This document shows, one piece after another, positions 1-64,000 of a stretch of 64,000 bases of DNA. Source of the stretch: an uncultured Gammaproteobacteria bacterium (GTDB taxonomy: Bacteria > Patescibacteriota > Patescibacteriia > Magasanikbacterales > GWA2-37-8); assembly GCA_964634875.1 (NCBI GenBank), contig CAZWKA010000008.1, positions 978 through 64,977 of the forward strand, read 5' to 3'. The notes beneath the pieces were generated by a model that saw only the letters and a list, made by a program, of their open reading frames with translations, was not told the origin of the DNA and did not search any database. A program made the position numbers and the translations under genes. The number at the start of each line of letters is the position of its first letter. The first letter of the stretch is position 1.

Positions 1-185
1 AAGTCCCCTGATTTGAGGCAATCGACAATATCATAAAAATGCTTATGATGGACGTCGTGTGTTTGTTTATCGATAACCATGAGTCGTGAATGATCGCGAG
101 GATCAATTGGCGTTTGGGCAATCCGATCCGATGGCAGTTCGAAATCAAATTCAGAAGTAAGCATAGTAAAAAATAATACAGGACA

Positions 186-1070
186 CTACAAATACTTAAA
201 GCGATTCTGGTTATGCTCGTCCAAAGTTTTTCCGTAATACATTTTTCCATCATTGCCCGTCAAAAAATACCAATAATCTGTCGAGGTTGGATCAAGTGTG
301 GCTTTAATCGATGTAACACTTGGGATCGAAATCGGCCCCGGTGGAAGACCTGGGTACTTGTACGTATTCCACAAAGAATCTATTGCGCGCTCTTCACTGG
401 TTGTAAATACGTCACCAGTCCTAGCTACAATATAATGCACACTTGAATCAACCTGAAGCGCCACACCAGCCGCAGCCCGTTGCCACAAAATACCAGCGAC
501 AATTTTTTTATCTTCCAGCGTCTGGGCTTCACGCTCCACGATGCTCGCCATCGTCATAACGTCATGAATAGTAAGATTTGGCAAACCTTTACCAGAACCA
601 AAAATTCGGCGCTGTAAACCAGCTTCCTCTATTGCCAGGTTTGCAAGTTCGGTAGCGCGCTGATCGAGAAGTTTTTTAACAATACTCTCAAGACTCGCAT
701 CCACAAATACCTGGTATGTCTCCGGTGCCAAATACCCTTCAAATGAAATCGTTGCAGGCTTACGACTGACAACTGTCAGTTCCGGAACCAAATTAGGGGG
801 CGGACCAGCCCGCTTGGAACGAATCTCCGCTGGCGTGCCTGTGATATCAAACAGGCTTTCCGTCGAACTAGCCAAGTTCATTTTCACCAAATAATCACCA
901 ATCTGGCGGAGATTCCAACCCGGCAAAAGGGTGATGGTAACTTCGGGGCGGGGAGGGATTGATACGGGGACAGAGGCGGGATGCACTGTACGGTACAACC
1001 ACCAACCTACAAACGGGGCAGCTAAAAAAACAAGGAGGCACAGAACAAAAATTTTTTTATTCAGAGACAT
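186..1070 (-). CDS. mltG: MltG/YceG-like endolytic murein transglycosylase
   Basis: 294 aa with an N-terminal TM/signal segment and the C-terminal YceG-type motif (..YWYFLTGNDGKMYYGKTLDEHNQNR..). Family assignment from memory of YceG/MltG proteins. Confidence 0.7.
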   Translation of the reverse strand: MSLNKKIFVLCLLVFLAAPFVGWWLYRTVHPASVPVSIPPRPEVTITLLPGWNLRQIGDYLVKMNLASSTESLFDITGTPAEIRSKRAGPPPNLVPELTVVSRKPATISFEGYLAPETYQVFVDASLESIVKKLLDQRATELANLAIEEAGLQRRIFGSGKGLPNLTIHDVMTMASIVEREAQTLEDKKIVAGILWQRAAAGVALQVDSSVHYIVARTGDVFTTSEERAIDSLWNTYKYPGLPPGPISIPSVTSIKATLDPTSTDYWYFLTGNDGKMYYGKTLDEHNQNRFKYL

Positions 1071-1073
1071 AAC

Positions 1074-2159
1074 TTATAAATATTTTTTTAATCCGCGTTT
1101 TTCAATTTCCGGTAACAATTTTTTCACATCCTGTGCCCGATTTTTGGGACAGACCAAAAGAGCATCCGGGGTATCAACAATAACAATATTATCAAGACCA
1201 ACCGCTGCCACGATGTGTTTTTCTTCACCGTAGATCAGGCAATTCGTAGTATCAATATGAACAACGTTCCCCTTCACAACGTTGCCTTGCGCGTCCCCTT
1301 CTGGTTCACGAAGCTGCTCGTGGAGGACATCCCAAGCACCAATATCGCTCCACCCAAATTCTCCTTTAACGATTAGGACATCTTTTTTAGAGATGTTCTT
1401 AGTGATAGCATAATCAAACGAAATCTTCTCCAGCTGTTCGTATAGCGCACCGACCTCTTGATCTTTCTTGTTTTTAATTGCTGTAATAATTTGTTCTAAA
1501 ATTACACTCATCTTTGGCTGATAGCGTTTAAAAGCACCGAAAAATGAACGCGGAGTCCACATATAGTAGTTACCATGCCACAAATAATTGCCGCTGGTAA
1601 CATATTTTATAGCGCGACGCACATCTGGTTTTTCGGTATGGCCGGCAAAGGCATAGACCTTAACAGCATCTTTACCGCTCAATAGCTTTCCAATTTTAGT
1701 ATAGCCTAATACCGTACTTGGAAACGTAGCCGTTATACCCATATCCAAAAGCTTGCCTGTTGTAAGTACAAGCCCCTCAGCAACACCAAGAGTATCTAAA
1801 AATTTTTGTTGGTCAGCAATAAAATGATCGATTGGCACAAATACTACCGGCTCGTCAGGAGCGGTGACAAACAATTGCGCCACGACATATCCCATTGCGG
1901 GAGCAGTATCACGCCTGCTCGGTTCTACAATGAAGTGGCGGGCTGGTAAGCCAGGAAAAATTTTTTTGAGCGATGGCGCCAGCTCCTTGGTAACCGAAAA
2001 AAATATTTTATTTTTACCAAATCTTTTTACAAAACGATCATACGTTTCTTTAACCAACGGCTTCTTGCTAATCATTGGAAAAAATTGCTTTGGACTGTTC
2101 TTGCGTGCTAGCGGCCAGAGCCGTGTCCCTTGTCCCCCTGCCAGAATAACAATATTCAT
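1074..2159 (-). CDS. Mannose-1-phosphate guanylyltransferase / NDP-sugar pyrophosphorylase
   Basis: N-terminus MNIVILAGGQGTRLWPL..SPKQF is the classic nucleotidyl-transferase glycine-rich motif of GDP-mannose pyrophosphorylases. 361 aa. Confidence 0.7.
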   Translation of the reverse strand: MNIVILAGGQGTRLWPLARKNSPKQFFPMISKKPLVKETYDRFVKRFGKNKIFFSVTKELAPSLKKIFPGLPARHFIVEPSRRDTAPAMGYVVAQLFVTAPDEPVVFVPIDHFIADQQKFLDTLGVAEGLVLTTGKLLDMGITATFPSTVLGYTKIGKLLSGKDAVKVYAFAGHTEKPDVRRAIKYVTSGNYLWHGNYYMWTPRSFFGAFKRYQPKMSVILEQIITAIKNKKDQEVGALYEQLEKISFDYAITKNISKKDVLIVKGEFGWSDIGAWDVLHEQLREPEGDAQGNVVKGNVVHIDTTNCLIYGEEKHIVAAVGLDNIVIVDTPDALLVCPKNRAQDVKKLLPEIEKRGLKKYL

Positions 2160-2185
2160 AATAACAAACAGTAGTTAACAAATTC

Positions 2186-2731
2186 TTACGCTAACGATTT
2201 ATCCAAATACTCGAGGGCTTTATACCCAGCAAGCTGTACCCAGCCTTCAGCGAACTCGCTACTTCGAAGCATGCCTTCAAAGGTATTGCGCGAAACCAGC
2301 TCGACGGTAATATCTTCAGCGTCTTCAAGTGCTTGCTCACCCGGCAACGTAATATCCCGTGCCAAATAAAAATGAATAGTACCGGTAGTGTATTTTCCTT
2401 TGGCTACTCCACCTAAATGCACCATCTTGACTGCGGTGCACCCTGCTTCTTCGGCAAGCTCTTTGACAGCCGCCTCTTCGGGCTTAAGGCCTTCATCGAC
2501 CATGCCGGCAACAAGTGAAGCAACCTTTTTTTCAAGATTCACATAATACTGCCGGATTATTAAAAACTTTTCGTCAGACGTTACCCCTACGACAATTACC
2601 ACATCGTTTTCAACCTGAATTATAAAGTCTAGTTCCTTACCGTGCTGATTAAGCATTTTCCAATTCTCTATCTTTTTATGAGGATGATTGAAGATACTTT
2701 TTTTATCAATTGTCTTCCAGGTTTCAACCAT
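2186..2731 (-). CDS. NUDIX hydrolase
   Basis: Nudix box GMVDEGLKPEEAAVKELAEEAGC (GX5EX7REUXEEXGU-like). 181 aa. Confidence 0.75.
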   Translation of the reverse strand: MVETWKTIDKKSIFNHPHKKIENWKMLNQHGKELDFIIQVENDVVIVVGVTSDEKFLIIRQYYVNLEKKVASLVAGMVDEGLKPEEAAVKELAEEAGCTAVKMVHLGGVAKGKYTTGTIHFYLARDITLPGEQALEDAEDITVELVSRNTFEGMLRSSEFAEGWVQLAGYKALEYLDKSLA

Positions 2732-2738
2732 ACGTTTA

Positions 2739-3260
2739 CTATAACGACCCTAAAAAATAAAAGAGGCTTGAAACGAGCCCGGCAACCACCGCACCACCAA
2801 CAATATCGAGCGGATAATGAACACCGGCATATACTCTCCCCCACGACACCCAAAGCGCCCCAAGAGCTAGCGGCCACGCTACCGGAAGATGGAACAAAAT
2901 CGCAGCAAAAAAGATCAACCAAGCGGTCATGCCGTGGTCAGATGGAAAGGACTTCCAAGACATTAAGGGGGTAAAGAGCAGCTTGCTTTGTGGATAGGTA
3001 ACGTGGGGCCGAGGTTCCCGGACAATTTTTCCGATACCCATATCAATCAACCAACCCAACGACCAAACACAGCCGATAAAGAGCAGTTGCCCAAACGACG
3101 TAAAGCGGTCAGGCCAATTTTCAATCAAAATTGAAGCGGCCAAGTAGCCTCCCATGGCCAAAATAACATATTCCGCACCAACTTTACCAAAAAAATCTAG
3201 GGCTGCGCTGCGGCCAACCAAAGAATTAATTTTGAAAAAAAGACGAGTATTGAGGCTCAT
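2739..3260 (-). CDS. PAP2-family phosphatase (undecaprenyl-diphosphatase/phosphatidic acid phosphatase type 2)
   Basis: Three PAP2 motifs are present (REPRPH.., PSDHG, VYAGVHYPLDIVGG). Multi-TM, 173 aa. Confidence 0.75.
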   Translation of the reverse strand: MSLNTRLFFKINSLVGRSAALDFFGKVGAEYVILAMGGYLAASILIENWPDRFTSFGQLLFIGCVWSLGWLIDMGIGKIVREPRPHVTYPQSKLLFTPLMSWKSFPSDHGMTAWLIFFAAILFHLPVAWPLALGALWVSWGRVYAGVHYPLDIVGGAVVAGLVSSLFYFLGSL

Positions 3261-3324
3261 AGTATAGCTAGTATCCTACCAATTTTAGCTATTTCTGGCA
3301 ACCTCAAATCAGCCCTGTTTTAGC

Positions 3325-3352
3325 TTGAAAAAGATTTATTACCTGCTATAAT
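3325..3352 (+). promoter_or_regulatory. Sigma70-like promoter for the tRNA gene (TTGAAA-16-TATAAT)
   Basis: TTGAAA at 3325-3330, 16-nt spacer, TATAAT at 3347-3352, about 11 nt upstream of the tRNA 5' end. Confidence 0.55.
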
Positions 3353-3363
3353 GGGGGCATTTC

Positions 3364-3436
3364 GCGCCCATAGCTCAGCGGTTAGAGCGCCACCCTTATA
3401 AGGTGGATGTCGATGGTTCAATTCCATCTGGGCGCA
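3364..3436 (+). tRNA. tRNA-Ile, anticodon UAU (reads AUA)
   Basis: Manual cloverleaf. Acceptor GCGCCCA/UGGGCGC; D-arm GCUC..GAGC; anticodon stem CCACC/GGUGG with loop CUUAUAA (U33, anticodon UAU, A37); T-arm GAUGG-UUCAAUU-CCAUC; discriminator A. No encoded CCA. Confidence 0.8.
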
Positions 3437-3460
3437 CATTTTATCTATAACCCAGAGCAT

Positions 3461-3757
3461 ATGTCACTTACTCCTCCACCCCGGCGCCCCAGCGGCACCA
3501 TCGGTATTGGCGGCAGTTTAGGTCGGCCGAGCACTCCAGCTCCAAGCAGCGCCCCAAAAGGCCTGACCAGCATCAGCCAGATGCATGAGTCATCGCATAT
3601 TTACCAAGTTGGCGACTCGACCAGCATGCACGGATCAAGCGAAGGCGCTGGCAGCCACGCTATTGGCAGCATCGCTCAAACGCTTAAAAAGGGCGGACTT
3701 GGAGGGCCGACCAAGCCGTCCGGCGGCACCAGACCTATCATGCCGCTCCTTAAATAA
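3461..3757 (+). CDS. Small Ser/Gly/Pro-rich low-complexity protein (hypothetical)
   Basis: In-frame Met at 3461 just after the tRNA, ~99 aa, disordered-like composition. The terminator lies immediately after the stop codon. No recognisable domain; could be non-coding spacer. Confidence 0.2.
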   Translation: MSLTPPPRRPSGTIGIGGSLGRPSTPAPSSAPKGLTSISQMHESSHIYQVGDSTSMHGSSEGAGSHAIGSIAQTLKKGGLGGPTKPSGGTRPIMPLLK

Positions 3758-3761
3758 ATAA

Positions 3762-3792
3762 AAATCCGCCGCTGAGGCGGATTTTTATTTTT
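3762..3792 (+). terminator. Rho-independent terminator
   Basis: Hairpin CCGCC-GCUGA-GGCGG followed by a T-run. Confidence 0.6.
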
Positions 3793-3825
3793 ATAAAACA
3801 AAACTTTAAAACTTGTAATTTTGGC

Positions 3826-4833
3826 TTGAATAAGCTATACTTGACCGAACATACTTGTATGGTCAAAAAACTTCCGGACACAATTATCATTACTCCCGAA
3901 ACAGCCGCTCGCCGGCTAGATGTTTTTTTAGCCGAAAAACTTAGTGTTAGCCGCTCACAAGCACAAAAAATGATTGAGGAAGAATTGGTTCAGGTAAATG
4001 GCAAACTCCCTCGCAAGGCTGGCGATTCACTATCCGCCGGAGCAAAGATTACCTTCAGCTCCCCTGCCCTAGCGCCAAACATTACAATAACCACTGAAAA
4101 GAAAGCGGCTTCAAAAGCCGAACCAAAATTAGAAATAATTGCCGAAACACCTGATTATATCGTTATTAACAAACCCACTGGCCTGCTCACACACGTCACA
4201 CTCGCTAAAGAAAAAAATTCGGTTGCTTCGATTTTAAGCAAAAAATATCCGGAAATTAAAAAAATCGGCGACGATCCCAAGCGGCCAGGTATTGTTCACC
4301 GTCTTGATAAAGACGCCTCAGGCCTCCTGGTAGTCGCACGCACTCAAGCGATGTTTGAACATCTCAAAAACCAATTTAAAAAACGCACGATTGAAAAAGA
4401 ATACTCGGTATTAGTACATGGTAAAGTTGCTAAAGATTGGGATGAAATTAATTTTCCACTTTCTCGTTCGCAAAATAATGATCGCATGGCTGCACACCCG
4501 GAAATGATGCGCGGCAAAGTTAACGCTATCGGCAAAGAAGCTAAAACTGAATTTTTACTTGAAAAGCGTTTTGTTAACTTCGGTCTTTTAAAAGTTAAAA
4601 TCCATACGGGCCGCATGCACCAAATCCGCGCGCATATGCTGGCCTACAACCATCCGGTGGTTGGCGACCCGCTTTACTTTCAAAAGAAGCGTAAGCATCG
4701 CTGGGATGATGAGCTGGGACGCTTGTTCTTACATTCCACCAAACTAGGCTTTGTTGACCTGGAAGGAAATACTCAAGTTTTTGAATCTCCACTTCCTACA
4801 CAATTGTCTAATTTTTTGAAAAAACTAAAGTAA
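3826..4833 (+). CDS. RluA-family 23S rRNA pseudouridine synthase (RluD-like, S4 domain + catalytic domain)
   Basis: Catalytic motif HRLDKDASGLLVVART (conserved Asp). N-terminal S4-like region. Start could be the downstream Met at 3859. Confidence 0.8.
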   Translation: MNKLYLTEHTCMVKKLPDTIIITPETAARRLDVFLAEKLSVSRSQAQKMIEEELVQVNGKLPRKAGDSLSAGAKITFSSPALAPNITITTEKKAASKAEPKLEIIAETPDYIVINKPTGLLTHVTLAKEKNSVASILSKKYPEIKKIGDDPKRPGIVHRLDKDASGLLVVARTQAMFEHLKNQFKKRTIEKEYSVLVHGKVAKDWDEINFPLSRSQNNDRMAAHPEMMRGKVNAIGKEAKTEFLLEKRFVNFGLLKVKIHTGRMHQIRAHMLAYNHPVVGDPLYFQKKRKHRWDDELGRLFLHSTKLGFVDLEGNTQVFESPLPTQLSNFLKKLK

Positions 4834-4851
4834 CACAAATTACTTTCTTGT

Positions 4852-5439
4852 ATGTACCCCCTTATAATTATTAGCGGCCCAGCCGGAGTCGGAAAAACAA
4901 CTGTGGCCAAGGCTCTATTCAAAATATATCCCGAATTACGATCAAGTGTAACCTACACAACACGCAAGCCGCGCACGCTTTCGACCGAGGATAAAAAAAT
5001 GTACTACGTCAGCGTGGAAGAATTTACCAAGAAAAAAGATGAGAACGGCTTTCTCGAATGGGCCAAGGTTCATGGCGACTTCTATGGCACCGCAAAAGAC
5101 GAGACCGTCGAAATACTCAAGAGCAATCCGGTTCTCTTCAACATTGACGTCCAGGGTGCCGACCAACTCATGAAAACATTCCCCGGGAACTGTATTACCA
5201 TTTTTTTAGTTCCCGAGTCCCAGGAGCAAATGGTTGACCATATCAAAAACAGAGGCGAGATGTCCGAAGGCGACTTCCAGACCAGGTTAAAATCAGCCGA
5301 ATTTGAACTCGGAAAACGCGATATGTTCCAGAACCAAATTGTCAATAAAGAGGGTAAATTGTCCGAAACTATCGATAAAATAGCCAAAATTATCGAGCCC
5401 GCCATTGCTGCCGCCTCAGGTATTGACAAAAATGCCTAA
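4852..5439 (+). CDS. gmk: Guanylate kinase
   Basis: P-loop ISGPAGVGKTTV and TTRKPR motif typical of Gmk. 195 aa. Confidence 0.8.
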   Translation: MYPLIIISGPAGVGKTTVAKALFKIYPELRSSVTYTTRKPRTLSTEDKKMYYVSVEEFTKKKDENGFLEWAKVHGDFYGTAKDETVEILKSNPVLFNIDVQGADQLMKTFPGNCITIFLVPESQEQMVDHIKNRGEMSEGDFQTRLKSAEFELGKRDMFQNQIVNKEGKLSETIDKIAKIIEPAIAAASGIDKNA

Positions 5440-5530
5440 CTTAGCTAAAATAGGCCTACCTTATTTACTTCAGAGCTGGCACCGGCCCTTTCGCTGGACA
5501 CTCGAAATCACATTTTAACCCAAGATTTGT

Positions 5531-5887
5531 ATGGCCGAAGAAATGAAAGCAAACGCTCCAGTCCAGTATAAACCGGGCATGGTCGTCAAAGTCCACCAAA
5601 AAATTAAAGAAACCAACACTAAGGGCGAAGAAAAAGAACGTATCCAGATCTACGAAGGCACCATTATTTCCGTCAAACATGGTTCTGAAGCTGGTGCGAC
5701 AATTACCGTTCGCAAAGTTTCCGAAGGCATTGGCGTAGAAAAAATCTATCCGATCCTCTCTCCGGTTATCGCTAAAATTGAAATCGTCCGCGAGTTCGAA
5801 GTTCGCCGCGCCAAACTCAACTTCCTGCGCGACAAAGACTTTAAGCGTAAAATGGTTGAAAAGAAGGCTCCAGTTGCTGCAAAATAA
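5531..5887 (+). CDS. rplS: 50S ribosomal protein L19
   Basis: Matches the L19 consensus (..[52 protein letters not shown]...[11 protein letters not shown]..). 118 aa. Confidence 0.9.
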
Positions 5888-5898
5888 GATTAAAATTA

Positions 5899-5931
5899 AA
5901 AAACCTCCGTTCAAAAACGGAGGTTTTTTAA
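5899..5931. terminator. Bidirectional rho-independent terminator
   Basis: Hairpin CCUCCGU-UCAAAA-ACGGAGG with an A-run upstream and a T-run downstream. It sits between convergent rplS and the ACT-domain gene. Confidence 0.6.
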
Positions 5932-5942
5932 TTACTACCAAA

Positions 5943-6377
5943 TTAGAGCAGTTGAGTAAAGCCAAGATCTACTAAAGTCGCGACAGCTTTCTTAAAGCCA
6001 TCCTCTCTGATCAACATGTAATCCTTCGAATAAGTTGAGACAATGGAGAGATTCAACTGAGCATCTGCTATCGCCTGACTAATCGTCGCCAAAAAACCAA
6101 CAGCGTACAACGGCACTGAAGCATGCAAAGTAATCAGGCGATAAAAATATCTATTTTTTTCAAGGAGCTGCAGCTCCGCTAACAAGGCCTCTTTGGTTAC
6201 AACCGTAATTTCATCTGCATCATGCGTTATCAGGAAATGACTACCTTTTACCGGCACCACTGACACTTTCGCATACACATACCTGTCTTCCTCTACGCGA
6301 AAACTACTTTGGTGGATTATTTCTTCAATAGGACTTTGCACACCGCTTTCGCTTACAGAAGATACTTGCCGGTCCAA
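5943..6377 (-). CDS. ACT-domain-like small regulatory protein (hypothetical)
   Basis: 144 aa. The C-terminal half has a beta-alpha-beta-beta-alpha-beta ACT-like pattern (..ITLHASVPLYAVGFLATISQAIADAQLNLSIVSTYSKDYMLIRE..). Weak assignment. Confidence 0.35.
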   Translation of the reverse strand: MDRQVSSVSESGVQSPIEEIIHQSSFRVEEDRYVYAKVSVVPVKGSHFLITHDADEITVVTKEALLAELQLLEKNRYFYRLITLHASVPLYAVGFLATISQAIADAQLNLSIVSTYSKDYMLIREDGFKKAVATLVDLGFTQLL

Positions 6378-9145
6378 CTTTTCTTACACTTCCGGATGTC
6401 GTCCGGAGTACCTACCGCAACGACTTCCCCGCCCCCGTCGCCACCTTCGGGCCCCATATCAATCACCCAATCGGCCGAACGGATGAGTTCGACATTGTGC
6501 TCGATGATAAGAACGCTATTCCCCTTTTCAACCAAACGATCTAAGACTTGCAGCAACCGTTTGATATCTTCAAAGTGCAAACCGGTCGTTGGCTCATCGA
6601 GAATATACAAAGTCTTGCCAGTAGAATGACGCGATAGCTCCAAAGATAATTTGATACGCTGCGCTTCACCGCCCGAAAGGGTGGTGGCGGACTGTCCGAG
6701 CTGGACATAACCCAAACCAACTTCGCGCAGCACATTCAATTTTTCCGCAATCGGTGCAACATCAGCAAAGAATTGATAGGCTTCTTCAACAGTCATGCGC
6801 AAGACGTCCGCAATATGCTTATTGTGGTAGTGTACTTCCAGAGCTTCGCGGTTATACCGCCAGCCATTGCACTCATTACATTCCACGAACACATCAGCCA
6901 AAAATTGCATCGGGATACGGATAGAACCGTCCCCTGAACAGGCTTCACAGCGTCCACCACCTTTAACGTTAAAACTAAATTTACCCGCGTCATACCCGCG
7001 CATACGGGCTTCCGGCAGCGCAGCAAAAAGGTCGCGGATCAAATTAAAGATACCGGTATAGGTCGCTGGGTTCGAACGCGGCGTGCGGCCGATCGGTGAT
7101 TGGTCGATCGCAATAACTTTATCAATATTTGATAAACCCTTAATAGATTTGTGAAGCCCAGGCTCTTCTTTGGCTCGATAAAAATGCTTAGCCAGAGCCT
7201 TACTCAGGATATCAATAATCAGAGTTGATTTTCCTGAACCCGACACCCCGGTAACACAGACCAGCTGACCCAGGGGAATTTCAACATCAACATTCTTTAG
7301 ATTGTGTGCCTGAGCACCTGTAATAACAATTGATTTCGTACCTGCAGCGCCTTTTTTAGGCATCTTTTTGCGGCGAGCAATCGTTGTCCGGCCAAACAAA
7401 TAATCTGCCGTGAGGGATTGTTTTACCTTCTTCAAATCCGGCAAGGTTCCGGCTCCCATCAGCTCACCTCCATACACCCCGGCTCCCGGACCAATGTCAA
7501 TCAGATAGTCAGCGGCATGCATCATTGTCGCATCGTGTTCAACAACGACAATCGAATTACCAAGGTCACGGAGATATTTTAATGTTTCAATTAATTTTTT
7601 AGTGTCACGCGGATGGAGACCGACTGACGGCTCATCTAAAATATAGATAATACCAGACAAACCACTGGATAATTGCGTCGCCAAACGCACGCGGGTAACC
7701 TCACCACCCGAAAGCGTATTCATTGCACGATCTAAGTTCAGGTAACTTAAACCAACCCGCTCCAAATTACCAAGACGAGGGACGATTTCTTTGGTAATAA
7801 GCTGCATGATCTTTGACTTGGAAGCTTTTGCTTTGGTTTGCAAAATCTCTTTCATCTCTTCGATACTCATGGAGGCGAGTTCTGAGATTGTATATTCCCC
7901 AATTCTTACTGATAAAGACTCGGGACGCAAACGCTTGCCTTGGCAGACAGAGCAGATCTTTTCGCGCATATACTGTTCAATTTCTTTGCGCACATACTCC
8001 GAAGTCGTCTCGAGGTGTTTGGCCATGAGGTCTGGGATAACCCCTGGGAACGTGATTTTTTTACCTTCTACCAGGAAGGTTTCCGGTCCCGTGCCATACA
8101 AAATGACATTAAGCGCTTTGGCTGCAAGATCAGCAACCGGAGTATTTAGTGAGAAGCCGTGGCGTTCCGAAACTGCTACTAATAATTTTTGGTAGGCATT
8201 ATGACTTCCTGTAATACGTGTCCAGGGCTGAATCGCTCCTTCCGCGAGGGTCAAGCGCATATTCGGAATAACCAAGCTAGCATCAACTTCCATCGTAACC
8301 CCAAGCCCAGTACAGCGCTGACAAGCGCCGTAGGGACTGTTGAAACTAAAACTACGCATATCAAGAACTGGCATGGTACGTCCGCAGTTGGAGCACAAGC
8401 CGATCGTTGAAAAAACGTGCGTTTTTTCATTGATGAGCACATGAACCAAGCCATCACTGAGGTCCAGAGCAACTTCTACCGGCTTCGTCGGGTCTTGTTT
8501 TTTAACATCAACAATCTTGCCGATCAACAACTCAACGTTATAGGTACTTGTTGCGTCAAAATCATACTGGGGAAGCTCGTTGATTTTGAGCTCTTCACCG
8601 TCGATACGGAGCCACTCATAACCCGACTTCTCTACTTGTTCAATGAGCGCCTTATGATCAACTTTGCCTTTACGGATAAGAGGCGCATAAATAAGCACAG
8701 GTGAATTTTTTCGCGCCAACGTTCGAACTGCTTCCACGACTTCGCCAGACGTATGGGTTTCAACTAAAATATGGCAATCAGGGCAATACTGTTCGCCGGC
8801 TCTTGCAAACAACAAGCGTAAATAGTCATACACCTCGGTAACTGTACCGACAGTAGAACGCGGGTTTTGAGTAAAAATTTTCTGATCAATTGCAATTGTC
8901 GGAGACAGCCCATCAATCGAATCAACATCGGGCTTATCACGAGTTTCCATGAATTGGCGGGCGTAGCTTGACAGCGACTCAGCATAACGGCGCTGGCCTT
9001 CGGCGTAGATCGTATCAAATGCCAAGCTTGATTTTCCCGAACCTGATAAACCAGTGACGACGACTAGTTTATTTTTAGGAATTTCAATTGTCAGGTTCTT
9101 CAAGTTATGGACGCGCGCTCCTTTAATGACAATGTTTTCAGACAT
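6353..9145 (-). CDS. uvrA: Excinuclease ABC subunit A (canonical, with insertion domain)
   Basis: 930 aa. Tandem ABC ATPase with Walker [24 protein letters not shown] and [10 protein letters not shown], zinc modules CxxC, and the UvrA C-terminal ..SWTGKYL. Confidence 0.95.
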
Positions 9146-9150
9146 ACAGA

Positions 9151-10521
9151 TTATTTAAAATATTGCTCGTAGTTAAAACCTTCACTGGAATGGTGGATAT
9201 AGGAAGCTTCGATATTGAGCTCCAAACCTTTAGCCAACATTTCTTCGGTGATTAAATATTTTTTATCAATCTTGGCTCGATTCAGGTCGTTCCTAAAAAA
9301 ACTATTCGTACCCAAATCAACTGCTTTCTTCCCATCATAACCGATCCAATGGTCTTGATCGGTAATATTGATGTTACATGACTTATTCATTTCAAACTTG
9401 ATGACGTAACCTTTTAGCGGGGAATTCTTGCTAAACGTATCTTTTGCTTTTTTAATTTCTTCCGGTGAAACAGCTAAAACATACTCTTGATAGTCACCGA
9501 AGGTCTGGCCTCGAGCAGTCCCACCAATTTCACCCGAAGTTCCGTTCTCGTTTACCCACCACAACTCTTCTTCAGAAACATCAATCATTTTGGGATAGCT
9601 CCAACCATTAAACAAAGGATTTAAACAGCCTGGGTCACGCAATGGCGAAATATACGTTACCTTACCGCTCACCGTCCCTTTTATGCAGTTATAGGGGTTG
9701 GCCGGGTCTTTGCCACCAAAACCAACACACACTGTTCCAGGTCCTCCACAATAATCCCCAAAACAGGTTGCTGCTCCGGCATTTTGGATAAAAAACCGAT
9801 GGCCGCAATAGAACTTTTCTAAGTTGGCCTGCTTCTTATCTTCAAGCGACAAGTCAAACTGAGTTTTTTCATCCTGCTTGACTGGCGATTTTTGATCTTT
9901 AAAATCTTTAGCAAAAGCAAACTTGGTCGAAGGGGCTGTTTGAGAACAAAACGTTGGCGCATAGGCCTGCGGCTTCACCATCCAGACATTCGGCAAACGG
10001 AAACTGACCAGGTCAGGATTGAGGGTGCTTAAGATAAAATACGACAGGTACGCGATCAAAAGGCCGACCAACGCCCCAGCAATCCGGCCTTTAGAGTGCG
10101 TAATTGTTTCGCTGTTACCACCGGACAGCGCCCATTGGAAACCAGAAACAATAATAACAAGCACAGAAACTATTCCAGCGATACCGATCGCATACTTATA
10201 CATCGAACCAATGAAATCACCAATGTGTTCAAACTGCGTACGACCACCAAAAGCAATCGACGTTTTGGTTTGGCCTGCCGGTAAACATTTCCCCCAATCC
10301 TGACCTTTGCAGTCGCCTGAATTTTCAATCCAGCCTTTGGCCAGTGCTTCTGGGCTCGCTCCAGCGTCGAGGATTGCTCGCTGAGCAATGCAATCCGCTT
10401 TATGCCAGCAAAGTGGGTTGTACTCAGGAATAACCGGCTCACCTTGAGCAAACACGGGGACAGCCAAGGCAATACTGAAAGCGAAGGCAAAAAAAATGAG
10501 GCCACCTATTCTTTTAAACAT
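9151..10521 (-). CDS. Cysteine-rich secreted/membrane protein (hypothetical)
   Basis: Signal peptide (..[10 protein letters not shown]), a Cys-rich N-terminal module, two adjacent TM helices, and a large C-terminal domain with more Cys pairs (about 14 Cys in total). No domain recognised. Confidence 0.5.
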
Positions 10522-10530
10522 AGCAAAATA

Positions 10531-11286
10531 TTATTGCTCTTTTAAAAAATTTTCCCAAATAGCGAAGGGAATAGTTCCTTCCACTTTTTCACCATTAATG
10601 AAAAAAGTCGGTGTCGCTCGCACCCCAAACTTGGCACCATCTACATAATCACGGTTAACTGCGGTCTGGGCATTAGAGGTAGCCAGGCAGCGTGCGAGAG
10701 AAGTTTGGTCAAGCTGGGTGGCGCCGACGAGCGTCGCCAGATCTGTTTCACTGAGCACTTCGGGCAACTCGGCTTGGTGGTCAAAAAAATAACGGAGTAC
10801 TGGCCAAAAACGACCTTGCTGCTGGCCACACCAAGCAATCTCAGAAAAACCTGAGGCTCCAGGGTGAGTACTTTCAACCGGGAAGTGACGGACAATGAGC
10901 TTGATTTTGCTACCGTACTTTTCAATGACTTGGCGCATGATTGGTTCGGCGGCAGCGCAATTAGGGCATTTGAGGTCGAGAAACTCTACGACCGTAACAG
11001 GTGCATCGCTCGCTCCCAGGTACGGGCTGTCCGAGCGTTCCAGATCAGCTCGATTGACGGTAACTGACCCGAAAACAGGGCTTGCTTGCTGACCACCAGC
11101 GGCACTTTTTCCGGAATAGACGGTGTTTTGAAGCTGCGCCCCGCGGCCACTCTTAATTTCCTTTAAATACGTATAGGTAACCGCTCCCAACACCCCAATA
11201 AAGACCAAAATAACGAACAAAATAATGCAGAGCATGATCCCCCACCACCGTAAATACCATGGTTTTACCGACCCAACTGTGTCCAT
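10531..11286 (-). CDS. DsbA-like thiol:disulfide oxidoreductase (membrane-anchored thioredoxin fold)
   Basis: N-terminal TM anchor and CPNC active site (..FLDLKCPNCAAAEP..). DsbA-family layout. Confidence 0.7.
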   Translation of the reverse strand: MDTVGSVKPWYLRWWGIMLCIILFVILVFIGVLGAVTYTYLKEIKSGRGAQLQNTVYSGKSAAGGQQASPVFGSVTVNRADLERSDSPYLGASDAPVTVVEFLDLKCPNCAAAEPIMRQVIEKYGSKIKLIVRHFPVESTHPGASGFSEIAWCGQQQGRFWPVLRYFFDHQAELPEVLSETDLATLVGATQLDQTSLARCLATSNAQTAVNRDYVDGAKFGVRATPTFFINGEKVEGTIPFAIWENFLKEQ

Positions 11287-11393
11287 AATCGCTAAAACGT
11301 GCCCTTAAAGCAGCCTAAGAACAGGCTATAATTACCCCAAGTATATACAAAACTTTTTGATTTGGCAACCCGCAGAGGGTGGGCTCGACATTA

Positions 11394-11422
11394 TTGACAG
11401 CTCCCCGGCTCTATGCTATACT
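11394..11422 (+). promoter_or_regulatory. Sigma70-like promoter (TTGACA-17-TATACT) for rpmE
   Basis: TTGACA at 11394-11399 and TATACT at 11417-11422, about 35 nt upstream of the rpmE ATG. Confidence 0.55.
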
Positions 11423-11458
11423 AATCGCACATTTAACCTGTGTTTAAGTCATAAGACT

Positions 11459-11761
11459 ATGAAGAAGGATATCCATCCAGAATATCATGTTGATGCGGTC
11501 GTTACCTGCGCCTGCGGCAATACTTTTGTAACCGGAAGCACTCTCAAAGAAATCCGCGTTGAATTATGCAGCGCTTGCCACCCTTTCTATACCGGTAAAC
11601 AGAAATTCGTCGACACCGCCCGTCGTGTTGAGAAATTCCAAGAACGCGCTGAAAAAATTTCAGCTGCCGCAGCCAGCCGTAAAGGCAAGAAGGTCAAAAA
11701 GGCCGCTACAGCTGCCAAGAAAAAAGCCAAAGCCGAAGCAGAGGCCAAAGACGCCAAGTAG
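11459..11761 (+). CDS. rpmE: 50S ribosomal protein L31 with Lys/Ala-rich C-terminal extension
   Basis: [36 protein letters not shown] is canonical L31 with a zinc ribbon. The upstream part of the track ORF (11357) overlaps the promoter, so the start is taken at 11459. A ~30-aa KA-rich tail follows. Confidence 0.85.
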
Positions 11762-11775
11762 CTTTTATAATTCCA

Positions 11776-11816
11776 AAAAACAGACTATACTCTTCTTTAG
11801 GTAGTCTGTTTTTTCT
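11776..11816 (+). terminator. Rho-independent terminator
   Basis: Hairpin AACAGACUAUAC..GUAGUCUGUU followed by UUUUUU. Confidence 0.6.
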
Positions 11817-11918
11817 TAAAAATAAAAGCGCAAAACGAAAAGATAACAGATAAAAATATTCGAGTCGCTGTGGCGACACAATGTACTTTGAACTTTTCGC
11901 TTCAAACTTTAAGCTTCT

Positions 11919-12974
11919 ATGCTTCCTAAATACCAACAATTTCTCGACCGCTTCACAGAACTCGAAGCTAGTCTCCAAGATCCAGCTATTATTGGTAATA
12001 CCCAAAAATTAAAAACAATTTCCCAGGAATACAGTGACAGCAAAGAAGTAGCTGAAAAGATCAAAGAACTTGCTGGCCTCGAAAAGAGCCTGACGGAAAC
12101 TGATTTGATGGTAAACGCCGAGAGTGACCCCGAGATGCGCGCCCTTGGTGAAGTCGAACTATCGGAACTCCGCAATAAAATAAGTGAACTCGAAAATACC
12201 CTGGCTGACCTGACGCGGCCTCGAGACCCGCTCGACAAAAAAAATGTTATCGTTGAAATCCGCGCCGGTGTGGGTGGTGACGAATCGGCCCTCTTTGCCG
12301 CCGAACTTACTCGCATGTACCAACGCTACGCTGAGAACCAGGGCTGGAAAACAACACTGCTCGATAGCAACAAAATTGGGATTGGTGGCTACAAAGAGGT
12401 TATTTTTTCTGTGGCCGGACGCAGCGTGTATGCCGATCTCAAATATGAAATGGGCGTGCACCGCGTCCAGCGCGTGCCCGACACCGAAAAATCAGGTCGC
12501 ATCCATACATCAACAGTTACTGTTGCCGTACTCCCCGAAATCGAAGAAACCGAAATGAAAATTGAAGCCAAAGACCTCCGCATCGACACGTTCTGTTCTG
12601 GTGGCGCCGGCGGCCAAAGCGTCAACACTACGTACTCCGCCGTACGCATCGTACATATTCCAACCGGCACCATGGTGCAGTGCCAGGACGAACGCTCTCA
12701 AACTGCCAACAGAGAAAAAGCGATGGCTGTATTGCGTTCACGCCTCTACGAAATTGAACGGGAGAAGAAAGAAGCCGAACTCTCCGAAAAGCGTAAGAGC
12801 CAAATCGGCACCGGCGACCGCAGCGAAAAAATTCGCACGTATAACTTCCCACAGGATCGCATCAGTGACCACCGCATTCACCAAAACTGGAACAATATCA
12901 GCACCATCCTCGAAGGACACCTTGAACCTGTGATTAGCGCCCTTAAAGAAGCTGACCAGGCACTCGCCGAATAA
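11919..12974 (+). CDS. prfA: Peptide chain release factor 1
   Basis: GGQ motif ([12 protein letters not shown]) and an RF1-type PxT-region ([17 protein letters not shown]). Strong overall similarity to RF1. Confidence 0.9.
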
Positions 12975-12978
12975 TAAT

Positions 12979-13872
12979 ATGGCGAGCATCCGCGCCCTCG
13001 AAAAAAACTATTTTAACCGAATCCCTGCTAACGATTTGGAGCTGCTCCTGTCTCTCGCGATCAGGCGGCCAAAGGAATTTATTTTTACCCATCCGGAGTA
13101 CTGTTTGTCGGCCAGCGAAACGCTCCGGTTTTTTTATTTACGCTTTCGGTACAACCAAGGATATTCGATTGCCATGCTCCGCGGCCACAAAGAATTCTGC
13201 GGCCTTGATTTTTTGGTTACTAAAGACACCCTTATTCCCCGTCCCGATACAGAGCTCATGGTCGAAACAGTACTTGAGAAAATAAAAACACTTCCCGACA
13301 ATGTACTGCTTATTGATGTCGGTACCGGCACCGGCTGCATTCCTATCTCGATCATAAAAGCACTAGAACACAAAAACCTGCCTACCAACCGGGCAAGCAT
13401 TAAAACAATTGGTACGGATATTTCAGGGCCAGCACTTCGCGTCGCCAACAAGAACGCCAAAAACCACACCGCCGCCATCGACTTTCTACAAGGCAACCTT
13501 CTCGAGCCAATCTTCAGCAATATATCAACGAAACAATATATAAACGAAACCATCATCATTACCGCCAACCTCCCCTATCTCACGAACGAGCAATACCAAC
13601 AGGAAAAAAGTATTTGGCGCGAGCCTAAGGGGGCGCTCGTGGCCGCCGAAAACGGCCTGGCGTTCTACCGAGCATTATTCGAGCAAATTACCTGCAGATT
13701 ACTTCCCCGCTACAAAAATAAGCTCTCGCTATACTGCGAGATTGATCCCAGCCAAAGCACTGCGATTACGACCCTCATAAAAAAGTACCTGCCGTTGGCA
13801 AGTACTGAAATACGTAAAGATTTAGGAGGACACGACCGACTGGTGTGCATCAACCTCCCGACTCGAGACTAA
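12979..13872 (+). CDS. prmC: Release-factor glutamine N5-methyltransferase PrmC/HemK
   Basis: SAM-binding DVGTGTGCI and an (N/D)PPY-like catalytic motif TANLPYL. Immediately downstream of prfA, the conserved operon arrangement. Confidence 0.8.
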   Translation: MASIRALEKNYFNRIPANDLELLLSLAIRRPKEFIFTHPEYCLSASETLRFFYLRFRYNQGYSIAMLRGHKEFCGLDFLVTKDTLIPRPDTELMVETVLEKIKTLPDNVLLIDVGTGTGCIPISIIKALEHKNLPTNRASIKTIGTDISGPALRVANKNAKNHTAAIDFLQGNLLEPIFSNISTKQYINETIIITANLPYLTNEQYQQEKSIWREPKGALVAAENGLAFYRALFEQITCRLLPRYKNKLSLYCEIDPSQSTAITTLIKKYLPLASTEIRKDLGGHDRLVCINLPTRD

Positions 13873-14923
13873 TCACTGCTTCCGGCGGCACGACTTGAAT
13901 CCAAATATGTCCGGGCGTCAAAGCAATTTCTTGGCCACCTTCATCATAAAAACGCGTACGACTATCTAAACTTGTTTTTTTCCATGTACCCCGGACAAGT
14001 GCTCCACGCTTCAAGACCAGCGCATCCCCGTTACTCACCGTGGTGATAGCGAGCCGCCCCTCGTTATCGAGGACTTTTTTATCTGTATTCATAAAAACGA
14101 CTGAGTCTGCTTCAACCCGCTCGCCACCCCTGAGGAGCATTGGCCGGTTATTGAGCGAACGGACAAAACGACCCGTTGAGGTAACAACCTCCCAGGAAAT
14201 AGCATAGGACGATGTGTAGCGCAGGCTCACCGCGCTTGGCAAAGGGGTTTGTCCAGGAGCCGGCTCATTGCCAGGCATATCAAATTTCCACCCCTCCCAC
14301 GAAACCGTCGGAGACGGGCGCGTGCTTTGTTTTTTGGTTAAAATATTTTGCCAGCCTTCTTGGTTGGTAAACAAATTGTGCGGCGCAGGACGCCCGCGGT
14401 CGCGCCAAAAATATTGCCCAAAATAAAATTCATTAGCATCAAACACGTCGCGAGTTTGAATTAAACGAAGTGCCTCGGGAGAACCGCCGCTGTGCACATA
14501 CAGGGCATCGCCATATTCATGAAGCCAGTCCAAAAAATACGGGCGAGCGCTTCTGACCGGACCCACTTCTACCACCGGCTCAGCAGCATTAAACAACGCA
14601 AAATAACGAGTAATACTCCCCTCAACCGGCGCTTCATAAACGATACTAGCTTGGTTGAGACCGGATTGCGGGCGGGCACCCGAGTTATTGTCGATCATTA
14701 CCCCGACCACTGTGGGGCGCACCTCAGCCTCAAACGCAACCGGCAAACCACTGAGGACACTGTAAAAACGAGTTTCTGAAGGCTGGCTATCGATCTTTTT
14801 TATTAAAAGCGAAGAGCCCCGTTGGCTGAGGTACACAACAACCACCGTTACTATAACCAGCACGGCCAACACTGCCCCCCAAACCCACAAAAATTTTCGA
14901 GAACGTATAAAAGAAAAATTCAT
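13850..14923 (-). CDS. DUF3048-family (YerB-like) secreted/lipoprotein-like protein
   Basis: N-terminal TM segment. Motif ..GVMIDNNSGARPQSGLNQASIVYEAPVEGSITRYFALF.. resembles the DUF3048 N-domain (from memory). Confidence 0.5.
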   Translation of the reverse strand: MNFSFIRSRKFLWVWGAVLAVLVIVTVVVVYLSQRGSSLLIKKIDSQPSETRFYSVLSGLPVAFEAEVRPTVVGVMIDNNSGARPQSGLNQASIVYEAPVEGSITRYFALFNAAEPVVEVGPVRSARPYFLDWLHEYGDALYVHSGGSPEALRLIQTRDVFDANEFYFGQYFWRDRGRPAPHNLFTNQEGWQNILTKKQSTRPSPTVSWEGWKFDMPGNEPAPGQTPLPSAVSLRYTSSYAISWEVVTSTGRFVRSLNNRPMLLRGGERVEADSVVFMNTDKKVLDNEGRLAITTVSNGDALVLKRGALVRGTWKKTSLDSRTRFYDEGGQEIALTPGHIWIQVVPPEAVISLESGG

Positions 14924-14998
14924 ATTTTTGAGTATACCACACCAACAGCTTCGTGGCCAAAAAAATAGAGCGCAGCGCGCTCTATTTTTAAAGGGTAA

Positions 14999-15694
14999 TT
15001 ATTTCTTTTCTTCCTCTTTCTTTTCGCCATCAGCTGGAGCAGCTTCTGCACCTTCTTCGTCCTCTTTCTTCTTCTTAGCGGATTCAATCTTGCTAAGATC
15101 AACTGCGCTCGTGCCGGCTTCTTCCATTTTCTTCAACTCTTCTTCAGTGATAGCCGGAGTCGCTTTGACGACCAGGTCATTTTCACTTGGTGAAGTGATC
15201 TCAACACCATCTGGACGCTTGATGTCTTTAACTTTGATTGCGTCGTCAAATGAATTCAAACCGGACAAATCAATTTCAATCATGGATACCAAATCTTTCG
15301 GCAAACAGCGCACCTCAACCGTACTGACATTAGTAACGACTGTACCACCCTGGGCCTTAACAACTGGAGATTCGCCAACAAACTTCAATTCAACTGTAGC
15401 CGTCATCGGCTTGGTCATATCAATGCGGCGCAGGTCAACATGGATGACACGGTCTTTGACAGGGTCAAGCTGAACAGCTTGGATAAGAGCCTTGCCAGCA
15501 TCTTTACCATCAATGGTGAGATCGATAAGACTAGCTTCACCAGCAGATTTATATAATTTTACAAACGCTGGAAAATCAACTGCAATTGACTGGGGCTCAA
15601 GAGCGGCGCCATAAAGCACAGCTGGAATTTGTCCCTGTTCACGCGTGGTATCTCCTCGAGTCGTTCGAGTCTGTGCTACAAGCGAATACGTCAT
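14999..15694 (-). CDS. rplY: 50S ribosomal protein L25 / general stress protein Ctc, with acidic-Lys C-terminal tail
   Basis: N-terminus ..AQTRTTRGDTTREQGQIPAVLYG.. is the L25/Ctc signature. 231 aa with a KE-rich tail. Confidence 0.8.
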   Translation of the reverse strand: MTYSLVAQTRTTRGDTTREQGQIPAVLYGAALEPQSIAVDFPAFVKLYKSAGEASLIDLTIDGKDAGKALIQAVQLDPVKDRVIHVDLRRIDMTKPMTATVELKFVGESPVVKAQGGTVVTNVSTVEVRCLPKDLVSMIEIDLSGLNSFDDAIKVKDIKRPDGVEITSPSENDLVVKATPAITEEELKKMEEAGTSAVDLSKIESAKKKKEDEEGAEAAPADGEKKEEEKK

Positions 15695-15704
15695 ATAAAA
15701 ATTT

Positions 15705-16079
15705 CTACTTGAGAATTAATGAGTTAAACAAATGCTTATTTTGAATGACCTGAAAACCGCTGATCGCCTCGTTCATAGTAATCGGTTCAGCTTTATAGAG
15801 ACGGCGGGCGTCTTCGAGGCTCAAGTCAGTTACCATACCGACAGAGCTAAAACCTTGGCCAAGCATCAAAATCATCGCTACAAAGTAGCTTTGGCATTTT
15901 TGGCACGTTAAATGCACCAAACTGGCGGCTTCGTTTTTACCAAACAAAGTGGCTTGCTCCGGGGTATAGCTTGAGGAGCAAATCGGGCATTTATTGATAA
16001 ATTTTAAAGCCTCGCGCCAGGAATCTGTCTGTGGCTGGGGTATCTGCATAAGGCAGTAATATACTAGTAAATTAAACAA
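15705..16079 (-). CDS. Small zinc-ribbon protein (hypothetical)
   Basis: CPICSS..(27 aa)..CQKCQ: two CxxC pairs. Start probably at the internal MQIPQP. Confidence 0.35.
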   Translation of the reverse strand: MFNLLVYYCLMQIPQPQTDSWREALKFINKCPICSSSYTPEQATLFGKNEAASLVHLTCQKCQSYFVAMILMLGQGFSSVGMVTDLSLEDARRLYKAEPITMNEAISGFQVIQNKHLFNSLILK

Positions 16080-16138
16080 AAAGTGTCAAGGCTTAGGCAA
16101 GCCTCGTACACTCCAACCTTGTAGCTACCCCAACTCGC

Positions 16139-16606
16139 CTAGGACAGCGCTGCCAAATCCTGGAGCACCTCGTCAGCATGCGCTTTGGGCTTTACATTTT
16201 CGTATGTTTTAGCGATTTTTCCCGCCCCATCTATCAAAAACGAAGTCCGAAGGACGCCGTCATACTCACGCCCCAGAAACTTCTTCCGTGCCCAGACGCC
16301 ATAGGCCTTGACTACCACCTTGTCCTCATCGGCCAGAATGGTAAACGGCAGTTGAAACTTATCGGTAAATTTTTTATGGCTTTTGACTGTGTCTGGGCTA
16401 ATTCCCAGTATAACCAACCCTTCTTTTTTGAACTTGGGCAGATTGTCCCGAAAGTTGCAGGCTTCGGTGGTACAACCCGGCGTATCGTCTTTGGGGTAAA
16501 AATAAACCAAAACGTACTGACCCCGATAATCGGCCAGAGAGTGTTCTTTCCCCTCGCTATCACGAAGCGTGAAATCCGGGGCAATTGTTGGAGGCAGTAA
16601 AACCAT
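16139..16606 (-). CDS. bcp: Peroxiredoxin Bcp (thiol peroxidase)
   Basis: YFYPKDDTPGCTTEA active-site motif of the Bcp/PrxQ family. 155 aa. Confidence 0.85.
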   Translation of the reverse strand: MVLLPPTIAPDFTLRDSEGKEHSLADYRGQYVLVYFYPKDDTPGCTTEACNFRDNLPKFKKEGLVILGISPDTVKSHKKFTDKFQLPFTILADEDKVVVKAYGVWARKKFLGREYDGVLRTSFLIDGAGKIAKTYENVKPKAHADEVLQDLAALS

Positions 16607-16661
16607 AGCGTCATCATTAATACAAGTAGTATAACGCGCCCCGTTTAATCTGACAAATACC

Positions 16662-17468
16662 TTATTTGCCTAAAATTTGGGTTGCCCAAAAAACCGTGAC
16701 CGTAGCTGCCGTTTCGGCACGAAGCATGGTTTTGCCCAAACTAACGACTACGGCTCCTGCTGCCCGCGCTTCAGCTACTTCAGTAGGCGTAAAACCTCCC
16801 TCTGGGCCAATAAATAAAGCAATGGGCCGGCCGGCCGGTGGAACATCAATTTCGTGAAGCTCTTTTCCGTCTTGGGCAAAAAAATAAATCTGACTATCTT
16901 TAGCTTGAGCAAGTGCGCTGCTCAAGGGTACCGACTCCCTTAGCTCGGGGACAATACTTTGCTCAGACTGCTCCGCCGCCTCAGTGCTAATCCGCTTGAG
17001 CCGTTCTTCATTCAGCCCTAGTTTCACGGTACGTTCCGAAATAAACGGCGCAATAGCACTGACCCCAAGCTCGGTCGTCTTTTCAACCAGGAATTCGAAC
17101 GAATCTCTTTTTAGTATCGCAGCATATAACGTAACAGGTGTACGCGGACGCCAATCCTGAGCTTGCTCGAGAATGTGACCGATCACAACATCATCTGTCA
17201 GCGTGCCTACACGTACCAGAAACTCAGCCCCCTCACCATCGGCCAAAATTATTTTTTCACCAACGACTATTTTGAGAACGTCTTTAATATGATGGATAAC
17301 TTTTGTATCCACAACCCGTACTTCGTCCCCCGCCACTTCGAGCGGACCAATAAAATGATGGAGTTTCATACAATTATTTAATACTTCTTTTACTTCGATT
17401 AAATGTAATTGCAAACCGGTGCGCCTCATCGCGTACCCGCACCAATAAACTGCGGTGTTCGTCGACAA
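16662..17468 (-). CDS. rsmE: 16S rRNA (uracil1498-N3)-methyltransferase RsmE
   Basis: SPOUT C-terminal motifs LFIGPEGGFTPTEV and LGKTMLRAETA. The N-terminal extent is uncertain (overlaps the uvrC 3' end); a start near MKLHHFIG is likely. Confidence 0.7.
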   Translation of the reverse strand: MSTNTAVYWCGYAMRRTGLQLHLIEVKEVLNNCMKLHHFIGPLEVAGDEVRVVDTKVIHHIKDVLKIVVGEKIILADGEGAEFLVRVGTLTDDVVIGHILEQAQDWRPRTPVTLYAAILKRDSFEFLVEKTTELGVSAIAPFISERTVKLGLNEERLKRISTEAAEQSEQSIVPELRESVPLSSALAQAKDSQIYFFAQDGKELHEIDVPPAGRPIALFIGPEGGFTPTEVAEARAAGAVVVSLGKTMLRAETAATVTVFWATQILGK

Positions 17469-18651
17469 ACCCGATAAACGCGGGCGTCAAAGTACCCAAA
17501 ATAAAATCATTCCGCTTACGCTCCGGACCCTTTGCAATGCCCACAACCGGGATAGTGATCTGGCGCTCGCCTAAAACCTGGTTAACTTTATTAACTTGTG
17601 GTCGCCCCCCATCGATCAAAAATAAATCGGGTAAAGGCCACTCCGGATGATTGAGCCGTCGATTAATAACTTCCGCGAGCGAGTCAACATCGCTTTGTCC
17701 TTCAACGGTTTTAATTGTAAACTTCCGGTACTGGCTTGAGACCGGTCCGCTGTTATCAAACACGACCATGCTCCCCACTTTATCAACCTTACCCAGATTA
17801 GAAATATCATACCCTTCGATACGCAGACGTTTACTGCCAGGCTCGCTCGTCGCCGTGTCCGCATAAAAACTATTATTGAGGAGCGCGACATCATGGATGC
17901 GGTAGAGTGATTGCAATTGATTACGCAGGCGTGCCGCAGTTTCAAAATTTTGAGCTTTACTCGCGAGCTTCATTTGCTTTTCAAACTCTTTCACAACTTG
18001 TTTTTTCTTACCATCCAAAAATAAACTGAGGGGACGGATAACCAATTCCTGATACTCCTTTGCAGTGATCGTACCCATACACACCCCCAAGCACTGATCA
18101 ATCTCATAATAAAAACAAGGCCGCCCGACGCCCGGCTCACAGGTTGAAAAACAAAATAACTGACGCAATAATTTGAGCGTTGCTTTGGCATTAAGCCCTG
18201 GGAACGGACCGAAAATTTTTGTGTATTTATTTTTAATTTCAGTGCGGGTCATTGCTTCCAGGTCATGTTCGCGCGCGGTGCGCAGGGACGGAAAAATATC
18301 TTTAGTCAGCACCAAATAATTCCAACTCTTATCATCTTTACCGAGCACGTTATACTTAGGGTGGAAACGCCGGATCGACAAAGCTTCCAAAATAATTGCT
18401 TCCAGTACTGAATCAGTTTGTCGATAATCAATTTTAACAACCTCATGAATCATTTCTTCAATAGGCCGCGGCGTACGCTTCCCACGGAAGTAACTCCGGA
18501 CTCGACTGCGTAGCGAGGTGGCTTTGCCAACATAGAGCAATTCTTTGTTTTTGCCATAATACAAATAAATCCCTGGAGTGTCGGGGAGCTGGGTCGGGTC
18601 GCTCAAATACTCTTCAAGAAGTAACGCCATAGGATATGAATAGTATAACAA
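17374..18651 (-). CDS. uvrC: Excinuclease ABC subunit C, short form (GIY-YIG + Cys-rich + RNase H-like; no obvious HhH tail)
   Basis: GIY-YIG motif (PGIYLYYGKNKELLYVGKATSLRSRVRSYFR), UvrC Cys motif (RPCFYYEIDQCLGVC), and C-terminal ..IDGGRPQ... 425 aa, shorter than the usual ~600. Confidence 0.7.
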   Translation of the reverse strand: MLYYSYPMALLLEEYLSDPTQLPDTPGIYLYYGKNKELLYVGKATSLRSRVRSYFRGKRTPRPIEEMIHEVVKIDYRQTDSVLEAIILEALSIRRFHPKYNVLGKDDKSWNYLVLTKDIFPSLRTAREHDLEAMTRTEIKNKYTKIFGPFPGLNAKATLKLLRQLFCFSTCEPGVGRPCFYYEIDQCLGVCMGTITAKEYQELVIRPLSLFLDGKKKQVVKEFEKQMKLASKAQNFETAARLRNQLQSLYRIHDVALLNNSFYADTATSEPGSKRLRIEGYDISNLGKVDKVGSMVVFDNSGPVSSQYRKFTIKTVEGQSDVDSLAEVINRRLNHPEWPLPDLFLIDGGRPQVNKVNQVLGERQITIPVVGIAKGPERKRNDFILGTLTPAFIGFVDEHRSLLVRVRDEAHRFAITFNRSKRSIK

Positions 18652-18717
18652 AAAACTGGCACTTGAAAAGCAATAAGGTTCCTGGTAGGGTCAAAGCAAC
18701 TCACGAAGGAGAGCGCC

Positions 18718-19182
18718 ATGTCTCGAGCCGTCAGTATCGCAACTACCTTGACCAGCCTCCTCATTGGCGGGTGTAGCTTCACCACCCCTGCTACGGCACC
18801 GCCAAGTGATCCATTCTCGATGTGCGACGCCAACGAGGTCTGCCTCGCGATCGAGCTCCGGACACCGAACAGCACGCCGAATCGCTTCGAACAGTGTGAC
18901 AGCATCAGCGGAACAGCCATCGCGACCGATTGTGACGGTGCGACCATCAAGATGGCCGACCTCAAGATCGGGGCGCCGAAGTGTGTGATACCAGCCTACT
19001 GGACGATTCACGTCCCGCCGCTCTCCTGTCTACTCACATTCGATATCACCGCCGAAGCGTTCCTGAGCGAGAACAGCGAGTTCGTCACTGGCGTAGAACG
19101 TATTGCCGACATCGGACCAACCCAGCTCGACGGCCGGGAGCGTACCAAAATTCAGATGGTTCTTACCTCCAGCGCCAAGTAG
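18718..19182 (+). CDS. Lipoprotein (hypothetical), high-GC foreign-looking gene
   Basis: Signal peptide plus lipobox LLIGGC. SD AAGGAGAG 6 nt before the ATG, and a TTGAAA-17-TAGGGT promoter-like sequence upstream. GC about 58-60% vs ~46% in flanks. Confidence 0.55.
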   Translation: MSRAVSIATTLTSLLIGGCSFTTPATAPPSDPFSMCDANEVCLAIELRTPNSTPNRFEQCDSISGTAIATDCDGATIKMADLKIGAPKCVIPAYWTIHVPPLSCLLTFDITAEAFLSENSEFVTGVERIADIGPTQLDGRERTKIQMVLTSSAK

Positions 19183-19254
19183 CCCCCCCTGTTAGCGTGG
19201 AGCGAGAAAAATTTTCACTTCTCGCTCCACCCCCTCCCTCATACTAAAAATAAA

Positions 19255-19283
19255 AAACTCCTGACACCGGGAGTTTTTTTATT
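19255..19283 (+). terminator. Rho-independent terminator
   Basis: Hairpin AACUCCUG-ACACC-GGGAGUU followed by UUUUUUU. Confidence 0.6.
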
Positions 19284-19385
19284 CTGTTCCTCAATACTTT
19301 TTTTAAAAGTGCTAAGGAACATCGGCCAGGCGCGAATCGAATCGCGGCCTGACCGGAAACCCTGCGGGTGCAGGGTGTGGGAAAG

Positions 19386-19853
19386 TTATTTCTTGCGAAG
19401 GGCGGCGTGGTAGGCGCCGTCGACCTGCACCGTGCAGATCATCTTGACGGTGGTTGCGCCAGTATAGTAGGTGCTTCCGACTTCGATTCGCTCCGAAGCC
19501 ATCATCCCCATCTCCCCCGTGGCGAGCGAGTGGATCTGCTCACCCGCCTTGCAGATCAGAAGCCCGATCTGGTGCGGACGCGAATCGCTCGCATCACTTC
19601 CATACAGGAGAGCGAGCTTTTCGCCATCGGGGATATTCCGCACCGTGACCCACGCCAGCTGCTCGGGGATAAGCCCGGTGGCGGTAAAATCGGCGTAGTA
19701 GTAATCCTCGAGCTTAGAGTCGTAGATCGGAATCGGCTCGAGCACCTCACCGCAGCCAACGAGCGCGAGAGCGACGAAGGCGAAGGTGGCGATGCGGGCG
19801 GAGACGGAAGCAAACTTCTTGTTCATGACTTTGGACTCCTGGGACGAAAACAC
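19386..19853 (-). CDS. Lipoprotein (hypothetical), high-GC foreign-looking gene
   Basis: Signal peptide plus lipobox ALVGCG. AGGAG SD 9 nt upstream on the minus strand. High GC. No domain recognised. Confidence 0.55.
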   Translation of the reverse strand: MFSSQESKVMNKKFASVSARIATFAFVALALVGCGEVLEPIPIYDSKLEDYYYADFTATGLIPEQLAWVTVRNIPDGEKLALLYGSDASDSRPHQIGLLICKAGEQIHSLATGEMGMMASERIEVGSTYYTGATTVKMICTVQVDGAYHAALRKK

Positions 19854-20058
19854 GCGTATCCGACGCGTGACGGGTCAAGGCGATACCGTGCGCAGAGCAA
19901 AGCAAATTTCGCTCTCCTCTGCGCACAGAATACACTACACCCAATTGTAAAGAACAAAAAACCTGCGGCTTTTGCCTACAGGATGCCTCAGCATAGCACA
20001 CTTTTAGGCTTTTGTCAAGGGATACACGGAATATTTTGGCTAAAATGAGCCAAAATAC

Positions 20059-20092
20059 CAAAACGGAGCTTGGTCACAAGCTCCGTTTTAGC
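20059..20092 (-). terminator. Rho-independent terminator downstream of the uvrA paralog
   Basis: 13-bp stem AAAACGGAGCUUG..CAAGCUCCGUUUU with a U-rich tract following on the minus strand. Confidence 0.55.
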
Positions 20093-20112
20093 CAATAATC
20101 GACAACTAACCA

Positions 20113-22746
20113 CTATTTCAACATTCGTTTCAAATATTCACCCGTAAAACTGCCTTTTTTAATCGACACTTCTTCAGGCGTGCCGGTCGCAATTACCTGT
20201 CCACCGCGATCACCTCCTTCGGGTCCGAGATCAATAATCCAGTCCGCGCACTTAATGAGATCGAGGTTGTGCTCGATAACCATAACTGTATTCCCCTGCC
20301 CGACCAACCGATCAAGTACACCAATTAATTTACGCACATCATCATAATGCAAACCAGTCGTCGGCTCATCAAGCAAGTATAACGTCTTCGTTGTACCGTG
20401 CTTTGAAAGTTCTTTGGAAAGTTTGATACGCTGCGCCTCACCACCCGACAAGGTCGTAGCTGATTGACCCAGCGTCAAATAATCCAAACCGACTTCATTC
20501 AAAATTTTGAGCTTATCATTAATAAGTGGGATATCGCGGAAAAATTCTTCCGCTTCTTCCACGGTCATTGCGAGTACCTCGGCGACATTTTTGTCTTTGT
20601 ATTGTACTTGCAAAATTTCGTTAGTAAACCGCTTGCCCTTACAAACATCACAAAGTATCTCAACACTTGGCAAAAAGTGCATTTCAATTTCGAGCGTCCC
20701 GCGGCCTTCACAATTTTCACACCGTCCACCCGGCACATTGAAACTAAAGCGACCACTCTTGAAGCCGCGTAATTTTGCTTCAGCCGTAGAGGCAAATAAT
20801 TCACGAATGAGGTCAAATGCTTTGGTGTACGTTGCCGGATTCGAGCGCGGCGTGCGGCCGATCGGACTTTGATCGATCACAATCATGCGATCAATGTATT
20901 CGGTACCGGTAATTTCTTTGTGCTTACCGACTTCTTTGTTCATGTGATAAAAACGATTGGCCAACGTTTTTTCCAGCACATCATTCATGAGCGTCGATTT
21001 ACCCGAACCCGACACCCCAGTCAAACACACAAACCGGCGCAGGGGAATTTCCACGGAAATATTTTTGAGGTTATGCTCTTCCGCACCTTTGATTTTTATT
21101 TTTGGTGTTGAGGCATCTACCTTACGACGCTTCTCTGGAATTTCAATTTTCAAGTCCCCTCGTAAATATTTGCCGGTAATAGATTTTTTAGGATCACCCA
21201 GCACTTTACACCCCCAGGTCTCATTTTCATTTACTACTGCCTTGCGTTTGGTCGCAGCACTGAGTGCGCCCGACGCAATCTGCTTCCCTTGCAACAATTT
21301 CGTCAGCGGACCCGAAAACACAACGTCGCCGCCATGCTTTCCCGCTGCCGGCCCAATGTCCACAACCCAATCACTCACGAGTATCGTATCTTCATCGTGC
21401 TCAACTACAATAATCGTATTACCAATATCACACAGGCTCCGCAGTGTTTTTACCAACTGATCATTATCTTTTTGATGAAGCCCAATCGTTGGCTCATCGA
21501 GTACATAGAGCGCACCAACCAAACGCGTCCCAACCTGCGATGCGAGCCGGATACGTTGCGCTTCACCGCCCGACAAAGTCCCGGCTTTCCGATTCAAATT
21601 TAAATAATACAAACCGACATTAAACATGAACTGCAACCGGTTGCTGATTTCTCGGAAGACTGCACCGGCAATCTCCACGGTTTTGGCATCGAGCGACAAC
21701 TCGACTTCAGCAAAAAATTCACGCGCTTCACCGATTGTGAGACTCGTCACTTCCCAAATATTTTTTTCTGCCACGCGTACACTCAAAGCCGTTTTGTTCA
21801 AACGCTTGCCTTCACAGACGGTACAAATTTCGGTACTGAACAGCTCCCGGGTACCAAGGCCTGTGCAGGCTTCGCAATAGCCATACGGACTATTGAAACT
21901 AAATAAACGCGGCTCGATCTCGGGAAAACTAAATCCGTCGTTTGGGCACGAGTACTCGGTACTGTAAACATGCTCGGCCTGCCCCGGGTACGCCACTGTC
22001 GCCAAACCATTTGATAAATCTACTGCTTTATTCACTGCTTCCGTCAAACGCAGCACATCGTCATCGCCCCATTTTTTAACGAGCGGGATTTTATCAACAA
22101 CCACCTCGATCGTGTGCTTGTTGTTTTTGGACAATAAAACGCGTTCACGCAAACTTTTAATAGTTCCATCCACCCGCACTTCCAAAAAACCTGAATTATA
22201 TAAATCATAGAGCATTTGGTAATACTCGCCTTTCCGGCCGCGCACGACCGGCGAAAAAATAGTCAGGTGGTTTTCTTCGACTTTAATTTTTTTAGTTTTT
22301 TCATTCTGTAATTTCGTTTCTGCCATAATCCGATCGATCATCTGGTCGACCGTCATCTTTTCGATCTTGGTACCACAGACCGGGCAATAGGGATTCCCCA
22401 CGCGCGCAAACATAACGCGCAGGTAATCATAAATTTCCGTGATAGTCGCGACTGTCGAGCGCGGGTTGGCGCTATGCGCTTTCTGGTCAATTGAGATAGC
22501 TGGCGACAAACCCTCGATCTCATCGACATCTGGTTTTTGCATGCCACCTAAAAACTGCCGGGCATACGCCGACAAACTTTCGATGTAGCGCCTCTGGCCT
22601 TCGGCAAAAATGGTATCAAACGCAAGGCTCGATTTACCCGAACCTGACAGGCCGGTAAAAACAATCATTTTGTTACGGGGCAATTCGAGACTAATATTCT
22701 TGAGATTATGCTCCCGTGCCCCTTTAATAATAATTTTTTCTTGCAT
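20113..22746 (-). CDS. UvrA paralog (tandem ABC ATPase) apparently lacking the insertion domain
   Basis: 877 aa. N-terminus is nearly identical in pattern to UvrA ([23 protein letters not shown]), with a second Walker [11 protein letters not shown] and C-terminal ..FTGEYL. Relative to the canonical UvrA at 6353-9145, the ~105 aa between the ..CTGLG zinc module and the CxxCxGKRL motif are absent. The UvrB-binding-domain region appears present. Confidence 0.85.
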   Translation of the reverse strand: MQEKIIIKGAREHNLKNISLELPRNKMIVFTGLSGSGKSSLAFDTIFAEGQRRYIESLSAYARQFLGGMQKPDVDEIEGLSPAISIDQKAHSANPRSTVATITEIYDYLRVMFARVGNPYCPVCGTKIEKMTVDQMIDRIMAETKLQNEKTKKIKVEENHLTIFSPVVRGRKGEYYQMLYDLYNSGFLEVRVDGTIKSLRERVLLSKNNKHTIEVVVDKIPLVKKWGDDDVLRLTEAVNKAVDLSNGLATVAYPGQAEHVYSTEYSCPNDGFSFPEIEPRLFSFNSPYGYCEACTGLGTRELFSTEICTVCEGKRLNKTALSVRVAEKNIWEVTSLTIGEAREFFAEVELSLDAKTVEIAGAVFREISNRLQFMFNVGLYYLNLNRKAGTLSGGEAQRIRLASQVGTRLVGALYVLDEPTIGLHQKDNDQLVKTLRSLCDIGNTIIVVEHDEDTILVSDWVVDIGPAAGKHGGDVVFSGPLTKLLQGKQIASGALSAATKRKAVVNENETWGCKVLGDPKKSITGKYLRGDLKIEIPEKRRKVDASTPKIKIKGAEEHNLKNISVEIPLRRFVCLTGVSGSGKSTLMNDVLEKTLANRFYHMNKEVGKHKEITGTEYIDRMIVIDQSPIGRTPRSNPATYTKAFDLIRELFASTAEAKLRGFKSGRFSFNVPGGRCENCEGRGTLEIEMHFLPSVEILCDVCKGKRFTNEILQVQYKDKNVAEVLAMTVEEAEEFFRDIPLINDKLKILNEVGLDYLTLGQSATTLSGGEAQRIKLSKELSKHGTTKTLYLLDEPTTGLHYDDVRKLIGVLDRLVGQGNTVMVIEHNLDLIKCADWIIDLGPEGGDRGGQVIATGTPEEVSIKKGSFTGEYLKRMLK

Positions 22747-22861
22747 ATAAATGACAAAAAGACCCGAAAATACAGGCCAATGGATGGAATAAAGGAAGAA
22801 AAAGGACTACTCGTAAGTGTACGGGAGACATTTTTATTTGTCAACTAAGCCAAAAAAGTGC

Positions 22862-22890
22862 TTGACAAAACCCTTTTTTTGTGCTATACT
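22862..22890 (+). promoter_or_regulatory. Sigma70-like promoter (TTGACA-17-TATACT)
   Basis: TTGACA 22862-22867 and TATACT 22885-22890. It drives the small ORF starting at 22920. Confidence 0.55.
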
Positions 22891-22919
22891 TTACTTGGAT
22901 AGTATCAACTTTTAATTAT

Positions 22920-23222
22920 ATGCTTGAAGGAAAACCTCGCCTCGACCTCATTACCCAAAAAGCCGCTATTTTAAAGGAAAAAACTGCTTCTATCGGCCTT
23001 GACCATGTCACCGACGCTGCAACTGCCGACAAGATTTTAGCTACTCACCAGCGCGATATGACGACTCTCGCCAACGAACAAGCTATCCAGGAGGCTCGCG
23101 CTTTTAATGACAAAAATAAAAAAATGGCTACGAGTGAACTGGCCTCTGCTACCCAACAAGAGATCCAGGCTTTGCTCGAACAAATTGATAAGATTCCTCC
23201 TAATACTCCATCGCTGAATTAA
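22920..23222 (+). CDS. Small coiled-coil-like protein (hypothetical)
   Basis: 100 aa from the first ATG after the predicted TSS (the track ORF start at 22881 lies inside the -10 box). Followed directly by a terminator. No domain recognised. Confidence 0.4.
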   Translation: MLEGKPRLDLITQKAAILKEKTASIGLDHVTDAATADKILATHQRDMTTLANEQAIQEARAFNDKNKKMATSELASATQQEIQALLEQIDKIPPNTPSLN

Positions 23223-23228
23223 ATTTTC

Positions 23229-23254
23229 GACCGCCCTTTCGGGCGGTTTTTTTA
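23229..23254 (+). terminator. Rho-independent terminator
   Basis: CCGCCC-UUUC-GGGCGG followed by UUUUUUU. Confidence 0.6.
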
Positions 23255-23298
23255 TCCCTGAAAAAGCATTGACTTTTATACCTAGTTATGCTAGCTTA

Positions 23299-23340
23299 AA
23301 ATGATGCTGATTCCTGCAAGGCATCAGCATTTTTTTATAC
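23299..23340. terminator. Second bidirectional terminator-like hairpin
   Basis: AAAAU-AUGCUGAU-(11 nt loop)-AUCAGCAU-UUUUUUU, an 8-bp perfect stem with an A-run upstream and a T-run downstream. Confidence 0.4.
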
Positions 23341-23610
23341 GAAGTCAGTTCTTTAACGAGTTCATTGACAAGTTACACCAAAATCACCTGTTCACCTAAG
23401 AGGCCGAATTGCGCTTTTTAGACTGCTCACACCTAAAAAGTGTTTTCGGTCTCTTAAGGTAACTCAAAAGAAAAATACGGAGGAACATCACCGAAAATTT
23501 CCCACAGCTTCGGCTCGAGGAAGACTTCGGAAAAAAAATAGATCATGCAACAAACACCTTTCACACGTTCAACCAACAACGGCAGGTAACCGCCCCTCGA
23601 AGGCAATGGA

Positions 23611-26079
23611 GTGACTCCCATGGCAGCACGCGGACACCCCACAATTGGAGCCCGGTTCGGAGCATTCTACGCGCTCCTGTGTGCGCTCGTCGCGCGAGCG
23701 AACGAGCGACCCGCCATCCCGGACGACGACAAGTTCCCGCCCGGCGTCCCCTACTCCGTCGGCAACGAGCTAGCGGAGCGCTTCAGCTTCTACGGCTTCA
23801 AGACGATCTTGAAGCAGTACCTGACGGCCCTCCTCCTCAACTTCGTCAACGAGGCGATGCTCCCCGCATCGGTCGTCGCCGACGCGATGGTGAAGAGCAC
23901 GGAGTACGTGCACCTCTTCAACGCGGCCGTCTACTCCTTCCCGCTGATCGGCGCCCAGATCGCTGATCGCTACCTCGGCAAGTACCGTACGATCTACTAC
24001 GTGTCGATCGGGTACGTGATCGGCCACGCCATCCTCGGTGTCGCCACTCACTTCGGCACCATCCACCTGTACGAGGCGGCCAAGATCTCCTTCGGCCTCG
24101 GCCTCGGCCTCATCGCCGTCAGCGCCGGCGGCATCAAGCCGTGCGCCTCCTCGAACCTCGGCGACCAGTTCCCGCCCCTCAGCAAGCTCATCCTAATCGC
24201 CTTCTCGCTGTTCTACTTCGCCATCAACTACGGCTCGCTCGGCGCCACGATCCTGACGCCGATCATGCTCGACAAGTTCGGGCCCGAGGTCGCTTTCGGC
24301 CTGCCCGGCATCGCGATGGCGATCGCCACGATCGTCTTCCGCATCGGCGAGAAGAAGTTCATCAAGGCGCCGCCCACCCCGGGCGGCAAGCTCGGGCTCC
24401 TCGATAGCCTCGTCACGACGCTGCTCCTGTCCCCGCTGTTCGCCACCGTCATCGGCTACTTCGTGCTCTGGCAGAAGGACGCCGAGATTGCCGAGAAGGC
24501 ATTCAACAAGGCTAACGAGGTGGCGATCCGCGCCGCCGAGGCTCTCGGCCAGACACCGCCGGAGTTCCACATCACGTGGAGCTTCGTCCAGAACTACCTC
24601 ACCAGCCACTGGTGGCTCTTCGCCCTGACCGCCGCCGCCATCACGCTCGGCTCCATCATCTTCATTGTCCGTCAGCGGCGGCAGCCCGACAATACGAGCT
24701 TCCTTCCCATCCTCATCTGGTCGCTGAAGAACCGACATCTGCGCAAGCAGGGCGACGACTTCTTCGATCCGGCCCGCAATAAGTTCGGCAAGGAAGCCGG
24801 TGACGGCCCCCCGGCCGTGCTCCGCATCATGGTGGTCTTCGGGATGGTCGCCGTGTTCTGGGCGCTCTTCGACCAGCACTCCTCGACCTGGGTCGACCAG
24901 GCCAAGATGATGGCTCTCCACCTTATCGTCCCCGCGTGGCTGGGGTACTGGACCCTCGCCACGTTCACCATCATCATCCTCTACGTGGGCATCGGGCTGT
25001 TCTGCCGCCTGGCCAACCGCCCGCCCAAGCGCCTGACCACCTACACCATCCTCGGTCTGCTCGCCTTCTCCGGCTTCCTCTCCGGCGGCCTCGACCTCTT
25101 CGGCCCGCCGATCGGCAACCGGGTCATCCCGGTGATCGTGAAGACGGACACGCCCACGAACCTGAACGAGGCGAACACCGTCATCAAGAAGAAGCTCCGC
25201 GAGGAAGTCAACGTCTCGGTGATCGTCGTCCGTTCGTCGGTCTACAACCCCAAGAAGGAGAAGACCACTCTCACGACGGCCGACTTCCGCCGTGCCACTC
25301 CGCTGGACGCGCTGATCGCGACCATCGGCCTTCCGGACGCCATGACCCCCGCCAACCTCGCGGAGGCCGCGCGTCTCGGGGTCGAGCTGAAGAACTACTC
25401 GAGCGTCAGCGCCTTCCAGGCCGACATCGAGGCCCGGCGTACCGTCAAGCTCAAGGAGCAACGGCCGCACACCCTCACGCTCATGATTTCCCCGTCGCAA
25501 CCCCAGGCGGCCAACCCGCTCTTCGTCATGATCATTATCCCGCTCCTCACCCTCATCCTCGGCTTCATCGCCACGCGCTACGGGATTGTGATCCGGCCGC
25601 TCTACATCATGGCCGTAGGCATGTTCCTCACTGCCTTCTCGTTCGTGATCGCCGCTCTCGTGCAGCGCCACGTGCAGGAGTCAGGTGAGGGCGTGGTCCA
25701 CGTGCTGTGGCAGCTGCCGCAGTACTTCAGCATGACGGTGGCCGAAGTGATGGTATCGATCACCGGCCTCGCCTTCGCCTACACCCAGGCCCCGCGCGCC
25801 ATGAAGGCCACCGTGACCGGCTTCTTCAACTTCACCGTGGCGCTCGGCAACCTGATCGTGGCCTTCCTCGCCCCGCTCGAAAAGCTCAGCCTCGCCTACT
25901 TCTTCTGGGTGTTCGCTGGCATCCAGGGTTTCGCCGCAATCATCTTCGCCATCCTCGTCTACTACTACGTGCGGCGGCTCAAGACGGACGAGCGGAAGGC
26001 CGAGAAGGCCACCCTGAGCGCCACCCCGTTCATCATCGACACCATACAGGCGCTCGAGGGCGAGAAGAAGTTGCCCTGA
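23611..26079 (+). CDS. POT/PTR2-family proton-dependent oligopeptide transporter, unusually long (822 aa) with a large hydrophilic insert
   Basis: PTR2 signature motifs GNELAERFSFYG, GGIKPCASSNLGDQF, FSLFYFAINYGSL and FWALFDQ. About 66% GC and SD GGAG upstream. A ~150-200 aa non-membrane segment (about nt 25130-25500) lies between late TM helices. Many overlapping ORFs on both strands are artefacts of the high GC. Confidence 0.8.
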   Translation: MTPMAARGHPTIGARFGAFYALLCALVARANERPAIPDDDKFPPGVPYSVGNELAERFSFYGFKTILKQYLTALLLNFVNEAMLPASVVADAMVKSTEYVHLFNAAVYSFPLIGAQIADRYLGKYRTIYYVSIGYVIGHAILGVATHFGTIHLYEAAKISFGLGLGLIAVSAGGIKPCASSNLGDQFPPLSKLILIAFSLFYFAINYGSLGATILTPIMLDKFGPEVAFGLPGIAMAIATIVFRIGEKKFIKAPPTPGGKLGLLDSLVTTLLLSPLFATVIGYFVLWQKDAEIAEKAFNKANEVAIRAAEALGQTPPEFHITWSFVQNYLTSHWWLFALTAAAITLGSIIFIVRQRRQPDNTSFLPILIWSLKNRHLRKQGDDFFDPARNKFGKEAGDGPPAVLRIMVVFGMVAVFWALFDQHSSTWVDQAKMMALHLIVPAWLGYWTLATFTIIILYVGIGLFCRLANRPPKRLTTYTILGLLAFSGFLSGGLDLFGPPIGNRVIPVIVKTDTPTNLNEANTVIKKKLREEVNVSVIVVRSSVYNPKKEKTTLTTADFRRATPLDALIATIGLPDAMTPANLAEAARLGVELKNYSSVSAFQADIEARRTVKLKEQRPHTLTLMISPSQPQAANPLFVMIIIPLLTLILGFIATRYGIVIRPLYIMAVGMFLTAFSFVIAALVQRHVQESGEGVVHVLWQLPQYFSMTVAEVMVSITGLAFAYTQAPRAMKATVTGFFNFTVALGNLIVAFLAPLEKLSLAYFFWVFAGIQGFAAIIFAILVYYYVRRLKTDERKAEKATLSATPFIIDTIQALEGEKKLP

Positions 26080-26270
26080 CCCCCAACCCAGGTGACCCGG
26101 CTGCCCCGCATGTTGTGCGGGGCAGCCGGCCCTTCCCTTTCTCCGCTTCACCGCGGCACTAGGGAAGAGGCAAGTGTAACTTGTCGCCTTCTTATCTGCT
26201 TCAGTCTGGAGCCAATAAGAAGACCCGAAATTATCCCGCCGAGCGGCGAGTATTTTATTTTCCTCAACCG

Positions 26271-26299
26271 TTGACATCACCGTAAAATCATGCTAACTT
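26271..26299 (+). promoter_or_regulatory. Sigma70-like promoter (TTGACA-17-TAACTT)
   Basis: TTGACA 26271-26276 and TAACTT 26294-26299, upstream of the second transporter gene. Confidence 0.4.
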
Positions 26300-26432
26300 C
26301 CTAAGTTAAGTTTTTTAAGGTACACCTTAACTATTCTCTTTGAAAACGTTAGCCGCTTGAAAACGTTTCATATCCTCGACCTGAGGATTGTGGGACACAA
26401 CAAGCTACTAGCAACACGCATGGAGGTTGAAC

Positions 26433-27827
26433 GTGAACAACAACCGACCCGACCTGTCGCGAGCACTGCGAAGCGCTCTTCAGGAGATCATCGCCCCGTT
26501 CCGCGATTTCATCCATGCACCGCGGGCGCTCTGGGGCGTGAACATCCCCTACTTCTTAGAAGGGCTCGTCTACTTTGGCATCCTGACTGTCCTCACGAAA
26601 TTCCTGTCCGAAAATGTCGGCCTTGGCGACATTACCGGCGGCTGGGTCGTAGGAACATTTACCGGCCTGATCACTGGGACAATGTTTCTCTTGGGCGGAA
26701 CGGCTGACCGTTGGGGCGTGCGCAAAGCGATTATCATCTCGCTGACGCTCATCTTATTAGGACGGATCATGCTCAGCTTGGGCGAACTGATGCACCTGGG
26801 AAACGGCTTGTTCGGCCCGCTCTTTAACCTCAGCTGCGCCGGACTCTTCATTGTTGCCATTGGGTACGGGATGTACCAGCCTGCGGCCTACGCCGGCGTG
26901 CGCCAGTTCACGAACGAAAAGACGGCGGCGATGGGTTACGCAATGGTCTACGCCCTCATGAACTTGGGTGCGTTTGGTTCGGGAATCATCTCCCCAATCA
27001 TCCGCCTCATCAGCAAGAACGCTTTTCCACCGAACGGCATCACGGGCGTTTTCTGGACCTACGTCGTGATCACCGGACTCGCGCTGATGCTGACCTTTGT
27101 CCTCCTGACACCAAAAACGGTACGGGCAAGCACGGCAACGAAGCTCGTTTCGGTCACGTCGCCAGTGTCTGAAAAGCCGCCACCTTTTTTCTCGAAGCGT
27201 TGGTTCAACGAGCACCCGCTCACGGACCTTCGGTTCACCTTTTTCATCTTCATCCTGATCCCGGTGCAGACCCTGTTCGCCCACAACTGGCTCACACTCC
27301 CCCTCTACATTGAGCGAGCCTACGCGGGCAATGCGAACTGGGTCAGCCAGAACTTCGAGTTCTTTGGCAACCTCAACCCGCTTCTCATCTTCATCCTGAC
27401 ACCGCTCGTCGCGGCTCTGACCGCAAAAGTGCCGGTCTTCAAGATGATGATCATCGGGACGCTCATAATGGCCGCACCGACCTTCCTCCTATGTCTCGGC
27501 CCCAAGCCCTGGGTCTTATTCATCTACATCTTCACGATGTCGGTTGGCGAAGCGCTGTGGCAACCCCGGTTCCTGCAGTACGCTTCCGAGATCGCGCCTG
27601 AAGGTCGGGTCGGCATGTATCAGGGCGTTGCCCAGCTTCCCTGGTTCCTCACCAAACTGGTGACTGCCGTGTACTCAGGCTGGTTCCTGAAGCACTACTG
27701 CCCCGCGACCGGCCCCAAGCACACCGAGGCCATGTGGTTCATCTACGGCCTTATCGCTCTGGTGAGCCCGATCGGCCTCTACCTGGCTCGCGGCTGGGTT
27801 GGCCGGTCGATTAACACGAAGCAGTAG
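26433..27827 (+). CDS. Second POT-like MFS transporter (12-TM, ~465 aa)
   Basis: GGTADRWGVRKAI matches the POT GGxxADxxxGxRKxI motif, and the hydropathy pattern is MFS-like. Start taken at the GTG 6 nt after a perfect GGAGG SD (the track uses TTG at 26427). GC about 58%. Confidence 0.65.
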   Translation: MNNNRPDLSRALRSALQEIIAPFRDFIHAPRALWGVNIPYFLEGLVYFGILTVLTKFLSENVGLGDITGGWVVGTFTGLITGTMFLLGGTADRWGVRKAIIISLTLILLGRIMLSLGELMHLGNGLFGPLFNLSCAGLFIVAIGYGMYQPAAYAGVRQFTNEKTAAMGYAMVYALMNLGAFGSGIISPIIRLISKNAFPPNGITGVFWTYVVITGLALMLTFVLLTPKTVRASTATKLVSVTSPVSEKPPPFFSKRWFNEHPLTDLRFTFFIFILIPVQTLFAHNWLTLPLYIERAYAGNANWVSQNFEFFGNLNPLLIFILTPLVAALTAKVPVFKMMIIGTLIMAAPTFLLCLGPKPWVLFIYIFTMSVGEALWQPRFLQYASEIAPEGRVGMYQGVAQLPWFLTKLVTAVYSGWFLKHYCPATGPKHTEAMWFIYGLIALVSPIGLYLARGWVGRSINTKQ

Positions 27828-27905
27828 ACCCTCCCCGCGACGATCTGCACCACACAGAACGTCGCGTATCTCCACTAGAAAGTTTTACAAATTTTTAGTG
27901 GAGAA

Positions 27906-27939
27906 AAAATATCCTGGCTACACTCAGGATATTTTTTAT
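27906..27939 (+). terminator. Rho-independent terminator after the transporter pair
   Basis: AAUAUCCUG-(loop)-CAGGAUAUU followed by UUUUUU. Confidence 0.55.
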
Positions 27940-27940
27940 T

Positions 27941-27972
27941 ACAAAAACACCCTCTACATAATCGAGGGTGCT
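27941..27972 (-). terminator. Rho-independent terminator of uvrB (minus strand)
   Basis: CACCCUC-UACAUAAUC-GAGGGUG, with a U-rich run following on the minus strand. Confidence 0.5.
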
Positions 27973-27982
27973 GTACACTATT

Positions 27983-30076
27983 TTACTTCTTTTTCGCCGG
28001 TCGTCCTTTTTTACTTTTCTCCACTTCCCCACTCGACTTCTGCCGTGCGGTCAATTCACGAATCTCATCACGCAGTATCGCCGCCAGCTCGAATTCAAGT
28101 CCTTTGGCCGCATCCTTCATCTGCGCTTCTTTGTCTTTAATAATCACGCTGAGCGGCCGATCGTCCCCAAGCGTATCAAGGTTCGCAAGTTCGGCGCGGC
28201 GACGTTTATGTTCCTTTGTATTTCCACCGGGTGAAGTTTCGCTAATACCAAACTCTTCCAAAATATTACGAATTGTTTTTTGAATTGTTTTTGGAGTAAT
28301 ACCATGTTCCTCATTATACGCCAGCTGAATTTTACGGCGACGATTGGTTTCGGCAATCGCACGCTCGATCGAACCAGTGCTGTGGTCAGCATACAGCACC
28401 ACCTGCCCATTCACATTACGCGCCGCGCGGCCGATCGTCTGGATCAAACTCGTTTCACTGCGCAAAAACCCTTCTTTATCAGCGTCAAGAATTGCAACCA
28501 GCGACACTTCTGGCATGTCGAGTCCTTCACGCAAAAGATTAACTCCAACCAAAACATCAATCTTGCCTTGACGCAACTCCATGATTACCGTAATACGATC
28601 AAGCGTCTGGACATCGCTGTGCAAAAATTTTACTTTCACTTTCTTCTCTTCCAAAAATTGCGTCAGGTCTTCAGCCATGCGCTTCGTCAGTGTAGTGACC
28701 AGCACGCGCTCTTTGGCCGCAATGCGTTCATCAATCCGGATCATCAGGTCTTCGATCTGCGAAAGGCCGTTGTCAGCTTTGCTCGGCGTGATCGGGCGAA
28801 TAATAACTTCCGGATCAATTAAACCTGTCGGACGGACGACTTGCTCCACCACTTGCTTACTTTCACTAATTTCGTATTCGGTCGGGGTTGCCGAAACATA
28901 CACCACCTGGTCAACTAATTTTTCAAATTCTTCGTAGCGCAGCGGTCGGTTATCACGCGCGCTCGGCAACCTAAACCCGTGTTCGACCAACGTGTCTTTA
29001 CGTGCTCGGTCGCCATTATACATAGCACGCACCTGCGGCACTGTTACGTGCGACTCATCAATAATGGTTAAGAAATTTTTTGCCCCATGCTTGAAATAAT
29101 CGAGGAGCGTAAACGACGGTTCACCTTCGGACCGACCTTCAAAATGACGGGAATAATTTTCAATACCGTTGCAATACCCAATATTTTTAATCAGTTCCAA
29201 ATCATAACTCACCCGACGCTTCAAACGGTCGCGTTCCAGTAATTTTCCTTGCCGGTCAAAAAGCGCTAACTGTTGTTCAAGCTCATCTTTGATACGGACG
29301 AATGCACGTTCCCGCGCTTCCTCGCCAACCACATAATGTTTTGCCGGAAAAAGCCACACATCTTCTTGCTCGCGTTTAATTTTGCGCGTCAGCGGATCAA
29401 CCTGCTCAATACGATCGATGTGCGCGCTGATCTCGAAACGATAAATCATCTCTTCGTTCACCGGCATAATCTCGAATACCTGCCCCTGCATCCGAAAGGT
29501 ACCGCGGCGCATGTCTGCGGTTGTACGTTCGAATTGCATGCCAATGAGCTGTTCCATCATGCCGCGCCGGTCGAGATTGTCGCCCACCCGCAGATGCAAA
29601 ACGTCTTTTTCATAGGCCGCCGGCGAACCCAAACCATAGATTGCCGAAACTGACGCCACAATAATAACATCACGCCGCGTCAACAAGGCCTGTGTACACG
29701 CATGGCGCAGACGATCTATTTCTTGGTTGATCTGCGCTTCTTTTTCAATATACGTATCACTGGTAGGAATATACGCTTCCGGCTGATAGTAGTCGTAGTA
29801 GCTCACAAAATACTCGACGACGTTCTCGGGAAAAAAATCACGGAATTCGTTACAGAGCTGGGCCGCCAGCGTCTTGTTGTGCGCGATCACCAGCGTCGGC
29901 ATCTGGACACGCTCAATCACGTTCGCCATTGTGAACGTTTTACCCGAACCGGTAACCCCAAGCAGGGTTTGCTTTTTAAACCCTTCGGCAAGACCTTGAG
30001 TCAACTGATCAATGGCTTTAGGCTGATCACCAGCTGGTTTGTATTGTGAAACGATTGAAAACTTCATACAACCCAT
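27983..30076 (-). CDS. uvrB: Excinuclease ABC subunit B
   Basis: Helicase motif I GVTGSGKTFTMANVI, a beta-hairpin region, and a C-terminal UVR domain (..ELAAILRDEIRELTAR..). True start probably the MKFSIV.. Met at 30067. Confidence 0.95.
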   Translation of the reverse strand: MGCMKFSIVSQYKPAGDQPKAIDQLTQGLAEGFKKQTLLGVTGSGKTFTMANVIERVQMPTLVIAHNKTLAAQLCNEFRDFFPENVVEYFVSYYDYYQPEAYIPTSDTYIEKEAQINQEIDRLRHACTQALLTRRDVIIVASVSAIYGLGSPAAYEKDVLHLRVGDNLDRRGMMEQLIGMQFERTTADMRRGTFRMQGQVFEIMPVNEEMIYRFEISAHIDRIEQVDPLTRKIKREQEDVWLFPAKHYVVGEEARERAFVRIKDELEQQLALFDRQGKLLERDRLKRRVSYDLELIKNIGYCNGIENYSRHFEGRSEGEPSFTLLDYFKHGAKNFLTIIDESHVTVPQVRAMYNGDRARKDTLVEHGFRLPSARDNRPLRYEEFEKLVDQVVYVSATPTEYEISESKQVVEQVVRPTGLIDPEVIIRPITPSKADNGLSQIEDLMIRIDERIAAKERVLVTTLTKRMAEDLTQFLEEKKVKVKFLHSDVQTLDRITVIMELRQGKIDVLVGVNLLREGLDMPEVSLVAILDADKEGFLRSETSLIQTIGRAARNVNGQVVLYADHSTGSIERAIAETNRRRKIQLAYNEEHGITPKTIQKTIRNILEEFGISETSPGGNTKEHKRRRAELANLDTLGDDRPLSVIIKDKEAQMKDAAKGLEFELAAILRDEIRELTARQKSSGEVEKSKKGRPAKKK

Positions 30077-30115
30077 TAAAACACGAAAACATTAAAACAA
30101 CAATTATTTTAATGA

Positions 30116-31210
30116 TTAATATTTCCTCACCACCATGCTTTGAGCAATGCCAATAAGCAACATATTCACTATAAGTGACGACCCGCCATAACTCACAAAC
30201 GGCAAGGTTACCCCAGTCACTGGCAAAAGTCCAATCTCTGCCCCAATATTGATAAAAAACTGGCTGGCGAACAACACGGTGATTCCAGCCAAGGTCGCCG
30301 ACACAAAATCATCATTAGTACTTTGCATGATAACAATCAGTCTCCAAAGCATAACCCCGTAGAGAGTCACCAGGATAGCCGTACCCGCAAAACCCAGCTC
30401 TTCGCCGATAACTGAAAACACAAAGTCAGTTTGTGCTTCAGGCAAAAACCGTAACTGGCTTTGCGAACCAAATCCCAAACCACGACCAAACACCTTTCCG
30501 GCTCCCACCGCAATCGTTGATTGCATCACGTTATACCCGGTATTAAGTGGATCGCGATCTGGATGGATAAAATTGAGTAACCGGTCTTTTTGGTAGCCCT
30601 CAAGCAGAAAAAACCAAGCCGCAACCGAAAAAAGAACACCCACTACGACAAGTCCCACCATATGACGAGCTCTCGCTCCTACCAAATACATGAGTCCAAA
30701 CCAGATTATACCAATCAAAACAGCTGATCCTAAATCAGGCTGGCGCATAATAAGTGCAATGAGGCACAGCGTGATAAAACCAGTACCGAAAAAAAATAAG
30801 GGACGCTCAAACCGCCGTCCAAAATGTGCGACGATGGCCGCTAAAAGCAAAATTATCCCTATCTTGGCAAACTCAACCGGTTGAAGGGAAAATCCGCCGA
30901 TCACAAACCAGCCCCGGGTGCCACGAATAGTCTGCCCAAAAATAAGGACACCAATCAATAGGAGCAGCGACCCAAAATAGGCTAGTTTTGCCCCCGAACG
31001 GAACCAGCTATAGTGAAGCATGCTGGCAAAAATCGCGAGCGTAAGACCAAGTCCAAAAGCAATAAACTGTTTCCTAAAAAAAATGAGTTCAGTACCACGC
31101 GATAAATCAACACTGTAAATGGCCTCCATACCCATGGCAACCAAAAGAAATACTGCCACCATCAGGATCCAGTCGAAACTGCGTGAAGAAAATTTATGGA
31201 AATTCAGCAT
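30116..31210 (-). CDS. FtsW/RodA/SpoVE-family peptidoglycan glycosyltransferase (SEDS)
   Basis: 10-TM SEDS pattern with ..GSSLIVNMLLIGIAQS.. and ..FVFSVIGEELGF.. motifs. 364 aa. Confidence 0.85.
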   Translation of the reverse strand: MLNFHKFSSRSFDWILMVAVFLLVAMGMEAIYSVDLSRGTELIFFRKQFIAFGLGLTLAIFASMLHYSWFRSGAKLAYFGSLLLLIGVLIFGQTIRGTRGWFVIGGFSLQPVEFAKIGIILLLAAIVAHFGRRFERPLFFFGTGFITLCLIALIMRQPDLGSAVLIGIIWFGLMYLVGARARHMVGLVVVGVLFSVAAWFFLLEGYQKDRLLNFIHPDRDPLNTGYNVMQSTIAVGAGKVFGRGLGFGSQSQLRFLPEAQTDFVFSVIGEELGFAGTAILVTLYGVMLWRLIVIMQSTNDDFVSATLAGITVLFASQFFINIGAEIGLLPVTGVTLPFVSYGGSSLIVNMLLIGIAQSMVVRKY

Positions 31211-31295
31211 AGATCAAACAAGATACAAACGATAGAGAATACACTGCGTCCACCGGGGCGCACCAAACGTACTCCTTATTGTTTGTATCTTGTAG

Positions 31296-32321
31296 TTATT
31301 TCTCAGGCGGCAAATAAACTGCATCGTCGTACACGTTGACCAGAGGGAAAATTTTTACCTCATTAACACTCAGGTTTGATCCGAAACTCCGCAGGTCGAT
31401 ATTTTTTGAGGCTAGTGACGTAAAATTATCAAGCGATAACGGCAGGAGGCCGACCAGGTTCTGATCCAAATACAGTCCCACATAAAACCGGGCAGTTTTA
31501 TAACTGTAGGCACTTTGGTTTGTTAGGGTGAAACGAATTATCTCAGCGTTAGCGCCACTCTCATCAAACTGGGGAATAAACTCAAAATTGCTCACCAAAA
31601 AATTAAGGCGTTCCCGCTGCCAGGTTTCTGGATCCAAAAACTCACGGTTCGACAAACGCTTCCAAGCAATATTATCAATCGTTAGGACTGCGCTATCCGG
31701 ATAGGTGTCAGCACTTAACCCCAAATAAGCCACCGGGCGGTTCTCGCGCGGCAAAAGCGTGGTCGTTTGGGACGGCGTCTTAGTTCCATTAAAACTAAAA
31801 TAATAATCGAAGGTGACCAAAAACCGCGGGTTGGAATTAACGACGTCAGCTACCAAATCGTACTTACCAACTCCGCCCGAGTACACTGCTGTACTCAGTA
31901 CTTCAAGCGGCTTAGCGGCAAAACGACTATTGAGTACGGTATAATTTTCAAAACTCGTTAAACCCCGGTCGACCTCAGCGCTTTCTTGTAAACCAAATAT
32001 AAGATACTTCCCCAGCGCAAACAACGAAAAGAAAGCTGTCCCAGCTGCCAGCGCCATAAGCGTCCCCACCAAAATCCGATACAACAGGAGCCGGTGACGG
32101 ACATACCAAAAACCATACTTTAGCTCTTGGCCAGTAAACTCACCGCTCGGATCAACATACTTCTCATAGTTCACTTTCTTGGCAGCAACGACTGGTGCGC
32201 GTCCTGTCGGGGAAGTGGAATGGTTGTTGGCATTATAAATATTGAGCACAAAATATGTAGGATATGATACTCCTAAGTATAGCCCAAAATTTCCATTTTG
32301 ACCACCACCCTTGACAGCCAC
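31296..32321 (-). CDS. Membrane-anchored hypothetical protein (true N-terminus uncertain)
   Basis: The track ORF runs to 32747, but its first ~128 codons overlap the rnpB gene and promoter on the opposite strand. The real start is therefore downstream: a candidate GTG at 32321, or the Met at 32057 just before the TM helix. The large C-terminal extracytoplasmic domain has no recognised family. Confidence 0.4.
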   Translation of the reverse strand: MAVKGGGQNGNFGLYLGVSYPTYFVLNIYNANNHSTSPTGRAPVVAAKKVNYEKYVDPSGEFTGQELKYGFWYVRHRLLLYRILVGTLMALAAGTAFFSLFALGKYLIFGLQESAEVDRGLTSFENYTVLNSRFAAKPLEVLSTAVYSGGVGKYDLVADVVNSNPRFLVTFDYYFSFNGTKTPSQTTTLLPRENRPVAYLGLSADTYPDSAVLTIDNIAWKRLSNREFLDPETWQRERLNFLVSNFEFIPQFDESGANAEIIRFTLTNQSAYSYKTARFYVGLYLDQNLVGLLPLSLDNFTSLASKNIDLRSFGSNLSVNEVKIFPLVNVYDDAVYLPPEK

Positions 32322-32325
32322 CTGA

Positions 32326-32354
32326 TTGACAAGAACGATGAAATATCGTATACT
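32326..32354 (+). promoter_or_regulatory. Sigma70-like promoter (TTGACA-17-TATACT) for rnpB
   Basis: TTGACA 32326-32331 and TATACT 32349-32354, about 8 nt before the P1 helix 5' strand. Confidence 0.55.
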
Positions 32355-32361
32355 ATTAACT

Positions 32362-32828
32362 CTATTACTGGTAATCGCCGGGCAAAAAGGCTCGGAGGAA
32401 AGTCCGAACACCCTTGTTTTTAACAAGACAATGGCAGTGGGTAACCCCCACCCCCCGACCTGTGAAGTATCGGGGAGGGACAGTGGCACAGAGACAATAC
32501 TAGCCCCGTCCACTTCGGTGGATGGGACCAAAGGTGAAAAGTGTATGGAGGTTCTGGTTCTCGAGACCAAAGCTACCATACTCGCCCTGGCTGTGAAGCC
32601 AGTGGCAGTGCTAAACCCTGCCTGGTGCAAGAGCAGCGTGCCGCGAAGCGTCAGAGAGGCGCTTTGCCTGGCGCGAAAAGTTCGCTCGCTTGGCTTGCCC
32701 AAATTCTCACGAATGAAGGCAGCCTGATTGCAACAGTAATGCTGCAACTAGAAAAATGATTATCTTCCCAATCTGTCTGCCGATAGGCAAGCCCGGTTGG
32801 GAAACAAAATTCGGCTTATAGTAATAGC
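32362..32828 (+). ncRNA. rnpB: RNase P RNA (bacterial type A-like), ~467 nt
   Basis: P4 5' strand GGAGGAAAGUCCGAACAC. P4 3' strand ACAAAAUUCGGCUUAUAG pairs with it, including the characteristic bulge. P1 pairing CUAUUACU (32362-32369) with AGUAAUAG (32820-32827). Internal matches to conserved stretches (GGGUAACCCC, AAGGUGAAAAGUG, UAAACCCUGCCUGGUGCAAGAGCA). Promoter upstream and terminator downstream. Confidence 0.8.
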
Positions 32829-32830
32829 GC

Positions 32831-32855
32831 AAAACCTTCCGCAAGGAAGGTTTTG
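32831..32855 (+). terminator. Rho-independent terminator of rnpB
   Basis: CCUUCC-GCAA-GGAAGG followed by UUUU. Confidence 0.55.
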
Positions 32856-32945
32856 TCGTTAGCCAAAAAAAATGATTGACGCGCGGGTCTGCTTAACATA
32901 CAATAGAGACACTATTTTGATCATTTTTCTTACCCACCCCGTGGT

Positions 32946-34367
32946 ATGAAACGTTTTGAGCTTACGTTCACCTTCCTCCAGCTGCCGGTTGATTACCTCA
33001 TGCTTGTTTTGGCTGGGCTCACTGCCTTTACCCTTCGTTTTCATCCAACAGTTACAGCTATCCGACCAGTACTCTTTGCTCTGTCCTGGCCCCGGTACAC
33101 CCAAGCGGTCCTTTTGGTAGCTTTGGGCTGGATTATACTCTTCAGTTTGTCTGGCCTCTATAGCACCAACCCCAACCGAAAATTTTCTCGCGAAATTACC
33201 CGTATTATCACTGCTTGCTCCACCGGTTTTGCAGCCATTACCATTTACGTCTTCTTTACCTTACAAAAATTTGACTCCCGTTTTCTGGTTTTGATCGGCT
33301 GGGTGCTGGCCATGCTCTACACCCTGGCTGGGCGACTGATTATGCGGGGCATCAAAGCCCTGCTATATCGCGCAGGCATTGGTTTACGTCGGACCGTTAT
33401 CATTGGTAACCAGCCAATCAGCAAAACAATAGCTGAAACACTTCAACAAGAACCACGCCTTGGGTATACGGTTGATACAGCTTTCCCTCACTTTGATCAA
33501 ATAACTAAGGGTAGCTTAAAAAAAAGCCTGCCTGACGAAATTATTTTCACCAATCCTCAAGGCAACCAGGAAGAAGTCCTCGAGGCAATCGACTTCGCCA
33601 ACGAACACCATATTGTTTTTAAATATTCAGCCGACCTCTTTGCTACCATTTCCACCAACACCACTGTGTCGACAATTGCCGGGGTTCCGATTATCGAACT
33701 GCGACGCACCCGCCTGACGGGCTGGGGACGTATCATCAAACGTTGCATCGACATCGTTGGCAGCCTACTTTTCATCCTTTTTTTCTGGCCAATCTACCTA
33801 GCTATCAGTCTAGTAATCCTCGTTGAGACAGGCAGACCAGTCATTTATAAAAATACGCGCGTTGGACAAAACGGGATTACCTTTGCCACCCTCAAATTCC
33901 GTTCCATGTACCAAAAATATTGTACAGGAGAACAATTTGGCACGATCGGTGAAGCTGCTCTTAAAGAAGAAAAAAAACTCATCAAGACCAATAGTAGCCG
34001 GACCGGTCCCTTGTACAAAATTAAAAACGACCCCCGCATCACCACCTTTGGACGGTTTATCCGTCGCTGGAGCCTTGACGAACTCCCTCAGTTCATCAAT
34101 GTCTTAAAAGGTGATATGAGCCTGGTGGGACCGCGCCCACATCAACCCCGCGAAGTTGAGCAATACCAAAAACACCACCGGGTCGTACTTGCCATAAAAC
34201 CAGGCATTTCAGGCCTTGCTCAAATTTCCGGCCGCGCCAACCTAAGCTTTGAAGACGAGGTTCGCCTCGATACCTTTTACATCGAAAACTGGAATTTATT
34301 GCTCGACCTTATCATTCTCATCAAGACACCATTCGTGGTGGTCAGAAAAGATGGCGCTATCGTATGA
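32946..34367 (+). CDS. Polyprenyl-phosphate sugar phosphotransferase (WbaP/bacterial sugar transferase family)
   Basis: N-terminal TM bundle plus the C-terminal bacterial sugar transferase signature ..DELPQFINVLKGDMSLVGPRP... Confidence 0.85.
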   Translation: MKRFELTFTFLQLPVDYLMLVLAGLTAFTLRFHPTVTAIRPVLFALSWPRYTQAVLLVALGWIILFSLSGLYSTNPNRKFSREITRIITACSTGFAAITIYVFFTLQKFDSRFLVLIGWVLAMLYTLAGRLIMRGIKALLYRAGIGLRRTVIIGNQPISKTIAETLQQEPRLGYTVDTAFPHFDQITKGSLKKSLPDEIIFTNPQGNQEEVLEAIDFANEHHIVFKYSADLFATISTNTTVSTIAGVPIIELRRTRLTGWGRIIKRCIDIVGSLLFILFFWPIYLAISLVILVETGRPVIYKNTRVGQNGITFATLKFRSMYQKYCTGEQFGTIGEAALKEEKKLIKTNSSRTGPLYKIKNDPRITTFGRFIRRWSLDELPQFINVLKGDMSLVGPRPHQPREVEQYQKHHRVVLAIKPGISGLAQISGRANLSFEDEVRLDTFYIENWNLLLDLIILIKTPFVVVRKDGAIV

Positions 34368-35485
34368 AGCTCGCTTTAGTACACGATTATCTAGCTCAAG
34401 ACGGAGGGGCGGAGCGGGTACTACAAACACTGCATGAACTGTGGCCCGAAGCCCCTCTTTTTGTTTTATTTCACGATCCTAAAAAAATCAGCTCCTTCCC
34501 CAAACATCTCATTCGTGAATCCTGGCTAGCTAAACTCCCTTTTATCAAAACTCATTATCAGTGGTACCTCCCCTGGATGCCTAACGCCACCGAAAACTAC
34601 AACCTCAACGATTTCGACGTCGTTGTTTCATCCACCAGCGCCTTTGCCAAAGGCGTCATTGTCCCCCCAGAGACCCTCCATATTTCTTACTGTCATACCC
34701 CGCCGCGGTATCTGTGGAACGACAGGCATGAATACTTGGCCGACCTTAACTCCAACTGGCTCGTCAAAGCATTTTTGCCCCAAATCATTTTTCGCTTGCG
34801 CCTCTGGGATAAAATGAGCGCCGACCGAGTGGATCATTTTATTGCCAACTCCCATACCGTCGAAGGGCGCATCCAAAAATATTACCGGCGCACGAGCGAC
34901 GTTATCTATCCGCCGGTTGATACTGAACGTTTTTTTATTTCACCAAACATTGGAAATTATTTTGTGGCAGGCGGACGCCTGGTGCCCTACAAACGACTCG
35001 ACTTGGTTGTGCAGGCTTTTAACCGCCTCCACTACCCGCTCAAAATTTTTGGTACCGGCCCCGAGCTCGACAGCCTCAAAAAACATGCCAGACCCAATAT
35101 TGAATTCCTTGGCCGAATTGACGATGAAGCCAAAGCCATTCTCCTCAGCCAAGCACAGGCCTTTATCCATCCGCAACTCGAAGATTTTGGCATCACCCCG
35201 GTCGAGTCGCTCGCCAGCGGCCGCCCGGTCATCGCCTTTGCCGCAGGCGGCGCCACCGAGACAGTGGTTCCTCATGAAACGGGCGAATTTTTCTATAAAC
35301 AAAACTGGGAATCGCTTCTCAACGCTGTTCTACACTTTAAATCCGAAAGTTGGGACAGCGCGCACATCCGCGAACATGCCCTTAAATTTTCCAACAGTAA
35401 TTTTAAAACAAACATTAAAAAATACGTTGACGACCGGTACGAAGAATTTAGTAAAAAGCTTAATCAGGAGTCATTGCTCGGCTAA
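34364..35485 (+). CDS. Glycosyltransferase family 4 (GT-B)
   Basis: C-terminal GT4 motif ..EDFGITPVESLASGRPVIAF... 4-bp overlap with the upstream gene, suggesting an operon. Confidence 0.8.
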   Translation: MKLALVHDYLAQDGGAERVLQTLHELWPEAPLFVLFHDPKKISSFPKHLIRESWLAKLPFIKTHYQWYLPWMPNATENYNLNDFDVVVSSTSAFAKGVIVPPETLHISYCHTPPRYLWNDRHEYLADLNSNWLVKAFLPQIIFRLRLWDKMSADRVDHFIANSHTVEGRIQKYYRRTSDVIYPPVDTERFFISPNIGNYFVAGGRLVPYKRLDLVVQAFNRLHYPLKIFGTGPELDSLKKHARPNIEFLGRIDDEAKAILLSQAQAFIHPQLEDFGITPVESLASGRPVIAFAAGGATETVVPHETGEFFYKQNWESLLNAVLHFKSESWDSAHIREHALKFSNSNFKTNIKKYVDDRYEEFSKKLNQESLLG

Positions 35486-35544
35486 AAGAAGAAAGGTCGC
35501 GCACCGAAGTGGCGACCTAAGAAGGAAGTGTGGCAGAAAAACCG

Positions 35545-35745
35545 TCAGTACAGGCCATCTGGCCGGGGGGAAGGACGCTCTCGCTCAGCATCCAGTTGGT
35601 CGGCGAGCTGGGCAGGGGTGAGCTGTTCGTTATTGAACAGATCTCTGCCCAAAAGCTCAGCTGGCTTCGGGACTACCTCCGCCACTACCACGACACCGGG
35701 ATGTCGGTCAGCGAGCGCGCAATCATCGCCAGAACCTTGCTCCAT
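35545..35745 (-). CDS. Tiny ORF (66 aa) in a short high-GC patch, strong SD (hypothetical)
   Basis: GGAGG 5 nt upstream of the ATG on the minus strand. Local GC about 60% vs ~45% in flanks. No domain recognised; a longer ORF on the + strand overlaps the same patch. Confidence 0.2.
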   Translation of the reverse strand: MEQGSGDDCALADRHPGVVVVAEVVPKPAELLGRDLFNNEQLTPAQLADQLDAERERPSPRPDGLY

Positions 35746-35803
35746 GAAACCTCCTCTAATATATCAGTAAACCACCTCTTAATCCTATCGTCAACCGAGT
35801 ACT

Positions 35804-36955
35804 ATGCACATCGGCATCGACATCCGCTCACTCGCCTCCCCCATCAAAACCGGGGTTGGCGAATACACGTTTGAACTCTTAAACGCGCTTTTTACGATTG
35901 ATCACACCAATCACTATTATCTTTTTGCCAGTGGCCGAAAAAAAATCTTGACACATCTTCCGGAGTGGAAGCAGCCCAACGTGCACTATTGCCCCTTTCC
36001 CTACTCAAATAAACTCCTCAAACTATCCACTAAGCTGGCTGGCTGGCCAAAACTCGACCATACAATCACAAAACAAGCCGGTCTGCCCACCGGGCTCGAC
36101 TATTTCTTCTCACCCAGCATTAACTTCACCGCACTTTCAAAAAAGACCCCGCACATCGTCATGATCCACGATCTCACTTTTGAGTTTTTTCCCCATTTCT
36201 TTTCTGCCAAACAGCGTTTGTGGCACCTTGGCAGTAGTCCCAAAAAAACCTGCCAAACTGCTAAGAAAATTATTGTCCCTTCCGAAAATACAAAACGCGA
36301 CCTGGTTGATCATTATCAGCTCGATCCAAACAAAATAAATGTCATCTACCACGGCTATTCAACACTTTTTGACGGGGAAAAAAACACCTCAGAGAAAGAA
36401 CAAGTCCAAAAAAAATATGACCTCCCCGAACGATTTATCCTTTTTCTCGGCACCATTGAGCCGCGTAAAAATATTCTTGCTCTAATTGAAGGTTTTGAAA
36501 CAGCGGCGCGCCGCCTTGATCCCGCAATTCATCTAGTCATTGCCGGGTCGCCGGGCTGGAAAAATAAGCCAGTGTTCAAACGGATAGCCCAATCACCCTT
36601 TAAGGAACGCATCACCCATATCGGCTACATTGACACCGAAGATAAACCCGGCCTGTACCAAGCTGCTGAAATTTTCGCCTACCCCAGCTACTACGAAGGG
36701 TTTGGTTTTCCTATCATCGAAGCTATGGCCAGCGGTACGCCGGTAATAACCTCAAATCGCTCTTCGCTACCAGAAATTGCCGGAAGTGCCGCCTATTTCA
36801 TTAATCCCAACAAACCCCACACCATTGCCGAGGGTCTCTGCCGAATAGTAAATGACCAAGAGCTAAAAAACCGCCTCATTACGGACGGTTACGAACAGGT
36901 TAAAAAATTTACATGGATGAAAGCAGCCGAAGCCTGGCTCAAGATGCTTGATTAA
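35804..36955 (+). CDS. Glycosyltransferase family 4
   Basis: EGFGFPIIEAMASGTPVITS, a GT4 EX7E-region motif. Confidence 0.85.
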   Translation: MHIGIDIRSLASPIKTGVGEYTFELLNALFTIDHTNHYYLFASGRKKILTHLPEWKQPNVHYCPFPYSNKLLKLSTKLAGWPKLDHTITKQAGLPTGLDYFFSPSINFTALSKKTPHIVMIHDLTFEFFPHFFSAKQRLWHLGSSPKKTCQTAKKIIVPSENTKRDLVDHYQLDPNKINVIYHGYSTLFDGEKNTSEKEQVQKKYDLPERFILFLGTIEPRKNILALIEGFETAARRLDPAIHLVIAGSPGWKNKPVFKRIAQSPFKERITHIGYIDTEDKPGLYQAAEIFAYPSYYEGFGFPIIEAMASGTPVITSNRSSLPEIAGSAAYFINPNKPHTIAEGLCRIVNDQELKNRLITDGYEQVKKFTWMKAAEAWLKMLD

Positions 36956-36985
36956 GACTGCCAAAAATTTACACGCGCCCTTTCG

Positions 36986-38227
36986 CTAATCCAAAAATGA
37001 AGTGACAACAAGCGCCAACGACAACACCACCAAAGCCCCGATCGTAATCCAGGCAATGGCGTTTCCGATTGGTTTATTCGTATACTCCCCCATCACCCGC
37101 TTATTATTGACGATCTTCATCACAAAAATAAGGATAAACGGCAAAAGTATACCGTTCACATCTTGTGAAATAATCATCATTTTAACCAATGAAACGCCGG
37201 GTATAAGCACAACCAAGCTTGGTACCACGATCATGAGGAGAATAATGCTATAAAAAACTTTGCCTGTTTTCCAGGTTGTATCAAAACCAGCTTCCCAACC
37301 AAACGCTTCGCAGAGGGCATAGGCTGTAGCAACCGGCAAAATAAAAGCACCCAACATTGAGGCAGCGAAAAGCCCGGCCGCGAACAAAAGTTCAGCGAGA
37401 TCCCCAGCCAGCGGACGGAGTGCTTCGGCTGCTTCGCGCGCATCAGTAACGTGGATACCAAATTTATACAAAGTTGCCGCAGTACTCACAATGATAAAAA
37501 AACTCACGATGTTCGTTAGAACCGCACCAAAATAAACCTCCTTTTTTGCTGTCTTATAATGCTTAATATCAATACCCTTATCCACCACATACGATTGGAT
37601 AAAAAACTGACCCCACGGAGTAATAGTCGTGCCGATAAGCGCGATTACGGTCACCAAATATCGTGGATTCCACTCGAGCGAGGGCCGGATCATCGCCTGG
37701 AAAGCTGCGTGAAAATCAGGGCCGATAATAAGGCCATTAACGATATATACGACATACAACAACGAAAAAATGAGAAACAATTTCTGCGTCGTCTTAAAAG
37801 ACCCTTTATACAAAACTATCCAGACGACCAGAGCAACCAATGGTACAACGATGTATTTACTGATACCGAATAGCGAAAAAGCTGCTGCCACACCGGCGAA
37901 TTCCGCCGTCGTGGTGCCAATATTAGCAATCAGCATTGCTACCATCGCAAACACCGTCAGTTTGACGCCAAAATTCTCCCGGATGACGCCGCCGAGTCCT
38001 TGGCGGGTTACGAGGCCAATACGCGCACCCATCTCCTGCGTAATTGCCAAAGCAAACGTTAAAAGAAACAATACCCAGAGCATCTTAAAACCAAACTCCG
38101 CACCAACTACGGAGTAGGTCGTGATACCGCCCGCATCATTGTCAGCGTTCGCAGCGATAATTCCGGGGCCAATGATCGAACCGACCACCGCCAGTCTTCG
38201 ACCAATTTGTTTTATTTTTTTAAACAT
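36986..38227 (-). CDS. mntH: Nramp-family divalent metal (Mn2+/Fe2+) transporter
   Basis: GPGIIAANADNDAGGITTYS and an 11-TM pattern typical of MntH/Nramp. Confidence 0.85.
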   Translation of the reverse strand: MFKKIKQIGRRLAVVGSIIGPGIIAANADNDAGGITTYSVVGAEFGFKMLWVLFLLTFALAITQEMGARIGLVTRQGLGGVIRENFGVKLTVFAMVAMLIANIGTTTAEFAGVAAAFSLFGISKYIVVPLVALVVWIVLYKGSFKTTQKLFLIFSLLYVVYIVNGLIIGPDFHAAFQAMIRPSLEWNPRYLVTVIALIGTTITPWGQFFIQSYVVDKGIDIKHYKTAKKEVYFGAVLTNIVSFFIIVSTAATLYKFGIHVTDAREAAEALRPLAGDLAELLFAAGLFAASMLGAFILPVATAYALCEAFGWEAGFDTTWKTGKVFYSIILLMIVVPSLVVLIPGVSLVKMMIISQDVNGILLPFILIFVMKIVNNKRVMGEYTNKPIGNAIAWITIGALVVLSLALVVTSFLD

Positions 38228-38238
38228 ACCTTTCCTGG

Positions 38239-39447
38239 TTAGGCCTTCGGCGCGATCTGGCGCATAACATCATCAATTGAAACTACGCCGATCAACTTAC
38301 CGCGTTTATCGAGTACTGCAGCAAAATATAAGTCATATTTGGTCATTATCGTAATCACGTGGTTGATCTTATCCCCCAGTTGCAGGGTCTGGGCTGAAAA
38401 GCTTTCTACCAAATCGCTCATTTTACTATTTTGCTCTGCAACCAACAGCCGCCTCAACGAAAGCGCGCCTTTAAAAAAACCTTCCTTATCGACCACGTAT
38501 ACATATAAAATGGAACGTAGCAGCGGCGATAAACGACGCACTTCTCCCAGCGCTTCCTCTACAGTTGATTCACTACTGACTGAAACGAATTCCGTTGTCA
38601 TAAGACCTCCTGCCGTGTCGTCATCATACTCAATAAGATTTTCGATCTTTTTCAGTTTTACATTTTTCAGTTGTGACAAAAACACCCGCGCGTCATCTTT
38701 CGGCAAAATCTTTAACAGGTCAACTACCTCATCAACCGACATTTGACTGATAATCCTGACTGCCTCTTCCCGGTTAAGTCGCTGCACCAATGCTTTTTGC
38801 AACTCGGGCTCGATTTCTTCCATAACTTTCGCCGCCGTTGCCTCATCTAGCGACTCGACCAGCGTACTCCCTTGTTTAAGACTGAGGTCTTCAATGATAT
38901 TAGCTAAGTCGGCCGGATGCAAACGGGTTAGAGCGCTTGAAACCGTACTCAGCTTTACCGCACCTTTGACCAATTGGGTTTTACGCCAATCAATCAAATT
39001 AACTTTAAACCAGTCAGGCAAGTCGAGCCAGGCCAAACCAAGACGGCGTAGCAACCCTTTAAAACTGATATCAATACCTAAAACCGACATTTGCCCTTCG
39101 AATAAACCAACTCGCAAATCGTTTACGCGAACAACACGAGCACCTTCTACATCAACAATTTGCTGATCAAGCACATCCCGGGATAAGTATACCCAATCAT
39201 CTTTTGGCTCAGCCGGAGCAATCTTGGCTGCCAAGCTTTTAAGGTCAATCTGGCTGCGGCTCATGCTCTCAACATGGCTATAGGGAATAAAACAACAATC
39301 CTTGCGCCCGGATTGGCTAACTGCTAAAAATAAAAGCGGCGCATACGCCCCGGTTGCCGGCTTTACTACTATATCAACCAATTTTCCGACCACAACGTCC
39401 GCACTATCTTCAATTTTTTTTCCGATTATTTGGCTAAGATAGGCCAT
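38239..39447 (-). CDS. Soluble MgtE-N domain + tandem CBS protein with N-terminal PRC-barrel-like region (no TM domain)
   Basis: The middle region resembles the MgtE intracellular N domain. The C-terminus has two CBS-like repeats (..VVDKEGFFKGALSLRRLL.. and ..AAVLDKRGKLIGVVSIDDVMRQI..). No hydrophobic helices. Confidence 0.6.
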   Translation of the reverse strand: MAYLSQIIGKKIEDSADVVVGKLVDIVVKPATGAYAPLLFLAVSQSGRKDCCFIPYSHVESMSRSQIDLKSLAAKIAPAEPKDDWVYLSRDVLDQQIVDVEGARVVRVNDLRVGLFEGQMSVLGIDISFKGLLRRLGLAWLDLPDWFKVNLIDWRKTQLVKGAVKLSTVSSALTRLHPADLANIIEDLSLKQGSTLVESLDEATAAKVMEEIEPELQKALVQRLNREEAVRIISQMSVDEVVDLLKILPKDDARVFLSQLKNVKLKKIENLIEYDDDTAGGLMTTEFVSVSSESTVEEALGEVRRLSPLLRSILYVYVVDKEGFFKGALSLRRLLVAEQNSKMSDLVESFSAQTLQLGDKINHVITIMTKYDLYFAAVLDKRGKLIGVVSIDDVMRQIAPKA

Positions 39448-39557
39448 AAGAAGAGATTAGATGGCTCTAGTATACCCTTCTTAACTAAAAAAATCAATGA
39501 GGGTGAGTCTAGGCAAAAAAAACCGAGAAGGTATAATAAGATCATTCAATCATCAGT

Positions 39558-40703
39558 ATGCACATCGGCATCGACGCACGCCTCTACGGCCCCGAACAAG
39601 GAGGGCTGGGGCGCTATATCGAACAACTCATCCTTCACCTTGAACAAATCCCTACTACTGACACCTTCAGCATTTTTTTACGTTCAGAAAACTGGGAAGC
39701 CTACCAACCAAAAAACAAAAACTTCCGCAAAGTTATGGCCGATATTCCCTGGTATGGCTGGAAGGAACAAGTACTCCTCCCCAAAATTTTTGAGCGTGAG
39801 CACGTTGACATCATGCACTTTCCCCATTGGAATATACCACTTTACTATAACCAGCCTTTTGTAGTTACTATCCACGACCTACTTTTACTGCATTTTCCAA
39901 CTCGTGCGGCCAGCACCCTGGGGCCTGTCACCTATTGGTTCAAGCAGTATATGTACAAAAAAGTACTCCGCCACGCTGCCCAGCACGCGGAGCATATTCT
40001 TGCGACGAGTGAATTTACCAAGCAAGACATCCATCACACTCTCGATATTGCTCTTAAAAAAATAACCGTCACCTACCAAGCAGCTTTTCTAAAAAAAGAA
40101 AAAGGGTCTGCGGCCTTACAAACCACACCTGTCAAATGGCTCGAACGCCTGGGAATCACCAAACCCTATCTGCTCTATGTTGGAGTTGCCTATCCGCACA
40201 AAAATCTAGATGGCCTACTTACAGCCTGGGAAATTTTCTGCGCGAAGTATGGCAACAACTACCAGCTTGTCCTCGCCGGAAAACATAATTATTTTTATAA
40301 AAAGCTACTAGCAAACCAACGCGCGAGCAAAAACGAAAACAAACCCATCTTTACTGGTTTTGTGTCGGACACAGAACTTGAAACATTGTACAAAGGAGCC
40401 GCGCTGTATGTCTTCCCGAGTTTTTATGAAGGCTTCGGCCTGCCACCATTAGAGGCTATGAGCTACAACCTACCAATCGCAGCCTCAAACGCCTCGTGTT
40501 TGCCCGAAATTCTAGGGGAAGCGGCCGTCTATTTTGACCCACATCAACCGACCGAAATGGCTGCCGTGTTCTTTAAAACACTTACTGACCAAGCCATGCG
40601 CCACGCCCTCATCGCCGCTGGACAAAAACGGTATCCACGTTTCTCGTGGAAAAAACTGGCGGAAAAAACTGCTGAAACGTACCGCGCTAGCCTGGATACA
40701 TAA
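39558..40703 (+). CDS. Glycosyltransferase family 4
   Basis: EGFGLPPLEAMSYNLPIAAS motif. Confidence 0.85.
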   Translation: MHIGIDARLYGPEQGGLGRYIEQLILHLEQIPTTDTFSIFLRSENWEAYQPKNKNFRKVMADIPWYGWKEQVLLPKIFEREHVDIMHFPHWNIPLYYNQPFVVTIHDLLLLHFPTRAASTLGPVTYWFKQYMYKKVLRHAAQHAEHILATSEFTKQDIHHTLDIALKKITVTYQAAFLKKEKGSAALQTTPVKWLERLGITKPYLLYVGVAYPHKNLDGLLTAWEIFCAKYGNNYQLVLAGKHNYFYKKLLANQRASKNENKPIFTGFVSDTELETLYKGAALYVFPSFYEGFGLPPLEAMSYNLPIAASNASCLPEILGEAAVYFDPHQPTEMAAVFFKTLTDQAMRHALIAAGQKRYPRFSWKKLAEKTAETYRASLDT

Positions 40704-40748
40704 GGTGCTCATGCGCCTTACACGAAGGAGGTGGATAAATAAGATATT

Positions 40749-43445
40749 TTGGCTAGGGAAAGACTTGAAAATAGTGTATACTACTATCTAGTCTGTGCTT
40801 GTCCAGGTATGCCAAAAAAAATCAGCCGACCCCAATTGCGCCGTTGTGGTTTTTGCACTAAGGTCGGACACAATAAATCTACTTGCCCACTCTTAAGGAG
40901 TAAGCAAAAAAACCAACCCGCCAACAATCCATCGCAGGTTAATTTTTTTGTTCACCATGTTACAACAGCACCCCCGGCTTCACCACATATTGTTAACCTC
41001 AAAAAACATCTCTCACCACTCTGGGAGGGAATAGAAGCCGCTTCCCCAAAAAAATCTATTAATCCCACGTACCACTTTTATCATCAACAAAAAAGAGGCT
41101 TCCAGGCACCACCTCCTTCACGCGCTGAAATAGTTGCCGTAGAGGCAGTTGCTTCACGAGCAAACCGTATCCTCGAGCAGCCAGAACCCTACGCCATGGT
41201 ACTGCCCTATCACAAAACCCCAACCCTTTCTTCACTTCCACCAAACACCGAAGCATCTCGTGCTATCTTGGCAAAACAAGATCGCCTCAGTCTCCGTCAA
41301 AAATTGAACAATTTACAATTAAAACGTCCCAAAATAAACATAGCGGATTGGCGTTTGCGCCATGCAGAAAGAGTATCCGACGTGACTATGCGTCTCGAGA
41401 ATATCGCCCAATCTATTGGAGAGAGTTTCCGCCTGCTCATAGCAGAGGGGCCGAAAAAACGAAGTATTGCGATCGCCCTTCTTATCATTACTGTTATAGG
41501 CATACTCCCATTACCTGCCCGTAGCTACTATGTTGAATTACAAAAAAACAAGCTAGCAGTTGTCGAAAATAGCACTGCTGGTTTTAAGGCGCTCGAAGAC
41601 TCAACACATCAATTACTAGCTGCCGAACTCGAAGGCGCCGAAGACTCAACACATCTGGCTCTTTCCCATTTTGATAACGCCCTGACGACGCTCGAAAAAT
41701 ACAGTTGGCTAGAAACAATTGTGGGCAGCATTCCTATTGTTAAAGACCAGCTGAAAAGCCGTGAAAGGCTCCTTCTTGCCGGGCAGCAAATTGCAGTCGG
41801 CAATAGCTACCTGCTCGCCAGCGCCACACGTGTTACGTCTGCCAGCACCACCCCCCTCATGAAAACCAACCAACTACTTTCTGCCCTTGTCCCGGCTCTC
41901 CCCAATTACCAAAAAGCTCTCGTAAACTTGAACGACGTAAACCCAGACGTGCTCCCGGAGCAATATCGGACTTCATTTGAAAAATTCCGCACCCTTTTTG
42001 AGGCCACCGTTACCGACCTTGAAAGCATTGCCGCCATGACAACACCGATCAACGAAATTTTTGGCGGCAAAGGCTTGCGACGCTACCTAATCGCTTTTCA
42101 AAACCCCAGCGAACTTAGACCAACCGGGGGGTTTATCGGCAGTTTTGCTATCCTGGAAGTAAAAGATGGCGCCATTACTCAATTTGATATCCCGCCGGGC
42201 GGCAGCTACGATCTCCAGGGGCAGCTTGACCAATTTATTGAACCTCCGGTGCCCCTCCTCCTCACCAATAAACGCTGGGAATTCCAGGATGCGAATTGGT
42301 TTCCAGACTTTCCGGCGAGCAGTGAAAAATTACTTTGGTTTTATCGCCACAGCCGGGGGGTCACTCTTGATGGGGTTATTGCGGTCAACGCCACGGTGCT
42401 TGAACGACTGCTTGCCCTCACCGGACCCATTACCGACGAAAAACGCGGCCTTACACTTACCGCAGAAGCAGCACTTCCTACTATTCAAGAAATAGTTGAG
42501 GAAGGACCTGAAAAAAAGATCAATAAGCCCAAACAAATCCTTGGTGATATTGCACCCACCCTCCTCAAGCGATTGACCACAGTTGATGCCGCCAGTCTCG
42601 TACCACTCCTTAAAAATATCGAGGAAGCGCTTGGTCAAAAAGAAATCCAAGCTTACTTTACTGATCAAGCAACCCAAAATACTATTACATCTTTTGGTTG
42701 GAGCGGCAAAATTACCGAAACGCTGCCAGGACAAGATTATCTCCTCGTCGTTAACACCAATATCCAAGGCCAGAAAAGTGACGCGAATATCAAGCAGGCT
42801 ATCGACCATGAGGCGGTCGTCAATGACGATGGTACAGTGACCAATACTGTTACTATTACCCGCACGCACCAAGGTTCAGCCGACGAAAAATTATACGGCG
42901 CAACAAACATTGACTACTTGCGCGTCTATGTCCCCGCCGGGAGCACGCTCTTGGCCGCCTCTGGTTTTGCCTGGCCCGATGATACGAGTTTCCGCGCCCC
43001 CGAAAGCTGGTACAAAAAAGATTCTTTTTTAAGCGAACAGGAAAAACTAATCACCATCGATGCAGCCTCAGGAACCCACATAGTGAGCGAGTTTGGCAAA
43101 ACTTCCTTTGGCAATTGGCTCATCACCCCACCCGGCCAAACGAGTCAAGTCCAATTTTCCTATCGATTACCTTTCACGATTCTTAATGAGAACCGCGAAG
43201 ATGAGGAGAATTTCTTTACCCGCCTGTTGACACCCCCTCGCACTGTTGCTGACTACCAGCTTGTTGTCCAACGCCAGTCAGGTTCCCCCAGCTCTTTTGG
43301 AAGTAAAATTATTTTCCCGACCGGCTGGAAGCCCCTCTGGAAAAACGGTAACCAAATTTCTTTAGCAAAAAATGGCGCGGAAATTATAGTTGAAAGCCTT
43401 GACCGCGACACAATCTGGGCTTTTGCGATGGAAAAAAATAATTGA
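40749..43445 (+). CDS. Large membrane-anchored protein with N-terminal CCHC zinc knuckle and a DUF4012-like extracytoplasmic region (hypothetical)
   Basis: CGFCTKVGHNKSTC is an exact CX2CX4HX4C match. Single TM (..IAIALLIITVIGILPLPA..) and an ~650-aa C-terminal domain containing ..GGFIGSFAILEVKDGAI... Start may be the Met at 40809. Family name recalled from memory, uncertain. Confidence 0.5.
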   Translation: MARERLENSVYYYLVCACPGMPKKISRPQLRRCGFCTKVGHNKSTCPLLRSKQKNQPANNPSQVNFFVHHVTTAPPASPHIVNLKKHLSPLWEGIEAASPKKSINPTYHFYHQQKRGFQAPPPSRAEIVAVEAVASRANRILEQPEPYAMVLPYHKTPTLSSLPPNTEASRAILAKQDRLSLRQKLNNLQLKRPKINIADWRLRHAERVSDVTMRLENIAQSIGESFRLLIAEGPKKRSIAIALLIITVIGILPLPARSYYVELQKNKLAVVENSTAGFKALEDSTHQLLAAELEGAEDSTHLALSHFDNALTTLEKYSWLETIVGSIPIVKDQLKSRERLLLAGQQIAVGNSYLLASATRVTSASTTPLMKTNQLLSALVPALPNYQKALVNLNDVNPDVLPEQYRTSFEKFRTLFEATVTDLESIAAMTTPINEIFGGKGLRRYLIAFQNPSELRPTGGFIGSFAILEVKDGAITQFDIPPGGSYDLQGQLDQFIEPPVPLLLTNKRWEFQDANWFPDFPASSEKLLWFYRHSRGVTLDGVIAVNATVLERLLALTGPITDEKRGLTLTAEAALPTIQEIVEEGPEKKINKPKQILGDIAPTLLKRLTTVDAASLVPLLKNIEEALGQKEIQAYFTDQATQNTITSFGWSGKITETLPGQDYLLVVNTNIQGQKSDANIKQAIDHEAVVNDDGTVTNTVTITRTHQGSADEKLYGATNIDYLRVYVPAGSTLLAASGFAWPDDTSFRAPESWYKKDSFLSEQEKLITIDAASGTHIVSEFGKTSFGNWLITPPGQTSQVQFSYRLPFTILNENREDEENFFTRLLTPPRTVADYQLVVQRQSGSPSSFGSKIIFPTGWKPLWKNGNQISLAKNGAEIIVESLDRDTIWAFAMEKNN

Positions 43446-43493
43446 ACCCGGCTTTATTTGTGAGCCACCTCCCTAGAAAGCTTTTGTCTTTAT

Positions 43494-45410
43494 TTGCCAC
43501 TCTCTATGCCTGAAGAAACAACCACTCTTTTTCCAAACGCCGAAGCTGCGCCTCGAAAAAAACCTCAATTACGTACCAAAAAAATTACTTCCCGACCTAC
43601 TGTGCGCAAAAAAACCATGCCAACTGCCAACGAACAGAGGATTGACGATGGCCTTGCTTCTATCTACCAAAACGAACAAGGTCGCATGCCGGACATGAGA
43701 AAAATTGATATTAAAAAAAGACATCCAGTACTTGGTTTTATCGTAGCCCTGCTCATCATTGCCTCACTTATGGCTTTTGTAGCCTGGATCGGTTTTTTTG
43801 TCCTACCTTCCAAAGACGCCTTTTCCGAAGACCAGGTCAGCCTCACGGTCGAAGGCCCAAAAAACGTTATGGTAGGCGCAACCACAACATACACTATTGC
43901 CTACCGCAACAACCAAGATACAGCGATCGATAACGCCACCCTCAGTCTCTGGTACCCCGCTGGTTTTGTTTTTGTCACCAGCTCCTTCCCCCTCAAAAAT
44001 GCTAGCCATAACGAGGCCGCCCTCGGCACCCTTGCTCCAGAGGCAGGCGGCGAGATTACCATTACCGGTATCACCTACGGCAGTCTAAACCAGTCAGGCT
44101 CACTCCGATTGTCACTTAAATACGAGCCCCAAAACATCTCCTCAGCGCTTCAAAAGACTGCTGACCTTGTCACCACAGTTACTGAGTCACCACTTACCGT
44201 AACCATCCAGGCACCTGAAAAAATAAGTGCCGGCAGCCAGACTGAAATTACTTTTTTGGTTAAAAATATTGGTAGTGGCACACTTCCTGAACTCCGCCTT
44301 GCTCCGATCGTGCCCCCCAACTTCGCCCCCGCTTCCTCGACCCCACTCCTTACCAAAGACCAACAGTGGGTTATTAAAAATAACAGTACTTCTACAGCCA
44401 GCTTCAAAACGCTCTCTTTTGTCTTGCGCGGTTCGTTTAGCGACGAAGGAGCAGCAGAGTTGCCCATTAAAGCTGAACTATACATCCTCGCACCTGGCGT
44501 CAACCAAGTCTACAAAATCGCCGAAACTGGAGTCCAGAGTAACCTGGTCAAAACCGGGGCGCTCGTCAGCGTGGCCGTTAATGGCAATCTAGAAACGCAA
44601 AATGTCCAACCCGGAAACACCCTTAACTATACCGTAAACATAAAAAACACAAGTGCCAATGAAATCAAGGACGCCAGCGTCCTCTTGGCCATAGACGGAC
44701 CGTCATATAAAAACCAAAGCATCCTCAAATGGGCCGCTATCAAAGATCCTCATGACGGAGACATAAAAGGTGAACAGATCAGTACTTCGATTCGTCATGG
44801 TCAAATTAGTTGGAATAAAAAAAATATTCCTGCCCTAGCCTCGCTCAAACCGGGACAAGAACTCAATATCGACATCGAGCTACCTATTAAAACCAAAGAC
44901 GATGTTGAGTTACAAAATTTTAGCGAAGCAAAAATCACTAATTTAGCAACACTCAACTACACCGACGTTGGAGGAACTAACAAAAACGCCTCAGCGGCCG
45001 CACTGATCCTTCTCGTCAATTCCGACCTAAGCATTGAAACAAGAGACACCGTCACCAGCGAAGGCGGTCAGGAAAAACATGCTATTACCTGGCTTCTGAA
45101 CAACACATTCCATCCCCTCAAAAATATGACGCTCACAGCAAACGTTTTTGGTGATATTGGCGAAATCGACACTTCAGCTGTTCCAGCTGGCACCGCTACC
45201 TTTGATCAAACTGCCAAAAAACTTACTTGGACTATTCCCGAAATGCCTGAATCAGTAGACGTGTTGGCTTGGCCATTTACCGTCACTCTTCTGAAAAAAA
45301 ACCCAACGCAAAATACGTTGGTCTCAAAAGTTACACTAACTGCCGAAGATACCGTTACCGGACAAATCATTTCCCTGACTGGCAACGAAATTACTCTTAC
45401 CACCGAATAA
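43494..45410 (+). CDS. Cell-surface protein with N-terminal TM anchor and repeated beta-sandwich-like segments (hypothetical)
   Basis: TM (..VLGFIVALLIIASLMAFVAWIGFFVL..) followed by ~550 aa rich in T/S/N/V with recurring ..TxxxxNxGxxxxxxxxL.. stretches. Confidence 0.45.
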   Translation: MPLSMPEETTTLFPNAEAAPRKKPQLRTKKITSRPTVRKKTMPTANEQRIDDGLASIYQNEQGRMPDMRKIDIKKRHPVLGFIVALLIIASLMAFVAWIGFFVLPSKDAFSEDQVSLTVEGPKNVMVGATTTYTIAYRNNQDTAIDNATLSLWYPAGFVFVTSSFPLKNASHNEAALGTLAPEAGGEITITGITYGSLNQSGSLRLSLKYEPQNISSALQKTADLVTTVTESPLTVTIQAPEKISAGSQTEITFLVKNIGSGTLPELRLAPIVPPNFAPASSTPLLTKDQQWVIKNNSTSTASFKTLSFVLRGSFSDEGAAELPIKAELYILAPGVNQVYKIAETGVQSNLVKTGALVSVAVNGNLETQNVQPGNTLNYTVNIKNTSANEIKDASVLLAIDGPSYKNQSILKWAAIKDPHDGDIKGEQISTSIRHGQISWNKKNIPALASLKPGQELNIDIELPIKTKDDVELQNFSEAKITNLATLNYTDVGGTNKNASAAALILLVNSDLSIETRDTVTSEGGQEKHAITWLLNNTFHPLKNMTLTANVFGDIGEIDTSAVPAGTATFDQTAKKLTWTIPEMPESVDVLAWPFTVTLLKKNPTQNTLVSKVTLTAEDTVTGQIISLTGNEITLTTE

Positions 45411-45412
45411 GC

Positions 45413-46354
45413 TTAGGTCGCCAAAAAAGCCTTGATGAGCCGCTCGGCCTCCTCAAGATCATGCGCGTCAAGCCACGTAATCCGTTCATCGCGTTTAAAC
45501 CAGGTTAATTGTCGTTTTGCATAGCGCCGTGTCGCGCCCTGTATTTTTTCGCGTGCTTCAGCCAGCGTTAATTCACCCTGAAGGTAATGGTCAATCTCCT
45601 TATACCCAATCCCCTTCATGCTCGGAAGCTTCCATTGGTAACGCTGCCGTAGTAAATCTTTTGTTTCTTCGATCATCCCTTCTCTAAACTGAGTTTCAAT
45701 GCGTTCATTGATACGCGTATGAAGTTCAGAAAGTGTGCGCCGGATACCCAGTTGAAGAACATTAAACAGGGGCTCGGCTTTTTGCTGCTGATCAGCAAAC
45801 GAACTCCCTGTTAAAATAGCAACCTCGAGTGCCCGGACAACCCGCTGGGGATTCTTAAGGTCAACCTTAGCCGCTGATTTTGCATCAATATTGCGCAGGA
45901 GTTCAACTAGCTCTGGCAAACTTTTGCCTTCTAGCCCATCGCGAAGTTTTTTATTCGGGGCGACAGGAGGCAACGTCAGATTGTCAATAAGTGACCACAA
46001 ATAGAGGCCTGTTCCTCCGACTACAAAAGGAACTTTTCCCCGCTGAAAAATATGCCTAATAGCACTGACAGCCGACTCTTTAAATTGTGCCAAGGTAAAC
46101 TCCTCACCCGGGTCTACCAAATCCATTAAATAATGTGCCACACCACCTACCACGTAGGCTGCAGTGCCTTCTGTCTCGCGCCATATACCCTTAGGCTTTC
46201 CCGTCGCAATAGTCATTTTTTTATAGACCTGACGTGAGTCAGCCGAAATAATCTCCCCATTAAATTTTTTGGCAAGCTTAATACCAAAATCGGTTTTACC
46301 GGAAGCAGTGGGGCCCGCCAGGACAATAATTTTAGGTAATTTTTCTTCAACCAT
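45413..46354 (-). CDS. miaA: tRNA dimethylallyltransferase
   Basis: P-loop GPTASGKT and ..ISADSRQVYK.. motifs of MiaA. 313 aa. Confidence 0.9.
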   Translation of the reverse strand: MVEEKLPKIIVLAGPTASGKTDFGIKLAKKFNGEIISADSRQVYKKMTIATGKPKGIWRETEGTAAYVVGGVAHYLMDLVDPGEEFTLAQFKESAVSAIRHIFQRGKVPFVVGGTGLYLWSLIDNLTLPPVAPNKKLRDGLEGKSLPELVELLRNIDAKSAAKVDLKNPQRVVRALEVAILTGSSFADQQQKAEPLFNVLQLGIRRTLSELHTRINERIETQFREGMIEETKDLLRQRYQWKLPSMKGIGYKEIDHYLQGELTLAEAREKIQGATRRYAKRQLTWFKRDERITWLDAHDLEEAERLIKAFLAT

Positions 46355-46379
46355 AAAAAATTAGGTTGACCTCATTAAA

Positions 46380-48128
46380 CTAATTATGTGTTCGGTCTTT
46401 AATTTCTTGCTGTAACTTTTGGACAAAATCAGCGGCCATCATTTTAAGCTGCTCTTCTTGACCACGTACCCGAATTGTCCAAGTTTCTCCAGCTGCTTCA
46501 CGATCGCCAATAACTGCGATATACGGAATTTTTTGCCCAGCGGCCTTGCGGACTTTTTTACCCACTGTTTCATCTGTCTCATCAATCATTACCCGAATAC
46601 CAGCAGCTCTAAACTGCTGGGCTGCTGTTTTAGCAGCTTCAACATGCTTCGCTGAAACAGGCACGATACCGAGCTGTACTGGAGCTAACCACAAAGGAAA
46701 AGAACCGGCATAATGCTCAATGAGGATGCCCATAAAACGTTCAGGAGAACCAATGAGCGCGCGATGGATCATGACCGGATGTTTTTCAACACCATCAGCG
46801 TCGACATAGGTTAAACCAAACCGGACGGCCATATTGAGGTCAAGCTGCACTGTGGAAACCTGCCACTGTCGGCCAAGCGAATCTGTAGCCATAATGTCCA
46901 TCTTGGGACCATAAAAAGCAGCTTCCCCTTCGGCGGCCTCAAACTCAATTTTATTTTCTTCCAAAAGTTTTCTCAAGATCTGCTGGGCTTTTTCCCAAGT
47001 CGCGTCATCACCCAAATACTTTTCTTTTTGTGCTGGGTCGCGGAGCGATAAACGGATCCAGTATTTAAGGCCATACGTGGAAAGTGCTTTAGTAATAACT
47101 TTGAGCACAGCGTTAAATTCAACCTCAATTTGGTCTTCGCGGCAAAAACAATGCCCATCATCTTGAGAAAAACATCGGAGACGTGTCAAACCTGACAACT
47201 CACCAGGACGCTCATCACGGTACAGATTGGCGAAATCCGCAAAACGCAACGGCAGGTCTTTATAGCTGCGCATTTGTGAAGCATAGATCTGCGTATGCTG
47301 GGGGCAGTTCATCGGCTTTAAATAGAACTCCTCTTCCGAATAATGCGATACGACCCGGAACATATCGTCCTTGTACTTGTCATAGTGTCCCGAAATTTTA
47401 AACAATTCTGCCTTATTAACATTGGGAGTATGCACTTCTTCGAAACCAATTTCCTGGTTTAACTCACGTGAAAAACGGACAATCTCATTGCGAACTGCTG
47501 TACCCCGAGGCGTAAATAGCGGCATGCCGGGGCCGACTAAATCTGAAAAAACAAACAACTCTAATTCTTTGCCAAGCTTACGGTGGTCACGCTTTTTAGC
47601 TTCCGCCAAACGGGTAAGGTGCAGATCGAGCTCTTCGGCGGTTGGCCAAGCTGTACCATAAATACGAGTTAGCATTTTATTTTTTTCATCCCCTCGCCAA
47701 TAAGCCCCTGCAATCGACAACAATTTAAAATATTTCAACTCACTGCTCGGATTTTCACTGTGCCCACCACGACAGAGATCGGAGTAGGTTCCAGAGGTGT
47801 AGAACGTAAGTGTCTGTCCTTCACCCGCAAATTCATTAATTAATTCTTCTTTATATTCATTGTCTTTATAAAATTCTTTGGCCTCAGCCACACTTACTTC
47901 TTTACGTTCAAATCCTGTCCAGGTTGGAACGAGCGCATGCATTTTTTCTTCCAAACGAACAAGGTCTTCTTCGGTGATTTTTTCAAGACCGAAATCAAAA
48001 TCATAATAAAAACCATTTTCGATTGCCGGGCCAATAGTGCGCTTAGCATTTGGCCATAGTTCCAAAACTGCAGCGGCCAAAAGATGTGCAGCGGAGTGAC
48101 GGAGATGGTCAAGTTCTTCTTTGTTCAT
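46380..48128 (-). CDS. thrS: Threonine--tRNA ligase (N-terminally short form lacking TGS)
   Basis: HLRHSAAHLLA editing-domain motif, class II core motifs, and a C-terminal anticodon-binding domain. 582 aa. Confidence 0.9.
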   Translation of the reverse strand: MNKEELDHLRHSAAHLLAAAVLELWPNAKRTIGPAIENGFYYDFDFGLEKITEEDLVRLEEKMHALVPTWTGFERKEVSVAEAKEFYKDNEYKEELINEFAGEGQTLTFYTSGTYSDLCRGGHSENPSSELKYFKLLSIAGAYWRGDEKNKMLTRIYGTAWPTAEELDLHLTRLAEAKKRDHRKLGKELELFVFSDLVGPGMPLFTPRGTAVRNEIVRFSRELNQEIGFEEVHTPNVNKAELFKISGHYDKYKDDMFRVVSHYSEEEFYLKPMNCPQHTQIYASQMRSYKDLPLRFADFANLYRDERPGELSGLTRLRCFSQDDGHCFCREDQIEVEFNAVLKVITKALSTYGLKYWIRLSLRDPAQKEKYLGDDATWEKAQQILRKLLEENKIEFEAAEGEAAFYGPKMDIMATDSLGRQWQVSTVQLDLNMAVRFGLTYVDADGVEKHPVMIHRALIGSPERFMGILIEHYAGSFPLWLAPVQLGIVPVSAKHVEAAKTAAQQFRAAGIRVMIDETDETVGKKVRKAAGQKIPYIAVIGDREAAGETWTIRVRGQEEQLKMMAADFVQKLQQEIKDRTHN

Positions 48129-48137
48129 AGTAAAAAA

Positions 48138-48677
48138 TTATTGTTTTGAATAAATGCTCGGTAAGTTTCGTTTTAATTGTTTATGATCAAGCCCGTAACC
48201 AATGACAAAATTATTGGGAATACTGAAACCGATATATTCAATTGGGGTGCTGAACTTGAAGCATTCATGCTTGAAGAGCAGCGTTGCCACGCGCACACTC
48301 TTGGCTCCAGCATCTTCGACATGCTGACGTAAAAAATGTATTGTTTGGCCACTATCCACAATATCTTCAACAATCACTACGTCGCGCCCAGCGAGCGAAA
48401 CTCCCGGTGCTTGTATTAACTCTACAGTACCCGAAGAAACCTCTTCGTTACCATAACTTTTTACCCGAACATAATCAATCTCCAGATCAATCGTCTGTAT
48501 TTCGCGCACCAGATCAGCCAAGAAAATCACAGCGCCCTTCATTACCGCCAAAACAACTGGCGTACTACCAGATAAGTCACGCTCAATTTCTATAGCTAAT
48601 TCTTTGATTCTGTCCTTAATTATAGTCTCTGTATAGAGCTCTTTAAAGACCGTGCCGTCACTGTGGAGTGTATTCAT
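48138..48677 (-). CDS. hpt: Hypoxanthine(-guanine) phosphoribosyltransferase
   Basis: PRPP-binding motif VVIVEDIVDSGQT. 179 aa. Confidence 0.85.
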   Translation of the reverse strand: MNTLHSDGTVFKELYTETIIKDRIKELAIEIERDLSGSTPVVLAVMKGAVIFLADLVREIQTIDLEIDYVRVKSYGNEEVSSGTVELIQAPGVSLAGRDVVIVEDIVDSGQTIHFLRQHVEDAGAKSVRVATLLFKHECFKFSTPIEYIGFSIPNNFVIGYGLDHKQLKRNLPSIYSKQ

Positions 48678-48892
48678 AGATAAAAATACCCCGATGCCTC
48701 CTACGAAAGAGACATCGGGGTCTTAAGGATATTAAGACGGTTCCACCCGAATAGTTAGCTTTTAACCAAATTGTCCTGTACACCCTGACATTGTCAGCAC
48801 TAAGAGTGGTACCATACCGAACAGGGCTGGGCTGGTTCTTAGCCAGATGTACTAAGCTATTTTTATCAAAAAAGAGCCGACCTGTCAAATCA
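48678..48892 (-). promoter_or_regulatory. ~215-nt structured leader of hpt ending in an intrinsic-terminator hairpin (candidate riboswitch/attenuator)
   Basis: On the minus strand, the hairpin CCCCGAUG-(16 nt)-CAUCGGGG (48689-48720) is followed by UAUUUUU and then immediately by the hpt ATG. There is no room for a promoter between the terminator and the ATG, so hpt must be read through it. The upstream ~170 nt is GC-balanced and stem-rich. Confidence 0.4.
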
Positions 48893-50032
48893 CTAATTCA
48901 TATTTTTAACCACAACCTTAATGCGGTCTGGAACACTCGGCGCACTCCGCATCCAGCCGGGTGAAAACTGCACGTCAACTCCCGAAACGTGGTCAAGCCC
49001 CAAAATATAACGCTGGATATCTTCCTTCTTTTTACCCAAAAAATTCTTAGCTAAAAGTTTATCTCCATTAGCATCAAGCGTTACAACCACATCCTGAGTA
49101 ACCGTTAAATCAGCCGTTGATCTCGTTATATCGTACGAACCAACATTAATCCGAGGTTCTTTGGTAAGCGATAATAATTTTTCTGACGAACTATCAAATT
49201 TGGTCGAGAGCTCGTCATTGATAAGTTTAGCCAGGTCAGCAGGATTGTAACTAACCACGAGAAGCGTATTGGTGCCTTGAACGCTGAAATTTGCCACTTC
49301 ATCGCCAACCTTTTGGCTGGCAGTGACGTCTTGGCCTACCAAAACAACCGCGCGGCTTGTACTAGTATCTTGGATGGTTGCTAAAAAGGCATCTTTTACT
49401 TTTTCTTTATAATCCTTAAGCGCATTGGCAATATCGTCTTCACTCAGCACACCAACTTTTTTGGCACCGCCAGTCATCGGTGCAGTACTTACAGCATAAA
49501 TGCTTTTTTGTTTTTCAAGCGCGAGCCCCGGGATAGTAAATTGGCTTGCCGGAATATCACTACCTGAACCTGGTACGTCAGCATACACCGTGGCATCAAG
49601 CTGGCCGTTTGCAGGCACAATAACCGTATCAGATAAACGGAATAAAATACCACTGGCCGTCAGGAGGCGGGTGGTCGCAACAAGTGTTTGTGGGGCACTG
49701 GTTTTGTTATAGAGCGTCACCTGCCCTCCGGCACCGCCTTCAACAACCTTAGTACCTGTTGGATAATATGTATTTGACCACACAAATTTGGTTGAGCTTA
49801 CCGTCCCTACGATCGCGGTTGCACCAGGGGTTTCGGACGCAACCCTTACCGTCAACGGCACGCTCTGGCTGTCTTCTTTAGAAACAACCACTATTGTTGC
49901 TTTTTTGGAAGTGATAAAAACAACCACGCCCAAAATTATAACGGTGAGGAATAAAAAAGACAGGGCAATGGTCTTGTAAAAACGTACTGGCGGCTCCGGG
50001 GCCGGGGCAGTTTCCATGCGACGGATCATCAT
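48893..50032 (-). CDS. Secreted/membrane-anchored hypothetical protein
   Basis: N-terminal TM (..ALSFLFLTVIILGVVVFITS) followed by a ~330-aa Thr/Ser/Val-rich extracytoplasmic region. Confidence 0.45.
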   Translation of the reverse strand: MMIRRMETAPAPEPPVRFYKTIALSFLFLTVIILGVVVFITSKKATIVVVSKEDSQSVPLTVRVASETPGATAIVGTVSSTKFVWSNTYYPTGTKVVEGGAGGQVTLYNKTSAPQTLVATTRLLTASGILFRLSDTVIVPANGQLDATVYADVPGSGSDIPASQFTIPGLALEKQKSIYAVSTAPMTGGAKKVGVLSEDDIANALKDYKEKVKDAFLATIQDTSTSRAVVLVGQDVTASQKVGDEVANFSVQGTNTLLVVSYNPADLAKLINDELSTKFDSSSEKLLSLTKEPRINVGSYDITRSTADLTVTQDVVVTLDANGDKLLAKNFLGKKKEDIQRYILGLDHVSGVDVQFSPGWMRSAPSVPDRIKVVVKNMN

Positions 50033-50104
50033 AGGGTAAAAAGTTACTTAAAAATTGGTAATAAATTATACATAGCATACCACAACTAGAGCTATGTAAA
50101 AAGT

Positions 50105-50149
50105 CCCCAATGTCAAAATCCTAATTTCTAATGTCAAATTTTTTGACAT
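50105..50149. repeat. Palindromic repeat element, copy 1 (CCTAATTTCTAATGTCAAA + inverted arm)
   Basis: AATGTCAAA occurs twice in direct orientation (50107-50115, 50129-50137), followed by the perfect palindrome AATGTCAAA-TTT-TTTGACATT (50129-50149). The 16-mer CCTAATTTCTAATGTC differs by 1 nt from the copy at 61979-61994. Confidence 0.5.
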
Positions 50150-50174
50150 TTGGCATTACAACTTTGAAATTTCA

Positions 50175-51926
50175 TTATTCAGTGACACGGAATACCTCTT
50201 CCACACTAGTAATCTTGTCGAGAGCTTTCAAAAGGCCATCCTGCACCATGGTTACCATCCCATTCTTAACGGCCAAATCCTGGATACTGTACTCTGAAAC
50301 TTGGGCACTCAAAATTACCTGCTCAATCTCTTTGCTCATAACAAAAATTTCATAAATACCAATACGACCTTTGTACCCCAGGCCGCTGCACGCTCCGCAA
50401 CCCTTTCCTTTATAAAAATGTAAGTTATTAAGGTCAACATTCTTCTTTTCCACTTCCGGCAACGTCTCAAATACTTGTTGTACGCGCTCGGCAAACTCCG
50501 GACCGAGTGGAGCCTCTTCCCGACATTTCTCACAAATACGGCGGACTAAACGTTGGCCAATAACCGAATTTAAAGCCGGAGCCAACAGAAACGGTTTCAC
50601 TCCCATCGACAAAAAACGAGGGATAGCGCCAGAGGCACTGTTGGTATGGATAGTTGAAAGCATTAAATGGCCAGTCAAGGCGGTTTGGATAGCGATTTCA
50701 GCTGTTTCGAGGTCACGGATTTCACCAACCATACAAATATCAGGATCCTGACGCAAAATACTTTTGAGCCCCTTAGCAAAAGTATAATCGTGAGCCGAAT
50801 CAACTTGACTCTGGTTTATGCCTTCCATCTTAATTTCCACCGGATCTTCCAGGGTAATGATATTAACACCCGGCTTATTAAGCGTACGAAGTATGGCGTA
50901 CATCGTAGTTGTCTTACCTGAACCCGTGGGACCAGTCGTAATAATCATGCCATTTGGGCGCTCAACTTCACGCTTTAGGCGGCTGTATGCATCGCCACGA
51001 AGCCCTAGGTCATCATAGGTAACTCCTTTACTACCGCTATGCAAAATACGCATAACCACACTTTCACCATACGTCGTCGGCATAGTTGAAACACGCACAT
51101 CCAGGCTGCTTGACGATAATTGCAGTGTTACCCGGCCATCCTGGGGCCGGTCAGAAACATTAATTTTTAAAGCAGCTAAAAGCTTGATGCGTGAAATAAA
51201 ACGTTTCCACTGCTCTTTAGGAAGTGTGGCCACATCATGCAATACACCATCGATACGGTAGCGCACCGCGATCCCCTTTTCTTCGGCCTCAACGTGCATG
51301 TCCGACGAGTTTACCTTAAGCGCCGACGCGATCATCAAGGTCAAGATATCAGTAATAGAAACATTCTTAAATTTTTCTTCAAGACTCGTAAGGTTTTCAA
51401 TGCCCACCCCAAATTTTTCTAACTCTTCGTCAGTAATGTTAATATCTTTAGTGATCGGTTTAACGATCGGCAGGTTCGCATAATAACCCAGTGCCTTTTC
51501 AAGGCTGTGCTCCGAAATAATATAGATACCAACTCGAGCGTGAACGCGTTCACCCAGCTGATAAGCCAATTCATCGAGCTCCGAGCTTTGGGCAAGTACG
51601 CCCAAGCGTAACTCATCACCGTTATAAAAAAAACAGACCATCCGGCGCTCCCGTGCCTCAGCTTCAGGCAGAACACGCAAGGCTTCGGCAGAGATTGGAA
51701 AACCAGTCAGGTCAATATACGGCAAACCAACGCCTGCCGCCTGACTTGCAACTAAATTTTCTTGTTCCTTCAAACCAATCTCTTTCATTTTTACCGCAAA
51801 CTTGCCCTCAGTGGTTTGGTTGTCAGGTAGTGCAGATGAAGCCTTTGAGCCTGGTTGACCAGGACCACCAGGCGTCCCTGGCGAAGTTTTTTTAACCAGA
51901 TCGCTAATTGACGGAAAATCAGACAT
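50175..51926 (-). CDS. pilB: Type IV pilus / type II secretion assembly ATPase (PilB/GspE family)
   Basis: Walker A TGPTGSGKTTT, a Pro/Gly-rich N-terminal tail, and the C-terminal tetracysteine motif C..C..CGACSGLGYKGR. Confidence 0.85.
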   Translation of the reverse strand: MSDFPSISDLVKKTSPGTPGGPGQPGSKASSALPDNQTTEGKFAVKMKEIGLKEQENLVASQAAGVGLPYIDLTGFPISAEALRVLPEAEARERRMVCFFYNGDELRLGVLAQSSELDELAYQLGERVHARVGIYIISEHSLEKALGYYANLPIVKPITKDINITDEELEKFGVGIENLTSLEEKFKNVSITDILTLMIASALKVNSSDMHVEAEEKGIAVRYRIDGVLHDVATLPKEQWKRFISRIKLLAALKINVSDRPQDGRVTLQLSSSSLDVRVSTMPTTYGESVVMRILHSGSKGVTYDDLGLRGDAYSRLKREVERPNGMIITTGPTGSGKTTTMYAILRTLNKPGVNIITLEDPVEIKMEGINQSQVDSAHDYTFAKGLKSILRQDPDICMVGEIRDLETAEIAIQTALTGHLMLSTIHTNSASGAIPRFLSMGVKPFLLAPALNSVIGQRLVRRICEKCREEAPLGPEFAERVQQVFETLPEVEKKNVDLNNLHFYKGKGCGACSGLGYKGRIGIYEIFVMSKEIEQVILSAQVSEYSIQDLAVKNGMVTMVQDGLLKALDKITSVEEVFRVTE

Positions 51927-51945
51927 ACAGTTGTAATACAGAAAA

Positions 51946-52914
51946 CTAGTTAAGACGGACAGCTCGTTCTACAAAATGAATGATGCGGCTACCCACACCT
52001 TGGTGATGCATACGCATAAAGAAATACATCCAGGTACTGGTCGTAAAAGCATTAAAGATAGCTCCAACCACTCCAATCAGCAGGCCAAATAAAAAGAGTC
52101 CGACGATAAGTCCCAAAGTAAAAAGACCAAACGATCCTGTAAATCCAGCCGCCACCCAAATAAACCATGAGGGGACCAGTACAAGAAGCGCCCCCATATA
52201 GACAGCGCCTAAAAGACCCACATTACACAGCACCAAGAGCAGACTAAGCTCGAGCGAAACGAGCAGATGTTCTTCCAGTAGGCGAAGTCCTTCGGCGATT
52301 CCGGCTAGTAACGGGAAGTTATATTCGACAATATACCCTGCAGCGTAAATCGTCACTGCCGATACTGCGAGCATGCCCAAACCGGCAACTGAGATTACCA
52401 GAACCGTAGCCAAAAAACCCCCGACTGTTTCAGCACGAAAGTTACTCAGCAAATAAAAAGTTACCACCCACAAAGCGCCGCTGACAATTTTTTGCATGCC
52501 GTTAAGCGCGAGCAGTGGCCAAAACCGTCGGACCGATTTATGCCAAGCGCGGGCGAGTCGGGGCGATGTTTCATTCTTAAAATAATCTGCTGCCGCTGCA
52601 ATAAGTGCGCCCTGACCCAAAACAGCAACGACTAAAACCAAAACTGCTACCGCTAACATGATTACTACCAGCCAACTAAATAAAAAACCTTGTTCAACAG
52701 TCGTAATCTGCCATACTGGCCAGGATTCTGGCCAAGAAAAAGGGTTAATTGGCGCGGAAGTATTAGTACCCAGAAGTAATAATTGGCCGATAAAATGATT
52801 AAGACCAAATTGACCAACCAGCAAAGCCACAAGCCCAAAGATCCAGGTAATCTTATTGTGCCAGACAAAGCGCCATGATTTAAGGAGCGCATGACTATAC
52901 GTTGGCTCGTGCAT
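51946..52914 (-). CDS. Polytopic membrane protein (hypothetical)
   Basis: About 8 predicted TM helices and no recognised motif. Lies between ftsH and pilB on the same strand. Confidence 0.45.
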   Translation of the reverse strand: MHEPTYSHALLKSWRFVWHNKITWIFGLVALLVGQFGLNHFIGQLLLLGTNTSAPINPFSWPESWPVWQITTVEQGFLFSWLVVIMLAVAVLVLVVAVLGQGALIAAAADYFKNETSPRLARAWHKSVRRFWPLLALNGMQKIVSGALWVVTFYLLSNFRAETVGGFLATVLVISVAGLGMLAVSAVTIYAAGYIVEYNFPLLAGIAEGLRLLEEHLLVSLELSLLLVLCNVGLLGAVYMGALLVLVPSWFIWVAAGFTGSFGLFTLGLIVGLFLFGLLIGVVGAIFNAFTTSTWMYFFMRMHHQGVGSRIIHFVERAVRLN

Positions 52915-53148
52915 ACACGATTAATTAAAGTCTAAAAAAAGATATACTTTAGTATATCATATTTTATCTATTACCGCACCACACTGACAGCGAATAGTAT
53001 GGTGTCGAACTGCTAAACCAGGCCACGCCAGCTACCACTAAAGTAAAAAATCCTAACAAGAATCATCGGAAGATTGGTTTTTAGCACAACTCTTTTACAG
53101 CGAGATAGCGAAAAATGCTCCAGCAGTTGTGTTCCACAGTCATTAAAA

Positions 53149-53181
53149 ATCCCCCACACTCAGTTGAGTGGGGGGATTTTT
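53149..53181. terminator. Rho-independent terminator downstream of ftsH
   Basis: AUCCCCCACACUCAGUUGAGUGGGGGGAU with A/T runs on both sides. Confidence 0.55.
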
Positions 53182-53190
53182 AATCTAAAC

Positions 53191-55053
53191 TTATTTACCT
53201 ACGACCACCGGAGTCTTAGGAGGTGTTGGCCCCAAGATATCTGTAATATCGTCTTGTTCAATAGTTTCTTTTTCCATGAGCGCCGCAACCATTTTTTCCA
53301 TTGCCGGACGGTTTTTCGTGAGCACCTCCCGAGCACGACCTTCCGCTTCAGTAATTAAAACCAGGACTTCGGCGTCAATCATTTCAGCTGTTTTATCACT
53401 GTAATCACGTTCGCCATGCGATTCCCCGCCCAGAAAAACCATTTCTTCACGCTCACCAAATGTGCGCGGACCAAGCTTTGTACTCATACCATATTGAGTT
53501 ACCATGCCACGCGCCAGTTTAGTTGCATTACGCAAATCACTTGAAGGGCCGGTTGAAATATTTTCGTCTCCAAAAACCATCTTCTCAATCACATACCCTC
53601 CAAGTGACATGGCCAGATCATCACGGAATTGTGCGAGCGTATGATAATGCTTGTCTTCAATCGGCATTTTGAGCGTATACCCGCCCGCCGAACCACGCGA
53701 AATAATAGATACCTTGCGGACTGGGTCGCAATTTGGCAACAAATGACCAACAATCGCATGTCCGGCTTCATGATATGCGGTTACCTTCTTATCATAGTCA
53801 GAAATGACCCGGCTCTTACGTTCAGGGCCTAACAATACTTTTTCAATACTCGGCAAAATTTCATTCTCACTAACAACTTTTAAATTTTTACGAACCGTAA
53901 GGATGGCCGCTTCATTCAAAAGATTGGCGAGATCAGCCCCGGAGAAACCGGGCGTGCGCTCGGCTACTTTACGAAGGGACACTTCAGGTGCTAAAGGCTT
54001 ACCGGCTGCATGAATTTTCAAAATTTCTTCACGGTCTCGAATATCCGGCAAATCAATCGTTACCCGACGGTCGAACCGGCCAGGACGCAACAAAGCAGGA
54101 TCAAGCACATCTGGTCGATTGGTGGCCGCCATAATGATAACCCCTAAATTTGGTTCAAAACCATCCATTTCAACCAAAATTTGGTTCAATGTTTGTTCAC
54201 GCTCATCATGTCCGCCGCCCATACCAGCCCCGCGTCTTCGGCCAACCGCATCGATTTCATCAATGAAAATAATCGCAGGCGCAGCTTTCTTGGCCTTAGC
54301 GAACAAATCACGCACACGGCTCGCACCGACACCCACAAACATTTCCACAAACTCTGAACCACTCATATGGAAAAACGGCACATCCGCTTCACCGGCCACT
54401 GCTTTTGCAAGCAATGTCTTGCCCGTACCCGGCGAACCAGTCAACAGCACACCTTTAGGAATCTTTGCTCCGATGTCGGCAAATTTTTTAGGATCTTTCA
54501 AAAAATCAACAATTTCAACCAACTCTTCCTTAGCTTCTTTAGCGCCGGCAACATCTGCAAAAGTTTTTTTGTCTTTATCGTCCGGCTTAACCTGGCGGGG
54601 ATTACTTTGACCAAAACCCATCGCTTTATTGTTCATACCTTGCATGCCACGGGTCATGAAATATAAAAAACCAAGCAAAGCAATAATTGGCAGCGCTGGT
54701 AAAAGCAAATTAACCAACCAAAATCTCCAGGAACTTTCATCTTTTATTTCTACAGCCACCATTTTACGTGCCTCATCAGTAATACCGTAATTCTGAATAA
54801 TATCCCCAAAGGATTCTTGAGGTTCTTTCTTTGCTTGTTGCGGGGCAGCCTTGGGATCATTAAGCTCAATCGTCAGCGTATCTCCTTCAACAACAATTTT
54901 CTTGACCTGACCCGCGTTTATCTCTTCAGCCAATTGGTTGATACCAATTATCTCTGGTTTCTGGGCGCTCTTCCAATTAATAAGGCTCAAGCCCCCCGCC
55001 ACCAGAAGTAAAACACCTAAAATAAGTAAAAAATTCTTCAAAAAGTCTTTCAT
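53191..55053 (-). CDS. ftsH: ATP-dependent zinc metalloprotease FtsH
   Basis: AAA Walker [19 protein letters not shown], the SRH region, and the zinc site HEAGHA. N-terminal TM pair. Confidence 0.95.
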
Positions 55054-55218
55054 AAACCTAAAAAATTAATGTACCAAATAACCATGCGACACTTTCTTAA
55101 TTTCTTAATTTTAGCCCATAAGTAAGAAAAAATCAAGGCCGCACTATATCTCAGAAAAGACCTAACTAAACACCCCTCCCAAGGACTTGCCTTAAGAGGG
55201 GTGGTATCAAATCATTCC

Positions 55219-56379
55219 TTATTCAGCAGCCTTTTCGGCTTCAGGTGCCTCAGCTTTGGCCGGAGCAGTCTTACGACCGCTTTTTCCTTTTACACCGACA
55301 GCTTTCAGGCCAAGACGGTGTTCGGCGGGTTCGAGCGACATAATCTCAAAATCCATTTCTTGACCGATTTTGAAGTGCTCGTTAATATTGGCAATTGGAG
55401 TGTCTGATAACTCAGAAATATGAGCGAGGCCATGGATATCTTTATCAAGGCCAACCATGAGGCCAAATGGTTCAATCTTGAGGATCTTGCCTTTGACTAC
55501 GTCGCCTTGTTTATATTTATCCTTAACACTCTTCCATGGATCGTCTATCAAACGTTTAATCGACAAGTAAATCTTGGAGTGATCGAGCTGGATGATCTGT
55601 GCCTTAACCTTATCCCCTACTTTCACCACGTCTTTCGGGTGATCAATACGTTGCCAAGCAATTTCGGAAATATGTACCAAGCCTTCTAGTCCTTCGCCAA
55701 ATTTAATGAAGGCACCAAACGACGTCAGCGCACTGATCTCGCCATTGACGACATCACCAACCTTATAAGATTCAAGAACTGCTTTTTGGGAATCTTCCCA
55801 AACAGCACGTTCGGAAACAATCAATTTCTCTTCCTTTTCATCAACATCAATAACTTTAACTTCCAATTCCTGACCAACAATTTCACGCAGTTTATCGAGG
55901 ATGCGATTTTTATCACCACCCGTTACGCGAGGATAATGATCAGGGTTAAGCTGCGACACTGGCATGAAGCCAGCAAGCGCTTCTACCTGCATCATAAGAC
56001 CACCTTTGTTAGCCGAAACAACCTTACCTTTAATAGTAACGCCTTCTTTCATTAACTTGATCATGCCATCCCAAGCCTTCTGGTAACCAGCGATACGGAA
56101 TGATAATTCCATTTCACAGTTTTCATTTTCCAGCTCGACAACAGTCGCTTCGACTTCGTCGCCAACGCGCAGACCAGAATACTCGCGGGATTCAGCAAAA
56201 AGCTCACGTCCACGGACAACGCCAGTGGTCATGCCTTCGACATCAATATGAATTTCACCTTTATCAACAGAAAGAACCTTGCCTTTAACGATTGCCCCTA
56301 CTTTAGGGATTTCGGTAAAGTGAGTCTGTAAAAGCGCTTTAAAATCTTGTTTTTTAGCCGTTTTATCGGTATCGGACAT
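55219..56379 (-). CDS. rpsA: 30S ribosomal protein S1 (four S1 repeats)
   Basis: Four repeated S1 OB-fold modules (..GKVVS..KGGLMMQVE.., ..GEISALTSFGAFIKFGEGLEGLVHISEI.. etc.). 386 aa. Confidence 0.9.
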   Translation of the reverse strand: MSDTDKTAKKQDFKALLQTHFTEIPKVGAIVKGKVLSVDKGEIHIDVEGMTTGVVRGRELFAESREYSGLRVGDEVEATVVELENENCEMELSFRIAGYQKAWDGMIKLMKEGVTIKGKVVSANKGGLMMQVEALAGFMPVSQLNPDHYPRVTGGDKNRILDKLREIVGQELEVKVIDVDEKEEKLIVSERAVWEDSQKAVLESYKVGDVVNGEISALTSFGAFIKFGEGLEGLVHISEIAWQRIDHPKDVVKVGDKVKAQIIQLDHSKIYLSIKRLIDDPWKSVKDKYKQGDVVKGKILKIEPFGLMVGLDKDIHGLAHISELSDTPIANINEHFKIGQEMDFEIMSLEPAEHRLGLKAVGVKGKSGRKTAPAKAEAPEAEKAAE

Positions 56380-56560
56380 AAAAAAAATACTTGTTTATCC
56401 CGTCCGAGTTACATCTGGACTGAGTGCCCTTCACTAAAATGGAAAAGCTTGAGTATTTAGGTTATAAAAATAGCGTACCACCATTTTGAAGGGCTGTCAA
56501 GGCTTGCCGGGGTTCAAACAACGTGCTAGAATAACTGCATTCTTTAACCTGAATTTGTGT

Positions 56561-57178
56561 ATGCACCTCTCCTGGCTGGGCCAAACTTGCCTTAAATTAC
56601 AGACCAAACAAATGGACGAAGACGTTGTTATTCTCTTCGATCCTTATAAACCGGAAAAAGGAGATTTCCCACGTAGTTTTTCTCCTCAAGTAGCCCTTTT
56701 TTCCCACCGCGAAGATGACAGCGCTACGCTTTCCCAAGACCCTTTCATAATCAGCACCCTAGGTGAATTTGATATCAAAGGCGTTCTCATAAGTGCTTGG
56801 CCTGGTTCGAACGGCACCATTGTTTTTAAGGTGACTGCCGAAGGAATGTCAGTTGTCCATTTGGGCAATACTACCGAAAAGCTATCAGCTGATTTAATCG
56901 AAAAACTTGGCAAAATTGATATTTTAGCCCTCCCGGTTGGAGGTGAAAAAAAATACCTTACTCCGAGCATTGCCGCCGAAATTGTTAACGACCTCGAACC
57001 GCGCGTTGTCATTCCAATGGGCTACCACTCTGATAATGACCCAGAAGTGAAACCAATTGAAGATTTCATTAAAGAAAGCGGATTAAAAGCTACACTTACC
57101 GACAAAAAAGTAATTCTTAAAGCCAAGGACTTGCCTCAAGAAGACATGCAGTTAATAGTCCTTGAAAAAAATATCTAA
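56561..57178 (+). CDS. MBL-fold metal-dependent hydrolase (UPF0173-like)
   Basis: Start MHLSWLGQTCLKL.. resembles UPF0173 N-termini (MKITWLGHSA..). Beta-lactamase-fold pattern with a degenerate HxHxDH region (SHREDD). Start chosen at the internal Met; the track ORF begins at 56486. Confidence 0.5.
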   Translation: MHLSWLGQTCLKLQTKQMDEDVVILFDPYKPEKGDFPRSFSPQVALFSHREDDSATLSQDPFIISTLGEFDIKGVLISAWPGSNGTIVFKVTAEGMSVVHLGNTTEKLSADLIEKLGKIDILALPVGGEKKYLTPSIAAEIVNDLEPRVVIPMGYHSDNDPEVKPIEDFIKESGLKATLTDKKVILKAKDLPQEDMQLIVLEKNI

Positions 57179-57266
57179 ATAACGGGTAGCAAGAACATCA
57201 AGGGGGCTCGGGAGGTATGCAGAAAAGTGTATCTCTGATCCTTCTCGAGCTTCTTTGTAGCTCGTT

Positions 57267-57761
57267 TTGCCTATGCCACAAAAAAAATCAGGCGCTCCTA
57301 AAAAAACCCGACAATCTGCAGCGAAAAAAAAATCCACTGCGGACATCCCGAGTCTTGTGTTTAATGAAGCCTCTTTTAAAACAACCAAAAAAAAGCCTCT
57401 CCCCGAGACACCCGGCAGCGCTATACAGGCATATGAAACCGTGTTTACCCAGCAAGCCCAGGCCAAACGCTGGATGTGGATTGGTGTTGGTAGTTTCCTC
57501 CTCATGATCAGTATACTCTGGGGTTGGTCACTCAAACTCCAAATTGCCTCCTTCCGTTGGAGTGGCTCCGCTGAAGAAAAATTCCTTGAAGAAAACAAAA
57601 AGAATTGGACTGAGGCATTTAAACCAATTGCCTCCAGCACACCAACCGAAACACCTCAAGCAAAAATAAAGGAAACGATCGCCCTTATCCTTGAAGCCAG
57701 CAGCACAACTACTGCAACAACTACTGCAACATCAACAACACCAACCACTACTCAGCAATAA
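57267..57761 (+). CDS. Small membrane protein with basic N-terminus and Thr-rich C-terminus (hypothetical)
   Basis: One TM (..WMWIGVGSFLLMISILWGWSL..). Low-complexity ATTTATSTTPTTT tail. Confidence 0.35.
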   Translation: MPMPQKKSGAPKKTRQSAAKKKSTADIPSLVFNEASFKTTKKKPLPETPGSAIQAYETVFTQQAQAKRWMWIGVGSFLLMISILWGWSLKLQIASFRWSGSAEEKFLEENKKNWTEAFKPIASSTPTETPQAKIKETIALILEASSTTTATTTATSTTPTTTQQ

Positions 57762-57791
57762 TTTGCAAAGCAATTAAGCACCCTTTTTGTT

Positions 57792-60257
57792 ATGTCCCAG
57801 CAACCCAAACTGATCGTCCAAGAAGCCGGTAAAATTACTCCCGCCGCTATCGTTGACGAAATCAAGCAGTCCTACCTTGAGTATGCCATGAGCGTTATCG
57901 TCTCACGTGCGCTCCCCGACGTCCGCGACGGCCTTAAACCCGTGCACCGCCGCATTCTCTACGCCATGTGGCGCATGGGGCTGCGCCACAACACCAAATA
58001 TCGTAAATCAGCCCACGTAGTCGGTGAAGTGATGGCGAAGTACCATCCTCATGGCGACAGCGCGATTTACGACTCGCTGGTTCGTATGGCCCAAGATTTC
58101 TCGATGCGCCATCAATTAATCGATGGTCAGGGAAACTTTGGTTCCATGGACGGCGATTCGGCGGCCGCATATCGTTATACCGAGGCACGCCTCCGTGCCC
58201 TCGCTGAAGAAATGCTGCTCGACATTGAAAAAAACACTGTCCGCTCTGCTCCGAACTATGATGGCTCACACGATGAGCCAACAGTCCTACCCGCTAAAGT
58301 GCCCAACCTGCTGTTGAATGGAACAATGGGTATTGCGGTCGGTATGGCCACCAGTATTCCACCCCACAATCTCTCTGAACTCTGTTTGGGTGTTATCAAA
58401 CTGATCGAAAATCCAGAAACCACGGTCGAAGAACTCGCCGAGGTTATTAAAGGCCCCGACTTTCCAACCGGCGGCATTATTTACAACAAAAAAGATATCC
58501 TAGCTGCCTACACCAGCGGTCGGGGCGGCATCGTGATGCGCGCCAAAGCCGACATCAAAGAAAATAAGGCCGGTCAATTCCAGATTATTGTGACCGAAGT
58601 GCCTTACCAGGTGAACAAAGCTGAAATGATCGAAAAAATCGCCATGCTGGTTCAGGAGAAAAAAATCGAAGGCATTAAAGACCTCCGCGACGAATCAAAT
58701 AAAGAAGGCGTGCGCGTTGTGGTTGATCTCAAAAAAGATTCCTATCCGAAAAAAATCCTTAACCAACTTTTCAAACTCACAGCGCTACAGACCACGTTCC
58801 ATGTCAACATGCTGGCACTCGTTGACGGCATCCAGCCGCGCGTCCTTAACCTCAAAAATGTTCTTGAAGAATTTGTTAAGCATCGTCAGGTCGTGATTCG
58901 TGCCCGCACCGAATTTGACCTAAACAAAAATAAAGAACGGGCTCACATTTTGGAAGGCCTTAAAATGGCGCTCGACAAAATTGATTTGGTGATCAAAACT
59001 ATCCGCGCTTCCAAAGACAAGGACGAAGCGAAAACTGAGCTCATGGCTCAATTTAAATTCAGCGACCGCCAAGCGACGGCGATTTTGGAAATGCGCCTCC
59101 AACAATTAGCCAACCTTGAACGCCAAAAAGTAGAAGATGAGTTAGCTGAGAAAAAAGCTACCATCAAAGAACTCGAAGCCATTCTGGCCTCGGAAGTAAA
59201 AATCTTAAACATTGTTAAAACTGAAACCGAAGAAATTAATGAAAAATATGGCGAGGAACGCCGCACACAGATTGTCAGCCACGGCATCAAAGATTTTACG
59301 GTCGAAGACTTGATCCCGAACGAACCGACGATCATCATGACAACAACCGATGGCTACATCAAACGGCTACCCCCGGATACTTTCCGCCAACAATCCCGTG
59401 GTGGCAAAGGCGTCATTGGCGTTACCACTAAAGAAGAAGAATCTGTTGAGCAGCTGCTGACCACCAATACCCACGACAACATTCTTTTCTTCACCAACCG
59501 TGGACGCGTGTTCCAACTCTCTGCTTACGAAATTCCGCAGGGTAGTCGCACTGCCAAGGGTCAGGCAATGGTCAATTTCCTCCAGCTTGCCCCGAACGAA
59601 AAAGTCAGCACCATGCTATCAATGAGCGACCTGACGGATCTGAAATACCTGGTGATGGTTACCAAAAAAGGTCTCATTAAAAAAACTGCCCTTGAAGACT
59701 ATGCCAACGTGCGCCGAAGCGGCCTTATCGCCCTTAAACTCCGACTCGATGACAGCATGGAATGGGTACGTCCATCAAGTGGCGCTGACGATATTATGAT
59801 CGCCACCAAAGAAGGACAGGCGATCCGCTTCAAAGAAAGCGATGCCAGGTCCATGGGTCGTACGGCGAGCGGTGTGCGCGGTATTCGCCTGCACGGAAAT
59901 GACGAAGTCATCGGTATGGATACAGTTGACCCCAAAAATAAAAGTATTGAATTCTTGACGATTGGTGAAAACGGCCTCGGCAAGCTAACCGAGATTGCTA
60001 ATTACAAAGTCCAGGGACGTGGTGGCAGCGGTATCAAAACTGCCAAAGTAAGTGAAAAAACCGGCTTCGTCATTCACGGTAGTGCAGTAGATACAGCCAA
60101 AGCCGATGAGCGCGATATCGTCATGATGTCCACCAAAGGTCAGGTTATTCGTATGCCATTCAAATCCATCCCCTCTTCTGGACGCGCTACGCAAGGCGTA
60201 CGCCTGATGCGCTTCAAAGAAGAAGATGACAAAGTTGTCAGCGTAACACTCATCTAA
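57792..60257 (+). CDS. gyrA: DNA gyrase subunit A
   Basis: N-terminus ..[32 protein letters not shown].. is the GyrA signature. Includes the active-site Tyr region and C-terminal beta-pinwheel repeats. Confidence 0.95.
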
Positions 60258-60279
60258 AAAAGTACAAACAAAAAGACAA

Positions 60280-60310
60280 CCGCTATGGTTGTCTTTTTGT
60301 TTATTCCTTC
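60280..60310 (+). terminator. Rho-independent terminator of gyrA
   Basis: AAAGACAACC-GCUAU-GGUUGUCUUU followed by UUGUUU. A second hairpin UUCCUUCAU..AUGAAGGAA follows at 60315-60338. Confidence 0.6.
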
Positions 60311-60487
60311 ATAATACATGAAGGAATAAAGAACGGACTTCGGCTCGTAATTGTACCGAGCAATGCCGGAACGAAGCCTGGACAGACGTTTGACATGTTC
60401 ATGAACTTGACGCAGCAGCAGCCGACGTTTTTCTATCGAAAAAGTAGGGTTGCGTTGTGTCTACGGCGACAAACTTCGATTGTTTCG

Positions 60488-60559
60488 TGCCCCCATGAGG
60501 AATCGAACCTCAATCGCAAGCTTCGGAGGCTCGCATTTTATCCATTAAACTATGGAGGC
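60488..60559 (-). tRNA. tRNA-Arg, anticodon CCG
   Basis: Manual fold of the reverse complement. Acceptor GCCUCCA/UGGGGGC (one G-U); anticodon stem GCGAGC/GCUUGC with loop CUCCGAA (U33, CCG, A37); T-arm UGAGG-UUCGAUU-CCUCA; discriminator A. Confidence 0.75.
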
Positions 60560-60564
60560 AAATT

Positions 60565-61566
60565 TTATACAAGTCTACGCAACCGCCGCAAAAGTTGATA
60601 TATCCTATACTGGAGCGGCCGAAGAATCAAGTCAAACGTCCCAGGCGTTTCTACAACACTACCACCGAACCCTAATTTGAATCTTGTTACTCCGGCATAC
60701 TGGTGTTTCGGATCATACACATATTCTTCAGTTTCGAGTTTGGAGTTTGGAATCACAAGACGAGGTGCAATCCCAAAAAAATCATACTTTATGTATCCTA
60801 ATTTTTTACCAAGCTTAATCCCCTCCCACTGCAAGAGGTAGGGTGCCATCAGTGAACGGTACTCGTGATCCGATGCGCCGAACAAATACGTGAATGTATC
60901 ACCCGAACCTACAAACACGGCTGTTGCAACAGCTTTTTCTTCATGAACGACCGTAAGTTGTAGACTAAAACTCGAATTAAAAATCGCCTGATAATGCTTT
61001 TCTTCGTGCAACCTGAAACCGTCCCGCTCACCAGTTTTTTTCATGAGCCCAATAAATACGGCGTACTTTTTTTCTGAAATAATTTTTAACCCTTTCTTTT
61101 CAGCCAAACGAATATTGTAGCGAGTTTTTTGGTGCATAGCCGCAAGCAACTCATCTTCGGATTTGGCCAGGTCGAGGATCGTCGTCGTGCGAGGGTTGAT
61201 ATCAATCGATTTTTGATAGTGGATAGTGGATAGTGGATTTTTTACGATAAATTCAGGCTCATATCTAAAAAAAAGACAATCTTTTTTCTTAAGATACACA
61301 GACAAAACGTCAAGTGCTTTTATTCCTTGCTCCTTATTCATTGCTCCTTTCGCAAAAACCGGCCCTTTTGGACAAAAGGCGTACAGCCAGCCAAACGGGA
61401 GTTTGCCATAAACAATCTGAGCCTTTACCACCGCCGTGCCATTTTCCATCACGCTGAGGCGCTCAACCTGCCTTTTCTCTGAAACCAAAATTTCACCCCA
61501 ACCCCAGGATTGCGGGAAAACGCTTGTTTTCCAGTCAGTTTTGTCGCTTTCCAGCCGAATTTTCAT
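60565..61566 (-). CDS. FemAB-family aminoacyl-tRNA-dependent peptidoglycan aminoacyltransferase
   Basis: ..YAFCPKGPV.. and ..YLFGASD.. correspond to the conserved FemX/FemAB motifs (YASKGPV, YxYAGS). 333 aa. Confidence 0.65.
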   Translation of the reverse strand: MKIRLESDKTDWKTSVFPQSWGWGEILVSEKRQVERLSVMENGTAVVKAQIVYGKLPFGWLYAFCPKGPVFAKGAMNKEQGIKALDVLSVYLKKKDCLFFRYEPEFIVKNPLSTIHYQKSIDINPRTTTILDLAKSEDELLAAMHQKTRYNIRLAEKKGLKIISEKKYAVFIGLMKKTGERDGFRLHEEKHYQAIFNSSFSLQLTVVHEEKAVATAVFVGSGDTFTYLFGASDHEYRSLMAPYLLQWEGIKLGKKLGYIKYDFFGIAPRLVIPNSKLETEEYVYDPKHQYAGVTRFKLGFGGSVVETPGTFDLILRPLQYRIYQLLRRLRRLV

Positions 61567-61634
61567 AGAATTTCCTCAATACTACCTGAGATTAGGCTAA
61601 AAATCAATAATTTAAGCTTTTACGGGGCTATCCC

Positions 61635-61663
61635 TTGCCAAAACAAGGGATTTGTAGTATAGT
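61635..61663 (+). promoter_or_regulatory. Sigma70-like promoter (TTGCCA-17-TATAGT) for rpmF
   Basis: TTGCCA 61635-61640 and TATAGT 61658-61663. The leader contains the direct repeat TTTATAAACT x2 (61697-61706, 61721-61730). Confidence 0.5.
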
Positions 61664-61738
61664 GACAACGTTCGTAAAGGATATTGTCGCCTAGACTTTA
61701 TAAACTTTAAGGACTTTATACAAATTTATAAACTTCGT

Positions 61739-61948
61739 ATGGGTTTACCCGGTCATCGTCGGACATCCTCTGACAAACGCAAACGCGCCGCTCATTTCGC
61801 TCTGACCGAAATGACGATCCAAAAATGCCCCAAATGCCAGAAACCGCTCCTCCCTCATCGCGCCTGCGCTAACTGCGGCATGTACAAAGGACGCCAAGTT
61901 TTGAATGTCAGCAAAAAATTAACCAGGAAAGCTGCTGCTAAAAAATAA
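61739..61948 (+). CDS. rpmF: 50S ribosomal protein L32
   Basis: ..RRTSSDKRKRAAHFALT.. and the CPKCQK..CANCG zinc ribbon are typical of L32. 69 aa. Confidence 0.85.
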   Translation: MGLPGHRRTSSDKRKRAAHFALTEMTIQKCPKCQKPLLPHRACANCGMYKGRQVLNVSKKLTRKAAAKK

Positions 61949-61977
61949 GGCAGGCTTTATTGTAGGAGGTTTTAAAA

Positions 61978-62044
61978 ACCCTAATTCCTAATGTCTAAAC
62001 TCTTGTGAGCGAATTAGACATTAGCTCATTAGGATTTAGACATC
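61978..62044. repeat. Palindromic repeat element, copy 2 (CCTAATTCCTAATGTCTAAA with inverted partner TTAGACATTAG...TTAGGATTTAGACAT)
   Basis: Forward 20-mer at 61978-61998. The inverted copy TTAGACATTAG at 62015-62025 and CATTAGGATTTAGACAT at 62028-62044 form nested palindromes. Shares a 16/16-1 core with copy 1 at 50112-50127. Confidence 0.5.
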
Positions 62045-62050
62045 GGTTCT

Positions 62051-62506
62051 ATGTCCAATCGCCATCTCGCTCGTTCTATCGCTATGCAATCCCTGTTTGA
62101 ATGGGATTTTCGGGGCGAACCGACTGCCGGGCTCCCGGCTATCGTTGACCACAACTTGGTTGAATTTGGCCCCGGCCTCGAAGAACAGCAATTTGCCAAA
62201 ACCCTTGTCGATGGTGTTATCGAACACCGCTCTGAAATTGACACACTCCTGACGCACTATGCTCCGAGTTGGCCAATCGGCCAAATTACCATTGTCGACC
62301 GTAATATTCTGCGCATCGGTATTTATGAACTTAAATTTTCTAAAGACGTGCCGCCAAAAGTAGCTATCAACGAAGCGATCGAGATCGCAAAAAGCTACGG
62401 TGGCCCTTCAAGCGGCAAATTCATCAATGGTGTCCTCGGTTCCATGTATAACGATCTGCAAAAAGAAACTCCTGCCGCCCCGACCACACCAAACCCTGCT
62501 ACTTAA
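62051..62506 (+). CDS. nusB: Transcription antitermination factor NusB
   Basis: N-terminus ..[17 protein letters not shown].. and ..[10 protein letters not shown].. are NusB signatures. 151 aa. Confidence 0.85.
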
Positions 62507-62594
62507 TATTTTATTCATAGTATCGCCTATCGCCTATCGCTTTTACTTCTTTGCAAGTTAGCGCTACACGAAATGCGATATACGCCTTACGTAT

Positions 62595-63374
62595 ATGCCC
62601 GCCATACCTTCGGTCGCTGAACTACCTGAAGTTCAAGAAAAAAACTTCGCCAAACTTGAAGACCACATCAATATTAAATTTAAAAACATCAACTTTTTGG
62701 TGCAGGCGTTTGTCCACCGCTCCTACCTTAATGAACACCACGATTTTCCGCTTGGCCACAATGAACGCCTCGAATTTCTCGGCGACGCCGTGCTCGAGCT
62801 GATTGTCACCGAATTTTTGTTTGAGGAGTATCTCAATCCCGAAGGCGAACTGACCAACTGGCGCGCGGCGCTTGTGAACGCCAAAATTCTGGCCGGTATT
62901 GCCTACGAAATCGGCATGGAGCCGTTCCTCTTCCTCAGCCACGGCGAAGCCAAAGATAGCGGCACTAAAGCGCGTGAGTATATTATGGCCAACACCATCG
63001 AAGCAGTTATCGGGGCAATTTACCTCGACCAAGGCTATGATATTTCGCGCCAATTTATCACCCGCTGGATTATTTCGCGTCTTCCCCAAGTCCTTGAACA
63101 AGGCCTCTACATGGATGCCAAGAGCCGTTTCCAAGAGTCTGCCCAAGAACTCCTGGGCATCACCCCCACCTATCGCGTTCTCCACGAGGAAGGGCCTGAC
63201 CACGCCAAAAATTTCAAAGTCGGCGTTTTCCTTGATAAAGAACTGATCGCCTCTGGTAACGGTACCAGCAAGCAAGAAGCCCAGACCGACGCCGCTGAAA
63301 ATGCGATCAAAATCAAAAAATGGAAAGGACCAAAAATTAACATCGTGAAGCGTGAAGCCGGGGGCCCTCTCTAG
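62595..63374 (+). CDS. rnc: Ribonuclease III
   Basis: RNase III signature ERLEFLGDAVLELIVTEFLF plus a C-terminal dsRBD (..GPDHAKNFKVGVFLDKELIASGNGTSKQEAQTDAAENAI..). Confidence 0.9.
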   Translation: MPAIPSVAELPEVQEKNFAKLEDHINIKFKNINFLVQAFVHRSYLNEHHDFPLGHNERLEFLGDAVLELIVTEFLFEEYLNPEGELTNWRAALVNAKILAGIAYEIGMEPFLFLSHGEAKDSGTKAREYIMANTIEAVIGAIYLDQGYDISRQFITRWIISRLPQVLEQGLYMDAKSRFQESAQELLGITPTYRVLHEEGPDHAKNFKVGVFLDKELIASGNGTSKQEAQTDAAENAIKIKKWKGPKINIVKREAGGPL

Positions 63375-63437
63375 GGACTGGACAAAAAACTCATAATCGA
63401 TTATCTTGTTAATGCCGCAAGGCTTAACCAGATTACC

Positions 63438-63510
63438 AGGGTCGGTAGCTCAGCTGGTAGAGCAGATCCCTCTTAAGGATAAGGTCCTGGGTTCGATCCC
63501 CAGCCGACCC
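63438..63510 (+). tRNA. tRNA-Lys, anticodon CUU
   Basis: Acceptor GGGUCGG/CCGACCC; D-arm GCUC-AGCUGGUAGA-GAGC; anticodon loop CUCUUAA (CUU); T-arm CUGGG-UUCGAUC-CCCAG; discriminator A. Confidence 0.8.
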
Positions 63511-63523
63511 ACAGAAGCAAGTT

Positions 63524-63633
63524 CAAAACGCAAAGCTTAAAACGCAAAACTTTAGTATTCGCTCCGCTCATCTATTTTAAAAAATATTATCGCGCAGCGA
63601 CACTTTATTTTTGAACTTTAAGCTTTGCGTTTT
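63524..63633. repeat. 17-nt perfect inverted repeat (AAAACGCAAAGCUUAAA / UUUAAGCUUUGCGUUUU) separated by ~76 nt, between two tRNA genes
   Basis: Arms at 63524-63540 and 63617-63633. AAAACGCAAA also occurs as a direct repeat (63524-63533, 63538-63547). Confidence 0.5.
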
Positions 63634-63643
63634 ACGTTTATTT

Positions 63644-63715
63644 GCCCTCGTCGTTCAACGGATAGGACGGCAGCCTTCGAAGCTGCATATGTGGGTTCGA
63701 TTCCTGCCGAGGGCA
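63644..63715 (+). tRNA. tRNA-Arg, anticodon UCG
   Basis: Acceptor GCCCUCG/CGAGGGC; D-arm GUUC-AACGGAUA-GGAC; anticodon stem GCAGC/GCUGC with loop CUUCGAA (UCG); T-arm GUGGG-UUCGAUU-CCUGC (two G-U); discriminator A. Confidence 0.75.
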
Positions 63716-63745
63716 CAATAAAGAAAATTGCTCGAACACAATAAA

Positions 63746-63773
63746 ATACTACGCACGCGTAGTATTTTTAAAT
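63746..63773 (+). terminator. Terminator-like hairpin after the tRNA cluster
   Basis: AAAAUACUACGC-ACGCGUAGUAUUUUU, a perfect palindrome followed by a U-run. Confidence 0.5.
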
Positions 63774-64000
63774 AAGTGCAGTCACTACGACTGTGCAGTG
63801 GGACAAAAAATAATTTAAAACAACGCTCTTCCAAATCATTTCCAAAATTTTCATTATCATTTTTAAAATACATCATAAAATTTTCTTTGCCTGTGCATAA
63901 CTTTCGCTTGACCTATTTATTTATTTCTCAAAACAATCTATAATGAACGTAGGTCGAAAGAAAAATTTTTACATCAATGCTTGTTATGTAAAAATTCTTC

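Follow-up and report, generated by a model that had tools for sequence, protein, structure and literature searches.

The window analysed here, a stretch of 64,000 nucleotides from a member of the Patescibacteria (CPR), raises the question of how a block of high-GC DNA with two transporter genes came to lie between uvrA and uvrB. The host assignment follows the best named UvrB match (71%, 'Ca. Magasanikbacteria'), and the contigs of sister species carry typical CPR genes. We propose that the block is, quite probably, a slot for peptide-uptake genes in the CPR chromosome which was filled by horizontal transfer. In 200-nt windows its GC content is 0.60-0.68 over 23600-26200 and 0.555-0.63 over 26400-27900, against 0.35-0.49 in the flanks on either side; the spacer ahead of the second gene is AT-rich (0.42-0.48). 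GC3 is 0.920 in gene 1 and 0.777 in gene 2, approximately 7 and 5 sd from the mean of the other 44 open reading frames of the window (0.473, sd 0.063). The high-GC patch reported in the preliminary description at about 23600-27850 was reproduced by both measures.

Both flanks belong to the host. The 877-aa uvrA frame (20113..22746, reverse strand) shares 96% amino acid and approximately 82% nucleotide identity with its counterparts in the sister species (contigs L005-L008), while the 697-aa uvrB frame (27983..30076, reverse strand) shows 91-96% amino acid identity, so that UvrA and UvrB together span 91-96%. Nucleotide homology to the sisters ends at about 22930 and restarts at 27964-27983. 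The sharp GC steps at both ends, in a window taken from a metagenome assembly, might suggest a chimera or a binning contaminant joined to CPR sequence. However, a separately assembled Logan contig (L001, from SRR12762304) shows 100% identity across 7811 bp, running from uvrA through both genes to uvrB, and this one independent contig crosses both of the junctions that had been singled out for checking. Four other assemblies of sister species, from other samples, carry a comparable patch of high-GC3 transporters between the same two host genes, and the AT-rich spacers within the block share motifs with those species. Because L001 crosses both junctions and four sister assemblies possess a like patch, an assembly artefact is unlikely, and we regard a chimera or contaminant as extremely improbable.

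The first gene of the slot is a small open reading frame of host composition (22920..23222, forward strand; 100 aa from ATG 22920; GC3 0.40), which is also called as a gene in L001. It has its own predicted promoter at 22862-22890 (11 of 12 consensus positions matched) and a terminator at 23229-23248 consisting of a hairpin and a T-run. The h111 ORF, which occupies the corresponding position in L008, shares 38% identity with it; it has no match in Pfam.

Gene 1 (23620..26079, forward strand) is a canonical POT of the PepTSo/SLC15 branch with all signature motifs. The mechanical frame opens at GTG 23611 and has the 822 aa given in the preliminary description; the likely start is ATG 23620, 8 nt downstream of the Shine-Dalgarno sequence GGAG (23608-23611) that had been reported there, which yields 819 aa and agrees with the public gene call P0001. 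Residue numbers below are counted from the 822-aa frame. The family assignment and the motifs quoted for it were correct: the protein scores 220 bits against Pfam PTR2 (PF00854; cut-off 27, E 4.7e-65) and contains ELAERFSFY (aa 53), GGIKP (173), GDQF (184) and FYFAINYGS (201). The nearest solved structures by sequence are, in order, PepTSo of Shewanella oneidensis (PDB 2XUT/4UVM) and PepTXc (6EI3), its best sequence and fold matches (E 4e-74), followed by PepT2 and PepT1 (SLC15A2 and SLC15A1), members of the same POT branch (E 1e-59 to 1e-48). An AF2 model (pLDDT 89, pTM 0.88) retrieved PepTSo in Foldseek with an E-value of 1.8e-20 and a TM-score, normalised to the target, of 0.75-0.78. With ExxER, the GGIKP lysine and FYxxINxGS all preserved and a model that superposes on PepTSo, gene 1 most likely specifies a proton-coupled di/tripeptide symporter that would follow the usual MFS alternating-access cycle.

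With PepTSo and PepTXc the protein shares the 12-helix MFS core, helices HA and HB, and the motifs ExxERFxYY, GGIKP and FYxxINxGS. It differs from them in length (819 aa versus about 520), in its longer HA-HB loop, in two more helices after TM7 and in a 120-aa domain before TM8. The topology thus modelled has 16 helices, with 2-10 K+R in the short inside loops and 0-1 in the short outside loops. The extra helices (aa 442-467 and 474-497; 24934..25101, forward strand, from the AF2 model) have best 19-residue Kyte-Doolittle means of 2.07 and 1.58 and are linked by the loop ANRPPKRLTT with three K+R. They are common to all of the approximately 650-aa relatives. Gene 1 is a member of a subfamily with 16 helices that occurs in Planctomycetota, Myxococcota and Verrucomicrobiota.

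The domain before TM8 is rare. A hydrophilic insert had been described at about nt 25130-25500; one is present at approximately 25120-25485 (forward strand; aa 504-625), but it comprises about 120 aa rather than 150-200. It is preceded by TM7 and the two extra helices, and five helices lie C-terminal to it, beginning with TM8. This alpha/beta domain folds like domain III of IF2/eIF5B and not like the Ig-type ectodomain of PepT1/2. The insert itself falls below Pfam recognition and gave no phmmer hits, being too diverged; Pfam IF-2 does accept the homologous inserts of two relatives (P0003 and P0004). That the insert is extracytoplasmic is suggested by helix parity, by the positive-inside rule and by the AF2 model. 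Domain III of IF2/eIF5B/aIF5B (PF11987, C1 subdomain) occurs here within a transporter, where it is predicted to face outward, and unlike IF2 the protein has no GTPase or other IF2 domains. An IF2-like insert in a transporter is a new observation. The product would accordingly combine a 12-helix core, HA/HB, two helices after TM7 and an outward-facing IF2-domain-III-like domain; perhaps, and this is a guess, the latter docks a peptidase, a binding protein or some other partner.

The extracellular domain of mammalian PepT1 and PepT2 lies at the TM9-TM10 junction, consists of two Ig-like folds and binds trypsin (PMC4597091). The preliminary description had placed the insert of gene 1 at the equivalent site and drawn an analogy to this ectodomain. 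A core on the PepTSo/SLC15 branch would fit such a counterpart, as would a soluble domain in a predicted outward-facing loop of the C-terminal bundle, probably outside the cell as in PepT1/PepT2. The insertion, however, is at TM7/TM8, after two extra helices, and not at TM9/TM10, and the homologous inserts of P0003 and P0004 pass Pfam IF-2 whereas the PepT1/2 domains are two Ig-like folds. The analogy fails because of this position and this fold: the insert, while apparently not cytoplasmic, has no fold similarity to the PepT ectodomains. A bacterial counterpart of the SLC15 ectodomain is therefore rejected as scarcely credible; the two insertions are independent.

Gene 2 (26433..27827, forward strand; 464 aa) starts with GTG 26433, in agreement with public call P0138, and the GGAGG reported for it was located at 26422-26426. 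In Pfam it matches MFS_1 only, without reaching the PTR2 threshold, and there is a weak N-terminal match to TIGR00926. At E < 1e-6 its family profile finds only POT structures in the PDB, and hhalign aligns it with the gene 1 family over the full length (94.6% probability). At the motif positions ExxER is replaced by FLEGL and GGIKP by GMYQP. Gene 2 is a divergent POT-like MFS transporter lacking both proton-coupling signatures and related to POTs at the profile level only, and the pair is not the tandem of POT-family genes that had been described. Its substrate and coupling are uncertain.

The closest relatives of both genes are found in contigs of 68-73% GC and of Planctomycetota/Myxococcota type, which have the gene content of non-CPR organisms and agree with the two genes in codon-position GC. 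Gene 1 has GC1/GC2/GC3 of 0.58/0.42/0.92, and the gene for P0004, in a 68% GC contig, 0.61/0.43/0.93; since its closest relatives are only approximately 50% identical, the actual donor is unsampled. Gene 2 has relatives of 73% and 67% identity, in 73% GC contigs. Composition, these relatives and the contiguity of the locus support the earlier idea that a small-genome bacterium gained peptide importers from high-GC donors, the direction of transfer being read from composition.

The same gap holds different genes in the sister species: a POT (799 aa) and an OPT in L005/L006, two OPTs in L007, and a POT (435 aa) and an MFS transporter in L008, compared with the POT and MFS of the window. Among species the POTs are 28-30% identical, and the sole cross-species MFS pair (window versus L008) 35-36%. 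That sister species carry different high-GC3 POT, OPT and MFS genes in one uvrA-uvrB gap indicates repeated import into a single slot. A single filling in the common ancestor, followed by divergence and loss, would account for the shared layout (small ORF, transporter 1, transporter 2) and for an OPT common to L005/L006 and L007 at 90% identity. We consider it improbable: the slots hold POT or OPT families, same-family pairs are 28-36% identical against 91-96% for the flanks, gene 2 resembles an outside high-GC protein (73% identity) far more than the L008 MFS at the same position (36%), and the L008 POT (PTR2_435) shares 78% identity with a protein of a 'Myxococcales bacterium' (67.7% GC contig, same GC profile) but 28% with gene 1.

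All of the slot cargo, in every sister species, has a GC3 of 0.76-0.92, as might be expected if the genes were native and had been driven to high GC3 by local selection or by biased gene conversion at a recombination hotspot. The OPT pair of two species (OPT665 in L006, OPT667 in L007) agrees with this in keeping a GC4 near 0.8 though 41% of four-fold sites differ; from this it follows that some cargo is old and that high GC3 cannot be read purely as a mark of recent arrival. Nevertheless, the nearest relatives of the three cargo genes tested (50-78% identity) reside in high-GC non-CPR contigs with the same GC1/GC2/GC3, the sister cargo is non-orthologous (different families or 28-36% identity), and the AT-rich intergenic spacers are unaffected. 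A native origin thus seems unlikely, if slightly less so than a single filling. Under the slot model, the lineage would repeatedly have swapped in or added foreign transporter coding sequences at the uvrA-uvrB site, with the host's own promoter-leader modules, in AT-rich host-type DNA, driving them. The host's group generally lacks amino-acid biosynthesis, and imported peptides may serve as an amino-acid source.

Each gene has its own predicted promoter, as had been claimed. The promoter-like sites of gene 1 (TTGACT-N14-TGCTAGCTT, with an extended -10; 23269..23297) and gene 2 (TTGACA-N14-TGCTAACTT; 26271..26299), both on the forward strand, match the pattern TTGACN15TGMTANNTT exactly; with at most one mismatch it occurs at five sites in the window versus 0.71 expected. 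The promoter layout of gene 1 also precedes all eight distinct slot transporter genes across the sister loci. All of these genes are preceded as well by a long leader hairpin, which like the promoter lies in AT-rich DNA of host type. Where the gene 1 transcript is predicted to begin, a hairpin and U-run were read from the sequence (ATGCTGAT/ATCAGCAT then T7; 23304..23337, forward strand). Compared with the DNA ahead of OPT669 (L007), this stretch is 77% conserved over 74 nt, and it may act as an attenuator or a 5' stabiliser. The corresponding hairpin of gene 2 (AGTTAAG/CTTAACT; 26304..26332, forward strand) has a stem that recurs, as AGTTAAAG/CTTTAACT followed by T7, after the promoters of PTR2_799 (L005) and PTR2_435 (L008).

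Two kinds of leader follow, neither of which matches a family in Rfam 15. Upstream of gene 1 lies a TTGACAAGT box with a long 'type B' hairpin (23365..23460, forward strand; stem 23394-23460), with an MFE of -36.8 kcal/mol and a z of -5.4, no shuffle folding equally well. The OPT669 leader is built alike, its stem differing by compensatory changes; the covariance models missed type B. The 'type A' leader upstream of gene 2 (26336..26417, forward strand; MFE z -3.3) was found by covariance model R1 (24.5 bits, E 0.005), whose training set consisted solely of three leaders from sister species, the window copy not among them; elsewhere in the window, and across 12 other CPR loci, R1 has no match. 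When five related sequences are aligned to the model, pairing holds in 93.6% of cells, and 12 of 22 pairs show changes at both partners. Not one of 500 shuffles does as well, and slid controls are 31-48% paired.

Slot plus leader is a new architecture, in which the promoters and transcript starts, like any regulation by the leaders, are predicted. There is a real, somewhat less than even, chance that the leaders are no dedicated regulatory RNA, but generic hairpins of a stabilising or terminator-like kind, or DNA palindromes, that were carried along with the promoter during rearrangement of the slot. Unpaired AAACGGAAU and the like are kept only in three close copies, not in L008 or the window; the reverse strand scores too, as expected of a palindrome; an exact-pattern scan of metagenome contigs gave no further true copies; and the sample is only four species. 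On the other hand, the stem is held despite two-sided changes in those 12 of 22 pairs while the inner stem is free to vary, the element occurs upstream of transporter genes only in the approximately 350 kb searched, and it always takes the same position with respect to the Shine-Dalgarno sequence. Like the riboswitches and other cis-regulatory leaders of transporter genes, the elements are structured, covarying 5' UTRs at a fixed distance from the ribosome binding site, before one functional class of gene only. Unlike riboswitches, they match no Rfam family and are weakly conserved in their loops beyond close paralogues; no ligand or expression platform was identified in them.

The slot, as we read it, resembles genomic islands and other horizontally acquired genes of reduced symbionts in its deviant composition, relatives in other phyla, content that varies among related genomes and plausible nutritional benefit. 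Unlike such islands, it showed neither an integrase or transposase nor a tRNA target or direct repeats at its edges, and each of its imports is one coding sequence preceded by a resident promoter-leader module. Integron cassettes are likewise promoterless foreign coding sequences gathered at one site and expressed from resident signals; here, in contrast, there is no integrase gene, every gene has its own promoter, and the hairpins lie 5' of the genes, downstream of those promoters, without the order of attC (AAC core 5', GTT core 3').

The 3' ends of the two genes differ from the preliminary description. The hairpin behind gene 1 (inverted repeat I11; 26097..26129, forward strand) is GC-rich with a perfect 14-bp stem but has no U-run. 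It lies within the high-GC tail, which reaches to about 26200, and probably came in together with gene 1. At the end of the block a terminator-like hairpin was read from the sequence (ATATCCTG/CAGGATAT then T6; 27909..27938, forward strand). The terminator scan had missed it for its few G-C pairs. A terminator had indeed been described here, 80 nt before that of uvrB; only some 10 nt separate the hairpin and its T-run from the terminator hairpin of uvrB (27941-27970).

Based upon its composition, the high-GC block between uvrA (20113–22746, reverse strand) and uvrB (27983–30076, reverse strand, followed by an ftsW/rodA-type gene) consists of two stretches. Against a window mean of about 46%, the 200-nt GC reaches 0.60–0.68 at 23600–26200 and 0.555–0.63 at 26400–27900, with AT-rich DNA (0.35–0.48) before, between and after both. 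The two long forward-strand ORFs, gene 1 (23620–26079) and gene 2 (26433–27827), have GC3 values of 0.920 and 0.777, respectively, versus a mean of 0.473 (sd 0.063) for the 44 other ORFs. A Logan contig, L001 (SRR12762304), is identical (100%) to the window over 20839–28649, a span that begins in uvrA, contains both genes and ends in uvrB; the junctions therefore hold up in a second assembly, possibly of the same reads.

Three relatives of gene 1 that share its soluble insert (P0002–P0004) lie in contigs of 68% GC, the genes of which have GC3 values of 0.89–0.97. The GC1/GC2/GC3 profile of the gene for P0004 is 0.61/0.43/0.93 versus 0.58/0.42/0.92 for gene 1. A eukaryotic or synthetic origin, as might be read from a GC3 of 0.92 combined with host-like GC1 and GC2, was rejected since the same profile occurs in this homologue from a native 68% GC contig; the modest GC1 and GC2 of gene 1 arise because it encodes a membrane protein. 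The closest relatives of gene 2 (73% and 67% identity) are in 73% GC contigs, beside ETF genes, and its named relatives belong to the Myxococcota/Polyangia. Since the relatives are found in high-GC contigs with a matching profile, both genes are foreign coding sequences in this 46% GC Patescibacteria genome. The acquisition from a high-GC neighbour put forward in the preliminary description is thus upheld, by the GC3 deviation and by nearest relatives in contigs of 68–73% GC. The composition deviates from that of the host and fits the donor class, as expected of a genomic island. That reduced bacteria gain transporters horizontally is already known. For gene 1 the donor has yet to be sampled, its nearest relatives being only about 50% identical.

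The mechanical ORF of gene 1 begins at GTG 23611 and specifies 822 amino acids (the numbering used here), while the ATG at 23620, 8 nt after a GGAG, gives 819 amino acids, as in the public gene call P0001. Its product matches Pfam PTR2 (PF00854) with 220.4 bits (cut-off 27). The best NCBIfam model is TIGR00926 (2A1704), at 289 bits versus a cut-off of 821.6; gene 1 is related to this oligopeptide:H+ symporter subfamily without belonging to it. Among solved structures its best relatives by sequence are PepTSo (E 4e-74), PepTXc, PepT2 and PepT1, with the YePEPT/DtpA-type POTs much weaker (E 8e-21 and weaker). The TM1 motif ExxERFxYY is present as E53-L-A-E56-R57-F-S-F-Y, as are the lysine-bearing GGIKP of TM4 (aa 173), GDQF, and FYFAINYGS in TM5 (FYxxINxGS, aa 201); all four are unvarying in an 82-sequence alignment of the gene 1 family. 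An AlphaFold2 (AF2) model built on this alignment (pLDDT 89, pTM 0.88) has a 12-helix MFS core which superposes on solved POTs, best on PepTSo (Foldseek E 1.8e-20, TM-score 0.75–0.78, target-normalised), and the top 50 Foldseek matches in the PDB were all POT/SLC15/NPF transporters. The core of gene 1 is that of a canonical POT.

In total the model contains 16 long hydrophobic helices, namely TM1–6, HA, HB, TM7, two further helices (aa 442–467 and 474–497), and TM8–12. HA/HB and the two further helices are common to gene 1 relatives of about 650 amino acids in Planctomycetota, Myxococcota and Verrucomicrobiota. A soluble domain between the second of these further helices and TM8 was, among the 120 best hits, restricted to gene 1 and P0002–P0004. 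In gene 1 it occupies aa 504–625 (nt 25120–25485), and is modelled as a b-a-b-a-b-a-b-a-b fold with pLDDT 80–97 that matches solved domain III of IF2/eIF5B. The gene 1 insert did not match Pfam PF11987 (IF-2) even at E values up to 10. The cut-off for this family is 27 bits, which the aligned inserts of P0003 (37.2) and P0004 (32.4) exceed, while that of P0002 (17.3) falls short. A phmmer search with the gene 1 insert alone (132 aa) against 1.84 billion representative proteins gave no match at E ≤0.001; the insert is too diverged for a single-sequence search. Outside this domain the sole beta element of the model is a strand at aa 437–441, directly after TM7; five helices follow the insert, and the TM9–TM10 loop has 6 residues. 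The short loops of gene 1 carry 2–10 Lys+Arg on the inferred inside and 0–1 on the inferred outside, and from helix parity and this distribution the insert is predicted to lie outside the cell.

The preliminary description had likened the insert to the extracellular domain of mammalian PepT1/PepT2, in which two Ig-like domains are located between TM9 and TM10 (PMC4597091). This analogy fails on both position and fold: the insertion site in gene 1 is between TM7 (plus the two extra helices) and TM8, and in place of two tandem Ig-like beta folds there is an IF2-domain-III-like one. The domain was inserted independently and does not correspond to the SLC15 ectodomain. The combination of 16 helices and a predicted IF2-domain-III-like ectodomain in one POT appears to be new, and it shows that soluble domains have entered peptide transporters more than once. 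With an insertion loop and a fold unlike those of PepT1/2, it should be useful for asking what role such domains have. In two of the three insert-bearing relatives, a gene with a Cu2_monoox_C (copper monooxygenase C-terminal) domain comes directly after the transporter gene (L002 3292–4155 and L003 3809–4687, both high-GC contigs), a pairing conserved in donor-type genomes.

The likely start of gene 2 is GTG 26433, 6 nt after a GGAGG, which gives 464 amino acids, as in the public gene call P0138. A Pfam search with this protein found MFS_1 only, and no PTR2 (PF00854) match. A profile of its family (32 sequences) matched only POT structures in the PDB (E 4e-11 to 3e-7), and hhalign aligned it with the gene 1 family over the full length (94.6%, E 7e-8). 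The POT motifs are altered: the ExxER position reads FLEGL (F-L-E-G-L-V-Y-F aligned) and lacks the motif, GGIKP is replaced by GMYQP, with glutamine for the lysine, and MVYALMNLGA stands at FYxxINxGS. Some sources name its relatives 'POT family' or 'peptide MFS transporter'. We have filed gene 2, on this sequence evidence, as a POT-related MFS transporter of uncertain substrate and coupling rather than a PTR2 member, and the earlier designation of the pair as two POTs is corrected accordingly.

Among GTDB species representatives, the best named relative of the UvrB in the window is from 'Candidatus Magasanikbacteria' (71%), followed by Uhrbacteria, Saccharibacteria and other Patescibacteria at 55–60%. 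Nearer relatives were found in contigs L005 (GCA_964540825.1), L006 (Logan), L007 (GCA_964510495.1) and L008/L009 (JGI), with UvrA proteins 96% identical to that of the window (about 82% at the nucleotide level); we refer to them, from this UvrA closeness, as sister species. Their uvrA–uvrB gap, hereafter the slot, holds a small ORF, a 799 amino acid POT and an OPT in L005/L006, two OPTs, small ORFs and a sigma-like gene in L007, and a small ORF, a 435 amino acid POT and a 454 amino acid POT-like MFS transporter in L008/L009. Four different cargo sets occur among sister species, the variability at one site that characterises a genomic island. Between the window and its sisters, nucleotide homology is lost at about 22930 and returns at 27964–27983. 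Identity to the other slot POTs is only 28–30% for gene 1, and the L008 MFS transporter shares 36% identity with gene 2; the flanks are 91–96% identical. The GC3 of the sister-species transporters is 0.76–0.83 versus 0.39–0.52 in host genes. The L008 POT and a 'Myxococcales bacterium' protein share 78% identity, with similarity limited to the coding sequence, and the contig of that protein (67.7% GC) has the same GC1/GC2/GC3 profile as the L008 POT. The OPTs OPT665 (L006) and OPT667 (L007) are 90% identical and match at 59% of four-fold sites, the corresponding values for uvrA, uvrB and uvrC between L006 and L007 being 42–50%; the OPT shared by these two contigs is an older cargo gene. Most simply, the slot is read as a single site at which genes were repeatedly imported and replaced.

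No mobility genes, integrase, tRNA target or flanking repeats were found at 22600–28200 or in the adjoining genes. An integron cassette array was considered and rejected, as no ORF resembling an integrase gene lies between or beside uvrA and uvrB in the window or the sister loci; the hairpins preceding the cargo genes do not qualify as attC sites, since they lie 5' of the genes and, judged by eye, have the wrong core order. The Magasanikbacteria contig L010, whose UvrB is 71% identical, shows no transporter among the ORFs of at least 200 amino acids next to uvrB, and with a 35% GC genome it is too distant to inform on the slot. The same contig contains a patch of about 2 kb at 48% GC (3000–5000), which could be an RNA gene or an import. 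In L005 the 799 amino acid POT (7007–9406, reverse strand) has some 250 extra N-terminal residues, its PTR2/MFS matches beginning near aa 260–300, and is another enlarged POT in the same slot. Opposite-strand ETF (electron transfer flavoprotein) genes follow relatives of gene 2 and the L008 POT in contigs L090 (2099–3910) and L094 (5305–8448), which hints that the donors were related organisms.

The DNA ahead of every cargo gene is AT-rich and contains the pattern TTGACn-N14-TGMTAnnTT. In the window both slot sites match it exactly, and five sites in all match with at most one mismatch versus 0.7 expected. Downstream of this predicted promoter most of the leaders have a first hairpin, which begins at about the expected transcription start, predicted near 23304 and 26304 for the two window genes, and usually has a U-run behind it. 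A TTGACAA-like box comes next, and then a long imperfect hairpin, a stretch rich in A and C, and GGAG(G) with the start codon; the box reads TTGAAAA or TTTACAA in three leaders and is not evident in one. A second promoter with this box as its -35 element was rejected, since by eye no consistent -10 lies 17 nt downstream. Sigma-70 region 4 proteins are encoded at the slot edge or next to uvrA in L007 (2234–3028 and 12716–13267, both reverse strand) and L008 (12717–13271, reverse strand), have no counterpart in the window, and could be linked to the conserved slot promoters. The uvrA–uvrC region is also variable, with sigma-like genes in L007 and L008 and none in the window.

The long leader hairpins (eight of eight) fold well below shuffled controls, with z scores of -2.8 to -5.6. 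A covariance model, R1, was built from three sister leaders, and a second, R2, adds the leader of the L008 MFS gene. R1 recovered the L008 POT leader (36 bits) and, upstream of gene 2, window positions 26336–26417 (24.5 bits, E 0.005); the search covered about 350 kb, among it 12 further CPR loci and the remainder of the window, and otherwise gave only weaker reverse-strand echoes of these hairpins and one match in L021 at E 4.2. In a set limited to five related sequences, with the alignment fitted to the model, 93.6% of cells were paired and both sides changed in 12 of 22 pairs; none of 500 shuffles reached the observed values, and slid controls were 31–48% paired. These leaders thus display conserved secondary structure, backed by compensatory changes, and constitute a candidate new RNA family that may regulate expression, stabilise mRNA or serve as a protein-binding site. 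Neither leader in the window has a match in Rfam 15 at gathering level, matches in E-value mode being far below family cut-offs. A PyrR or CodY box was likewise rejected, given the lack of a match to the Rfam PyrR family and of any CodY-like box by eye. When metagenome contigs were scanned for exact matches to the leader core GTTAGCRGWGAGAAAYGGAA, no new leader copies came to light; the two matches, inside coding or high-GC sequence, were due to chance.

The gene 1 leader (23365–23460) was not found by R1 or R2, and is a variant common only to the OPT669 leader of L007. It has a GGAGG (23479–23483) at the place taken in the other leaders by the ribosome-binding site and start codon. From there to 23607 are about 125 more nucleotides, including a 14-codon uORF (23545–23589), ahead of the real GGAG and ATG; this extra sequence may be the scar of a coding-sequence replacement.

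The slot is variable, and its promoter and leader motifs are resident. CPR bacteria (Patescibacteria) generally lack amino-acid biosynthesis and rely on other cells for building blocks; to our knowledge, their partners and the routes by which they gain uptake functions are mostly unknown. Gene 1 would import di- and tripeptides with protons by alternating access and gene 2 a related substrate with altered coupling, both presumably transcribed from host-type promoters, and the cargo may in this way supply amino acids to an organism from a group generally without their biosynthesis. Among horizontal gains of transporters, a fixed slot to which GC-rich phyla have repeatedly contributed peptide importers appears to be a new variant, as do the promoter-leader modules ahead of each import. 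A single site in a small clade, refilled several times in this manner, offers a testable case of how foreign genes are domesticated in a reduced genome; the slot may point to donor or partner lineages, and its leader is a candidate RNA element linked with peptide uptake. We consider it unlikely, at present, that the full extension of this reading is correct, namely that the lineage keeps a dedicated slot in which resident promoter-leader modules repeatedly capture promoterless transporter coding sequences from the GC-rich bacteria on or beside which it lives, that the recurring donors point to a host or partner, and that the leader is a new class of regulatory RNA tuning peptide uptake to amino-acid supply. 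If it were true, the recurring Myxococcota/Planctomycetota-type donors would point to an unknown host or partner.

Several other features of the window were recorded. A second UvrA-like gene (6353–9145, reverse strand, 930 amino acids) lies 11 kb from uvrA, is about 65% identical to parts of it at the nucleotide level, and belongs to a cluster named 'excinuclease ABC subunit A' in the sources; it probably represents a class II UvrA paralogue. A patch at 18718–20048 holds small ORFs with GC3 values of 0.72 and 0.54 and without a Pfam match; unlike the transporter block it aligns at about 75% nucleotide identity with L005–L007, and is therefore a shared feature rather than a recent import. There is a tRNA-Ile (anticodon UAU) at 3364–3437 (forward strand). 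A bacterial class A RNase P RNA (138.6 bits) is located at 32359–32834 (forward strand), and at 476 nt versus 367 model positions it must contain insertions. The mechanical ORF at 31296–32747 (reverse strand) overlaps this RNA with its 5' part, and the true start of the ORF must be further in.

Follow-up and report, generated by a model that had tools for sequence, protein, structure and literature searches.

The question raised by this locus is what controls transcription of hpt, the gene for hypoxanthine phosphoribosyltransferase, in a genome of the Patescibacteria (CPR). In the 64-kb window (the whole stretch of DNA that was analyzed), hpt is preceded by a gap of 215 nt (48678-48892) that is non-coding, and all features of the leader described here lie on the minus strand, as does the gene upstream of it (48893-50032, 379 aa). 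The first-pass annotation had proposed a metabolite-sensing leader of the purine or ykkC type that governs purine salvage. Our analysis leads to a different answer: with high confidence, the leader is a tRNA-Thr-specific T-box riboswitch that acts by transcription attenuation on an operon in which hpt is followed by thrS and probably also by miaA. The mechanism itself is well known; its reduced form found here is missed by the standard RNA models. The coordinates of the individual features are collected in Table 1.

Table 1. Features of the leader and of the genes that follow it
Feature	Position	Strand	Remarks
Sigma-70-type leader promoter	48860..48888	-	Promoter scan and ortholog invariance
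T-box leader RNA	48682..48853	-	~172 nt; begins at the inferred start site and closes with the terminator T-run
Outer helix P1, optional	48778..48852	-	Encloses Stem I and the small variable hairpin; in the MFE fold
Stem I, short ('intermediate')	48799..48843	-	45 nt; covariation and conserved module
Specifier, Thr codon ACC and purine A	48807..48810	-	Bulge on the 3' side of Stem I
Small variable hairpin CUGAC-AAU-GUCAG	48785..48797	-	Between Stem I and the 3' strand of P1
Stem III-like hairpin UGGUUA-AAAGC-UAACUA	48752..48768	-	Rfam T-box model aligns Stem III here
T-box sequence UAUUCGGGUGGAACCGUC	48736..48751	-	RF00230 core alignment and invariance in relatives
Antiterminator	48715..48750	-	A1, 7-nt bulge and A2; -11.5 kcal/mol
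Intrinsic terminator	48682..48721	-	Hairpin 48721-48688 and T-run 48687-48682
hpt (hypoxanthine phosphoribosyltransferase)	48138..48677	-	TIGR01203, 161 bits (cutoff 150)
thrS (threonine--tRNA ligase)	46380..48128	-	TIGR00418, 680 bits
miaA (tRNA isopentenyltransferase)	45413..46354	-	25 nt after thrS; Pfam IPPT on orthologs

Promoter, terminator and antiterminator

A mechanically called open reading frame that covers most of the gap (48658-48888, 76 aa, TTG start) is not a gene: orthologs have indels that shift its frame, their lengths not being divisible by three, and one of these is a deletion of a 17-nt hairpin. Compared with shuffled sequences, the fold of the complete leader has z = -3.0, and the earlier view of the ~170 nt before hpt as non-coding and structured is upheld. 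The promoter scan placed a -35 box TTGACA (48888-48883) directly past the point where the upstream gene stops, followed by a spacer of 17 nt and an extended -10 box TG-n-TAAAAA (48868-48860). TTGACA and TTTTTGATAAAAA are unchanged across the orthologs, and the other W-type leaders have equivalent TTGACA-N17-TAnnnT boxes at an equal distance. Transcription therefore initiates upstream, as had been suspected, and would start near 48853.

The strong intrinsic terminator noticed directly 5' of hpt is likewise confirmed, although its stem had been undercounted at 8 bp: the hairpin has 15 pairs, 8 of them G-C, around a loop of 4 nt, is followed by AUUUUUAU, and has a free energy of -27.2 kcal/mol when folded alone. 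Its T-run ends at 48682, only 5 nt before the ATG of hpt at 48677, a distance too short to hold a promoter, in agreement with the first reading. Simple terminator-like patterns are not enriched in the leader region (3 found, 2.5 expected); the hairpin itself is not a chance match, because it is kept in every orthologous leader with compensatory changes (on both sides) at 6 pairs. A GGAGG in its 3' arm was rejected as a Shine-Dalgarno sequence, being 19 nt from the ATG and not conserved.

The position of the hairpin, on the same strand and downstream of the 379-aa gene, would also suit a mere terminator of that gene, with an hpt promoter overlapping the hairpin. This case, which the first-pass annotation had named as fatal to its own proposal, is extremely unlikely: the stop of the gene is separated from the leader by a conserved consensus promoter, which precedes the hairpin by 170 nt; in the related locus L098 (L numbers denote loci of the comparison) the upstream gene has a separate terminator ahead of the promoter; the 5 nt between hairpin and ATG hold no promoter-like site; and the hairpin covaries along with an alternative structure, the antiterminator.

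This antiterminator carries the T-box sequence, CGGGUGGAACCGUC at 48748-48735. The exact GGGTGGNACCG occurs once in the whole window, as does GGGTGGAACCG, which is unchanged in all relatives; the T-box core GGGUGGAACCG, also present in one copy, aligns to positions 155-219 of the Rfam T-box family RF00230, the part of the model that runs from Stem III over the T-box sequence to the antiterminator. A GGGUGGNACCGNG-like sequence, by which T-box membership is judged, is found at the 5' side of the antiterminator. Helix A1 (UCGGG 48750-48746 with CCCGA 48719-48715) is invariant among the relatives, and helix A2 (GUCUUAA/UUAAGAC, 48738-48720) shows compensatory changes at its inner pairs. Within the T-box sequence lies a bulge of 7 nt, UGGAACC (48745-48739), and for its UGGA (48745-48742) the predicted partner is the UCCA at the 3' end of tRNA-Thr in the uncharged state. 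As long as the 3' arm of the terminator has not been transcribed, the nascent RNA has the antiterminator as its MFE fold; the completed terminator is more stable by 16 kcal/mol. Since the 5' arm of the terminator is built from the 3' strands of both A2 and A1, the two structures exclude each other, and this overlap is common to all of the W-type relatives (13/13). The conditional terminator postulated earlier has thereby found its form, an attenuator hairpin in a structured 5' leader with an exclusive antiterminator.

A strong promoter and a strong terminator of its own, as well as high sequence conservation that includes the 5' arm of the terminator, are also what one would expect of an independent trans-acting small RNA gene, in which case hpt would be expressed by incidental read-through only. 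Small RNAs from prematurely terminated T-box leaders do accumulate in other bacteria, a further point in favor of such a gene. We nevertheless regard a small RNA gene as very unlikely, given that the element always faces and adjoins either thrS or an inserted gene plus thrS, and that a separate hpt promoter has no room. The conservation of the terminator 5' arm in fact counts against it, because this arm also serves the antiterminator as its 3' strand.

Covariation and leader architecture

Comparison of the orthologous leaders revealed a structure supported by covariation. Among 11 distinct leaders, changes on both sides were found at 13 of the 25 pairs in the antiterminator state and at 15 of the 28 pairs in the terminator state, ~90% of the cells being paired as compared with 31-50% after a shift of the partners by 1-3 columns. 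The observed covariation values were reached by none of 500 shuffles. Covariation is seen in Stem I and its apical hairpin, in helix A2 and in the terminator.

The match to RF00230 is weak (13.2 bits against a gathering threshold of 93), local (positions 155-219 only) and seen only when the 3' 96 nt of the leader are searched alone. Searched against Rfam, the whole window gave no RF00230 match, the whole leader gave nothing at the gathering score or at E <= 10, and the 5' half of the leader matched no family; none of 18 related loci reached the RF00230 gathering threshold. This low score, restricted to the 3' domain, is an observation that speaks against a T-box. The covariance model R1, which was built in this analysis, scores 148.8 bits at 48684-48864 as its sole match in the window, and also matches two leaders outside its seed, L130 (118 bits) and L175 (95 bits), as well as the hairpin-type leaders considered below. 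SRP RNA, 6S RNA and tRNA-like RNA had no Rfam or ARAGORN match, and were dropped also because the T-box features explain the conservation.

From its base upward, Stem I consists of a lower helix (GCUAAGA/UCUUAGU), an internal loop (5'-ACCA and 3'-ACCAC), an invariant GCC/GGU helix, a small CA/AU loop and a variable apical hairpin. Both-side changes occur at all 7 pairs of the lower helix and at 2 pairs of the apical hairpin, while a change of GGU to GGC in L130, which turns a G.U into a G-C pair, supports the GCC/GGY pairing. The module CCAGCC...GGUACCAC has a single copy in the window (48806-48835). The triplet ACC at 48810-48808 and the conserved A at 48807 are unchanged in 11 W-type leaders; the 5' ACC is ruled out as the specifier, because L166 lacks an ACC on that side of the loop, and the specifier is thus the ACC on the 3' side. 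An alternative pairing of Stem I, ACCA/UGGU with a 5-nt bulge, was rejected on its energy (-9.9 kcal/mol, as compared with -12.8 for GCC/GGU) and is also disfavored by L130 (GGU to GGC) and L166 (UGGU to AGGU, no 5' A).

The leader is a reduced T-box. The apex of Stem I varies among the leaders from a hairpin of ~12 bp to one of 3 bp with no conserved letters, and a distal elbow platform (AG bulge and loop, IDTM) is absent from the window leader. By inspection, the base of Stem I in the window leader has neither a K-turn (GA motif) nor tandem G.A pairs; P1 and Stem I are joined there by UG alone, and the GUUUKA/GA junctions of some relatives are, by inspection only, unlike the K-turn consensus. 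The window leader also has no Stem II with an S-turn and no IIA/B pseudoknot with an F-box (CCGUYA): the distance from Stem I to the T-box sequence is 47 nt (~35 nt in L086), and its single CCGUC is inside the T-box itself.

The remaining parts are less constant. In the outer helix P1, GUACAUC (48852-48846) pairs with the GGGUGUAC-side strand (48784-48778); the stretch GGGUGUACAGGACAAUUUGG, once compared to a ykkC-like core, is the 3' strand of this optional helix together with a linker. P1-like helices of other sequences are found in L142, L098, L102, L151 and L130, and P1 is absent in L086, L116 and L158, hence not universal. The small variable hairpin of the window recurs in L081 and L084, and is missing in L086, L098, L116, L142, L151 and L158, while L102 and L103 have another hairpin in its place; on this comparison it is dispensable. 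The Stem III-like helix is weak (-2.6 kcal/mol) and lies within an A-rich linker (ACAAUUU ... AAAAGYUAA), the letters of which are conserved.

Linkage of the leader to thrS

As the first gene after the terminator, hpt is found only in the clade of the window. The start of thrS follows 9 nt past the stop codon of hpt, and this short gap, in which neither a promoter nor a terminator was found, suggests that the two genes are co-transcribed. The gene order thrS-miaA is seen again in the relatives, and miaA is possibly co-transcribed with thrS. Three related loci (L096, L097 and L098) have no hpt, and there the leader stands directly before thrS, the ThrRS being 70-73% identical; in other lineages, a GNAT gene takes the place of hpt between the T-box and thrS. 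Leaders with the common core were found in metagenomes (~46, AT-rich), with thrS 140-1400 nt downstream in at least 28 of them. Judged from these gene arrangements, thrS is the gene to which the T-box belongs, and hpt a passenger, inserted in one lineage between an ancestral thrS T-box and thrS.

The purine hypothesis fails on the same evidence. A metabolite riboswitch in control of hpt, with purine, PRPP, ppGpp or a different ligand of the ykkC class, would account for a leader directly before a purine-salvage gene, and the layout of promoter, structured leader and terminator is typical of riboswitches. However, Rfam riboswitch models, including those for purine, ykkC, PRPP and ZTP, had no match at E <= 10 in the whole leader or in either half; the conserved letters are those of a T-box core and a Thr codon, with the bulge; and the leader tracks thrS, which it precedes in relatives that lack hpt. 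Among 80 control hpt loci from other phyla, taken from a scan of genome contigs and too distant (<=50% identity) to serve as orthologs, none had the T-box core upstream of hpt, and model R1 had no match in the 41 control hpt loci searched with it (L001-L040, L094). We therefore consider the chance that the leader is a metabolite riboswitch to be negligible.

The bulge reads UGGA in all 32 thrS-linked leaders that were examined, of which 13 carry the ACC module of the window and at least 14 an apical NNACCAA loop; in these hairpin-type relatives (at least 14), ACC is placed in a 7-nt apical loop, CUACCAA, on stems that covary. Leaders with the same core precede serS, ileS and aspS, with the codons UCC, AUC and GAC, respectively, and with an F-box-like CCCGUUA. 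The bulge of the sister leaders reads UGGA for Gly, UGGC for Asp and UGGU for Ile, the last letter matching the discriminator base expected for the respective bacterial tRNAs. The window contains a tRNA cluster; a tRNA-Thr gene was found by ARAGORN neither in the window nor in 44 related loci. The cognate tRNA-Thr is predicted to have a U73 discriminator and a GGU anticodon.

From these elements we infer tRNA binding, sensing of charging and read-through in the following way. RNA polymerase would start at the conserved promoter just past the preceding gene, and the short Stem I would then present ACC and the stacking purine in its side bulge for pairing with the GGU anticodon of tRNA-Thr. An uncharged tRNA bound in this way would have its 3' NCCA end free to pair with UGGA in the 7-nt bulge and hold the weaker antiterminator, allowing read-through into hpt and thrS. 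If the tRNA is charged or absent, the terminator would capture the 3' strands of A2 and A1, and transcription would stop 5 nt before the hpt ATG. With hpt inserted between the thrS T-box and thrS, purine salvage in this lineage would be coupled to the charging of threonyl-tRNA.

Comparison with known T-boxes and implications

The class I T-boxes of Firmicutes (B. subtilis thrS/thrZ and tyrS; RF00230) share with the leader a terminator/antiterminator switch that responds to tRNA (as predicted for the leader), a T-box sequence with a 7-nt UGGN-ACC bulge between A1 and A2, a Stem III with a purine-rich linker, a specifier and purine at the 3' side of a Stem I bulge, and control of the cognate aminoacyl-tRNA synthetase (ACC with thrS). 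In contrast, the window leader has none of their long Stem I (AG bulge, distal loop), K-turn, Stem II S-turn and IIA/B pseudoknot/F-box; its T-box reads ...ACCGUC instead of ...ACCGCG, its host belongs to the Patescibacteria/CPR, the first gene that it would regulate is hpt, and its Rfam score is 13 as against 93 bits.

A truncated Stem I without the platform is also known from the ileS T-boxes of Actinobacteria such as Mycobacterium and Nocardia ('intermediate' or 'ultrashort' Stem I; PMC7583486), where the specifier is placed either in a side bulge, which is the intermediate form and that of the window, or in an apical loop, which is the short form and that of L096, L097 and L100. These T-boxes are translational, acting by sequestration of the Shine-Dalgarno sequence, and depend on the K-turn, the S-turn and the IIA/B pseudoknot (PMC7583486), whereas the window element ends in an intrinsic terminator and has 47 nt without an F-box between Stem I and the T-box sequence. 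The glyQS T-boxes of Bacillus, Geobacillus and Oceanobacillus are transcriptional and naturally lack the Stem II domain, a compactness that likens them to the window element; this absence was attributed to the strong GGC:GCC codon-anticodon duplex (PMC7583486). They keep, however, a long Stem I, the platform and the K-turn, while the window leader has the codon ACC and no platform. With the ykkC-class (guanidine-I/PRPP/ppGpp) and purine riboswitches, the element has in common only a leader and a terminator before a gene of nucleotide metabolism; there is no match in sequence or structure, the conserved cores are not alike, and the gene that the element tracks is thrS and not hpt.

In transcriptional T-boxes, the Stem I platform (IDTM) is considered essential, as is the Stem II domain outside of the glycine T-boxes (PMC7583486); that the leader has neither is a further point against the T-box assignment. 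The leaders described here, which lack such parts, are therefore natural test cases for a minimal RNA that decodes a tRNA and senses its charging. At ~150 nt with the terminator counted in, few T-boxes that act on transcription are as small. We give even chances to the stronger proposal that the thrS leaders of this group of Patescibacteria form a distinct minimal class of transcriptional T-boxes, in which a new conserved decoding module replaces the platform, K-turn, S-turn and pseudoknot; this module may be 5'-ACCAGCCCA…AUGGUACCAC-3' and, in the sister lineages, the anticodon-loop-like 7-nt loop CUACCAA. Such a class, if true, would contradict the current view, by which fast capture of the tRNA by transcriptional T-boxes requires the platform.

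To our knowledge, gene regulation in CPR/Patescibacteria is almost uncharted, and our literature search found no paper that mentions T-boxes in these bacteria. Since the Rfam model misses these leaders, the T-box counts outside of Firmicutes and Actinobacteria are probably underestimates. In this genome, hpt would ride on the attenuator of thrS and not be controlled by purines, and if the minimal class is true, the purine salvage of the lineage would be placed under the control of tRNA-Thr charging as a side effect. If the T-box assignment is true, ultrasmall, host-dependent CPR bacteria use tRNA-sensing T-box attenuators for their aminoacyl-tRNA synthetase genes.

Architecture of the leader

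The leader in the 215-nt gap 5' of hpt is a genuine feature and very probably a T-box attenuator for tRNA-Thr. Its short Stem I rises from a lower helix (GCUAAGA/UCUUAGU) through an internal loop (5'-ACCA / 3'-ACCAC) and an invariant GCC/GGU helix to a variable apical hairpin, with ACCAGCCCA/AUGG as the invariant letters. GGGTGGNACCG occurs exactly once in the 64-kb window. The antiterminator (-11.5 kcal/mol) is composed of helix A1 (UCGGG/CCCGA), the 7-nt bulge UGGAACC and helix A2 (GUCUUAA/UUAAGAC), an arrangement that matches textbook T-box antiterminators, and it is the MFE structure as long as transcription has not reached the 3' arm of the terminator. The 3' strands of A2 and A1 serve again as the 5' arm of the terminator (-27.2 kcal/mol), AUUUUUAU lies directly 3' of the hairpin, and the terminator ends 5 nt from the hpt ATG. 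The first-pass annotation had correctly placed a terminator hairpin beside this start codon, with a stem of 8 bp that is corrected here to 15 bp. As a whole, the leader has a more stable fold than shuffled sequences (z = -3.0).

By analogy with classical T-boxes, termination would be the default state, and the antiterminator would be stabilised when an uncharged tRNA offers its free 3' end. The leader would in this way bind tRNA, sense its charging and allow read-through. The predicted target is tRNA-Thr with anticodon GGU and discriminator U73; no tRNA-Thr gene was found in the window or in the related loci examined.

Features of the window and of related loci
Feature	Location	Strand	Details
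379-aa ORF, unannotated	50032-48893	minus	upstream of leader
Promoter TTGACA-N17-TAAAAA with upstream TG	48888-48860	minus	just past stop codon of upstream gene
Optional outer helix	48852-48846 with 48784-48778	minus	
Short Stem I	48843-48799	minus	45 nt
Specifier, Thr codon ACC plus A	48810-48807	minus	3' side of Stem I internal loop
Dispensable small hairpin, then A-rich linker with Stem III-like hairpin		minus	3' of Stem I
T-box sequence UAUUCGGGUGGAACCGUC	48751-48736	minus	
Terminator-like hairpin	48721-48688	minus	15 pairs (8 G-C), 4-nt loop
hpt	48677-48138	minus	NCBIfam TIGR01203, 161 bits
thrS (ThrRS)	48128-46380	minus	NCBIfam TIGR00418, 680 bits
miaA	46354-45413	minus	3' of thrS
tRNA-Ile, anticodon UAU	3364-3437	plus	ARAGORN; Rfam tRNA 75.7 bits
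RNase P RNA, bacterial class A	32359-32834	plus	138.6 bits
FemAB-family protein	60565-61566	minus	Pfam PF02388 on identical gene in L220
serS leader	L162 ~2790-2935		specifier UCC, apical loop; bulge UGGU
ileS leader	L178		specifier AUC, apical loop; bulge UGGU
aspS leader	L139		specifier GAC, apical loop; bulge UGGC
glyS leader	L177		GGC in the loop; bulge UGGA
GNAT-family acetyltransferase (178-184 aa) or 329-aa protein between T-box and thrS	L102 5186-5740; L172 4432-4968; L123 1932-2921		
hpt with extended start	L081 4001-4579; L091 1420-1998; L092 256-855		

Rfam hits in the window were limited to RNase P RNA and four tRNAs. Neither the whole leader nor its 5' half had any match at E <= 10, which rules out a known metabolite riboswitch; the purine-related, ykkC-class ligand suggested at first is abandoned in favour of the T-box core and Thr codon. 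The only signal was a weak local match of the 3' 96 nt, searched alone, to the T-box family RF00230 (13.2 bits, where the gathering score is 93; model positions 155-219), aligning Stem III, the T-box sequence and the antiterminator. All 18 related leaders scanned fell short of the Rfam T-box threshold.

Covariation and specifier codons in related leaders

An alignment of 11 distinct window-type leaders, with ACC in a side bulge of Stem I, was used for covariation analysis, and RNAalifold recovered Stem I and the terminator from it. In the hand-drawn antiterminator state 91.7% of cells are paired and both partners have changed in 13 of 25 pairs, a level reached by none of 500 shuffles (slid controls, 31-48% paired); for the terminator state the figures are 89.9% and 15 of 28 pairs, again with 0/500 shuffles as high. 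All seven pairs of lower Stem I show compensatory changes. The earlier proposal of a conditional terminator within a regulatory leader was correct.

The covariance model R1, built from the same alignment, has a single match in the window (148.8 bits, 48684-48864). It matches leaders outside its seed at L130 (118.5 bits), L175 (94.9 bits) and L166, as well as hairpin-type leaders, and it finds nothing in the 41 control hpt loci to which it was applied (L001-L040, L094).

The 32 thrS-linked leaders examined all carry UGGA in the bulge and present the Thr codon in two ways: at least 14 place it in a 7-nt apical loop, (C/A)(U/C)ACCAA, on a covarying stem, and 13 have the window's module CCAGCC…GGUACCAC. 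Since ACC is absent from the 5' side of the Stem I loop in L166, the 3' ACC is taken as the specifier. Stem I could alternatively pair as ACCA/UGGU; the GGU to GGC change in L130, which turns G.U into G-C, disfavours this and favours GCC/GGY pairing.

Leaders of serS, ileS, aspS and glyS share the CGGGUGGNACCGUC core, and the first three contain an F-box-like CCCGUUA. The serS, ileS and glyS leaders scored below the Rfam T-box threshold in the 18-locus scan, which did not include aspS. The discriminators of tRNA-Ile, tRNA-Asp and tRNA-Gly are A73, G73 and U73, respectively. Across the leaders, codon matches gene and bulge matches discriminator as expected of T-boxes.

Genomic context of the leader

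Homologs of Hpt with 66-73% identity led to orthologous loci (L081-L093) that conserve the leader and the order T2SSE ATPase, 379-aa ORF, leader, hpt, thrS and miaA. By its ThrRS homologs the organism falls within Patescibacteria/CPR, the closest taxon-named matches being Candidatus Magasanikbacteria (66-68% identity). A metagenome scan with CGGGTGGNACCGTC-N(4-34)-GACCCCG matched at least 120 stretches; among the matches listed (80 loci), ~46 are AT-rich leaders with terminators, and the remainder fall by chance in high-GC coding DNA. At least 28 of these ~46 leaders have thrS 140-1400 nt downstream, many retain the 379-aa ORF upstream, and in several loci the space between T-box and thrS holds either a GNAT-like gene (178-184 aa) or an ORF of 329 aa. 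Among the matches listed, hpt occupies this slot only in the window's clade; the leader is therefore that of thrS, and hpt has been inserted. The initial assignment of the leader to hpt is also contradicted by L096, L097 and L098 (ThrRS 70-73% identical), which lack hpt and keep the T-box core, antiterminator and terminator directly 5' of thrS. None of 80 control hpt loci has a T-box core upstream.

These GNAT or 329-aa occupants, which belong to lineages other than the window's, were also seen at L106, L158, L163, L164, L165 and L174, and the slot looks like a recurrent insertion site. In the window, hpt and thrS appear to be co-transcribed, because they are 9 nt apart with no promoter-like or terminator-like sites between them. 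In three database Hpt orthologs (P0002, P0005 and P0006; 192-199 aa) the N-terminus is extended back through the terminator hairpin, probably because the start codons were mis-called.

The 379-aa ORF, which had no match in the NCBIfam search, directly precedes the thrS T-box in at least 25 metagenome loci (25-81% identity), where a T2SSE/PilB-type ATPase usually comes before it. Its product is a conserved CPR protein with fixed synteny and no assigned function. Between this ORF and the PilB-like ATPase gene (gap 50040-50175) lie two direct copies of AATGTCAAA and an inverted TTGACATT, perhaps tandem -35-like boxes or an operator.

Elsewhere in the window, the UAU tRNA-Ile is an uncommon bacterial AUA reader, most bacteria using a lysidine-modified CAU tRNA. 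The RNase P RNA has several sizeable insertions (476 nt against a 367-nt model). FemAB-family proteins use aminoacyl-tRNAs to build peptidoglycan cross-bridges, adding another tRNA-dependent function in a small genome.

Comparison with known T-boxes

A truncated Stem I is usually found in translational ileS T-boxes of Actinobacteria; these rely instead on a K-turn, the S-turn of Stem II and the IIA/B pseudoknot (F-box), and natural absence of Stem II is confined to glycine T-boxes (PMC7583486). Unlike the ileS elements, the one in the window has an intrinsic terminator at its 3' end. Compared with known T-boxes, its Stem I is short with a non-conserved apex, no K-turn is recognisable, and only 47 nt, without an F-box, separate Stem I from the T-box sequence. 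In the part of the literature that could be searched, we found no paper tying T-boxes to CPR/Patescibacteria, which is absence of evidence only. As a T-box, the window's leader is a naturally minimal transcriptional one, and the range of T-box regulation would now include CPR bacteria.
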